Shown here: positions 1 to 24,115 of the stretch, in pieces
Layout: each line of letters starts with the position of its first letter
How positions within the stretch are numbered: the first letter of the stretch is position 1
From: Candidatus Altiarchaeota archaeon
Lineage (GTDB): Archaea > Altiarchaeota > Altiarchaeia > IMC4 > SCGC-AAA252-I15
Direction of reading: 5' to 3'
Length of the DNA: 24,115 bases
NCBI GenBank assembly: GCA_043800705.1
Contig: JAZDMS010000039.1
Span: forward strand, 1-24,115
Program-made: the position numbers and the translations under genes
The notes under the pieces: model-generated
Database searches by the model: none
The model's input: only the letters and a program-made list of their open reading frames with translations
Told to the model about the DNA's origin: nothing

Positions 1-1
1 G

Positions 2-169
2 CCGAAAACTGAAAACCGAGAACTGAAAACTGAAAACGGAGGACTGAGAACTGAAAACCGAGAACTGAAAACTGAAAACGGAGGACTGAGAACTGAAAAC
101 CGAGAACTGAAAACTGAAAACGGAGGACTGAGAACTGAAAACCGAGAACTGAAAACTGAAAACCGAGAA
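2..169 (+). repeat. 24 tandem 7-bp units (CTGAAAA/CCGAGAA/CGGAGGA/CTGAGAA) with a 42-bp super-period, inside a CDS
   Basis: Read directly from the sequence; encodes 8 heptads. May extend left of the window. Confidence 0.97.
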
Positions 170-382
170 TCGGATACTGGCATCCTTACGGACAGGCAGA
201 GGGATATCTTGAGGGTCATCGGCGAGGAGGGTAGGCCCATCAATCAGACGTTGGTGTGCGAGAGGCTCGGCCTGCCGAAGTCGTCTGTGTCGAGGAACGT
301 CGACGGCCTCGAGAGGATGGGGCTCATAAAGAAGACGAGGAACGGGATGAGCACGATGCTGGAGATGAGGGGAGGGGGCTAG
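2..382 (+). CDS. 3' part of a winged-helix transcription regulator (COG2512-like C-terminal wHTH) preceded by a heptad-repeat linker; 5' end outside window
   Basis: Not in the ORF track. Frame +2 is open from the window edge to TAG 380-382 and reads (LKTENGG/LRTENRE)n-SDTGILTDRQRDILRVIGEEGRPINQTLVCERLGLPKSSVSRNVDGLERMGLIKKTRNGMSTMLEMRGGG, a typical wHTH. It resembles the wHTH of 19163-19573. Confidence 0.85.
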   Translation, partial: PKTENRELKTENGGLRTENRELKTENGGLRTENRELKTENGGLRTENRELKTENRESDTGILTDRQRDILRVIGEEGRPINQTLVCERLGLPKSSVSRNVDGLERMGLIKKTRNGMSTMLEMRGGG

Positions 383-387
383 TTGCG

Positions 388-768
388 ATGAAAATAAGGC
401 GAATGTGGATTTTTTCTGTTGTAGATTACTTCCCTTGGGCAATCTTCCCGGTTTTGTTTTTTATCATCGGCGATGACATTCTTCTTTCAGGTGGGTTTTT
501 AGGTTATTTTTTCCTGATTTATTGGATATTATCAGCTATTCGGTTGGCTCTGATTAATTTGTACCCTAAGGATGCGGTTGAATACAATAGGTTCATCGTT
601 GAGTATTTCAAATCGGTCCCGTTCTTTTTAAGATTCTTGAAGCATCTGCGTTTTTGGGGTGTCGATTTTTTGGTGCTGGACCGGAAAACCATGCGTAAAA
701 TAAATTTCGTCCAGGTTATGGTCCTCATCGTCTATGCAATATTCCTCTATGTGTATATGATGCCTTGA
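388..768 (+). CDS. Hypothetical membrane protein (126 aa, about 3 TM), AT-rich
   Basis: ATG 388 lies just after the upstream stop. The track's longer start at 256 overlaps the wHTH gene. Hydrophobic segments present. Confidence 0.65.
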   Translation: MKIRRMWIFSVVDYFPWAIFPVLFFIIGDDILLSGGFLGYFFLIYWILSAIRLALINLYPKDAVEYNRFIVEYFKSVPFFLRFLKHLRFWGVDFLVLDRKTMRKINFVQVMVLIVYAIFLYVYMMP

Positions 769-810
769 GTATTGGATGGCCTTACAATTGATTATGGGCT
801 TGGATGTCCG

Positions 811-871
811 GTCTCCCGGTTGTTCCGCCATTTTCCGGCCTTTTCCGCCGATAGGGTCTTATGCTGTTCCA
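811..871 (+). promoter_or_regulatory. Phased direct repeats T(G/T)TTCC at 821, 831, 841 and 865 flanking a weak TATA-like element; candidate activator sites
   Basis: tgttccg/ttttccg/ttttccg at 10-bp period, then gtcttatg, then tgttcca. RBS GGAGGTGG precedes ATG 901. Confidence 0.55.
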
Positions 872-900
872 GCGTATTGGCTTGTGGAGGTGGTTCATTT

Positions 901-2067
901 ATGAAAAAGGTTTTGGTTTTGTCGGCTGCGCTGCTCGTCCTGTTGGCGGGTATTGCGGCCGCGCAGGAGGACAGCCAGACTGAGGCCTTCGGGTCCGCTC
1001 TGGGCGCGAAGGTGAGGCTGTTGCAGCTTGAGGCTTCGCTTGAGCGAAACATCGGAATAGGCGATGCCGTGGTCGCGGCCATAGGAGAGGCGAACTCGAG
1101 CGCCGACACCGGCGGGCTTGAGGCTGTTCTCGCAGAGATGGCTGCTTTGGGGGATGAGGTCGGGGCGGCCTCTGATAATCCCGGTAGCGGCGACGAGGCT
1201 GCGAGGGATTTCGTAGACATGAAGGACGATGCGAGGGAGCTGTCGAAGAGGTTCCGCGAGGAGGCGAGGAGCCTTGTGAATCCGGGTGAGCTCGAAGGGG
1301 TGAGGGGGAGGATAGGCAATATCACCAGGCAGGAGAGGAAGGAGCTGAAGGATGAGCTGAACCGGACGCGCCTGGAATATAACGCGCAGAAGCTCGAGGA
1401 TGCGCTTGGCGCCATCGGAGCGTCTAATCCCGCCCTCGTGGAGCAGGTAAGGGGCGGAGAGGCAGGGATGAAGGAGATAAAGGACTTCCTCAAAGACGCC
1501 GAATGCAACATGACCAGGAAGGAGCGGCATGATGCCATGCTTGCTTTGCAGGAGCAGTTCGCGAAGGGTCGCGTCTTCGCCAACGCCGTCGCGGACAAGG
1601 TGAGGTACAACCAGCTCGAGCGCGTCCAGAAAAGGATGGAGAGGAGGCTCGATCGTGCGGATGAGCTGAACCTCAGCGACGGAGCCAAGAACAGACTACA
1701 GAACAGGACGGGATGGGTCGAAGGCAGGATGGACGACATCAGGGAGCGGGTAGAGGTGAGGGTGGGCAGGATCGGCAACACCACCGCTAAGAGGATAGAG
1801 AACGTCGACAGGCTCATCGGGAAGGTCGAGGACCGCGGGGAAAAGCTGAGCGAGAGGATCGAGGAGAGGCTTGAAGGAGGGAACCTCACCGGGAACCGGA
1901 CGGAGCATCTGGAGAACAGGCTTGGCCGCGTGGAGAACAGGACCGACGCCATCGTCGATAGGCTTGAGGACAGGAAGGACGAGATAGAGGATAAGGGGCA
2001 GAAGCTGATGGACAAGGCCGGGAACATAGGAGGAAACGGCAATGGGGGGGGCGGACATGACGATTAG
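901..2067 (+). CDS. Secreted all-helical/coiled-coil protein (388 aa)
   Basis: RBS GGAGGTGG, ATG 901, signal peptide MKKVLVLSAALLVLLAGIAAA. E/R/K/L-rich helical body with an internal repeat. Confidence 0.85.
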   Translation: MKKVLVLSAALLVLLAGIAAAQEDSQTEAFGSALGAKVRLLQLEASLERNIGIGDAVVAAIGEANSSADTGGLEAVLAEMAALGDEVGAASDNPGSGDEAARDFVDMKDDARELSKRFREEARSLVNPGELEGVRGRIGNITRQERKELKDELNRTRLEYNAQKLEDALGAIGASNPALVEQVRGGEAGMKEIKDFLKDAECNMTRKERHDAMLALQEQFAKGRVFANAVADKVRYNQLERVQKRMERRLDRADELNLSDGAKNRLQNRTGWVEGRMDDIRERVEVRVGRIGNTTAKRIENVDRLIGKVEDRGEKLSERIEERLEGGNLTGNRTEHLENRLGRVENRTDAIVDRLEDRKDEIEDKGQKLMDKAGNIGGNGNGGGGHDD

Positions 2068-2254
2068 GGTTTTGTTCGTGTTCGTCTTCGCAGCCTTGGT
2101 CCTGGGATGCCTGGGCGGACAGACAGATGAGTCCTCTACGATCCAGGGGGCGACGGTCACGTCGGCCGATTCAGGCCCGGGGCAGCCGTTAGCCGATGCG
2201 GACGTGCCGTTCATCGAAGAAGGCGACGCCGTGGAAATAGGCGAAATGATTTAG
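2057..2254 (+). CDS. Small putative lipoprotein (65 aa) with acidic tail
   Basis: Overlaps the upstream stop. MTIRVLFVFVFAALVLGC has a lipobox-like LGC; ends EEGDAVEIGEMI. Confidence 0.7.
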   Translation: MTIRVLFVFVFAALVLGCLGGQTDESSTIQGATVTSADSGPGQPLADADVPFIEEGDAVEIGEMI

Positions 2255-2265
2255 CCGAAAAAACA

Positions 2266-2304
2266 GGGGGTGGTTTAGCCCCAATTTCCTCTTTTTCTGG
2301 TTTC
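2266..2304 (+). terminator. Possible terminator (GGGG..CCCC stem plus pyrimidine/T tract)
   Basis: ggggtggtttagcccc followed by aatttcctctttttctggtttc after the operon stop. Confidence 0.45.
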
Positions 2305-2354
2305 TAACAGGATACTCCAGGCTTTTTAAGGGACGTGGCGTATTATAGTCTATC

Positions 2355-2459
2355 ATGAAGAAGCCCTCTTTTATCTATCAGACGGTATCGTTCGGCGAGG
2401 AGTACTTCAGCAATAACCCTATACTGCGTCTCTACTTGTTCTTGCGGCTGCGGGCTTAG
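2355..2459 (+). CDS. Putative leader peptide (34 aa) with a Leu-rich C-terminus, upstream of leuA
   Basis: MKKPSFIYQTVSFGEEYFSNNPILRLYLFLRLRA. TATA-like TTTTTAAG at 2323-2330 lies about 25 nt before the ATG. Confidence 0.5.
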   Translation: MKKPSFIYQTVSFGEEYFSNNPILRLYLFLRLRA

Positions 2460-2547
2460 ATTCCGCCCGTCTCTAAGGCCCGTCTTAGGCATTCTAATTG
2501 GTTTTATTTTCCAAGGTTGCGATTTATTTAAGAGGTATGGATGTGAC

Positions 2548-4071
2548 ATGGAACAGTTTACATATGACAGGCAGGTGAAGCCGAAGACCGTGCCGAAGAG
2601 GATAAGCATATTCGACACGACGCTGAGGGACGGGGAGCAGACCCCGGGCGTCAACTACAGCATAGACGACAAGAGGCGGATAGCGGAGGCCCTGAGCAGG
2701 ATGGGCGTCAAGTACGTCGAGGCCGGTTTTCCGGTATCCAGCGACGGGGCGTTCCAGGCCGTGAAGGAGGTCGCCGGGATGGGACTGAAGTGCGAGGTCG
2801 TCGGACTGGCCAGGTGCATGGAGAAGGACATCGACGCGGCGGCCGATGCGGGAGTGGACATGGTCCACATCTTCATCGGGACTTCCCCTATGCATAGGGA
2901 GTATAAGCTGGAGATGACGAAGGCCCAGGTGCTGAGGAAGGCGCAGGAGAGCATCCAGTATGCGAAGGACCGCGGGTGCAGGGTGCATTTCAGCCCCGAG
3001 GATGCGTGCAGGACCGAGATCGAATTCCTGAAGGAGGTCTGCGCGATGGCGGATGGCATGGGCGTGGAGCACATCAACATCCCCGACACCGTCGGAGTCA
3101 TGACCCCGCAGGCCATCGCCTGGCTGATCGCCGAGCTGAGGAAAGGCGTGAATATACCTTTCGCGGTGCACTGCCACAACGACTTCGGGCAGGCGACCGC
3201 CAACACCATCAGCGCCATTACGGCGGGAGCCACGATTCCGCATGTGACGGTGAACGGCACAGGCGAGAGGGCTGGGAACACGTCCCTTGAGCAGGTCGTG
3301 ATGGGATGCAAGCTGATATACGGGATAGAGACCGGGATAAGGACGGAGAGTATCTGGGAGACATCGAGGCTGGTGGAGAGGCTGTCAGGGATAAAGGTTA
3401 TGCCGAACTTCCCGATCGTCGGAGGAAACGCATTCGCCCACGAGAGCGGCATCCACGTCCACGCCATCCTGAAGAAGGCCGCGACCTACGAGGCTATCAG
3501 GCCCGAGATGGTCGGCACTGAGAGGAAGATAGTGATAGGGAAGCTGATCGGCTCCGCAGGCGTGAAGGACAGGCTGAAGGCGATGGGAGTGAAGGTCTCG
3601 GACGAGCAGGCCCGCGAGATCACCGCGAAGGTGAAGGACCTCGGCGACAAGGGCAAGAAGGTGATGGAGGAGGACCTTCAGGCGATAGCGGAAGACATGG
3701 TCGGGAAGGGCTCGAGGAAGGAGAGATTCGTCGAGCTGAAGGATATGACCCTCCACGCCGAATACGGCGACAAGCCGACGGCGTCGGTCGCCCTGATAGT
3801 GAAAGGCAAGGAGAAATACGCAAGGGAGCATGGAGTCGGCCCGGTCGACGCGACCCTGAACGCCATAAGGGCCGCAGTCGGCGACAAGGACATACAACTG
3901 GACGAGTTCCACCTGGATGCGATCACCGGAGGCTCCAATGCCCTTGCAGACGTCAGCATCCGAGTCAGCAAGAATGGCAGGAGCGTGATGGCCAGAGGAG
4001 TACATGAGGATGTCGTAATGGCCTCGGTGATAGCCTTCATCAACGGAGTCAACCGGATAATGCGCAAATAG
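2548..4071 (+). CDS. leuA: 2-isopropylmalate synthase / citramalate synthase family (LeuA/CimA) with C-terminal regulatory domain
   Basis: Motifs DTTLRDGEQTPG, EAGFP, HCHNDFG, NGTGERAGN, AHESGIH and GVGPVDA. LeuA versus CimA cannot be settled by eye. Confidence 0.9.
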   Translation: MEQFTYDRQVKPKTVPKRISIFDTTLRDGEQTPGVNYSIDDKRRIAEALSRMGVKYVEAGFPVSSDGAFQAVKEVAGMGLKCEVVGLARCMEKDIDAAADAGVDMVHIFIGTSPMHREYKLEMTKAQVLRKAQESIQYAKDRGCRVHFSPEDACRTEIEFLKEVCAMADGMGVEHINIPDTVGVMTPQAIAWLIAELRKGVNIPFAVHCHNDFGQATANTISAITAGATIPHVTVNGTGERAGNTSLEQVVMGCKLIYGIETGIRTESIWETSRLVERLSGIKVMPNFPIVGGNAFAHESGIHVHAILKKAATYEAIRPEMVGTERKIVIGKLIGSAGVKDRLKAMGVKVSDEQAREITAKVKDLGDKGKKVMEEDLQAIAEDMVGKGSRKERFVELKDMTLHAEYGDKPTASVALIVKGKEKYAREHGVGPVDATLNAIRAAVGDKDIQLDEFHLDAITGGSNALADVSIRVSKNGRSVMARGVHEDVVMASVIAFINGVNRIMRK

Positions 4072-4202
4072 AGGCATAAGTATAATCCGGCAGAGGAGCC
4101 GACAGGCTCCTCCTTCGCCAGCCTTAGTAAGGCTGGTACATGAGGATGTCGTAATGGCCTCGGTGATAGCCTTCATCAACGGAGTCAACCGGATAATGCG
4201 CA
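4000..4202 (+). repeat. Exact 67-bp direct repeat of the leuA 3' region (4000-4066 = 4136-4202) flanking a two-hairpin insert
   Basis: gtacatgaggatgtc...ggataatgcgca occurs twice. Hairpins at 4093-4112 and 4118-4136. Confidence 0.97.
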
Positions 4203-4245
4203 TCATCGACGGAGTCAACAGGATAACAGGATAATGCGGAAGTGA
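4203..4245 (+). pseudogene. Diverged relic of the last 11 codons of leuA, with an internal 8-bp duplication
   Basis: Aligns to 4037-4071 with mostly synonymous changes; caggataa is doubled at 4219-4234. Confidence 0.8.
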
Positions 4246-4270
4246 GGGGCGGTTTTATTTTTCCCGCCCC
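4246..4270 (+). terminator. Stem-loop with T-rich loop followed by a long T-rich tract; probable leuA terminator
   Basis: ggggcgg-ttttattttt-c-ccgcccc, then T runs to about 4370. Confidence 0.55.
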
Positions 4271-4375
4271 CGTCATTTTCCGGGGCGGTTTATGTTTTTT
4301 GTGATTTTTAGGTTTTGCCGGCGGTTTTTCCCGTTTTTTTCGTTTTTATTTTCGGTTTCGTATCTATTTTCTAGC

Positions 4376-5854
4376 ATGAAATCGAAGGTTTCGGGTTTGC
4401 TGGTTTTTTTGTTTTTGGCGTCTTCTGTCTCGGCCTGGAGCGACGCAGTCGACAGGCAGCTATGCAATGACGTGGCCACTATCGTCTGGGGCCCTTCGGT
4501 GGCGAACAGCTGCCTAGGCTCCTTCGACACAGGCGCCCAGGAGGGCGTCTGTTCCCTGTACGGGGACAGGAAATCCGACTGCGAATCCTTGGCTGTCGAC
4601 TCTCCAGCCGTCATCCCAAACCAGCTCGGGGAGGGGCAGCTCGAGCAGGCAGGAGACTGCCCGATAACCAGGACGCCCGAGAACGGCTACCTCTGCGCGA
4701 AAAAGACCGATGCGATCGAGGCCGCCAGGGAATGGACCGCCGCGGCCGGGACTGCGGCCAACCAGTGCGAGAGGATCGGCAGGTTCTGTGTCGCAGCCAA
4801 TTACATGGCTCAGGCATATGACCCGTTCTCGTCGGTCATCAACTTCGACAGGACCTGCCAGGACGTCTCCAACCGCAGGATCGACTTTGGGGTCGTCAAC
4901 AACCAGACAAACTGGGGCACCAACGTTGTCTGCAACTTCGACTATTTCATCGGCCTCGCAGGGGGGCAGATAGCGAAGAACTACAGCCAGAACGTCCAGG
5001 TCACAAGCAGGATGATCAACACGATAAAGAGCAATTTGACGGCCGAGGCGCGCCTATTGAAGAACAAGCCGTACCCGAGGCAGCCGACCACAACCACTAC
5101 GCTTCCCGGCCAGAATGCCAGCGCGGACCCGACGCTGTATTGCATGACCGACGAGGACTGCATGGTCACGCAGTCAGGGTGCTGCGACTGCAACCAGGGA
5201 GGCTCCAATGCAGCGATTGGCGTTAAGTTCAATGCAGAGTGGGTTAAGACCCTCGAGCAAAGGTGTAGGAACATCTCATGCATACAGGCGATATCCAACG
5301 ACGTCTCATGCAAGTCGACGGCGGTCTGCGAAGGCCACGTCTGCTCCTTGAAGGCCGTCGTGCCCACGACGACAACGACCGCGACAACAACTTCATCGAC
5401 GACAACGACGTCGTCCACGACGTCCACCACCGTGACGACGACCACGCTTCCTGCGGCGACCACGACGACGCTGAAGGAGGGGACGTCCGCAATGAGTCTC
5501 GCACTATATGCGATCGTTTTCCTTGTTGTCGTTGCCGGGGCGTATTTCCTGGCTGCGCCGCTGATAAAAGGATCCGATGACGGCTCAGACGACAGGGAAT
5601 CAAGGGGCGGACTGAGGGGTTTCGGAGGCAGGGACGGCAAGATAGAATCCTACGGGGCCTCGAGGCTCGGCGACGCCGACAGGTCCGCGAAGCCGAAACA
5701 TATGATCCCGATGAAGGATAGGAAGGAGAAGCCGAAGGAACAATATAACGAGCCCCAGAGAAGGGAGGAATCCGAGAAGCCCGCAGGCAAGGGCAGGGTG
5801 AGGAGCCTCTTCCATGAGCCGAAGGGGGACGACACCACCCTCGGAAAGAGATAA
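4376..5854 (+). CDS. Membrane-anchored cell-surface protein (492 aa): Cys-rich helical N-domain, 8-Cys module, Thr-rich stalk, TM, charged cytoplasmic tail
   Basis: ATG 4376 begins signal peptide MKSKVSGLLVFLFLASSVSA. Contains CMTDEDC..GCCDC..C..C..C..C, TTTT runs and TM LALYAIVFLVVVAGAYFLA. Confidence 0.85.
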   Translation: MKSKVSGLLVFLFLASSVSAWSDAVDRQLCNDVATIVWGPSVANSCLGSFDTGAQEGVCSLYGDRKSDCESLAVDSPAVIPNQLGEGQLEQAGDCPITRTPENGYLCAKKTDAIEAAREWTAAAGTAANQCERIGRFCVAANYMAQAYDPFSSVINFDRTCQDVSNRRIDFGVVNNQTNWGTNVVCNFDYFIGLAGGQIAKNYSQNVQVTSRMINTIKSNLTAEARLLKNKPYPRQPTTTTTLPGQNASADPTLYCMTDEDCMVTQSGCCDCNQGGSNAAIGVKFNAEWVKTLEQRCRNISCIQAISNDVSCKSTAVCEGHVCSLKAVVPTTTTTATTTSSTTTTSSTTSTTVTTTTLPAATTTTLKEGTSAMSLALYAIVFLVVVAGAYFLAAPLIKGSDDGSDDRESRGGLRGFGGRDGKIESYGASRLGDADRSAKPKHMIPMKDRKEKPKEQYNEPQRREESEKPAGKGRVRSLFHEPKGDDTTLGKR

Positions 5855-5860
5855 AATCAC

Positions 5861-5885
5861 CAAAATCGCGTTACGCGCGATTTTG
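5861..5885. terminator. 10-bp-stem hairpin between convergent genes
   Basis: caaaatcgcg-ttacg-cgcgattttg. Confidence 0.55.
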
Positions 5886-5942
5886 ACATTATATTTCGAA
5901 CAGATTTCGGCCGCGGCTAAAGGCCACAGTACAAAATAATTC

Positions 5943-6536
5943 TTAGGCCTTGCCTCTCGACTGGCCTGTGACTATTCCCCTGGCTATGAGGTGGGCGACC
6001 CTGAGGGGCTCAGGCACCTTGCTTCTGGTCGCGGACAGTCGGACTATGGAGGATGCGTCGTCGAATCCTATCCCCGCAGCCTGTATGTGTATCCTTTTTC
6101 CCCCCCTGACCTCGACTGCTGCCGGTTCCCCCGCCGCCTTTATCAGCGTCCACCTCCTCTGCCATTCCGCTGTGTGCTTTAGCGCCGCCTTTATGGCTTC
6201 GAAGTCCGGCATATCCCGCGTGACGGCGATCACGGGGATCCCCGTCTCCTCGAAGAGGTCGCCGATGTCCAGGACGTTGAAGCCTCCGAAAGCGATTCCG
6301 TCGACCATGACGACGCGGACGTCCCTGAACCTGCGGGCTTTGACGAGGGACGTCAGCTTTTCCGTGGAGTCTAGGCCGTCGACGGCGACCTTCGTCGACA
6401 TGACCCCGTCCATCCATCTGCCGCCGCGGAAGACGCATCCGACGACGAGGGTCTCCCTGTCGCCGCGGCGGAACGGCCCGTCGTCGAAGCCGAGTATCCT
6501 GACCTCGTCCTTTATGGAGTAGAAGCTGACGGCCAC
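5943..6536 (-). CDS. DUF99 family protein (endonuclease V-like fold)
   Basis: RILGFDDGPF, VDGLDST, VMVDGIAFGGFNVLD, PEPLRVAHLIARG; GTG start. Confidence 0.9.
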   Translation of the reverse strand: MAVSFYSIKDEVRILGFDDGPFRRGDRETLVVGCVFRGGRWMDGVMSTKVAVDGLDSTEKLTSLVKARRFRDVRVVMVDGIAFGGFNVLDIGDLFEETGIPVIAVTRDMPDFEAIKAALKHTAEWQRRWTLIKAAGEPAAVEVRGGKRIHIQAAGIGFDDASSIVRLSATRSKVPEPLRVAHLIARGIVTGQSRGKA

Positions 6537-6611
6537 ATTTTTAGGATAGGCGTATGGGATTAAATGCGGATATTCGGGGGGCGTTTTATCCGTTGACTGC
6601 CAGTCTTATAC

Positions 6612-7202
6612 ATGATATCAGAGGCACGCGCCCTAAGGGTGTTGGCGAGGCTCGATTCTCCCTGGAGGATCCAGGAGTACCTTAACAGTCTCCCGTACGA
6701 CCACGTCGACGGATGCGTTTCCCCGCTCAACGTCGTGAGGGAGGGGAAGGCCCAATGCCTCGAAGGCGCCCTACTGGCGGCAGCATGCCTCATGATGGCG
6801 GGCAGGAGGCCATTGATCGTGGACCTGAGGGCCTACAGGGACGACGACCACGTCATAGCAGTCTTCAGGGAAGGCGGCCTCTGGGGTGCGGTGTCCAAGT
6901 CCAGCTTCATCACGCTGGAGTACCGGGAGCCGGCCTACAGGAGCATTAGGGAGCTTGCGATGAGCTACTTCGATTTCTACATCGACGGGAGGGCCAGGAT
7001 ATCCCTCAGGGAGTATTCTAGGCCGATGGATTTGAGGAGGTTCGGCGACGGCTGGGTCAGCTCCGAAAAGGACCTCGAATACATCGGCGGGCTCCTGGAC
7101 GAGACCGCCCACTATCGGCTCGTGAAGAAGGGCGCGAAGCTGAAGAAGAAGGACGGCGCCCTCCTGGAAAGGACTTGGACCGCGAGGCCGGCGAAGGATT
7201 AG
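6612..7202 (+). CDS. Transglutaminase-like / papain-fold putative cysteine enzyme
   Basis: IQEYLNSLPYD, SPLNVVREGKAQCLEGALLAAA (Cys), DDDHVIAVF (His), WGAVSKS. Confidence 0.75.
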   Translation: MISEARALRVLARLDSPWRIQEYLNSLPYDHVDGCVSPLNVVREGKAQCLEGALLAAACLMMAGRRPLIVDLRAYRDDDHVIAVFREGGLWGAVSKSSFITLEYREPAYRSIRELAMSYFDFYIDGRARISLREYSRPMDLRRFGDGWVSSEKDLEYIGGLLDETAHYRLVKKGAKLKKKDGALLERTWTARPAKD

Positions 7203-7260
7203 TCGTGGAATTCCATCGTCTCGTCTGATTAGTCGTGGAATTCCATCGTCTCGTCTGATT
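7197..7260. repeat. Perfect 30-bp tandem duplication covering the MFS gene 3' end at a convergent-gene junction
   Basis: gattagtcgtggaattccatcgtctcgtct x2, followed by gatt. Confidence 0.97.
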
Positions 7261-8383
7261 CCCAGGCTTCGGGCTTGACGCCCTTGTACAGGCGCTTGTA
7301 TTCGACTATGAGGGGGTAGGCCAGAAGGAGCAGGCCTGCGGGTATGAACGCGTACTGGATGTTCGAAAACAGCAGGTGGCATGCGAGGATGGCGGCTACG
7401 CCGAATGCGCGGCCCGTGTTCAGGATTATCTCCCGCAGGTACATGGCGTCTTCGGTGGATCTCACCTTGTCGAGGACTAGGGAGGTCGTGAAGGGGTTGG
7501 CGACCGCGACGAAGAAGCCGACGACTGCCCTGACTATGAACCAGTTCACGGGGTCGGAGGCGTAAGCTGAAAGGATCGTGGCCGCCGCGGTCATCACGAT
7601 CGAGGGGTAGAGGTAGTCGACCCTGTTTCCGCTGACGTCTGAGAGGCGGCAGAAGTAGAGGGTCGCCGCCGCCCCGGCGACGGCTATTATCGAGAAGAAG
7701 CCGCCGTAGGACACGGCGGACGTGATGTATACCAGGGTGATTATGGGGACGCAGACCCAGTCGACTCCGTGGAAGAATCCCTGGATGAACACGAGCGACC
7801 GTATCCCCTTCCCCGCGGACCAGGCCCTTCTGAGGCCGATGTCTATCCGTTCGCTTGCCTGCCTGCCGTAGTGGATGCCGGGGAGTACGAGGACCGCGGC
7901 GCCGGCGAAAAAGAGGGGGGTGAAGCCGTATCGTTCGGCTATGAGCCCGCCAAGGAGGGGTGCGAATATGCCGAGCGCTGGGGAGATGAGGAATATGAGG
8001 CCCGCCAGGTATGCGCTCTTTGCGCCTTTGCGTATCCTGAAGTAGAGTATGTTGTACGGCACCCAGTAGAGGGGGGACGTGAGGCCGTCGAACACGCCGA
8101 GGAGTATGAGCTGGGCGGAGTTTTCTAGGTAGGGGACGGCCATCATCTCCAGCGCGAACGCGAAGAAGCCGGCCGCCATGTAGCGCATTGTGAAGAAGCG
8201 GCGGACGATGAGGACGATCAAGGCTGCTGAAACCCAGCTTGCGAGCCTGAAGAGGAGTATGTCCTGGACGCTGAAGCCCTCCTTTATGAAGTAGAAGTAG
8301 ATGAACCCCCATGCGAATATGGCGGGGAACATGTACAGTATCTGGTTCAGGTAGATGCTGATGAATCCGCGGCCCCGGTACAT
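7229..8383 (-). CDS. MFS transporter (384 aa)
   Basis: About 12 hydrophobic segments; APLLGGLIAERYGF and CRLSDVSGNR loop motifs. True start is probably ATG 8383, since the track extension overlaps herA. Confidence 0.85.
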   Translation of the reverse strand: MYRGRGFISIYLNQILYMFPAIFAWGFIYFYFIKEGFSVQDILLFRLASWVSAALIVLIVRRFFTMRYMAAGFFAFALEMMAVPYLENSAQLILLGVFDGLTSPLYWVPYNILYFRIRKGAKSAYLAGLIFLISPALGIFAPLLGGLIAERYGFTPLFFAGAAVLVLPGIHYGRQASERIDIGLRRAWSAGKGIRSLVFIQGFFHGVDWVCVPIITLVYITSAVSYGGFFSIIAVAGAAATLYFCRLSDVSGNRVDYLYPSIVMTAAATILSAYASDPVNWFIVRAVVGFFVAVANPFTTSLVLDKVRSTEDAMYLREIILNTGRAFGVAAILACHLLFSNIQYAFIPAGLLLLAYPLIVEYKRLYKGVKPEAWESDETMEFHD

Positions 8384-8455
8384 GTATAGTCCATAAGGAG
8401 GTCCGGTTTTTAACCGCCGTCGGATTTTAACCGGGGAAACCATATTCTTTCCTTG

Positions 8456-9868
8456 ATGGATTCCGCAGGCTTGGTGGTCGGATCGGTTGGCTCGAGGGTC
8501 GAGGTCCAGGTGTTGGGCGACCAGGTCGAGCTCGGCAGCGTCCTCAACATCGGAGGGCACTTCGGGATCGTCGCGCAGATGCGCTACGACGAGGACGATA
8601 GGATCGGCGCCCGCCAGAGGCTGATAGCCACGGTACAGATATTCGGCAGGCTCGAAGGCGGCCGCCTGCACAAGGTGAAGAGGCCGGTGAAGCCGAATGA
8701 GAGGGCGAAGTTCGCCACGGATTCGGAGCTTGAAGGGATCCTTTCCCAAGAGGAGAAGATCAGCGTCGGCAGCGTCCTTGGGACCGGCGCAAGGGCTTAC
8801 CTCAACGCGGGAGAGTACGACAGGCACACCGCCATACTGGCATCGACTGGGGCGGGCAAGAGCTACACCGCCGCGAACCTCGTCAAGGAATACGCCGCGC
8901 TCGGCCTGCCCGTGGTCATAGTCGACACCCACGGCGAATACGCTGGCCTTCTGTCAAAGCTCGCGGAGGGGGGCTCGTTCGCTGTGAAGACGCTCACCGT
9001 CAAATACGAGCGCAAAGGCTATGAGAAGGTGCTGATACCCCTTTGCGACCTGGAGGCCAGGGACTTCCACCATTTCACCGGCTTGTCCGAGCCGCAGGAG
9101 TCCGCGCTTGGGATGATAATCGAGAAGCTCTCCGGCTCCGAGTACACCCTCGACGACATGATAGGGGAGGCGGGCAAGCTCGACATCAGCGTCATACACG
9201 AGGCGACGCAGCAGGCGCTCACACGGAAGCTGATGAAGCTCAAGAGCGTCGCAAAGGGAGTGTTCGACAGGTACGGGACCGACATCAACGCCCTCGTGGA
9301 GCCGTATCAGGTGACGATAATCGACGCCTCCATGGCTGCGGAGGGCATACGGAGGTCGGTGATATCGTACCTCAGCAAGGAGCTTCTGCAGGGGCGGATC
9401 AACAAGGTCAACGACCTCGGGGAGAAGAAGCTCGAATACCCGCTCCTGTTCGTAATAGAGGAGGCCCACAACTACGCGGGTTCGAGCCTGACCCACAGCT
9501 GCAAGAGCCAGCTGCAGCGGATCGCGTCCGAGGGCAGGAAGTTCGGCATCGGATTGGTAGTCATATCCCAGAAGCCGTCGAAGATCGACGAGGAGATTCT
9601 TTCCCAGTGCAACAGCGGCCTGTACATGCACATCACCAACCCAAGGGACAAGGACCACATCAAAAAGAGCTTCGAGAGCATCTCTGAGGAGATAATCGCG
9701 GGCCTGGACACCCTCGACGTGGGGGAGTGCATAATCGCGGGGGCCATACTTGACATACCGTTCCTCCTGTGCAAGGTCGACAGGATCGAGATGAAGAGGG
9801 AGAAGACCAGCAAGTTCGGGTTCAAAAGGAGGGAAAAACCCCGGACCGGCGGATTCGGCTACGTCTGA
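8456..9868 (+). CDS. herA: HerA/FtsK-family ATPase with N-terminal HAS-barrel-like domain
   Basis: Walker A ASTGAGKS, IVDTHGEY, Walker B FVIEEAH, RIASEGRKFGIGLVVISQKPS, ILSQCNS. Confidence 0.85.
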   Translation: MDSAGLVVGSVGSRVEVQVLGDQVELGSVLNIGGHFGIVAQMRYDEDDRIGARQRLIATVQIFGRLEGGRLHKVKRPVKPNERAKFATDSELEGILSQEEKISVGSVLGTGARAYLNAGEYDRHTAILASTGAGKSYTAANLVKEYAALGLPVVIVDTHGEYAGLLSKLAEGGSFAVKTLTVKYERKGYEKVLIPLCDLEARDFHHFTGLSEPQESALGMIIEKLSGSEYTLDDMIGEAGKLDISVIHEATQQALTRKLMKLKSVAKGVFDRYGTDINALVEPYQVTIIDASMAAEGIRRSVISYLSKELLQGRINKVNDLGEKKLEYPLLFVIEEAHNYAGSSLTHSCKSQLQRIASEGRKFGIGLVVISQKPSKIDEEILSQCNSGLYMHITNPRDKDHIKKSFESISEEIIAGLDTLDVGECIIAGAILDIPFLLCKVDRIEMKREKTSKFGFKRREKPRTGGFGYV

Positions 9869-9875
9869 GAGCCGG

Positions 9876-10700
9876 TCAGTATCTCATCACCCAGTAGCGG
9901 CCTTGGTGGAATTCCCTTTCTTTGGGGTTCTCCGAGGGCACGATGAATGAGGCCTTCTCCAGGGCGTAGCCCGCTTTCCTATATGGCGCTTCGTAGTGCA
10001 ATGCCACCACGTCGTCGGATATGAGGCCCATTGCGTATGCGGAGTCCGCCCGCACCTGGTCCGGCCCCATGGCGACCGAGGACCTGAATCCCGCAGCCTT
10101 CGCGAGGAGGTCGATTTTCCGGGTAGAATGCAGCTGCCAGTCGCCGAACCTTTTTTTTAGGATGTTCGGCAGCTTCCAATAGCCGGCGGAGGTCTGCGGA
10201 TACAGCTTCAGAAGCGAAGGCTCGTCCTCGAATATGCACGGCATCAGCTCGATCTTCCCTATGGCGCCCTTTTCGACTGCGATCTCCTGATCCCCCCTGA
10301 GCTCGTCAAGGGGGGAGAATGCTCCGCCGGAATATAACTGCCGAATCTGCTCGTCGCCGCGGAGAACGCCGCCCGCATCTTTTCGCTCGTCTGGGTGGGG
10401 GAAGACGCTTATCGAATGCAGGCTGCCGCCGAAGCTCCGGCCTATGAGGGGCAGGTCGATCGTCCTGAGGCGGAGTTTGGCTTCGACCTCCCCGGCTCCC
10501 CTGCGCCAGCCGAATTCGAGGCCGTCAGCGTTCCTTTCGACCTCCTGCAGCATCCTCGAAAGGGCGGCATATGAGGTAGGGTATGCCAGCGTCGATGGAA
10601 CGCCCTGCCAGGATTCGCCGACACGGGGTGTTTTGAGGGAGGCCACCGGTAGATATGGGATTCGCCGGGATTTATACGGTTTCGCTGCGGAAACATTCAT
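9876..10700 (-). CDS. Hypothetical protein (274 aa)
   Basis: Long ORF filling the gap between herA and pheS; no recognised motif. Confidence 0.65.
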   Translation of the reverse strand: MNVSAAKPYKSRRIPYLPVASLKTPRVGESWQGVPSTLAYPTSYAALSRMLQEVERNADGLEFGWRRGAGEVEAKLRLRTIDLPLIGRSFGGSLHSISVFPHPDERKDAGGVLRGDEQIRQLYSGGAFSPLDELRGDQEIAVEKGAIGKIELMPCIFEDEPSLLKLYPQTSAGYWKLPNILKKRFGDWQLHSTRKIDLLAKAAGFRSSVAMGPDQVRADSAYAMGLISDDVVALHYEAPYRKAGYALEKASFIVPSENPKEREFHQGRYWVMRY

Positions 10701-10726
10701 ATACCCCGACGAGACTATATGTAAGG

Positions 10727-12199
10727 ATGGACCTCCACCCGCATGAAATCAAGGTATTGAAGGCCTTGAAGAAGGCCTCAAGCCCGAAGGAGCTATCCGC
10801 AGCCTGCGGCCTGCCCCTTGACGCGGTATTGAGGGCCGGCTCATGGCTTAAGACGAAGGGCCTCATAGCAGTGGACGAGAAGGAGGGGGAGGAGGTTACG
10901 CTCACCAAGGAGGGCGCCGTCTATGCCGAGGACGGTTTGCCTGAGAGGCAGCTCATCAACCGCATCAGGAAGGACGGAATCAGGCTCGAGGAGCTGAAGG
11001 CCAATGCCGATGCTAGCGTCTTCGGCATCGGCTTCGGGTGGCTTCGGAGGAAGGGTCAGGTCGAGGTCAAGGACGGCTTCGTGAAGGTCTTGAGCCTCGG
11101 AAAGTCCGCCGACGAGGAGGTCTTGGAGCTCCTGAAGGGGGGGCCTGTGCTGGCTGAGTCCCTGACGAAGGAGTTGTCCGCGGGTTTGGGCCTGTTGAAG
11201 TCCCGAAAGAGCGTCGTCGCATCGAAGGAGACGAAGGATATCATGTTCAAGCCCACTGAAGAGGGTTCGAGGCTAGCGCCGGGTCTCAAGGAGGATGACA
11301 GCATCTCGCAGCTTACGCCGGAACTCATCGTCTCGGGTGCGTGGAAGGGCCGGAGGTTCAGGGCCTACGACACGAAGGTCTATGTGAGACCCGATTCGCC
11401 TGTGAAGAGGCACCCGCTTCGGAGGCAGATCAACAAGGTCAGGAGGATATTCACGGGGATGGGGTTTCAGGAGATCAGGGGGCCGCTCGTGGAGAGCGCC
11501 TTCTGGAATTTCGACGCCCTCTTCCAGCCGCAGGACCACCCGGCTAGGGACATGCACGACACCTTCTACCTGAAGAATCCGGACAAGATCGACATCGAAG
11601 GCTACGGCAGGTTCAAGGACAAAATCAAGGCATCCCACGAGGACGGCGGAGGCAGCGGCTCCACGGGGTGGGGATACGGCTGGAGCGAGGAGGTTTCGAA
11701 GAAGACCCTCCTTAGGACCCATACGACGGCGGTGAGCGCGCGGTTCCTCGGCAAGGTGAGGAGGGAGGATCTGCCCGTGAAGGTTTTCAGCATCGGGAAG
11801 GTCTTCCGCAACGAGGCCGTCGACTACAAGCACCTGCCCGAATTCTACCAGGTGGAGGGGATCGTGGTCGCACCGAGCGTGAATTTCACGAATCTCCTCG
11901 GCATACTGAGGCAGTTCTACAACGAGATGGGATTCGACAAGGTAAGGTTCAGGCCCGGTTACTTCCCGTACACGGAGATGAGCGTCGAACCGGAGGTTTA
12001 CATGGAGTCCAAGAACGCGTGGATAGAGCTCGGCGGCGCGGGAATATTCAGGCCGGAGGTCGTGAAGCCGCTATTAGGATTCGACTGCCCGGTCCTCGCG
12101 TGGGGCCTCGGCCTAGACAGGATAGTCACCTTGAGCCTCGGCATGCAGGACATCAGGGACCTGTACATGAGCGACGTGGAGTGGCTTAAGGCGAATTGA
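10727..12199 (+). CDS. pheS: Phenylalanine--tRNA ligase alpha subunit (archaeal long form)
   Basis: FWNFDALFQPQDHPARDMHDTFY, LLRTHTTAVS, FRNEAVDYKHLPEFYQVEG, FRPGYFPYTEMSVE, GAGIFRPEV, AWGLGLDR; ATG 10727. Confidence 0.98.
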   Translation: MDLHPHEIKVLKALKKASSPKELSAACGLPLDAVLRAGSWLKTKGLIAVDEKEGEEVTLTKEGAVYAEDGLPERQLINRIRKDGIRLEELKANADASVFGIGFGWLRRKGQVEVKDGFVKVLSLGKSADEEVLELLKGGPVLAESLTKELSAGLGLLKSRKSVVASKETKDIMFKPTEEGSRLAPGLKEDDSISQLTPELIVSGAWKGRRFRAYDTKVYVRPDSPVKRHPLRRQINKVRRIFTGMGFQEIRGPLVESAFWNFDALFQPQDHPARDMHDTFYLKNPDKIDIEGYGRFKDKIKASHEDGGGSGSTGWGYGWSEEVSKKTLLRTHTTAVSARFLGKVRREDLPVKVFSIGKVFRNEAVDYKHLPEFYQVEGIVVAPSVNFTNLLGILRQFYNEMGFDKVRFRPGYFPYTEMSVEPEVYMESKNAWIELGGAGIFRPEVVKPLLGFDCPVLAWGLGLDRIVTLSLGMQDIRDLYMSDVEWLKAN

Positions 12200-12361
12200 C
12201 TGTCTTTGGCAAATCAGCCTTCATTCTTCGATTGGCCCAATGCATGCGGGGTCGAAGACCCCGCATTCGTTCCGGGGGATCAGGGGTAACTTAGACCTGA
12301 GGGGGCGGTAGCCCCCGCGGGTCAGTACATGAGCGACGTGGAGTGGCTTAAGGCGAATTGA
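12163..12361 (+). repeat. Exact 37-bp direct repeat of the pheS 3' end (12163-12199 = 12325-12361) flanking a 125-bp hairpin-rich insert
   Basis: gtacatgagcgacgtggagtggcttaaggcgaattga occurs twice. Hairpins at 12244-12266 and 12294-12323. Confidence 0.97.
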
Positions 12362-13310
12362 TCCTTACGACCTGCGATTGCTCCGGCTTCTTCCTGGATC
12401 TCTGGACTATCAGGGCAAGCACTGCCAGTCCGAGGAGTATCACGGCGCCGATTATGATCGGGGTCATCGACGTATTCACCTGGACCTGGGCGGTTGCCGG
12501 CTTGTATCCGTATAGGTCTGCCGTTATGTTCCATATCCCGGTCTCGTCTGACTGCAGGTTCAGGACTCCGGAATCCTCGGTCTTGAAGACTATGGTTTTT
12601 CCGCTCGGTTTGGTCGCGCGTATGAGGGACGCCATGCCTTTGTTGTCCGATTTCACCTGTACCGAGATCACTTCCCCGGTTGTCACTTCCTTTGGCGCGG
12701 CCAATGCGAGTGTTCCCTTGCCCGGGCATGAGGTGCAGACTCCTCCGCAGTCGACCCCTATCTCCCTGTCGTCCAATACGCCGTTGAAGCAGTGGCACTG
12801 CAGGCACTGGCCTGCGCAGTCCACGCTTTCCTCACCCCCGTCCGTTAACCCGTTTTCGCATGTTTTGGGGGCTACCTTGAATGTGCTGGCGTTCGATGCC
12901 TTGGCGTCCCCGCTGTCCTGGCCGGTTATGACGCACGCCCATTCCCCGGGCTGCGCCTGCGGCCCCAGCACGAAGCCGGCCACTATCTCGCCTTTTATCA
13001 CCGAGGTCTGTTCGGCTGCGAGGAAGTCCTGCTCCTGGCGCTGGATGTATCCGCCGCTTGATGGCATCCCTATGAACGCCTGGACTGTCTTTATGTCCTT
13101 GTAGCTGTTGAGGTCCTCAAGCGATCCGGTGCACCATACAATGTCGGTCTGGCCGGATTTGACGACCGAAGAGGCTGCCACGTCGTATGCCTTCGGGAGG
13201 CTGTTGACTATCTGGACCTTTATCTCGGTCATCTGAGACGAGGCGGGCAGAAGGAGCGTGAGCAGGATGATGGTGGCAAAAAATGAAAGGGAGAGTGTGC
13301 GTTTGTCCAT
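12348..13310 (-). CDS. Cell-surface protein (320 aa) with beta-rich domains, two CxNGxxDxxExxVDCxGxCxxC repeats and a C-terminal TM
   Basis: RBS GGTGA, ATG 13310, signal peptide; CENGLTDGGEESVDCAGQCLQC and CFNGVLDDREIGVDCGGVCTSC; TM IIIGAVILLGLAVLALIV. Confidence 0.85.
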   Translation of the reverse strand: MDKRTLSLSFFATIILLTLLLPASSQMTEIKVQIVNSLPKAYDVAASSVVKSGQTDIVWCTGSLEDLNSYKDIKTVQAFIGMPSSGGYIQRQEQDFLAAEQTSVIKGEIVAGFVLGPQAQPGEWACVITGQDSGDAKASNASTFKVAPKTCENGLTDGGEESVDCAGQCLQCHCFNGVLDDREIGVDCGGVCTSCPGKGTLALAAPKEVTTGEVISVQVKSDNKGMASLIRATKPSGKTIVFKTEDSGVLNLQSDETGIWNITADLYGYKPATAQVQVNTSMTPIIIGAVILLGLAVLALIVQRSRKKPEQSQVVRINSP

Positions 13311-13369
13311 CCTGTCACCAGTGGGTTGGTTTAGTATTCGTTTTGGGAAATATAAGGCTGCTGTGGGGT

Positions 13370-14224
13370 TCATAGGAGCGCGGGGGTCACGTAGACCTCC
13401 GTCAGCGCGGCGATGACGAGGATTATCAGCGACAGCAGTATCAGGTCTACGGAGTCCGCGACTATGTGCCAGAATTCCTTTGACCGGTAGTGGTGGCATA
13501 CTACGGCCACGGATATTATGCCGCCTGCCAGCGATCCGAGGAAATAACCCGCCACCTCGGGCACCCCGTGGACGAGGTAGACCAGACCGAGGGGGATGAC
13601 GTTGAAGTAGTGGATGAGTGTGGGGTTGTGGCCGTACTCGCCGAGCGCATTGAAGCCCTCCCGTATCACGTTGCCTATCGCAACCCCTATAACCGACGCG
13701 TTCCAGCAGAGTATGAAGATCGCCCCCGCCCCGTATATGAGGGAGAATATTATGCAGAACGACAGTACCCTGAGGTTGTTGGCGAGGATAGCCTGTACGT
13801 TGCCCATGTTCGAGACCGTTGCGCCGGTGGGGGTGAACTGGCTCTGGATGGACCTGATGGTCTCGATCTGGCTGGAGCAGACCTTGTCGCTGATGCTCGT
13901 GGGCAGGATCGTATACCAGAACGCGTATGCTAGGACCATTCCGACGAAGAGGTAGAGGAAGAACCATAGTATGTGGAGGTGTTCCTTTATGAGGACGTAT
14001 TCCCTGCACTCCTTCAGGTCCTTGGCCTCCTCGCAGATGAGGGCGCGGTACATTATGACGACGAGTGGTATTGTGGTCAGGAATATCCCGGATATGCTGG
14101 CATATTTCCCGAACGCCCAGAGCGCGAGGAAGATGCCGACGGTGGCGTATGTGAAGCCGATGATGAGCATCCTCTTGGGATGCTTCTCCCAGCTTTCAGG
14201 GACGACGATCGCCTCAAGGACCAC
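13370..14224 (-). CDS. Stage II sporulation protein M (SpoIIM/DUF95) family membrane protein
   Basis: ILANNLRV, GAIFILCWNASVIG, HGVPEVAGYFLGSLAGG, IAALTEVYVTP. Confidence 0.85.
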   Translation of the reverse strand: MVLEAIVVPESWEKHPKRMLIIGFTYATVGIFLALWAFGKYASISGIFLTTIPLVVIMYRALICEEAKDLKECREYVLIKEHLHILWFFLYLFVGMVLAYAFWYTILPTSISDKVCSSQIETIRSIQSQFTPTGATVSNMGNVQAILANNLRVLSFCIIFSLIYGAGAIFILCWNASVIGVAIGNVIREGFNALGEYGHNPTLIHYFNVIPLGLVYLVHGVPEVAGYFLGSLAGGIISVAVVCHHYRSKEFWHIVADSVDLILLSLIILVIAALTEVYVTPALL

Positions 14225-14283
14225 GGATAGTTATTCGAACCGGGATAAATTAATTCAATGTGTTGAGTCGCGATATTTAACGT

Positions 14284-14709
14284 ATGAAATTAATAAGGTA
14301 TTCGATGGCCTGCGGGACCATTTGTTTTTTGGTCGGAAACATCTTTTCCTTAATCGTTTTTCTACTGTGGGCGGCGGCCTTCACCCATTTTGCCATAATC
14401 CTCTTTTACAGGAACGTCAGGGTGGAAGACGTCAGGCTCAGGCTCTGGAAGGACATCAGGGTATCGGTCGTTTCGATTTTCGTCGTCCTGGCATGTCTGT
14501 ACCTTCTGATTCCAGCCGACTGCAAATGGGAAAGAATAGTTCCGTTGGGTCCGCCGGAGATGGAAGATTCTCTATGCGGCCTTGCCATCGGCTACACTTC
14601 CCCTGTCGAGATGATATTCGGCGAATTGACCGTTCCAGCGGCGTTTTTCCTGGTACTGTACGCGGCCGTATACCTGCTGAAGCGATGGTTCGTCTCAAGA
14701 AGGGCATAG
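14284..14709 (+). CDS. Hypothetical membrane protein (141 aa)
   Basis: ATG ORF with 3-4 hydrophobic segments, fitting the gap between neighbours. Confidence 0.6.
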   Translation: MKLIRYSMACGTICFLVGNIFSLIVFLLWAAAFTHFAIILFYRNVRVEDVRLRLWKDIRVSVVSIFVVLACLYLLIPADCKWERIVPLGPPEMEDSLCGLAIGYTSPVEMIFGELTVPAAFFLVLYAAVYLLKRWFVSRRA

Positions 14710-14710
14710 C

Positions 14711-15394
14711 TCAGACTATCTTTCCGTCCTGTATCTTTATAGTCTTGTTCGTCTGTTTCGCGATGTTTGGGTCGTGGGTGACTATGACGAGAGTCCTCTT
14801 TTCCTCCTTGTTCAGCTTCTTGAGGAGTTCGAGTATCATCTTCCCCGTGGCGGAGTCTAGGTTGCCTGTGGGCTCGTCTGCGAGGATGATCTTCGGGTCG
14901 TTCGCCAGGGAGCGGGCTACCGCCACCCTCTGCTGCTGTCCGCCGGACATCTCGGACGGCTTGTTGCCGGCCTTGTCTTCGAGGGCTACGAGACGTAGGA
15001 GCTCTTTGACGCGTTTTTCCCTTTTTTCCTTCGGTGTCCCTTCGAAGCGCATCGGCAGCTCTATGTTCTCGAACGCCGTCATGTTCGGTATAAGGTTGAA
15101 CTGCTGGAACACGAAACCCAGCTTCTCCCGCCTCAGCCTGGCCTTCTCGTTGCCGCTGAGGGGCGTTATCGGCACGCCTTCGATGTAGACTTCACCCTGT
15201 GTGGGCGTGTCCAGGCAGCTTATCAGGTTCAGAAGGGTCGATTTGCCGCTGCCTGAGGGGCCGATTATGCTGACGAATGCGCCCTCCTGGATGGTCAGGT
15301 TCAGGCCGCAGAGGGCGATGAACTCGTTCGATTCTCCCGGATTGTAGGTCTTGCACAGGTCCTCGCACCGTATCTCTCCGTCTCCGTTACTCAT
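14711..15394 (-). CDS. ABC transporter ATP-binding protein (LolD/MacB-type)
   Basis: GPSGSGKST, GFVFQQFNL, MSGGQQQRVAVAR, ILADEPTGNLD, IVTHD. Confidence 0.97.
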   Translation of the reverse strand: MSNGDGEIRCEDLCKTYNPGESNEFIALCGLNLTIQEGAFVSIIGPSGSGKSTLLNLISCLDTPTQGEVYIEGVPITPLSGNEKARLRREKLGFVFQQFNLIPNMTAFENIELPMRFEGTPKEKREKRVKELLRLVALEDKAGNKPSEMSGGQQQRVAVARSLANDPKIILADEPTGNLDSATGKMILELLKKLNKEEKRTLVIVTHDPNIAKQTNKTIKIQDGKIV

Positions 15395-16592
15395 AGCGCA
15401 ACACCCTTATCGGATCCAGCTGTGAGGCGCTCCATGCGGGGTAGAGGCCGGCGCCCATCCCCAGAATCAACGAGAATCCCAGCCCTAGGCTTATGAGCTG
15501 TGGTGTCATGATGGGGGTGAATGTGGTGTACTGTGTAACCAGGCTCATTGACAGGTAGCCTAGAGTCAGCCCGGCAAATCCGCCGATTAGGCTCAGTATC
15601 GCGCTTTCCTGCAGCACCTGGAGAAGTATCGTCGATGTGGTGGCGCCGATCGCCTTCATGACGCCGATTTCCCTGCGGCGCTCCATCACGGACATTATCA
15701 TCGTGTTCATTATGCCGAGGCCGCCGACAAACACGGATATCGCGCCTATGCCGTATATCGCCATCTGGACCGTCTGGAATGTGGATTCCAGTTGGCGGAC
15801 CATTGTAAGCATCGACTGCGCCCTTACGTCAGATTCCTGGTCGTTTATCCTCTGGGTGATGTTCTCGACGTCGCTTATGTCGTTTAGCTGGACCTTTAGG
15901 GAGGCTATCCTGTCGTCTTGGGTTAACTCCTGCATCGTTTTCAGAGGCACATATGCCGCGGTGTCGATGGTGCTGGTGCCGGTCTGCTCTAGTACGCCCA
16001 CAATCTGGAAGTAGTAGCTGATGGATGTTTGATTGTCGGTGTAGATGTACTCTATCTCGTCTCCGACGTTCAGATTATTGGTGGTCGAAGTGTCTGAGCC
16101 AAGAAGGACGACGTCAGCGCCGTCGTCTGAGGGGTCGAGCCTGCGCCCTTCAGCAGTGTTTATTTCTTCGCCTATGAGGTAGTCCTGGTCTTCCGGGTTG
16201 ATGGCGGTGAATGTTATAGTGCTGGTTCCTCCTGCGCCATGGCCGAATAAGCCACCCATTGGGCCGCCTCCAAAGCCTCCCCCCCTGCCTCTTGAGACGC
16301 GATAGTTGCCGACTGGCACGACGCTTTTAACCTCGCCCCAGCTTTGGATGTCGTCTATGACGTCCTGCGATATGCCCAATGCCATGCCGGTGCCTGTGCC
16401 GCCTTCATCCGATGAGTCCCTGACGTCTATTACGGCCGCGACGGTGCCGAAGCGGGCCTGCATCTGCTGGTTCAGCCCTTCCCCTATGGAGCCGAGCGCC
16501 AGGATGAGGCCTATGCCCATGGCTATGCCGAGAATGGTGAGGGCGCTCCGTATCTTTTGCCTGAAGATGTTCTTTACGGCGATGTCCAGCAT
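15387..16592 (-). CDS. ABC transporter permease (MacB/FtsX-type)
   Basis: RSALTILGIAMG, large extracellular loop, VGGLGIMNTMIMSVMERRREIGVMKAIGA, GLYPAWSASQLDPIRVLRYE. Confidence 0.95.
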   Translation of the reverse strand: MLDIAVKNIFRQKIRSALTILGIAMGIGLILALGSIGEGLNQQMQARFGTVAAVIDVRDSSDEGGTGTGMALGISQDVIDDIQSWGEVKSVVPVGNYRVSRGRGGGFGGGPMGGLFGHGAGGTSTITFTAINPEDQDYLIGEEINTAEGRRLDPSDDGADVVLLGSDTSTTNNLNVGDEIEYIYTDNQTSISYYFQIVGVLEQTGTSTIDTAAYVPLKTMQELTQDDRIASLKVQLNDISDVENITQRINDQESDVRAQSMLTMVRQLESTFQTVQMAIYGIGAISVFVGGLGIMNTMIMSVMERRREIGVMKAIGATTSTILLQVLQESAILSLIGGFAGLTLGYLSMSLVTQYTTFTPIMTPQLISLGLGFSLILGMGAGLYPAWSASQLDPIRVLRYE

Positions 16593-16610
16593 TTTATTCC
16601 CCGCTTCGCC

Positions 16611-18254
16611 TCACTTCTTCTTGCCTTTGTATTTCCTGTAGGCCAGGTATAATATGGCCAGGGCCGCGGCCGCGTAGGCGTAGTTTGTGTAGCTTGTCCC
16701 GTTTGTGGAGGTGGTTCTGCTGCTTGTTCCCCCGCTGCTGGTGCCGAGGGTTATCCTCTCAGTCTGGGTGACCCGTTGGTTGTTTAGGCCGTTGTATTCC
16801 AGCTCCAATGTCGCGGGCCCTGTGGCTGATGTCGCGAAGGTGAAGGTGGTCTGTTTGGTGGACATTATGTTCGCCTTGTAGGATATTAGTCGGGTCGAAT
16901 CGGCGTCCATGCCCTGGCCAGAGTTGTTGAATTGACGCTGGCCGCCTCCGGCTTGGCCCCGGGTGGCGTTGCCGCCGAAGCCCCCGGTACCGGTGCGGTT
17001 CTGGGCGTTCGGGATTATGAGCGTGGCTTTCACGCCGTCCGCGGTCCTCGTCCCTATGTTGGCCACGTCTATCCTGACGCTGCCGCCGCTGGTTTGGACT
17101 TGCATGACTTCCAATGTGATCTTGCCTGCTACGTCCAGCCCGATGTCTTTTCTTACGCTGTAGGACGTTCCGCCGACCTTATAGTCTATGTTTAGGGGTA
17201 TGGAATAGGCTTGCGTGGCTGCATCCCATCCGACGGATACCTTGAAGGTGACTTCGACTTCGCCATTTGCAGGGACCGTTTGTATGTACCGCTCAGCAGA
17301 GTCCACAGGCGCGAAAGGCGCCGTCAGATTCAGCGAGAGGGTGACTCCGCCGGCTTTAGCCTCCCCGACGTTCTTGAGGACTACGGCCAAATCCGTCTGT
17401 TCGCCAGGCCCCGTCGGGGTGTAGCTCACGTTCGCTATCTTGAAGTCCACGCCCTGGTCTTGGACGTTTAAGCCGATTGTCACGTTGTCAGAGACCTTGG
17501 TGCCGACATCGTCAGTGTATGAGAGACCCAATGCCGCCATGCATGCCCCGGAGGTTGAAGGCTTGATGGAATATGCCAGATTAAAATTTTGGTTTTCGCC
17601 GACATCCCCCACATAATTCCTGGATGACCCGATGACGGTGACACAGTTGGACGACAGGGTAGCCTCCAAATCCTTCACGGAATCCTTTGCCAGGACCGTA
17701 AGGCTCAAGTCGTCCAGGTTATCCATATAGTAGGTCGTTTTTCCGGGCGTTACCTGGAATAGGGGGTTCCCCATGATGGTAAACGGTATCTCCCAGGTTG
17801 TGAGTTGGTTGTCGTTAGATGCCCCGTCGGACCTATATCCGTTATAGTTTATCTTAATCTGCAAGGCAGTCAACCCCGTCCTTGCCGTCGGATTGATTGA
17901 GACTATCACAGGTATCGTTTTAGTTTCGCTTGGGTCTATCCTGCCGATGTAGAACTTCTTGTCTGAGCGGACTATGCCTGTGCTTAGGAGCCACACTTGG
18001 ACGTCTTCTGCCTTCTGCCCCCCCGAATTTTTTATCGCAAGGTTGAATATCATGCTGTCTCCGGGCCTTGCGCTGGCGCTGGTCGGGGTTGACGTGAAAT
18101 CCACCACCATATTAGTGGCTGCCACATCCGATGTGCCACTTGATGAAGAGCTTAAAGCCGCAGCCTGCGCCGCTGGAGCCAGCATGCACAGAGCCAAAAA
18201 GACGGTAAAAACTGCCAATTTTTCAGATGTCCCAGATTGTTTCCATTCAAACAT
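16611..18254 (-). CDS. COG1361-like S-layer/Ig-domain membrane-anchored protein associated with the ABC transporter
   Basis: Signal peptide, repeated CARDB-like motifs (IKNSGGQKAEDV, LKNVGEAKAGGV, VANIGTRTADGV), C-terminal TM plus basic tail. Typical position upstream of an archaeal MacB-type permease. Confidence 0.85.
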   Translation of the reverse strand: MFEWKQSGTSEKLAVFTVFLALCMLAPAAQAAALSSSSSGTSDVAATNMVVDFTSTPTSASARPGDSMIFNLAIKNSGGQKAEDVQVWLLSTGIVRSDKKFYIGRIDPSETKTIPVIVSINPTARTGLTALQIKINYNGYRSDGASNDNQLTTWEIPFTIMGNPLFQVTPGKTTYYMDNLDDLSLTVLAKDSVKDLEATLSSNCVTVIGSSRNYVGDVGENQNFNLAYSIKPSTSGACMAALGLSYTDDVGTKVSDNVTIGLNVQDQGVDFKIANVSYTPTGPGEQTDLAVVLKNVGEAKAGGVTLSLNLTAPFAPVDSAERYIQTVPANGEVEVTFKVSVGWDAATQAYSIPLNIDYKVGGTSYSVRKDIGLDVAGKITLEVMQVQTSGGSVRIDVANIGTRTADGVKATLIIPNAQNRTGTGGFGGNATRGQAGGGQRQFNNSGQGMDADSTRLISYKANIMSTKQTTFTFATSATGPATLELEYNGLNNQRVTQTERITLGTSSGGTSSRTTSTNGTSYTNYAYAAAALAILYLAYRKYKGKKK

Positions 18255-18408
18255 TTTCCATCAACTCCGATCGATTATCTTGATTTCCTAAATTATACGT
18301 TTTTTGGCGTAATAATAACATCGTGGTTATTTTATGCTGGGTTGCCTGCTGATTCGACCCGGCCAAGTAAAGTGCCAGCCCGGCTGTTTTCATGTAGGAT
18401 ATGATAGG

Positions 18409-18457
18409 TGAAACAAGGGATAACCTTTGATGAAACACCCGTAACATAAAGTGAAAC
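18409..18457 (-). promoter_or_regulatory. Operator cassette copy 1 (upstream of the COG1361-ABC operon)
   Basis: TGAAAC 18409, TGAAAC 18431, GTAACA 18441, TGAAAC 18452 (plus-strand spelling). Confidence 0.8.
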
Positions 18458-18468
18458 CGCATATGGTT

Positions 18469-18584
18469 GGGCTTCCACCCGCGAGGCGATGTTGTGTTTG
18501 CGGATGGAAGCCCTTTGGTGGTTGAGCGTACACCCTATTTGTGTTTGCGGATGGAAGCCCTTTGGTGGTTGAGCGTTCACCCTA
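18469..18584. repeat. 14-bp-stem hairpin (18469-18513) and overlapping 46-bp tandem duplication (18492-18537 / 18539-18584, one mismatch)
   Basis: gggcttccacccgc...gcggatggaagccc; ttgtgtttgcggatggaagccctttggtggttgagcgt(a/t)cacccta x2. Confidence 0.92.
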
Positions 18585-18586
18585 GC

Positions 18587-19072
18587 TTACCATCTTCCAA
18601 TCCCCTTGAATCCCCCATGCTGTGGGCCTTTGCCTGCGCATCCTTTGTGGGTTGTCCAGTTTCCTTCGGTTCTCATGTTCTGCATCGCGCCCCTGACATC
18701 GTCGTCTGATGCGTCGACGGCAAGCCCCAGGCGCGTCCTTAATTGTTTGCCCTGCTCTGCCTGCATGGACTGACCCTTCGCTTTTACAGCCAGCCGGTAT
18801 TCCCTTAAGGTTGAATCCTCTGTGAGTCCAAGGTCTTTCAGATGCCTTTGCCAAAGCGCTTCCTGCACCTCTTCCCGGGTGGCGTTGTCAGGAAGGCCCA
18901 TGTCCTCAAGGAACGATAAGTTCCCGAAGACGGCCTGTCTGCCGAATCCCCCCTTCATCCATGGTTTGCCCATGAGTCTCTGCCCGCCTTCGTATGCTGC
19001 CGCCGCTGCGACGAACACCCCAAACACCACCAGGGCGGCTGCCCCGGCGATGAATAATCTTTTCTTTTCCAT
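18587..19072 (-). CDS. Small secreted helical protein (161 aa) with three (L/M)GL-xxx-(A/S) repeats; Spy/CpxP/ZraP-like architecture
   Basis: RBS GAGGTGA, ATG 19072, signal peptide; MGLPDNATREEV / LGLTEDSTLREY / LGLAVDASDDDV; Gly/Met-rich termini. Confidence 0.75.
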   Translation of the reverse strand: MEKKRLFIAGAAALVVFGVFVAAAAAYEGGQRLMGKPWMKGGFGRQAVFGNLSFLEDMGLPDNATREEVQEALWQRHLKDLGLTEDSTLREYRLAVKAKGQSMQAEQGKQLRTRLGLAVDASDDDVRGAMQNMRTEGNWTTHKGCAGKGPQHGGFKGIGRW

Positions 19073-19103
19073 TTGTCGATTCACCTCTGAAGGAGTTAAA
19101 TGA

Positions 19104-19152
19104 TGAAACAGGAGTAAAGCTATTATGAAATCGCCGTGACAGAAAATGAAAC
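19104..19152 (-). promoter_or_regulatory. Operator cassette copy 2
   Basis: TGAAAC 19104, TGAAAT 19126, GTGACA 19136, TGAAAC 19147. Confidence 0.8.
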
Positions 19153-19162
19153 CAGGGCATAT

Positions 19163-19573
19163 TCATATTTTCAGCCTGATGAGGTTTGTGTTTCCGAGTG
19201 GCCTCTTGTCTACTACCCCCCTCTGCTCGAGTTTCATTATGAGACGCGATACTTTGACCTTTGACAGGCCGCTTTCGGCGACCAGGTGCATCTGGTCCAT
19301 CCGCTTCTCCTTGAGTAGGAGCTCTATCAGCTTCCTCTCGTCCGGGGGGAGGACTTTGAGCATGTTGTAGGCGTGCTGGTGGCTTATCCTCCACTGGAAG
19401 AGGAGGATTATCATGGCCCCCACCATCATCGCGACGGCGGCCACGCCGTAGGTCAGAAGAGGCATCTGCATCCCCGTGTCCTCTATGAAGTATCCGTTAA
19501 GGATTGAGAGCATCAGCCCTAGAAGGAAAACCAGGGTTATAGCGACTGCCAGCCGAGTCTCCGAAACTTCCAT
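19163..19573 (-). CDS. Membrane-anchored winged-helix transcription regulator (2 TM + wHTH; COG2512-like)
   Basis: Two N-terminal TM helices, then LPPDERKLIELL..MDQMHLVAESGLSKVKVSRLIMKLEQRGVVDKRPLGNTNLIRL. Confidence 0.88.
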   Translation of the reverse strand: MEVSETRLAVAITLVFLLGLMLSILNGYFIEDTGMQMPLLTYGVAAVAMMVGAMIILLFQWRISHQHAYNMLKVLPPDERKLIELLLKEKRMDQMHLVAESGLSKVKVSRLIMKLEQRGVVDKRPLGNTNLIRLKI

Positions 19574-19574
19574 C

Positions 19575-19862
19575 TTAGTCAGCCAGGTCTTCCCTCATCT
19601 GCAGGAACGTCTTCCGATCTATCTCACCCGACGCGTATCTGCGCTTGAGCAGGTTCAAAGGCGTCTCAAAAGCGGTGTGCGCCTTCTTTTGGGAGCCTTT
19701 AAGAAGCCACCAGAATATCAGCGCAACCAGGGTCACAGTCAGCAGATTCCAAATCAGCGGCATGGGTATGACTCCGAATAAGGGGTCATAGTATCCAGAA
19801 AAATGCCTTACAGTCTCATCGCGGCCTATGCGTTGCCCGATTTCCACTGCGCTTGTATCCAT
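19575..19862 (-). CDS. SHOCT-domain membrane protein (95 aa)
   Basis: RBS GAGGTG, ATG 19862, one TM, C-terminal PLNLLKRRYASGEIDRKTFLQMREDL. Confidence 0.88.
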   Translation of the reverse strand: MDTSAVEIGQRIGRDETVRHFSGYYDPLFGVIPMPLIWNLLTVTLVALIFWWLLKGSQKKAHTAFETPLNLLKRRYASGEIDRKTFLQMREDLAD

Positions 19863-19900
19863 ATTACACACCTCATTATGCTTCTATGCCAATAAAAGGA

Positions 19901-19949
19901 TGAAACAGGACATATCCTTGGGTGAAACAGGCGTAACAGAAAGTGAAAC
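19901..19949 (-). promoter_or_regulatory. Operator cassette copy 3 (upstream of the SHOCT-regulator operon)
   Basis: TGAAAC 19901, TGAAAC 19923, GTAACA 19933, TGAAAC 19944. Confidence 0.8.
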
Positions 19950-19955
19950 ATCTGC

Positions 19956-21218
19956 CTAATTGGCTTCAAGGGCGCTCATGACGTTGAGGACCTTTTGATC
20001 TTCTAGGGGTTTCCCCATGACGTGCAAACCGGTAGGGATGCCATCCGCCTTCCCTGCGGGGACGCTGCCTGCCGGAAGGCCTGCGAGATTCGCCGGAGTC
20101 GTGAATATGTCGTATGCGTACATGACCCGCGGGTCGTCGATCTTGGCCCCCAACTTGTGGGGGAGCTTGGGAACGACGGGGCCGACCAGGGCGTCGACGC
20201 CCTTCAGCGCCGCCGACATCTCGGACCTTATGAGGGACCGCGCCTGCAGCGCTTTTTTGTAGAATTTGCCGGTGTATTCCTTCTGGCTGACGTATTTCCC
20301 GAGGAGGATTCGCCTCAAAACCTCTTCGCCGCAGGCTTCCTCTATCCTGTGTCCGTATCTTCTGCCGTCGTATTTCCTCGTCGCGCTGTAGAATTCGACG
20401 TAGACGTTGAGGTAATATGTGGGTATGGCGAGTTCGAGGTTGGGGAGGCTGACGTCGACTATTTCAGCCCCGGCAGAGGATAACCTGTCAATCGCGGAAT
20501 GTATGACTTTGGCTATGCCCTTGTCGGCTATGAGGCCGTCGAATTCCCTCGCATAGCCTAGTTTCACCCCTTTTATGTCCGGATTCAGGCTTTTTGAGAA
20601 GTTTCCGGATTTGGGATGAAGGCATGTGCAGTCGCGGCCGTCCGGGCCGGATATGGCATCCAATAGAAGCGCACATGTTTTGACGTCTTTGGCGATGGGG
20701 CCGATCTGGTCGAGGCTCATGGCCAAGTCGATGAGGCCGTACCTCGATACGAGGCCGTACGTGGGCTTGTATCCGACGACGCCGCAGTGCGAGGCGGGGT
20801 TGCGGATGCTGCCTCCTGTGTCTGAGCCGAGTGCGCAGTCGACTAGTCCCGCGGCGACAGCCGCTGCGGACCCGCTCGATGAGCCGCCGGGTATCCTCCC
20901 CGGCGCTGCCGGATTCTGCGTCGGCCCGTAATATGATGTCTCGCCCGAGGCTCCGCAGGCGAACTCGTCCATGTTCGCCATGCCTGCGATAGTCGCGCCC
21001 TCCCTTTTTATCCGTTCTATCACGGTCGCATCGTAGGGGGCGATGTAGTTCTCCAGGGTCTTGGACCCGCCCGATGTCAGGAGGCCTTCGACGCAGATGT
21101 TGGACTTTATCGCCATCGTTAGGCCTTCGAGCCTGCCTCTGCCGCCTTTGGGATCGGAATTGATTGCGATGAACGAATTGACATTCACATCCTTCTCTTT
21201 TATTTCCGCGGCCTGCAT
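19956..21218 (-). CDS. gatA: Asp-tRNA(Asn)/Glu-tRNA(Gln) amidotransferase subunit A
   Basis: AIKSNI, NMDEFACG, PGGSSSGSAAAVA, LGSDTGGSIRNPASHCGVVGYKPTYGLVSRYGL, GEEVLRRILLG, PANLAGLPAGSVP. Confidence 0.95.
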   Translation of the reverse strand: MQAAEIKEKDVNVNSFIAINSDPKGGRGRLEGLTMAIKSNICVEGLLTSGGSKTLENYIAPYDATVIERIKREGATIAGMANMDEFACGASGETSYYGPTQNPAAPGRIPGGSSSGSAAAVAAGLVDCALGSDTGGSIRNPASHCGVVGYKPTYGLVSRYGLIDLAMSLDQIGPIAKDVKTCALLLDAISGPDGRDCTCLHPKSGNFSKSLNPDIKGVKLGYAREFDGLIADKGIAKVIHSAIDRLSSAGAEIVDVSLPNLELAIPTYYLNVYVEFYSATRKYDGRRYGHRIEEACGEEVLRRILLGKYVSQKEYTGKFYKKALQARSLIRSEMSAALKGVDALVGPVVPKLPHKLGAKIDDPRVMYAYDIFTTPANLAGLPAGSVPAGKADGIPTGLHVMGKPLEDQKVLNVMSALEAN

Positions 21219-21302
21219 TGCCTTATCTTAAGGGCTGCGCGTTTATTAATCTTGGGCGTATATTTCAACTGGGGGCAGTTAGCTGATTCGGGGGTTAATC
21301 CT

Positions 21303-21570
21303 ATGTTGTTGTAGCAGAAGCTCTTGGATGCGCTTCCCGGGCTTGAGGTCAATGACAGCGAAGCCGCCCAGAAACCTGATACCACGCCGGAGGTCATACT
21401 CGAGGTTGCGCAAGCCTTTCCTGAGGGAGCGCATGATCCTGAAGCTGAAGCCGAAATACGAGGAGGGCACGAAGACCATCGCGGTGATGAACCTGAAGGG
21501 CGGCGTCGGCGGGATGGAGGCCGTTGGCAAGGCGGCCGAGGCATTCTACAGGGGCACGGAATCCCCGATC
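21303..21570 (+). pseudogene. Probable degraded gene fragment containing a ParA/Soj-like KTIAVMNLKGGVG motif
   Basis: ATG 21303, in-frame TAG 21312, apparent frame change near 21410. The deviant Walker A lacks the following KT(T/S). Confidence 0.4.
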
Positions 21571-21790
21571 AGACTATCCGAAGGTCGGCCAGCACCGAGA
21601 TTATGAACATGGCAAAGATGCCGCCGACTATGAGCATCAGGCCGATCTGCTCCATCTGGGTCCCCAATACGGCAGTGGTGGTATTTCTAACCTCGAGGGG
21701 TGTCGATTGGGACATCGCGTAGCCGACGCCCAGCACGAGGGTGCCAAGGAGGATAACCCCCCCGCCGGTCGCGCTCCTGAAGACGCTCAT
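21569..21790 (-). CDS. Small 2-TM membrane protein (73 aa) coupled to the KaiC-like gene
   Basis: Start overlaps the upstream TGA; two hydrophobic helices. Confidence 0.7.
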   Translation of the reverse strand: MSVFRSATGGGVILLGTLVLGVGYAMSQSTPLEVRNTTTAVLGTQMEQIGLMLIVGGIFAMFIISVLADLRIV

Positions 21791-22557
21791 CAGAACACCT
21801 TGTCGTGCGGTATTATCGTGATCCCCTCGTCGCCGATCATGTACGGCACGATTTCCTTGATGTGGTCCGAGCAGCGGAGTTTGAGGATCTCAAGGGCCCT
21901 GCGCCTGACCTGGCCCTTCCTCAGGTTGTACAGCACTATGACCCCGTCGACGAGGAACTCCTCTATGCCGGTCCTGCTGTACAGGTCCGGCTCCTGCTCT
22001 ATCTCGGACAGTATGAAGTTGACGGAATCGTGCTTGTTGAGGGCGTCCAGCATCGCCTGCAAATAAGCCCTATAGCAGTTCTTGTCTCTGAAAGCGGCCT
22101 CCAGCGAGGAGATCGAGTCGATGACTATCCTGTCGGGCTTGAATGGTATCTTTATCTTCCTGGAGTCCAAAAGGGACAGTCCCCCGCCCATAATGAACAG
22201 GCCGCCGTCGGGGGAGGAGAGGTTCTTCTCGTTCTCGTACATGGACGTTATGTCGTCGGCAAGTGCGAAGGGGTCGATCTTCTGTATCGACATGAACCCC
22301 TTGGCCTCCAGCGAGTCGACGTCCCATCCGAAGTTGGCCTTCATATGCCGCTTGATCTTGTCGGAGTCCTCCACGAGGGAGACATACAGGCTGTGTTCGC
22401 CCGCCAAGGCGCCGTTGAAAAGCGACTGGAACGTGAATACAGTCTTGCCAGTCCCGCATCCGCCGGAGACCAGAATCGTGTTTCCGCGCTCCACCCCCTT
22501 CCTGCTGATCAGATCGTCGAAGGTAGAAACCCGCGTCTTTAGGAAATCAATTGCCAT
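21790..22557 (-). CDS. Single-domain RAD55/KaiC-like RecA-superfamily ATPase (255 aa)
   Basis: RBS GGAGGT, ATG 22557; SGGCGTGKT, YVSLVED, RIVIDSIS, GIEEFLVDGVIVL, RRALEILKLRCSDH. Confidence 0.92.
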   Translation of the reverse strand: MAIDFLKTRVSTFDDLISRKGVERGNTILVSGGCGTGKTVFTFQSLFNGALAGEHSLYVSLVEDSDKIKRHMKANFGWDVDSLEAKGFMSIQKIDPFALADDITSMYENEKNLSSPDGGLFIMGGGLSLLDSRKIKIPFKPDRIVIDSISSLEAAFRDKNCYRAYLQAMLDALNKHDSVNFILSEIEQEPDLYSRTGIEEFLVDGVIVLYNLRKGQVRRRALEILKLRCSDHIKEIVPYMIGDEGITIIPHDKVF

Positions 22558-22585
22558 TTGAACCTCCAATAACATTTGAATTCTG

Positions 22586-22631
22586 TATAAATAAGTCAAC
22601 GGTCAAAATAGATTGGCCGGGGAAACCCCGG
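22586..22631. promoter_or_regulatory. TATA-like box (TATAAATA 22586-22593) and GC hairpin (ccggggaaaccccgg 22617-22631) in a divergent intergenic region
   Basis: Seen directly; direction not determined. Confidence 0.45.
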
Positions 22632-22658
22632 ACAGGACGCGATTGGATGAGGTTGGCA

Positions 22659-23780
22659 ATGAAAAAATGCGACAAACGTGAGTGGCCGGATTCTCCGGCG
22701 GCCAAGTCGGCCCTCCTCATTTCCGCCATATGCCTGCTTTCAGGAGTCTCCGCCGACAACCAGGTCTACAAGCAGGCCCCCATGTGGGCCCACCATGTGC
22801 CCGGCAAGGTGTCAACACTCAACGCCTTGAACGACACGACCCTCATAGGCGGCGAAAACGGCCTATACAAGGTCGATTATGCTAAAATCACCGCATGGTT
22901 CGTCGAAACGTCGGGCAGCGTGACCGCAGTCAAACCATTGGACGACGGCAGGATAATAGGGGCCTCCTCCGACGGCTCGATGAAACTCGTCGACGCGGCC
23001 GGGAACGTGATATGGGACAGGACGGTCCCCGGCTACGTCGGCTATGGCAACGCCCTGGACGCCGATGACGGAGGAATCATCTGCGGGTCAATGGACGGAT
23101 ACGTCTACATGCTGGATCTAAACGGCACATACAGATGGAAACACCTCGTCGGAAGCTATGTCACATACACAAGGCTGCTTGCCGACCGGGCGATAGCCGT
23201 CTCCGACAGGCAGGCATACATACTCGACCGCGACGGCAAGGTCAGGCTCAACCTCAACATAGTCGGCTACATACGCTACGCAGAAGTGACGGAAGAGGAG
23301 ATAATAATCGGCATGAGCGACGGCACCCTCGAAGTCTACGACATAGACGGAAGCCGGATGTGGGGATACAAGACAGGGCAGAACATAACGGCAGTCGACG
23401 GCGACAGCAACATAACCGTGGGGACGCGCGAGAGGCACGTCTACCACCTGTCGAAGGATGGAACCCTCCTTTGGGAGCTTAACATGAGCGATGCGGTCGC
23501 AGCCGTAAGGGGCGACGAAGGGAGGATACTGATCGGGACCCAGGACGGGAAGTCCTCGCTTTACACCGACCAGGGAGGGCTCAAATGGTTCTACGAGACC
23601 GACGGCAGGCCGACGGCGCTTGACATGAGAGGACAGCACGTGATATCCGGGACCACGACCGGCTGGACATACTACTCGAAGCTGCCGACCAAGGATCCCG
23701 CGACCTCGTTCATCGTCTCCGTCGCGGTCATGGCGATAGTCGGCGCGTCGCTTCTTATGGTGTCGAGGTCCTGGAGGTAG
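22659..23780 (+). CDS. PQQ-like beta-propeller repeat surface protein with C-terminal TM (373 aa)
   Basis: Repeats GSMDGYVYMLDLNGTYRWK, GMSDGTLEVYDIDGSRMW, GTQDGKSSLYTDQGGLKW; signal peptide; start probably ATG 22659. Confidence 0.88.
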   Translation: MKKCDKREWPDSPAAKSALLISAICLLSGVSADNQVYKQAPMWAHHVPGKVSTLNALNDTTLIGGENGLYKVDYAKITAWFVETSGSVTAVKPLDDGRIIGASSDGSMKLVDAAGNVIWDRTVPGYVGYGNALDADDGGIICGSMDGYVYMLDLNGTYRWKHLVGSYVTYTRLLADRAIAVSDRQAYILDRDGKVRLNLNIVGYIRYAEVTEEEIIIGMSDGTLEVYDIDGSRMWGYKTGQNITAVDGDSNITVGTRERHVYHLSKDGTLLWELNMSDAVAAVRGDEGRILIGTQDGKSSLYTDQGGLKWFYETDGRPTALDMRGQHVISGTTTGWTYYSKLPTKDPATSFIVSVAVMAIVGASLLMVSRSWR

Positions 23781-23783
23781 CAT

Positions 23784-24115
23784 ATGGAGGTGGGAGTCGT
23801 AGGAAAACCAAACGTCGGAAAAAGCTCACTCTTCAAGGCGCTGACGCTGGCGGACGCGGAGATAGCGGACTTCCCGTTCACGACGATAAAAGCCAACGTC
23901 GGCGTCGGATATGTGAGATCGGCCTGCCCATGCAGGCAGCACAATACGACATGCAACCCGAGGAACTCCATATGCAAGGCAGGGGCCAGGTTCACCCCCA
24001 TAAAGCTGATAGACGTCGCCGGCCTCGTCCCCGGAGCCCACGAGGGGAAGGGGATGGGCAACCAGTTCCTCGACGACCTCAGACAGGCCGACGCCCTCAT
24101 ACACGTCGTCGACAT
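23784..24115 (+). CDS. ychF: Archaeal YchF/Obg-family ATPase, 5' part (runs off window)
   Basis: Not in the ORF track. MEVGVVGKPNVGKSS..FPFTTIKANVG..CPC..CNP..C..DVAGLVPGAHEGKGMGNQFLDDLRQADALIHVVD. Confidence 0.95.
   Translation, partial: MEVGVVGKPNVGKSSLFKALTLADAEIADFPFTTIKANVGVGYVRSACPCRQHNTTCNPRNSICKAGARFTPIKLIDVAGLVPGAHEGKGMGNQFLDDLRQADALIHVVD

Follow-up and report, generated by a model that had tools for sequence, protein, structure and literature searches.

Does the short leucine-rich open reading frame (uORF) that precedes leuA in a Candidatus Altiarchaeota genome let a translating ribosome adjust the expression of the gene? We addressed this question in a window of 24,115 nt, the whole stretch of DNA that was analysed (contig JAZDMS010000039.1). 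Leader-peptide attenuation is a textbook bacterial mechanism. Our literature searches returned no description of an archaeal leader peptide for an amino acid, and a passage of a 2014 Thermococcus transcriptome paper states that attenuators and riboswitches had no direct experimental support in vivo in Archaea (PMC4247193). We conclude that the locus probably carries a cis-acting leader that lets the ribosome match leuA expression to the supply of leucine. At the level of sequence comparison, this reading is carried by the order and conservation of the parts, covariation in two helices (P1 and P2), synonymous variation of the Leu codons, an exclusive link to leuA and a twin leader coded for Ile.

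A candidate leaderless, leucine-rich ORF upstream of leuA

The features of the locus are listed in Table 1. A first-pass annotation of the window had described a TATA-like box at 2323–2330 and an ATG at 2355 in leaderless spacing, and both are present. The 3′ end of the box lies 25 nt from the uORF ATG in the window copy, and W-rich boxes end 23–28 nt upstream of this ATG in all 18 leaders compared (loci L015 and L018, with doubtful uORFs, and L016 and L024, which lack upstream DNA, are left out of all 18-leader counts). At this distance, the 5′ end of the transcript is expected at the ATG or a few bases off, and transcription would thus start at or next to position 2355. An SD-like motif was sought before the uORF ATG and was absent in all 18 leaders.

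The translation agreed exactly with the described 34-codon ORF, which has no Leu in codons 1–23 and five in the last 11. These occupy codons 24, 26, 28, 30 and 32, and the stop codon TAG lies at 2457–2459. We expect that the ATG is used and the ORF translated, the Leu codon cluster at 2424–2450 presumably being the sensing site. The uORF protein had no match in Pfam, ARAGORN detected neither tRNA nor tmRNA over the window, and no Rfam family was matched over the window at gathering scores. The start of leuA at 2548 aligns with residue 1 of its close relatives.

Table 1. Features of the leuA leader region, in window coordinates
Feature	Position	Strand	Basis or remark
Leader promoter, TATA box TTTTTAA	2323..2329	+	W-rich box; column kept in alignment A1
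Leader ORF, 34 codons, protein P0001, end R-L-R-A then TAG	2355..2459	+	Translation; model R1 match
P1 remnant	2362..2420 (5′ arm 2362–2368, 3′ arm 2414–2420)	+	Model-guided alignment, 3/7 positions pairable
Leu codon cluster CTG, CTC, TTG, TTG, CTG; alternate codons R, Y, F, R between	2424..2450	+	Translation
P2	2450..2483 (5′ arm 2451–2460, 3′ arm 2472–2482)	+	5′ arm holds stop codon 2457–2459
AU-rich spacer with T4-A-T4 (2502–2510) and TTTATTTAA (2523–2531)	2484..2531	+	Sequence
leuA Shine–Dalgarno GAGGT, 11 nt before ATG	2532..2536	+	Sequence
leuA, predicted 2-isopropylmalate synthase, 507 aa	2548..4071	+	Pfam HMGL-like + HCS_D2 + LeuA_dimer

By itself, the Leu cluster is not decisive, as 7 of 1094 intergenic ATG-ORFs of 20–60 codons in the same genome also carry at least five Leu in their last 11 codons. 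Together with the lack of P1 in the window copy, this is what speaks for a chance ORF, arisen in unremarkable intergenic DNA. Conservation, however, puts the cluster far above chance: a covariance model (R1) built on eight relatives, with the window left out, matched the window at 2355–2503 with 60.7 bits (E ~1e-14), and position, promoter spacing, P2 and an R-L-R ending are common to the window copy and its relatives. We therefore regard the chance ORF as almost certainly the wrong explanation.

The leader is tied to leuA in Altiarchaeales

R1 matched once, and only once, in each of 17 genomes among the 49 of the order Altiarchaeales; over the phylum, the figure is 17 of 61. All 17 matches lie on the strand of the leuA ortholog and at most ∼130 nt 5′ of it. 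Conserved Leu-rich uORFs before leuA in related archaea, which the first-pass annotation had proposed to look for, were indeed found: an ORF of the same type precedes leuA in 18 of 27 informative loci of relatives, the homologues being 30–40 codons long. Six matching loci on metagenome contigs, two of them identical, added four more distinct members that are built alike; a downstream leuA was confirmed for five of these six loci, whereas in L111 none was located.

The distribution within the phylum is patchy. Five genomes of family f1 had no R1 match; in four of these (G009, G012, G016 and G019) no leuA ortholog was detected, and in the fifth (G008) the ortholog is at a contig end. In family f5, 22 genomes gave no R1 match either, and in the seven f5 loci examined leuA directly follows a gene that, from reading its translation, we take to encode a ribosomal protein S8e-like product. 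In five sampled genomes of families f8 and f9, inspection by eye of the 330 nt upstream of the orthologs or paralogs revealed no Leu or Ile uORF.

Erosion has gone further in the window copy than in any other seen in its genus: P1 is pairable at 3 of 7 positions, and the five Leu are interrupted by Y and F. The Leu run is also interrupted in one metagenome member (L096). Without P1 and with an interrupted run, the window copy may work more weakly than those of its relatives.

The run is conserved as amino acids and the helices as pairs

All 18 leaders taken from genomes, like the four distinct metagenome members, keep an uninterrupted frame that starts at the TATA-spaced ATG and runs to the stop within P2. 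Counted back from the end of the ORF, Leu occupies codons −5 to −9 in 18, 17, 17, 16 and 18 of the 18 leaders, respectively, and 4–6 different synonymous Leu codons occur at each of these positions. Position 2 of the Leu codons is always U, with changes confined to codon positions 1 and 3; the pooled shares of the most frequent codons are 0.33 for TTG, 0.31 for CTG, 0.19 for CTT and 0.10 for TTA. The stop codon varies as well (TAG in 14 leaders, TAA in 3 and TGA in 1).

Of the two helices, P2 is the one fully formed in the window. All 11 of its model pairs form there, and the pairing of 2451–2460 with 2472–2482 is the local minimum-free-energy fold (−17.5 kcal/mol). RNAalifold recovered P2 from an independent MAFFT alignment with 13 pairs, 8 of which show compensatory changes, and pair counting gave 98.9–99.1% paired cells for the two P2 helices. 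Alignments A2 and A3 comprise 14 and 8 of the 18 leaders, respectively. P1 pairs at 6–7 of 7 positions in 14 of the 23 rows of the model-guided alignment, and across the family 6 of its 7 pairs have changes on both sides; it is not part of the minimum-free-energy fold of the window. In the alignment fitted to the model, 94.3% of cells are paired as against 83.5% in shuffles, and 13 of 18 pairs changed on both sides. None of 500 shuffles reached the observed values in this model-fitted alignment, and slid controls paired at 20–58%. A duplexfold search for P1 with overlapping windows was uninformative.

With two such well-supported helices, the element could be read as an untranslated structured RNA, that is, a leader that binds a protein or a ligand, with the frame and the Leu codons as by-products. 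The arms of P1 coincide with the codons for a G-S near the start and a G-N-P before the run, which, apart from the run, are the best-conserved residues of the peptide; no peptide function is therefore needed to explain them, and this too would suit an untranslated RNA. The run itself argues the other way, since its nucleotides vary while the amino acid remains constant, and so does the frame, which is kept open throughout. Nor did an Rfam search of 2255–2560 at E up to 10 yield a family beyond a single chance-level match (13.5 bits) to an unrelated sRNA family. We consider an untranslated RNA highly improbable. The idea that the run is kept single-stranded was dropped as not distinctive, its predicted unpaired probability being 0.47 versus 0.42 for the rest of the uORF.

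A twin leader coded for isoleucine

The genome encodes a cimA-like paralog of leuA (G000:C1; 44% identity to the leuA product), and this gene is likewise preceded by a putatively leaderless uORF, which ends in Ile codons. An Ile-rich uORF was present in 14 of 21 loci including that of this genome, or 13 of 20 relatives. All 13 copies compared have Ile at position −3, and 12 of the 13 have it at position −4 as well (these counts are without L059, where the wrong ORF had been picked automatically). As in the leuA leader, the stop codon lies within a helix, here a small hairpin with compensatory changes.

Other amino-acid genes of the same genome, namely ilvB, hisG and trpE, have no such leader. 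A genome-wide scan for codon runs gave only noise with a loose filter and 18 candidates, the leuA leader included, with a strict one. For 7 of the 17 non-leuA candidates the downstream gene was checked against Pfam, and none of these is an amino-acid gene.

No conserved terminator follows the uORF

The first-pass annotation had proposed that mutually exclusive pairings around the stop, followed by a T tract, form an attenuator upstream of leuA. The elements named can be found in the window: 2451–2460 can pair with 2472–2482, 2450–2455 with 2465–2470 and 2473–2477 with 2484–2488, and T4-A-T4 is present at 2502–2510. A classical bacterial-type transcription attenuator, in which exclusive hairpins at the stop and this T tract terminate transcription, would draw on the alternative pair set being just 2.8 kcal/mol less stable than P2 (−14.7 kcal/mol), on the position of T4-A-T4 in the loop of a small predicted hairpin, and on the Ile leaders of the paralog, 11 of 13 of which have tracts of T5–T8 at 31–50 nt upstream of the ATG.

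These features do not extend to the relatives. In a test of suboptimal folds that covered 13 of the 18 leaders, structures with an unpaired stop lay within 3 kcal/mol in the window (35 of 196 suboptimal structures) and in none of the 12 relatives, so that the exclusive pairings do not hold up as a conserved attenuator. The T tract fares no better as a conserved terminator part: downstream of the uORF, T runs reach a maximum length of 2–5 in all 18 leuA leaders, which is chance level (10–98% of shuffles reach it; shuffle fraction 0.11–0.98), and the only T5 sits in the loop of P2. A U tract in a hairpin loop is seen in some Ile leaders and was not seen in the leuA leaders (L050 and L067 left out). 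RNAalifold detected no second helix downstream and no terminator/antiterminator pair in the alignments, and a terminator scan of 2200–2700 returned a sole site at 2267–2282, after the upstream gene. Gene ends with a T tract carry flanking stems of at least 4 bp in 17 of 98 cases as compared with 15 of 98 with shuffled flanks, that is, without enrichment. According to a portion of PMC13681488, archaeal RNA polymerase terminates at oligo-T tracts, which intrinsic termination needs, or through the factor FttA. Overall, a bacterial-type attenuator appears quite improbable. What stands of the earlier proposal of translation-coupled control of leuA is its kind, given a putatively leaderless Leu-rich uORF tied to leuA, compensatory changes in P2 and an Ile counterpart; the attenuator anatomy does not.

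The spacer and the ribosome-binding site of leuA

Another explanation would split the locus into two units, in which the uORF RNA would be a small gene in its own right (encoding a hydrophobic small protein, or acting as a small RNA) and leuA would be transcribed from its own spacer promoter without control in cis. Indeed, W-rich boxes end 21–30 nt before the leuA ATG in 12 of the 18 leaders, which makes a second promoter possible, and in L010/L011, the usable one of two close pairs among the 18 leaders and the metagenome members, the spacer is about as conserved as the promoter (0.96 vs 0.98). In the window, however, the distance from box end to leuA ATG is 37 nt for one box and 16 nt for the other, neither within the 21–30 nt expected for a leaderless promoter. 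The first-pass annotation had named a transcription start at the 2523–2531 element as an outcome that would speak against the leader; with its box 16 nt from the leuA ATG, as against 23–28 nt at the uORF, such a start is geometrically unlikely.

The Shine–Dalgarno motif points in the same direction. Of the 18 leaders, 13 keep an SD-like motif ahead of the leuA start codon, and a TATA box 21–30 nt upstream of that codon would start the RNA at or past the motif. In the same genome, such motifs are found at 73 of 422 operon-internal genes versus 40 of 545 first genes (∼2.3× commoner), and the SD before leuA thus fits a bicistronic RNA; uORF and leuA would then share one transcript. A free-standing small gene would also leave unexplained why leuA has a Leu run in front of it and the cimA-like paralog an Ile run. 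Also on the side against it, the element occurs once per genome and only at leuA, and the uORF product has no Pfam match. We consider the two-unit arrangement improbable.

Refolding with ribosome-masked segments, as the first-pass annotation had suggested, did not support a switch at the leuA ribosome-binding site that is consistent across the 18 leaders. The mean unpaired probability of the SD was 0.31 in the free RNA, 0.32 with a ribosome stalled at the first Leu of the run, 0.24 with the stall at the last and 0.25 with the ribosome at the stop codon. Large losses of SD accessibility were confined to L010 and L011 (last run Leu and stop) and L026 (mainly last run Leu). Duplex tests against the ribosome-binding site revealed no trend for the 5′ part of the uORF or for the run, whose complementarity is below that of shuffles (mean z +0.57); only the 3′ arm of P2 exceeds shuffles (z < −1.5), in 5 of 18 leaders, the window having z = +0.87. 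Frameshifting or read-through into leuA was rejected, as leuA lies in any of the three phases relative to the uORF stop, depending on the leader. In one metatranscriptome run, contigs placed on the window at 85% likeness came from the leuA genes of other organisms; they covered conserved leuA parts only, were mostly <90% alike, and none fell at 2200–2534.

How the leader might work

In the reading that we prefer, a cis-acting leader sensed by the ribosome, the RNA would begin at or next to the ATG at 2355, driven by the TATA box at 2323–2329, and the leaderless 34-codon ORF would be translated. With charged tRNA-Leu scarce, the ribosome would stall in the Leu cluster (2424–2450), a few codons before P2, so that P2 stays folded. 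With leucine plentiful, it would proceed to the stop codon, which is part of the 5′ arm of P2 and could thus be reached only by melting the helix. Expression of leuA (SD 2532–2536, ATG 2548) from the same RNA would then depend on whether P2 is folded and whether the run is occupied. Both the direction of this control and its output step are what we infer from the parts.

Several outputs share the probability that we give to this leader. Tentatively, the output may be a co-transcriptional event in the AU-rich spacer, where the transcript would be terminated early or cleaved with the help of a factor. Almost as likely is that the 3′ arm of P2, once freed, masks the leuA ribosome-binding site, and the small remaining share goes to RNA stability or to something not yet conceived. 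A joint reading, rather unlikely as a whole, would be an archaeal type of ribosome-read attenuation of its own, based on FttA/aCPSF1 or a nuclease and without a bacterial-type terminator. Here the uORF would go through a single round of translation during transcription, since P1 would close the 5′ end once that round is over. Halted at the hungry codons of the U-rich run, and with P2 folded behind the polymerase, a ribosome would keep FttA/aCPSF1 or a nuclease off the nascent RNA, whereas a ribosome at the stop in P2 would leave the RNA exposed and leuA transcription would be cut short.

Relation to known leader-peptide systems

The best-known relatives in design are the enterobacterial leader-peptide transcription attenuators leuL, trpL, hisL, pheL and ilvL, with Leu_leader (RF00512) as the corresponding Rfam family for leucine. 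Like leuL, the Altiarchaeales leader places a short ORF with a codon cluster for the end product of the pathway before a biosynthetic gene, and its helices are positioned such that the ribosome could decide which form is adopted. Unlike leuL, it has an archaeal promoter and a putatively leaderless ORF, its regulatory codons lie between two helices and not inside helix 1, and its stop codon is paired inside P2. It also lacks a conserved terminator hairpin with U tract and an antiterminator, and 2255–2560 did not match RF00512 at E up to 10.

A second parallel is the tna leader of E. coli, where TnaC stalls at its stop codon on free tryptophan and termination is Rho-dependent. Similarly, a ribosome near the end of the leader ORF could shield the nascent RNA from a termination factor, over a spacer without an intrinsic terminator. 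By analogy, stalling in Altiarchaeales would differ from that of TnaC in occurring at hungry Leu codons, with FttA/aCPSF1 as the factor.

A third parallel is offered by the leaderless polycysteine short ORFs of mycobacteria, which a part of Canestrari et al. (bioRxiv 10.1101/834739) describes as translational attenuators in which the downstream ribosome-binding site is sequestered by a duplex unless a stalled ribosome blocks it. To the extent of that description, the two share a run of the relevant codons, and in our case a leaderless start, a place as first cistron and a stalling signal are predicted as well. In the same part of the source, several mycobacterial loci share one amino acid. The Altiarchaeales leader, unlike these ORFs as described there, has no conserved duplex at the ribosome-binding site; its conserved helix holds the stop codon, and it belongs to another domain of life.

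A Leu/Ile leader pair in Altiarchaeota would imply ribosome-based sensing of tRNA charging amid eukaryote-like transcription and leaderless mRNAs. As the design does without bacterial terminator logic, it opens a direct way to test how translation is linked to transcription or to RNA decay in archaea.

The leader amino acid as a label for paralogous enzymes

In uncultured archaea, the amino acid of the leader could further serve as an inexpensive functional marker by which paralogs with isopropylmalate synthase activity are distinguished from citramalate synthases. Profile scores separate the two proteins of this genome only in degree, the leuA product reaching 634 bits against NCBIfam NF002085 (cut-off 517) and the paralog also exceeding the cut-off with 602 bits. 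Solved structures give the same order. The chain nearest to LeuA is the isopropylmalate synthase 3rmj, with 286 bits versus 230 for the paralog, and the Leptospira citramalate synthase 3ble was reached, at the threshold used, by the paralog only.

A conserved leucine-rich ORF precedes leuA

The window, contig C33 of a genome of 2.0 Mb (43 contigs, 87.6% complete), shows archaeal gene content, such as a PF01949 endonuclease and a PheRS alpha chain of archaeal type. Its leuA gene encodes a 507-aa protein that scores 634 bits against the NCBIfam 2-isopropylmalate synthase subfamily model NF002085, above the cut-off of 517, and alignment places its start at residue 1 of the orthologs in close relatives. 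The two long ORFs flanking the leuA unit had no Pfam or NCBIfam match. A first-pass annotation had proposed a leucine-sensing leader peptide with an attenuator in the 293-nt gap upstream of leuA. Reading the sequence and its translation confirmed all coordinates of that annotation, including Leu at codons 24, 26, 28, 30 and 32 of the 34-codon upstream ORF (uORF), and its three pairings, T tract and TTTATTTAA element lie where it had placed them. By itself, the Leu cluster is uncommon, yet not rare enough to make the case, as 7 of 1094 intergenic ATG-ORFs of 20–60 codons in this genome have at least five Leu in their last 11 codons.

Coordinates of the features discussed (in the window unless another contig is named)
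Feature	Position	Strand	Remarks
431-aa ORF	772–2067		flanks leuA unit
Small lipoprotein-like ORF	2042–2254		5′ neighbour of leader gap
Terminator-like hairpin, T-rich tail	2267–2282		3′ of small ORF
W-rich box	2323–2329
Leader uORF	2355–2459	+	ATG 2355, TAG 2457–2459
Covariance model match	2355–2503
T4-A-T4	2502–2510
TTTATTTAA	2523–2531
leuA	2548–4071	+	HMGL-like, HCS_D2 and LeuA_dimer domains
Direct repeat, 67 nt	4000–4066 and 4136–4202
T tracts in hairpin loop	4246–4270 and 4282–4298		after leuA
520-aa ORF	4292–5854		flanks leuA unit
Ile leader	contig C1, about 18720–18870 (L070:9720–9867)	minus	17-codon leaderless uORF

A LeuA protein search of 41 genomes (this one and 40 relatives) yielded 30 loci, for 29 of which the upstream DNA was oriented and read; 27 were informative, upstream DNA being short at L024 (52 nt) and L016 (11 nt). 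At 18 of these 27 loci, the window included, we found a Leu-rich uORF upstream of leuA: 30–40 codons with a run of Leu codons, followed by R-L-R-(A/E/V) and the stop. The leader ORFs of L015 and L018 are doubtful, and seven loci in family f5 and a single f7 locus lack a leader ORF upstream of leuA; in f5, leuA lies directly 3′ of a gene whose product we assigned to ribosomal protein S8e by inspecting its translation rather than by database search.

A covariance model of the leader (R1), built from eight relatives with the window left out, matched the window with 60.7 bits (E about 1e-14). Over 35 sources, it matched 19 distinct sequences, with 12 sources giving no match. Of the 49 genomes searched in the order (61 in the phylum), 17 carry exactly one match each, and in all 17 its coordinates put it on the same strand as the leuA ortholog and just 5′ of it. 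Among the five f1 genomes without a match, four show no leuA ortholog and one has it at a contig end; two f3 genomes carry diverged leader versions with weak matches in the smaller, 35-source search. A pattern scan of metagenome contigs returned 22 stretches, seven of which match R1. Six of the seven are full-length (two of them identical); leuA was confirmed 3′ of the leader in five of these six and was not located in L111. At L028 (genome G014), LeuA is only 56% identical to that of the window, like the leaderless f5 type, and the leader is of typical f1 type; leuA was possibly replaced there behind a kept leader.

Anatomy and structure of the leader

In all 18 leaders, a W-rich TATA-like box ends 23–28 nt 5′ of the uORF ATG, and none has an SD-like (Shine–Dalgarno) motif before this ATG. 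The spacing is the geometry of leaderless archaeal mRNAs, with a start site that we infer. Leu occupies positions −5 to −9 from the stop in 18, 17, 17, 16 and 18 of the 18 leaders, each position being spelled by 4–6 different codons, and positions −1 to −4 are conserved at the nucleotide level. The pooled run codons were TTG (0.33), CTG (0.31), CTT (0.19), TTA (0.10), CTA (0.05) and CTC (0.02); CTC is almost missing compared with the adjoining leuA genes, where it makes up 0.20 of Leu codons and TTG 0.12. The complementarity of the run to the leuA ribosome-binding site (RBS) was below that of shuffles, and together with the codon bias it looks as if anti-SD-like sequence were avoided.

Two helices characterize the family. 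P1 pairs codons about 3–5 with those just 5′ of the run; it appeared in most single-sequence folds, and RNAalifold recovered it in its consensus structure for eight sequences. The 5′ arm of P2 contains the last uORF codons and the stop codon. In a model-guided alignment, which is biased towards the model's structure, 94.3% of cells were paired versus 83.5% in shuffles (observed values attained by 0 of 500), 13 of 18 pairs had changes on both sides, and sliding the partners by 1–3 columns reduced pairing to 20–58%. As an independent check of P2, the 18 leaders were aligned with plain MAFFT and folded with RNAalifold, which gave 13 pairs, 8 with compensatory changes.

Judged from its sequence, the window's leader is a partly eroded family member: P2 forms 11 of 11 pairs (local optimum −17.5 kcal/mol), P1 pairs at 3 of 7 positions, and Y and F interrupt the run, similarly to metagenome member L096. 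The two-state switch envisaged in the first-pass annotation did not carry over to relatives. Its alternative pair set reaches −14.7 kcal/mol in the window versus −17.5 kcal/mol for P2, and folds with an unpaired stop codon within 3 kcal/mol occurred in the window alone (35 of 196 suboptimal folds; 0 of 12 relatives). Over the 18 leaders, the spacer's longest T run measures 2–5 nt, a length that 11–98% of shuffles reach, and the family has no conserved oligo-T between uORF and leuA. Switch and terminator are therefore peculiar to this sequence and not shared by the family, and the specific terminator model is not supported. Ribosome-masked folding revealed no common change of SD accessibility.

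For 15 leaders, 63–106 nt separate the uORF stop from the leuA ATG, and for three about 175 nt; the spacer GC content is 0.23–0.55. Thirteen of the 18 leaders have an SD-like motif before the leuA ATG. Between P2 and leuA, L004 and L032 carry ∼100 extra nt that add further strong hairpins, and L004 has no SD-like motif before leuA. Genome-wide, 73 of 422 operon-internal genes have such a motif before them versus 40 of 545 first genes, which mildly favours a bicistronic uORF–leuA RNA. A second promoter directly before leuA is possible, given W-rich boxes 21–30 nt 5′ of its ATG in 12 of 18 leaders, but the window lacks such a box.

An isoleucine leader before a cimA-like paralog

The genome encodes a paralog on contig C1 with 44% identity to the window's LeuA. 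It also passed NF002085. Compared with the window's protein, it is more distant from 3rmj, a solved isopropylmalate synthase, and it does match a solved citramalate synthase. It is preceded by a uORF with Ile codons at its end and the stop codon in a small hairpin loop, followed by a T8 tract. Ile uORFs were present upstream of the paralog in 13 of the 20 relatives examined; counting this genome too, 14 of 21 loci have one. In the 13 loci covered by scripted counts, Ile is at position −3 in 13 and at −4 in 12, a TATA box ends 21–31 nt 5′ of the uORF ATG, and the hairpin has compensatory changes in three of four pairs.

Unlike the Leu leader, 11 of these 13 carry a T5–T8 tract 31–50 nt 5′ of the gene ATG, of a length attained by <5% of shuffles in 6 of 13. 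In 3 of 11 (L070, L052 and L053), the tract lies within the loop of a GC-rich hairpin, enclosed by stems of 6–8 bp that 0–3.5% of shuffles reach, an arrangement that is not general among gene ends of this genome.

A putative leucine gauge

A gauge of charged tRNA predicts just this match of Leu codons to leuA and of Ile codons to the cimA-like gene; neither is predicted by a free-standing small gene or by a purely structural RNA. The leader is a real, conserved ORF with structured RNA, and most likely serves as a ribosome-read leucine gauge for leuA. A ribosome waiting at early run codons would leave P2 folded, and one arriving at the stop codon would have to melt it. P1 starts about 7–10 nt from the presumed 5′ end and, once formed, could hinder fresh loading on the leaderless AUG, which may favour just one round of translation, during transcription. 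Complementarity between the P2 3′ arm and the RBS exceeds that of shuffles in 5 of the 18 leaders, the window not among them. A 2025 commentary (PMC13681488) describes two routes of archaeal termination, one dependent on oligo-T and one through FttA, which prefers U-rich nascent RNA and probably requires transcription–translation uncoupling; this makes a factor-dependent version of the leader output conceivable.

Full-text searches, with subscription journals outside their coverage, returned no paper reporting amino-acid leader peptides or ribosome-mediated attenuation for archaea. Direct in vivo support for archaeal attenuators was described as absent in 2014 (PMC4247193), some Haloferax 5′-UTR small ORFs are called "reminiscent" of leader peptides in a remark (PMC10117724), and a mention of attenuation rests on cited bacterial work (PMC13158618). 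The closest published design is that of mycobacterial polycysteine short ORFs. With the leuA leader family, a principle known from bacteria reaches Altiarchaeota in a different wiring.

Sequence downstream of leuA

T tracts after leuA lie within the loop of a GC-rich hairpin, not 3′ of it. The 3′ end of leuA is copied just past its stop as a perfect direct repeat (85% match to residues 480–506 at the protein level), with two small hairpins between the copies; this could be an insertion scar, an integration scar or an assembly artefact.

Follow-up and report, generated by a model that had tools for sequence, protein, structure and literature searches.

The window, that is, the whole 24,115-nucleotide stretch analysed here, belongs to a MAG of Altiarchaeota (43 contigs, 87.6% complete) and contains two protein-coding genes whose ends are present in duplicate around a short insert. 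The first gene, an ORF at 2548-4071 on the plus strand, encodes an intact LeuA-type 2-isopropylmalate/citramalate synthase of 507 aa (domain matches: HMGL-like, 1e-88; LeuA_dimer, 1e-34). Within its end lies a 67-nt segment (4000-4066) that is repeated on the same strand with 100% identity at 4136-4202; both copies open with GTACATGAG, preceded by a in one case and g in the other. The insert between them, cassette 1 (4067-4135), is read on the minus strand according to its fold and family alignment, and its start, AATAG (4067-4071), completes the leuA ORF, the last 72 nt of which are copy 1 plus AATAG. Copy 2 is a displaced fragment that abuts a hairpin of the cassette and is followed, with no hairpin between, by a third partial copy (4203-4245, plus strand). 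This older, degenerate copy, which is absent from the description in an earlier note on this DNA, matches 4037-4060 at 22 of the 24 positions from 4203 to 4226, after which come an 8-nt internal duplication and then TGA. Because the AATAG of copy 1 is not derivable from the context of copy 2, which continues into the older partial copy, site 1 appears to combine two alleles. The second gene, pheS, is an intact ORF of 514 aa at 10655-12199 on the plus strand (tRNA-synt_2d, 5e-88). Its last 37 nt (12163-12199), which end exactly with the stop codon TGA, recur with 100% identity as a displaced fragment at 12325-12361 on the same strand, again with GTACATGAG at the start of both copies and with different preceding bases (t and a). 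Cassette 2 (12200-12324, minus strand) separates the two. Within the displaced copy lie the final 14 nt, stop codon included, of a convergent ORF (12348-14009, minus strand) that encodes 553 aa with a membrane helix and a basic tail, ending in INSP and the stop. This ORF and the original pheS end share 14 nt, an overlap that also exists in two related genomes, G003 and G006, where the pheS site has neither cassette nor duplication and represents the recipient-type arrangement. No exact match to the 37-nt pheS repeat was found in the metagenome collection.

Both cassettes are strongly structured. In cassette 1 (69 nt), the outer hairpin H2 (4119-4135), the linker GCGAAGG and the inner hairpin H1 (4093-4112) follow one another on the minus strand, the DNA fold has z = -4.2, and the last base of one hairpin directly precedes the second GTAC. 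Cassette 2 (125 nt) folds into hairpins at 12244-12266 and 12294-12323 with z = -4.0, and one hairpin stops one base short of the second GTAC; for neither cassette was any of 200 shuffles equally stable. In neither fold do the two ends of the cassette pair with each other, and no terminal inverted repeats were seen. The exact duplications, the intact host genes and the pair of strong hairpins in each insert, one of them near GTAC, agree with what the earlier note had described. The inserts, which it had called dissimilar in sequence, are not of an unknown kind: both fall into repeat families associated with tRNA genes. It is well supported that the two inserts are members of families of small, structured, non-coding repeats, distributed across the order Altiarchaeales and tied to tRNA genes. 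Cassette 1 belongs to module A, which on the minus strand consists of an outer hairpin (N-AGCCTT..AAGGCT-N′), a linker GCGAA(A/G)G and an inner hairpin whose loop is conserved. This motif is present in 13 of the 49 genomes of the order that were compared, and a reversed-pattern control gave none. An alignment of 32 copies, cassette 1 included, revealed that the outer helix is paired in all 32, with compensatory changes at its two closing pairs, and that the inner helix has 2-5 pair types per position. ARAGORN, run with introns allowed, placed module A as the intron of tRNA-Asp(GTC) in two genomes, L099 and L110, and as a tRNA intron in L094; cassette 1 aligns with all three, which makes it a homolog of archaeal tRNA introns. 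In related genomes, module A also immediately adjoins tRNA-Ala, -Met or -Gly at the 3′ end.

The homology to introns is that of cassette 1, and the family of cassette 2, module B, is found after tRNA-Thr. The part of cassette 2 at 12267-12324 has relatives at five loci of its own genome (C34, C14, C39, C42 and C24) and in other genomes of the order, and module B directly follows tRNA-Thr(GGU) on contig C39 as well as in L121 and L122. On C39, three module B units stand in tandem, each preceded by the same 14-nt tRNA-Thr 3′ end. A second family, of T-rich hairpins, includes the tRNA-Ala(TGC) intron of the same genome, to which the cassettes at three loci are similar, namely C18 (92% over 53 nt), C25 and C26. 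The unique parts of both window cassettes have no further copy in the genome. The window itself contains no tRNA gene; both of its copies follow protein-coding genes, so that neither interrupts a tRNA gene. In minimum-energy folds, four pre-tRNA anticodon arms showed the outer hairpin plus bulged helices and no clean 3-4-3 motif of the bulge-helix-bulge type expected at exon-intron boundaries.

The architecture of the two sites is a recurrent one. A hairpin cassette likewise separates a gene end from its displaced copy at no fewer than 12 further loci of the genome and at several in relatives, and 14 of the 16 short-range repeat pairs examined in the genome flank such a cassette. For both cassettes of the window, a position between the functional gene end and its displaced duplicate is well supported. 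Of 30 module A copies, 15 are flanked by a direct repeat that exceeds the 95th percentile of controls from mismatched loci; the downstream repeat copy usually starts 0-3 nt past the hairpin, and the joint is always at the same nucleotide of the element. Across events, the flanking repeats measure 14-155 nt and the inserts 33-190 nt. Together with the cassette-free pheS sites in relatives, the multi-copy elements and the preservation of the genes by duplication uphold the claim that these are insertion scars. Could they be artefacts of assembly, for instance variants from several strains joined one after another? That the genome is a MAG in 43 contigs is the ground for asking. Such an artefact is very improbable: an ordinary read is longer than either repeat (37 and 67 nt), the cassettes belong to genuine multi-copy families that show covariation, and related genomes recorded separately, as well as metagenome contigs, have the same architecture.

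The edges of the repeats are informative. The edge away from the hairpin joint coincides with a stop codon at the pheS of the window, at the leuA of G001, G004 and L027, and at C34 and C26; with the ATG of an ABCE1-like gene in G001, where the 50-nt repeat is 100% identical; and with tRNA position 1 or the tRNA 3′ end at L098, L095, L090 and C39. Where the two copies have diverged, differences fall at third codon positions in 12 of 16 cases at C13, 8 of 12 at C19, 5 of 5 at C37 and 7 of 12 at C25, with 0-2 amino-acid changes each; by reading of the alignment, all 10 differences in the first 21 codons at C19 are synonymous. The preponderance of third-position differences and the scarcity of amino-acid changes imply that the displaced copies were once working genes. 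At C19, C13 and C34, the copies are identical beside the junction point in the gene (J) and diverge toward the gene end. C18 has the reverse polarity, being diverged beside J and identical further on, an observation that runs counter to the import of gene ends proposed below. Junctions of tRNA fragments lie in the D-arm or anticodon region, junction positions at one gene vary between species, and tandem partial copies without an element occur at 4136-4245 of the window and at the pheS of G017.

As both repeats of the window begin with the same nine letters, GTACATGAG had been taken for the fixed cut of a sequence-specific system with a variable second cut. The coincidence is improbable by chance, at 4^-9 = 3.8e-6 for one pair of junctions or about 1e-3 over all pairs of approximately 25 junctions. 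A tally of the 186 short-range exact repeats of the genome found the 9-mer at the start of two, namely those of the window; the genome has 25 copies of it (about 15 expected), and the other 21 are without such a repeat. Among the 49 genomes of the order, pairs of GTACATGAG within 300 bp are confined to the two window sites and one unrelated protein-internal repeat. Events at the same leuA end in relatives are independent, and their boundaries differ from GTACATGAG. The 9-mer therefore does not mark such boundaries in general. Among 23 other junctions, 5 show a weaker preference, TGT(N2-3) before the junction, for which the background is 2.4% (P ~2e-4, for a motif chosen post hoc). As for the supposed variable cut, its position is mostly the end of a gene product (stop codon, ATG or tRNA end).

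Transposition with long, variable target-site duplication would account for a part of these features. An enzyme acting in trans would nick the target at a specific sequence, before GTACATGAG, and attach to it a non-autonomous element by its hairpin end; the other strand would be nicked 37-155 nt away, gap filling would generate the duplication, and selection would retain only those insertions whose duplication restores the gene. We consider this unlikely. In its favour, the two window repeats and the 50-nt repeat of G001 are 100% identical, the element end at the joint is precise, the 9-mer is common to both sites and joined by the post hoc TGT preference, the duplication at pheS must coincide with the insertion owing to the 14-nt gene overlap, and the element-free tandem partial copies could be excision footprints. 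The genome also contains two DDE and two IS110-type transposase genes. A random second nick, however, would not predict edges at stop codons, ATG and tRNA ends in most events; nor does such a mechanism predict the synonymous-only divergence between copies or the AATAG at site 1. Further points against it are that GTACATGAG occurs at no other event and that the cassette ends do not pair with each other in the folds, as terminal inverted repeats would. Members of the IS1634 group make target duplications of tens to hundreds of bp, which recalls the repeats of 14-155 nt here. Those are kilobase-sized insertion sequences with inverted-repeat ends and a large DDE transposase. The ends of the present cassettes are unpaired in the folds, and the two DDE_Tnp_1 genes, located elsewhere in the genome, lie in open frames of 313 and 401 aa.

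Profile searches of the 87.6%-complete genome revealed no element-encoded enzyme. Matches numbered zero for Y1/HUH transposase (PF01797, for which control genomes matched), TnpB (PF07282), Cas1 (PF01867) and reverse transcriptase (PF00078), so that none of these candidate enzymes has a match in the genome, which counts against transposition. IS200/IS605 and REP/RAYT elements insert beside a short target without target duplication; the cassettes share the subterminal hairpins of such elements, yet Y1 and TnpB gave no match and the inserts are flanked by repeats of 37 and 67 nt, so this class was rejected. A casposon or ectopic Cas1 integration and a TPRT-like retroelement were likewise rejected for want of a Cas1-family integrase and a reverse transcriptase, respectively, in the genome. 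An integrase-type element carries a recombinase gene in it or beside it, and the inserts are just 69 and 125 nt. No free-standing endonuclease gene was found, as LAGLIDADG occurs solely inside a 1127-aa frame and GIY-YIG solely in a 538-aa frame. There remain one tyrosine recombinase (the single Phage_integrase match, on C17) and the two IS110-type genes, all elsewhere in the genome. These are the enzymes that might move miniature integrative elements, non-autonomous derivatives of plasmids or viruses whose flanking repeats would be attL and attR. Archaeal integrative elements classically leave behind a reconstituted gene and a direct repeat of the gene terminus (PMC3293823), and the tandem array on C39 would also suit them. 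This origin is nonetheless improbable, because an att-type element must carry its target sequence, and here members of the same small families flank many unrelated targets (leuA, pheS, the ABCE1-like gene and several tRNAs), at junctions that differ between species at the same gene, with repeats of 14 to 155 nt and no recombinase gene next to any cassette examined.

The reading that we prefer, and hold tentatively, is that a gene end and its adjoining element may have been imported together through a single homologous crossover and a single non-homologous joint, the latter at the hairpin end. The donor DNA would come from a related chromosome, strain or species and bring the gene end with the neighbouring element; a homologous crossover would occur inside the gene, and the far hairpin end of the element would be joined non-homologously to J, a position that lies further upstream in the resident gene. 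The resident gene end would thereby be pushed aside rather than replaced. Each event would then have one true junction, that of hairpin end and J (here GTACATGAG), and the other repeat edge would mark where the likeness of donor and recipient stops, i.e., the gene end. Since the edge lies mostly at the end of a gene product, a limit of homology fits better than a second nick, and copies that are identical next to J and diverged toward the gene end exhibit the mosaic polarity that such an import predicts. A pheS cassette cannot fit between overlapping convergent genes without duplication, which implies that the donor had another gene order. It counts against this reading that neither window site yielded a donor allele, in which the gene end would be followed by the cassette and not duplicated, and that no donor with a suitable gene order was seen for pheS, although G001 and G016 differ downstream of the gene. 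The joint at the hairpin end might be made either by an element-specific enzyme or by breakage of the hairpin; the fixed joint nucleotide of module A, a further point against this reading, looks like enzyme or structure specificity, unlike ordinary illegitimate recombination. In homology-facilitated illegitimate recombination of naturally transformable bacteria, a homologous anchor and a non-homologous joint integrate foreign DNA and can leave duplications. In the present events, by contrast, a specific hairpin element invariably provides with its end the site of the non-homologous joint, and the process is not known from archaea of this group. The 100%-identical repeats may alternatively be target duplications made on the spot. 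The identity of the 9-mer at the two joints is a separate observation that an import leaves unexplained.

The correspondence with gene-product ends also invites an origin through RNA, one that would draw on circular RNAs and on ligases that form them. The terminal piece of a transcript with the element would reach from the outer hairpin, where its end would be processed or protected by the hairpin, to an mRNA or tRNA cleavage site at J. An archaeal RNA ligase would circularise it, creating the junction of hairpin and J, the circle would be copied to DNA, and a single homologous crossover would yield the order of repeat, element and repeat. The conserved element end lies within approximately 2 nt of tRNA-intron 5′ splice sites and mature tRNA 3′ ends, the repeat edges match gene-product ends including tRNA position 1 and the tRNA 3′ end, and the tRNA-fragment junctions fall in the D-arm or anticodon region. 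We regard this route as doubtful, considering that no reverse transcriptase was found in the genome, that the element at site 1 is antisense to leuA with no minus-strand gene nearby, and that ORF ends are generally not mRNA ends.

Several described systems resemble the duplicated gene ends in part. In archaeal plasmid and virus integration, a reconstituted gene and a direct repeat of its 5′ or 3′ terminus flank the insert, as exemplified by SSV1 with a 44-bp repeat of the tRNA end (PMC3293823). Those elements are kilobases long, encode recombinases and target tRNA genes; ours are 33-190 nt, non-coding and intron-like, with leuA, pheS and the ABCE1-like gene among the targets. The tRNA-gene-disruption model of Sugahara et al. 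2012, as presented there, combines non-homologous (site-specific) and homologous recombination and links them to intron gain (PMC3293823). Ca. Altiarchaeum hamiconexum is reported to have the highest MITE density among archaea (146 per Mb; PMC11602168). Like MITEs and REP-like repeats, the cassettes are small, non-coding, multi-copy, hairpin-forming, taxon-specific and transposase-free; as MITEs are defined in that source (PMC11602168), however, the class does not apply, because no terminal inverted repeats pairing the two ends were seen and the flanking repeats measure 14-155 nt instead of 2-10 nt. The cassettes are also conserved at one end and less so at the other. Partial C-terminal duplications of cob and atp6 in fungal mitochondria show the same succession of working gene end, mobile DNA and displaced end copy, but they accompany free-standing ORFs for GIY-YIG or LAGLIDADG homing endonucleases (PMC6279837), of which none was found here. 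The "transposition" of tRNA introns in Thermoproteales (Fujishima et al. 2010, as cited in bioRxiv 10.64898/2026.10.13.758758 and PMC3293823) is comparable in that, in certain genes and genomes, genuine tRNA introns are formed by module A and by the T-rich hairpin family. It differs in the archaeal lineage and in that the present families also occur after tRNA 3′ ends and at duplication-flanked ends of protein genes; in the available portions of the tRNA-intron literature cited here, we found no description of such placement outside tRNA genes with gene-end duplications.

For the genomes themselves, those of Altiarchaeales hold displaced fragments of gene ends and, on the import reading, chimeric ends that come from other lineages. 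Both can mislead annotation, single-gene phylogeny and counts of "split" or duplicated markers. Within this one order, sequences of the intron families exist in three states, as introns, as elements abutting tRNA ends and as recent insertions at protein-gene ends with 100%-identical flanking repeats. A possible reading, put forward with caution, is that the cassettes are the same mobile units that become archaeal tRNA introns, and that the duplication-flanked copies at leuA, pheS, the ABCE1-like gene and tRNA ends are footprints of their fresh arrival. The defined element end, the future 5′ splice site, would join a break with the weak TGT(N2-3) preference, which resembles the tRNA-Asp anticodon loop, and the other side would be resolved by homologous recombination. 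The insert would persist as an intron where splicing is possible and would survive in protein genes only if a second copy of the gene end is kept. The route by which archaeal tRNA introns reach new sites is an open question (bioRxiv 10.64898/2026.10.13.758758), and the duplicated gene ends may provide a handle on how these introns move. Precise junctions and cassette-free relatives at the same site make the events datable and comparable for working out the mechanism. If this reading is true, the arrival of introns would be directly testable in Altiarchaeales populations.

At the 3′ end of the LeuA-type synthase ORF (2548-4071), the segment 4000-4066 recurs at 4136-4202 (67 nt, 100% identical), and at the end of the PheS ORF (10655-12199) the segment 12163-12199 recurs at 12325-12361 (37 nt, likewise 100% identical), as the earlier note had claimed. 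It was also correct that both repeats open with the same 9-mer, GTACATGAG, the bases just before it being different, and that the inserts of 69 nt (cassette 1, 4067-4135) and 125 nt (cassette 2, 12200-12324) each form two hairpins as single strands, the last of which stops at, or one base short of, the second GTAC. The single-strand folds gave z = -4.2 for the 69-nt insert and -4.0 for the 125-nt insert, with none of 200 shuffles being as stable. Each insert stands between a working gene end (copy 1) and a displaced copy of the same end (copy 2). RNA splicing was set aside as an explanation of these copies, because cassette 1 runs antisense to leuA and neither ORF needs splicing to be complete. 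DGR-like variable repeats were ruled out as well, since the repeat copies do not differ and the search for an RT gene was negative. At leuA, copy 1 is followed by AATAG, which completes the ORF, whereas copy 2 runs on into an older, degenerate partial copy of the gene end (4203-4245), identical at 22 of its first 24 nt and with no hairpin between it and copy 2; because of these different continuations, copies 1 and 2 derive from structurally different alleles.

Both inserts belong to multi-copy families in this genome (G000) and its relatives. The hairpin end of cassette 1, CCTCCTTCGCCAGCCTTAGTAAGGCTG, has further copies on contigs C35, C42, C23 (twice), C5 and C19 of G000, each abutting a truncated gene piece, and this end is a precise junction. 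The motif of this family, module A, was found in 13 of 49 genomes of the order Altiarchaeales (25 copies in G036, eight in G040, seven each in G000 and G003, and four in G001), and a reversed-pattern control gave none. Its outer helix is paired in all 32 aligned copies, the two closing pairs varying in a compensatory manner (C-G in 26, G-C in five and A-U in one copy; A-U in 25 and G-C in seven), while its inner helix shows two to five pair types per position and is paired in 26-30 of 30-32 copies. The reverse complement of module A is the intron of tRNA-Asp(GTC) in two genera (loci L099 and L110) and of a tRNA in locus L094, as predicted by ARAGORN with introns allowed; elsewhere, module A lies directly 3′ of tRNA-Ala, -Met or -Gly. 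The tRNA-Asp of G000 has a 22-nt intron made of a hairpin similar to module A. A second family, of T-rich hairpins, corresponds to the 89-nt intron of the G000 tRNA-Ala(TGC), which matches cassettes on C18 (92% over 53 nt), C25 (88% over 50 nt) and C26 (96% over 27 nt), all standing between duplicated gene ends; judged by eye, the tRNA-Arg and tRNA-Phe introns of relatives are like this family. ARAGORN, with introns allowed, called introns of 16-148 nt in 14 of the 32 detected tRNA genes of G000; a "tRNA-Stop(tta)" on C24 and a tRNA-Ala on C15, with a 118-nt intron resembling coding sequence, are doubtful calls that may be wrong.

Relatives of cassette 2, the module B family, occur on C34, C14, C24, C39 and C42 of G000, the C34 relative being, like cassette 2, enclosed by a gene end and the displaced copy of that end. 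At C39:7974-8647, three units stand in tandem after a tRNA-Thr(GGU) gene, itself with a 51-nt intron; the final 14 nt of this tRNA stand before every unit, like repeated integration at one att-like site. A unit on C42 abuts a 17-nt 3′ fragment of tRNA-Met, module B abuts the 3′ end of tRNA-Thr in G003 and G007, and of 11 module B loci of relatives, each retrieved as about 1.1 kb, eight include a tRNA gene. At C42:29798-30204, module B-like units of either orientation come after tRNA-Met, as does a 104-nt repeat (95% identical) that contains the last 17 nt of the tRNA. Searches against Rfam found no family at the gathering score in the window and only noise (E 0.8-9) for the two cassettes alone. 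Both window inserts fall into structured repeat families linked to tRNA genes, two families being tRNA introns. The window sites also resemble the footprint classically left by integrative elements, a reconstituted gene plus a direct repeat; miniature att-type elements, to which this footprint and the C39 array might point, are nevertheless a very improbable source of the duplications.

The earlier proposal of GTACATGAG as a general boundary motif did not survive a wider search. A whole-genome scan of G000 gave 186 exact repeats, 20 nt or longer and with copies no farther than 3 kb apart, and only the four window copies of the 9-mer bound any of them. The 9-mer occurs 25 times in G000, where a random 9-mer would be expected about 15 times, and no short-range repeat was present at any of the remaining 21 sites. 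Pairs within 300 bp in the 49 genomes comprised only the two window sites and one unrelated protein repeat, in G026, where the double 9-mer belongs to a tandem array within repetitive coding sequence. Junctions other than the window pair have different sequences. On the element strand, the window junctions read ..CTCATGTAC immediately before the element, and TGT followed by 2-3 nt and the junction was found at five of 23 other independent junctions against a background of 2.4%, with a binomial P of about 2e-4 that is to be taken as indicative because the motif was picked after seeing the data. The native tRNA-Asp site, CCCTGTCGC immediately before the intron, is of this TGT type. On these counts, GTACATGAG is not a target motif in general, and the full identity of the 9-mer at the two joints lies outside the explanation proposed below.

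Regarding the enzymes suggested earlier, no match to Y1 transposase, TnpB, RVT_1 or Cas1 was found in the 87.6%-complete G000, nor were free-standing homing endonucleases, LAGLIDADG being present only within a 1127-aa frame and GIY-YIG only within a 538-aa frame. Phage_integrase gave one match, a 283-aa frame on C17, and there are two DDE_Tnp_1 genes and two IS110-type transposase genes (C35:71750-73755, 334- and 348-aa frames), the latter adjacent and in opposite orientation. A HerA-like helicase ORF (8453-9868; DUF87/HerA central domain, 1.8e-25) lies between the leuA and pheS sites, and no link between it and the duplications was found.

The same architecture recurs across the genome. A BLAST self-comparison of G000 gave 80 pairs at most 600 bp apart, and a hairpin cassette of 33-132 nt lies between the copies in 14 of 16 pairs chosen from these by eye; most of the other 64 seem to be low-complexity arrays, repeats in tandem or internal to proteins, or more pairs of the same loci. 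The duplicated sequences are gene ends: protein genes contribute 3′ ends at C10, C13, C18, C26 and C34 and 5′ ends at C25 and probably C37, an ABCE1-like gene contributes its 5′ end at C19, and tRNA 5′ ends plus upstream sequence are duplicated at C5, C20 and C23. Of eight distinct leuA 3′ ends, four carry a cassette and a displaced copy (G000; G001, with the same sequence as L025; G004; and L027), with a different inner boundary in each of the four events, and the ABCE1-like gene has a 50-nt exact repeat in G001 versus a 155-nt repeat in G000. The duplications of relatives at the same genes represent independent events. Empty alleles, which the earlier note had called for, exist at pheS in G003 and G006, where a convergent downstream gene overlaps by 14 nt and there is no cassette; in G004, the convergent gene ends 10 nt past pheS. 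In G017 (locus L022, about 549-700), a diverged tandem copy of the pheS 3′ end (unit of ~62 nt, no hairpin between) may be the footprint of a lost element. A metagenome search for donor or empty alleles with the 37-nt pheS repeat as query gave no exact match. The evidence comes from a single genome, supplemented by partial data on relatives, with loci selected by eye, and the repeat scan of G001 covered 542,949 bases, about 30% of that genome. G000 is a 2.0-Mb assembly in 43 contigs, the window being one entire 24-kb contig; an assembly artefact is scarcely credible beside the recurrence in relatives.

Repeats of other kinds also occur in the window. Arrays of 7-nt units (GAAAACT / GAGAACT / GAAAACC) with a 21-nt super-period occupy the contig start (1-190), and similar arrays, internal or at contig ends, are found at C1 ~22250-23100, C12 ~76830-77000, C28 ~2360-2440 and C30 ~46700-46815, which may be a repeat common in intergenic DNA or one that breaks assemblies. 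At 7197-7256, 30 nt are perfectly duplicated in tandem (7197-7226 = 7227-7256), next to the start region of a minus-strand ORF (7229-8932) with a weak MFS match. Three dispersed repeats of ~55 nt, rich in GTGAAAC/ATGAAAC and 695 and 797 nt apart, plus a 47-nt tandem repeat (98% identical) lie at 18403-19949 and 18492-18584; the area of the tandem repeat has no long ORF and may be regulatory or origin-like.

The outer edge of the repeats usually coincides with the gene end. It falls within 0-1 nt of the end of the gene product at the stop codon of pheS in the window, of leuA in G001, G004 and L027, and at C34 and C26; at the ATG of the ABCE1-like gene of G001; at tRNA position 1 in L098 and L095; and at the tRNA 3′ end in L090 and C39. 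It lies 5-12 nt from that end at the window leuA site, C13, C10, C19 and C25, and runs further only at C18 and in some tRNA 5′ cases. An RNA-circle or cDNA route, by which the copied end would have passed through RNA, might account for edges at gene-product ends; set beside the lack of an RVT_1 match, it is decidedly unlikely. Where copies have diverged, the differences are mainly at third codon positions (12 of 16 at C13, eight of 12 at C19, five of five at C37 and seven of 12 at C25), with 0-2 amino-acid changes; C34, whose true frame, read by eye, carries a double stop, is outside these counts. On this pattern, the displaced pieces evolved within working genes rather than decaying in place, and the displaced copies were functional alleles. 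Transposition with a long variable target duplication, for which the precise hairpin-end junction and the transposase genes may be cited, would have to accommodate this divergence and is considered unlikely.

At C19, C13 and C34, the copies are identical beside the hairpin junction and differ nearer the gene end, the polarity expected of a crossover inside the gene that parts imported sequence from resident; at C18 the polarity is reversed. Each C19 copy differs from the G001 orthologue at eight of 50 positions (own reading), neither being marked as foreign. The reading favoured here, tentatively and at somewhat less than an even chance, is the import of a gene end together with its adjoining element: the donor segment would come from a related chromosome, a single homologous crossover within the gene would join it on one side and a single non-homologous joint, made at the hairpin end of the element, on the other, and the resident gene end would be displaced.

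A similar explanation, in which site-specific and homologous recombination combine, has been put forward for disrupted tRNA genes in Caldiarchaeum (PMC3293823), and C-terminal duplications beside mobile endonuclease ORFs in fungal mitochondria (PMC6279837) are alike to those described here. Ca. Altiarchaeum hamiconexum has the highest MITE density among archaea in a published census (PMC11602168), in whose MITE lists the module families may already be included; the word "intron" is absent from the comparative Altiarchaeales paper. In the literature searched, no description was found of duplicated gene ends enclosing tRNA-intron-family members at the ends of protein genes, or of the regularities noted here. 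Families of tRNA introns recurring among tRNA genes are known in Thermoproteales, as cited in a 2026 preprint (bioRxiv 10.64898/2026.10.13.758758), which calls the arrival of archaeal tRNA introns an open question. Recent, comparable events in Altiarchaeales bear on how these introns arrive.

Follow-up and report, generated by a model that had tools for sequence, protein, structure and literature searches.

Three copies of a 49-bp composite element precede three neighboring transcription units in the genome of a Candidatus Altiarchaeota archaeon, one of which encodes a small membrane protein with a winged helix-turn-helix (wHTH) domain. We asked whether these copies are operators of that protein and, if so, whether it switches its targets on or off. 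The window analyzed here is a stretch of 24,115 nucleotides (contig JAZDMS010000039.1), for which an earlier note had proposed a self-contained regulon of SHOCT, Spy-like, and MacB-type ABC genes. At a probability of about 0.5, we read the locus as a compact regulon run by a membrane-anchored one-component regulator, in which the operator array represses or poises three units and an envelope signal would release them. The features of the locus are as follows:

14711..15394, minus strand: ABC ATPase, MacB/LolD/FtsE type (ABC_tran PF00005, 1.4e-37)
15387..16592, minus strand: MacB-type (FtsX-family) ABC permease with extracytoplasmic core domain (MacB_PCD PF12704, 1.7e-24; FtsX PF02687, 7.4e-22)
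16611..18254, minus strand: CARDB/NEW3 surface protein, 547 aa (PF07705, 2e-11; PF10633, 8.8e-8)
18409..18457, minus strand: predicted operator/promoter 3, preceding the CARDB-MacB-ABC operon (69.3 bits)
18492..18584, no strand: tandem duplication of a 47-bp unit (2.0 copies, 97% match) that separates the 161-aa gene from operator 3
18587..19072, minus strand: signal-anchored helical protein of 161 aa, predicted to be secreted, of no known family
19104..19152, minus strand: predicted operator/promoter 2, preceding the 161-aa gene (51.2 bits)
19163..19573, minus strand: predicted transmembrane transcription regulator P0001, 136 aa, with N-terminal transmembrane (TM) hairpin and C-terminal DUF7343 wHTH
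19575..19862, minus strand: SHOCT protein, 95 aa, single-pass membrane, C-terminal SHOCT domain; first gene of the regulator operon
19901..19949, minus strand: predicted operator/promoter 1, preceding SHOCT-wHTH, its four boxes set about a BRE/TATA-like gap (64.8 bits)

A four-box element confined to one locus

The pattern TGAAAC-N16-TGAAAY-N4-GTRACA-N5-TGAAAC (GTTTCA-N5-TGnnAC-N4-GTTTCA-N16-GTTTCA on the minus strand) was found in the window at 18409-18457, 19104-19152, and 19901-19949 with 0 mismatches. Allowing up to two mismatches revealed no fourth match in the window, and 100 dinucleotide shuffles of the window yielded none at all, in keeping with the triplication described earlier. Since the window shows no enrichment of the bare TGAAAC hexamer (13 observed versus 9.1 expected) while the composite is absent from the shuffles, the arrangement rather than the word is the signal. 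The boxes start at positions 1, 12, 22, and 44 of the element (center spacing 11, 10, and 22 bp) and lie in helical phase, 21 to 22 bp apart, and the sites are mainly direct repeats, in contrast to the single palindrome of MarR/ArsR-type systems. The three sites precede one minus-strand unit each, namely, SHOCT plus the two-TM wHTH regulator, the secreted 161-aa helical protein, and CARDB-MacB-ABC, with the last box 38 nt from the SHOCT start codon (ATG 19862), 31 nt from that of the 161-aa protein (ATG 19072), and 154 nt from that of the CARDB/NEW3 protein (ATG 18254).

In a scan of the whole assembly (2,003,634 bp in 43 contigs, 87.55% complete), neither the full pattern nor any of three sub-patterns occurred outside the three places in the window. 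A position weight matrix was trained without the window, on 58 sites of other genomes, and applied to 4,003,140 positions of the genome, where it placed the window sites at ranks 1 to 3 with the scores listed above; the next best position reached 19.1 bits. With only three sites in 2.0 Mb by both scans, the claim that the regulon is self-contained is borne out.

At seven sites in other genomes, an ATG without a Shine-Dalgarno sequence follows the last box by 15 to 16 nt, and we infer that transcription starts there, which fits the earlier prediction of a start site (TSS) 10 to 15 nt past the last box. At sites with a Shine-Dalgarno sequence, the GAGGTG never starts earlier than +15 after box 4. 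With a TSS about 15 nt past box 4, the boxes would occupy about −63/−58, −52/−47, −42/−37, and −20/−15, and the WTAT of the 16-nt gap would be centered at −27. The TATA-like sequences of operators 1, 2, and 3 are ATAT (19912-19915), TTTA (19115-19118), and TTAT (18420-18423), with putative TSSs near 19886, 19089, and 18394, the last of which would leave a leader of ~140 nt. At sites of this architecture (type A), the TATA-like element is only WTAT and is retained as such even in AT-rich relatives; by eye, some of the genome's 20 listed tRNA genes are preceded by TTTTAT-type boxes instead.

The regulator and its neighbors

P0001 matches PF24034 (DUF7343) at 47.2 bits, against a cut-off of 27.6, and has two hydrophobic segments (residues 3-31 and 37-64; Kyte-Doolittle means 2.47 and 2.27) ahead of its wHTH, as had been read from the sequence before. 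In a structure model (pLDDT 82), helices 5-33 and 39-74, joined by an outer loop of ~5 residues, precede a wHTH whose Foldseek matches (E 3.4e-4 to 2.8e-3) are PcaV (4fht), NadR (5aip), HpaR (7el3), AntR (6uvu), CadC of pI258 (1u2w), and MecI (1sd6). Scores against Pfam MarR_2 (22.0 bits; cut-off 27) and NCBIfam ArsR NF033788 (22.5; cut-off 55) fall below threshold. By its modeled fold the wHTH is MarR/ArsR-like, and in the model the TM hairpin replaces the dimerization helices of soluble MarR/ArsR proteins. The recognition region is almost invariant (74% mean column identity among 29 sequences), which matches the invariant hexamer, and P0001 is probably autoregulated, since one of the three sites precedes its operon. 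The genome holds at least five other DUF7343 matches.

The comparison with OmpR/PhoB and ToxR/CadC proteins drawn in the earlier note survives only as a functional one. ToxR/CadC-like regulators have an N-terminal OmpR/PhoB-type wHTH, a single TM segment, and a C-terminal periplasmic sensor domain, whereas P0001 has a C-terminal MarR/ArsR-like wHTH, two TM segments, and no periplasmic domain; with no OmpR-type family among its Pfam/NCBIfam hits, we rejected a ToxR/CadC-like identity. In ToxR/ToxS, TcpP/TcpH, and VtrA/VtrC, a small membrane partner is co-encoded in the regulator's operon, a role that the SHOCT gene may resemble by analogy, and BcrR of Enterococcus faecalis is a membrane-bound regulator of an adjacent ABC resistance transporter. 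However, these bacterial systems use other DNA-binding folds (XRE, OmpR-type) and are all activators, and the likeness drawn here is one of function. The best fold match to the C-terminal domain of P0001 comes from MarR/ArsR-type wHTH repressors, which are typically encoded next to an efflux or resistance operon; most members of the MarR/ArsR/MecI-type families repress their own genes along with neighboring efflux or resistance genes.

Among archaea, transmembrane transcription regulators (TTRs), or membrane-bound one-component systems, are reported in 367 of 404 species surveyed (Demey et al. 2023, PMC10269533). Like them, P0001 has a DNA-binding domain and at least one TM segment in one polypeptide, with no kinase; to the parts of that survey drawn on here, which describe neither operators nor regulons of its archaeal proteins, the locus adds a predicted operator, regulon, and partner gene. 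According to the sections of PMC6396743 used here, ArnR/ArnR1 of Sulfolobus acidocaldarius is a membrane-bound one-component regulator of archaellum and pili that needs both promoter boxes for binding, and P0001, for which binding is predicted, shares with it repeated boxes in target promoters and a membrane location. ArnR combines HAMP and sensor domains with an HTH at the N terminus and two TMs at the C terminus, and its boxes are inverted repeats (TCGAC-N5-GTCGA) wholly upstream of BRE/TATA, while P0001 has the reverse domain order, an N-terminal TM hairpin, a minimal wHTH, and boxes that bracket TATA. Given this opposite order and 136 residues with no HAMP or sensor domain, we rejected membership in the ArnR family. 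EarA of Methanococcus maripaludis, as cited in the same source, also uses four copies of a 6-bp box per promoter but differs as a soluble activator that reads TACATA in the fla operon promoter.

The window SHOCT protein has one hydrophobic segment (residues 28-55) and scores just below the PF09851 cut-off (24.3 bits versus 27; E 2.6e-5), while 25 of 26 relatives match that family (best E 9e-9), so that the SHOCT assignment holds at family level. The 161-aa protein, with repeated LGL-x-E-D/N-A/S-T motifs, a Gly/Cys-rich tail, and only weak J-domain-like matches, resembles Spy, CpxP, and ZraP in being small, secreted, and all-helical. The label "Spy-like" nevertheless found no support: no Spy/CpxP family match was found, no LTXXQ motif was seen by eye, only 2 of 17 relatives matched PF13801 (at E≥0.54), and PF07813 was not among the 25 families listed. 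A PDB profile search gave a best E of 0.49 with neither Spy nor CpxP, and Foldseek gave 0 hits at E≤0.001. Of the outputs, this protein appears to be the one nearest to the motif of the regulator and, by regulatory logic, could be a feedback component. Downstream of its gene lies the 47-bp tandem duplication, unique in the genome, whose second copy on the minus strand forms a 14-bp hairpin with the sequence after it (−52.6 kcal/mol, z −4.28) and which may act as a terminator or insulator.

The 547-aa protein, which the earlier note had passed over, heads the MacB-ABC operon. It combines CARDB and NEW3 Ig-like domains with a signal peptide and with a C terminus that is hydrophobic and rich in Lys. 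As already recognized, the permease and ATPase form a MacB-type (type VII) ABC pair, with MacB_PCD, an FtsX C-terminal domain, and the cognate ATPase (ABC_tran). A tripartite MacAB-TolC-like pump was considered and rejected, as the operon's third gene encodes this Ig-domain surface protein and not an HlyD/MacA adaptor.

Conservation across related Altiarchaeota

A footprint of 61 sites, drawn from the window and from 39 loci in other genomes, shows near-invariant boxes and free spacers (consensus tGTTTCAnTTTtTGnnACaGnTGTTTCAnnnaaanaTAtnnccTGTTTCA). The first same-strand gene after the motif belongs to the 161-aa family at 22 sites, to CARDB at 18, and to SHOCT at 17 (other genes at 4), and the same three gene classes thus lie downstream of 57 of the 61 sites, even where gene order differs. 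The triad of CARDB protein, MacB permease, and ATPase was found again in 23 fetched loci, and at four loci (L060, L062, L063, and L065) motif-led CARDB operons lie on contigs other than the regulator's.

Co-occurrence of motif and regulator had been named beforehand as the test on which the proposal could fail, and the proposal passes it. Across 61 related Altiarchaeota genomes, a full-length ortholog of the regulator is present in 29 (54 to 77% identity) and the composite, at up to two mismatches, in 30, with one to three copies each; the reversed control pattern had 0 matches in all 61. Twenty-eight genomes have both and 30 have neither, and the three exceptions sit at contig ends or in incomplete genomes. 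Part of this co-occurrence is trivial, since the regulator's own operon carries one copy of the motif; its independent part consists of the unlinked CARDB or 161-aa units that carry the motif, and all the genomes are kin. Five SHOCT-wHTH pairs (L044, L045, L067, L071, and L072) have no composite, at up to seven mismatches, in the 721 to 1,300 nt upstream that were examined; further same-strand genes precede four of these pairs, and the L067 pair looks truly motif-free. At this ABC operon, other genomes have a second regulator type (type B), which has a larger loop and relies on the same hexamer; the same box grammar there flanks a consensus TTTTATA.

We consider it probable, from these sequence comparisons, that the 49-bp element is the operator of P0001. 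Another factor, such as a DUF7343 paralog or a specialized TFB or TBP, might bind the boxes, with the two-TM wHTH protein merely co-regulated. The DUF7343 paralogs in the genome would supply candidates, and the use of the hexamer by type B regulators means that it is not unique to one protein; yet the composite tracks the ortholog, with exceptions explained by assembly limits, and in G001, G003, G006, and G009, where the ortholog is absent and the CARDB operon present, the architecture changes together with the type of the neighboring regulator, so we regard this alternative as improbable. That the element is a repeat without regulatory function, either a mobile-element remnant or an RNA-level leader structure, is more improbable by far. 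The presence of three copies inside 1.5 kb speaks for such a repeat, but its boxes are fixed while its spacers diverge at equivalent promoter positions in more than 25 genomes, it lies upstream of the inferred TSS, and it has no copies elsewhere in the genome.

Direction of regulation and a possible membrane switch

If the element is the operator of P0001, repression or poising is somewhat favored over activation. The N-terminal two-helix hairpin would hold the 136-aa regulator in the membrane with its minimal MarR/ArsR-like wHTH just beneath, and copies of the regulator would bind the four in-phase boxes bracketing BRE/TATA at the promoters of the SHOCT-wHTH operon, the 161-aa protein gene, and the CARDB-MacB-ABC operon. 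In the resting state, the array would keep these promoters shut or poised, with the box at −20/−15 blocking RNA polymerase loading, and would also provide negative autoregulation. An envelope signal, sensed via the TM hairpin, whose short outer loop is conserved, would loosen the array and switch on all three units together. The sensing partners would probably be the SHOCT protein and/or the 161-aa protein; the earlier suggestion of SHOCT or the ABC system as co-sensor may also apply.

The chief competitor, which we hold to be possible though less probable, keeps the operator and regulator and has the regulator activate. Sitting on the side of the DNA that faces the membrane, at boxes that flank a weak TATA, it would stabilize the TBP/TFB-bent promoter and recruit polymerase, the SHOCT-wHTH operon would be positively autoregulated, and the 161-aa protein would be the main induced output, possibly a feedback inhibitor. 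ToxR, CadC, and BcrR are activators. The meager WTAT of type A promoters, even in AT-rich relatives, is in line with activation, as is the placement of all boxes on one DNA face, which would leave the other free for TBP/TFB. Furthermore, the region upstream of BRE/TATA, where three of the boxes lie, is the one that archaeal activators occupy (−43 to −84 for the boxes of ArnR; PMC6396743), and the characterized transmembrane regulators described in the parts of the literature used here are activators (Demey et al. 2023, PMC10269533; ArnR, PMC6396743). However, box 4, between TATA and the inferred TSS, is as conserved as the other boxes in the 61-site footprint. A box in this position in archaea more often means repression, and sites of SurR, TrmBL1/Tgr, MDR1, and Phr between TATA and TSS repress. 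The TTTTATA of type B promoters is likewise easier to square with repression than with TBP recruitment to a weak promoter, and the MarR/ArsR-like fold of the regulator also argues against activation.

A broader reading, which we offer tentatively and consider rather unlikely, is that types A and B belong to an Altiarchaeota family of minimal membrane-anchored wHTH regulators that share GTTTCA, pin the promoter to the membrane, and rely on SHOCT and 161-aa proteins as sensor. Type A would combine a very short outer loop (~5 residues, as modeled) with a SHOCT partner, and type B would be divergently transcribed with an outer loop of 60 to 90 residues; the types would read GTTTCA in type-specific spacings, and lineages would have swapped them at one shared CARDB-MacB-ABC operon. 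Through the four in-phase boxes, the promoter would be pinned to the inner membrane face with TBP/TFB on the opposite DNA face. The sensor would consist of the secreted 161-aa repeat protein as its extracytoplasmic part and the SHOCT protein as its membrane part. If this were true, the state of the envelope would act directly on assembly of the pre-initiation complex, without a soluble messenger. To our knowledge, no membrane-to-gene switch has been studied in the Altiarchaeota, and the locus would represent a cleanly defined, testable switch of this kind in an uncultured archaeon.

Genes and putative operator of the locus

The window is the complete contig C33 of an assembly of 2.0 Mb in 43 contigs (87.55% complete). 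Its six regulon genes all lie on the minus strand behind three copies of a 49-bp element, the first of which is 7 nt downstream of the end of an amidase gene. In order of transcription, the genes are as follows.

19575-19862, minus strand, single-pass SHOCT protein, 95 aa (by profile and hydrophobicity)
19163-19573, minus strand, regulator, 136 aa, two hydrophobic helices and a DUF7343 wHTH
18587-19072, minus strand, signal-anchored, family-less protein, 161 aa
16611-18254, minus strand, CARDB/NEW3 surface protein, 547 aa
15387-16592, minus strand, MacB_PCD+FtsX permease
14711-15394, minus strand, ABC ATPase

The earlier note had listed SHOCT, wHTH, and MacB-type ABC genes, all of which are present, and had overlooked the CARDB/NEW3 gene; its SHOCT assignment stands at family level. 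The composite that it described is found exactly at 18409, 19104, and 19901, giving three matches (≤2 mismatches); 100 shuffles gave none. The hexamer by itself occurs 13 times in the window against 9.1 expected and is thus not enriched. Searches of the whole genome with the full pattern and three sub-patterns returned only these three sites. Similarly, a weight matrix trained on 58 sites of other genomes, with the window left out, ranked the window sites as the top three of 4.0 million genome positions (69.3, 64.8, and 51.2 bits), the fourth-best score being 19.1 bits, in keeping with the self-contained regulon that had been proposed.

In the direction of transcription the consensus reads tGTTTCAnTTTtTGnnACaGnTGTTTCAnnnaaanaTAtnnccTGTTTCA, and the phylogenetic footprint advised in the earlier note yields boxes that are near-invariant across sites and spacers that are free. 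Three of the boxes are GTTTCA direct repeats, starting at 1, 22, and 44. Box 2 starts at 12 and reads TGnnAC, matching an inverted GTTTCA at its outer bases; in one genome (locus L030) the match is complete (TGAAAC), so with box 1 it may make up an imperfect palindrome. Within the 16-nt gap, a purine-rich stretch is followed by WTAT at a fixed position. At seven sites in other genomes, an ATG lies +15 or +16 past box 4 without a Shine-Dalgarno (SD) sequence, and at SD-led sites GAGGTG never starts earlier than +15. Because of these leaderless starts and the lack of any GAGGTG before +15, we infer a transcription start site (TSS) at about +15 past box 4, in agreement with an earlier guess of ~10 to 15 nt past the last box. 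Such a TSS would centre WTAT at -27, the canonical position of the archaeal TATA box; the boxes would then occupy -63/-58 (box 1), -42/-37 (box 3, against the BRE), and -20/-15 (box 4), and transcripts in the window would start near 19886, 19089, and 18394. A look-up of sequencing runs for 18200-20000 returned no run and no RNA record. The TTTTAT/TTTAA found just past box 4 in some SHOCT promoters was considered as the true TATA and rejected, since the TSS would then fall downstream of the conserved GAGGTG. TTTTAT-type boxes were seen by eye in some of 20 listed tRNA upstream regions, an anecdotal observation not aligned to TSSs.

Other features of the window deserve mention. Between the 161-aa stop codon and operator 3 lies a 47-bp tandem duplication (18492-18584, 97% match) with no second occurrence in the genome; on the minus strand, its second copy and the following sequence pair into a GC-rich hairpin of 14 bp (MFE -52.6 kcal/mol, z -4.28). 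This element may act as a terminator or insulator separating the units, and a similar GGAAGCC...CAAC stretch is found ahead of the CARDB-operon motif at two fetched loci (L039 and L074). The CARDB gene has an inferred 5' leader of ~140 nt (window 18255-18408) with TATAATTTA ~40 nt ahead of the ATG, possibly a second, unregulated promoter; motif-to-CARDB distances in other genomes range from 28 to 755 nt. At the contig start, an ORF running off the end (2-382, plus strand) encodes a further DUF7343 wHTH (33.9 bits) behind tandem repeats of the ENRELKTENGGLRT type and, judged by its position, is unrelated to the regulon.

Conservation of the motif and a second regulator type

All regulator homologues with names belong to Candidatus Altiarchaeota, Altiarchaeales, or Altiarchaeia MAGs, with one labelled Methanobacteriota, which makes the organism of the window an Altiarchaeota archaeon. 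Full-length orthologues (136 aa, 54 to 77% identity) were found in 29 of the 61 related genomes, the window's own included, and the composite (≤2 mismatches) in 30, at one to three copies each; the reversed pattern had no match in any of the 61. The motif and regulator co-occur as the earlier note would have it: 28 genomes have the two together and 30 have neither. The single genome with the orthologue alone (G019) has a contig that begins within the promoter. Of the two with the motif alone, one (G045, locus L064) has a contig that stops inside the SHOCT gene, just ahead of the expected regulator, and the other (G048) is 60% complete.

A census of 39 wider loci and the window (≤3 mismatches) gave 61 sites, at which the first same-strand gene belongs to the 161-aa family (22 sites), encodes CARDB (18 sites) or SHOCT (17 sites), or is of another kind (4 sites). 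CARDB is followed by MacB and ABC genes wherever the contig continues, and SHOCT by the wHTH gene. Of the remaining four sites, two front paralogues, one of them 161-aa-like and the other with DUF4405 behind it; a third fronts a Cys-rich secreted protein and the fourth a DUF4405 membrane protein. Gene order varies by genome (for example, motif, 161-aa gene, SHOCT, wHTH), and in some genomes the CARDB operon is on a separate contig; despite this rearrangement, the motif remains with the same gene classes. For five SHOCT-wHTH pairs, no composite was found in the 721 to 1,300 nt of upstream sequence examined; four of these are preceded by further same-strand genes, and the pair at L067 appears to lack the composite altogether.

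At L058 and L059, DUF4405 membrane proteins are encoded downstream of the motif, and at L072 directly before SHOCT-wHTH, which suggests that the regulon has additional members in some genomes. The L059 and L072 proteins have Cys-rich C-terminal tails; at L058 the Cys-rich stretch is in a separate next ORF. In genus g15 (L044, L045, and L071), a module of a 161-aa-like protein and a small SHOCT protein occurs in up to three copies per locus; the signal anchor is missing from some copies, and the starts of several are leaderless, at exactly 15 to 16 nt past box 4. Cys-rich secreted repeat proteins are encoded upstream of SHOCT-wHTH at L045 and L071.

Four genomes (G001, G003, G006, and G009) keep the CARDB operon and lack the 136-aa orthologue (type A). 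There, the operon is neighboured by a divergently transcribed gene for a protein of 187 to 224 aa, which we call type B, laid out as a TM segment, a loop of 60 to 90 residues, a second TM segment, and a wHTH. The type B intergenic region carries GTTTCA-nTTTGTTACnT-GTTTCA-GTTT-GTTTCA-N17-GTTTCA; its boxes start at 0/17/27/50, and the gap contains a consensus TTTTATA. Type B regulators were found in 11 of the 61 genomes. Among the nine loci inspected (L076 to L079, L087, L089, and L091, from G003, G001, G009, G006, G010, G029, and G036, plus L044 and L045), the four-box form is complete at four and reduced at the rest; at L076 and L077, the type B start codon abuts box 1. A single genus has three genomes that contain both types (G024, G042, and G044), and in these the type A motif fronts only 161-aa-like and SHOCT units; at the loci inspected (G024 and G042), type B adjoins the CARDB operon. 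A distant class-level orthologue locus (L056) has four GTTTCA boxes at 0/20/40/62. These loci thus indicate a hexamer common to both regulator types, type-specific spacing, and exchange of the ABC-operon regulator between lineages.

The regulator and its neighbouring proteins

The regulator model (pLDDT 82) has helices at 5-33 and 39-74 followed by the wHTH. An OmpR/PhoB likeness had been suggested for this domain; its best fold matches are instead MarR/ArsR/MecI-type regulators (E of 3.4e-4 and weaker), and the sequence scores under the MarR and ArsR cut-offs. The regulator is highly conserved at its N-terminal MEVSE motif, in the short outer loop, and along the recognition helix. Contig C18 of the same genome encodes a 289-aa paralogue (L005 772-1641) with two tandem TM-hairpin+wHTH modules in a single chain; this protein resembles a natural "covalent dimer" of the class, a hint that the module works in dimeric form. 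A 158-aa 2-TM+wHTH protein with a Cys-rich outer loop (CTCGDTC) on contig C5 (L001 1495-1971) indicates that this genome has several small transmembrane regulators. In complex prediction from the regulator (29 rows) and SHOCT (26 rows) alignments, the scores were 0.00 and 0.01 where the mark is 0.32, a result obtained without controls that counts neither way.

The 161-aa protein had been called Spy-like, a description that found no backing: the ESM Atlas, Foldseek, PDB profile, and Pfam searches give no link to Spy/CpxP or any known family. Its AlphaFold2 model (pLDDT 75) has helices within 52-135. Pfam returned DUF4145 alone, under the cut-off (E of 0.0048), and NCBIfam nothing meaningful. 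The best ESM Atlas feature score (0.85) was for unnamed archaeal clusters, with DUF2680 at 0.78 as a lead only. Of 45 Foldseek matches to the PDB at E≤10, none reached E≤0.001, and the weak rows included J-domains; the best E in the PDB profile search was only 0.49. Among 17 relatives searched singly against Pfam, 13 matched Mu-like_Pro (best E of 0.0016) and 6 matched DnaJ (best E of 7.3e-5); we read these weak matches as helix-repeat resemblance and do not assign the family to either.

Proposed binding, sign, and signal, and the significance of the locus

We expect that the neighbouring regulator binds the boxes, with a probability of about 0.8 on the sequence evidence. If it does, we lean towards its repressing or poising the three promoters, because box 4 would sit between TATA and TSS, the fold family is typically repressive, and type B promoters with the same box grammar keep a consensus TATA. 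These same points weigh against the regulator being an activator, a reading that we favour less and that would account for the three boxes upstream, the short WTAT alone at type A sites, and the placement of all boxes on one helical face; the known membrane-bound regulators are also activators (PMC10269533 and PMC6396743).

The Gly/Met/Cys/His-rich tails in the 161-aa family and the Cys-rich secreted and DUF4405 proteins among the extra targets point to a putative cell-envelope signal, possibly metal or redox stress. Two published points agree: in Haloferax alexandrinus, silver is reported to induce a membrane protein with SHOCT together with a surface protein of COG1361, and SHOCT-like domains have been proposed to assemble membrane-proximal stress-signalling complexes. 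The sites themselves, with their conservation, their co-occurrence with the regulator, and their placement before genes, are seen directly in the sequences. Altogether, the cis-element and the regulon are well supported, and the binding, sign, and signal given here are putative.

In bacteria, the membrane-bound regulator BcrR controls an ABC resistance pump. Membrane-bound one-component regulators are a known class, predicted in most archaea, of which ArnR/ArnR1 is described as the only archaeal pair studied so far (PMC10269533). According to PMC6396743, ArnR differs from the regulator here in its opposite domain order and extra domains, in its palindromic boxes wholly upstream of the BRE, and in its targets. 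Searches of main texts outside subscription journals found no literature on DUF7343, this operator, or Altiarchaeota promoters, and nothing related on Altiarchaeota transcriptional regulators with ABC transporters. None was found on the CARDB-MacB-ABC triad in archaea, on which the portion of PMC8416519 available has no bearing.

How a membrane-tethered factor reaches and controls a eukaryote-like archaeal promoter is a question that this locus could help to address. It combines a very small regulator with a precisely defined 49-bp operator whose phasing to the TATA and to the likely TSS is known, and nature supplies three target promoters and dozens of sequence variants; therefore, in vitro and modelling work is feasible though the organisms are uncultured. 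It also provides a first regulatory handle on the CARDB-MacB-ABC triad, which is widespread in archaea, and on SHOCT membrane proteins.
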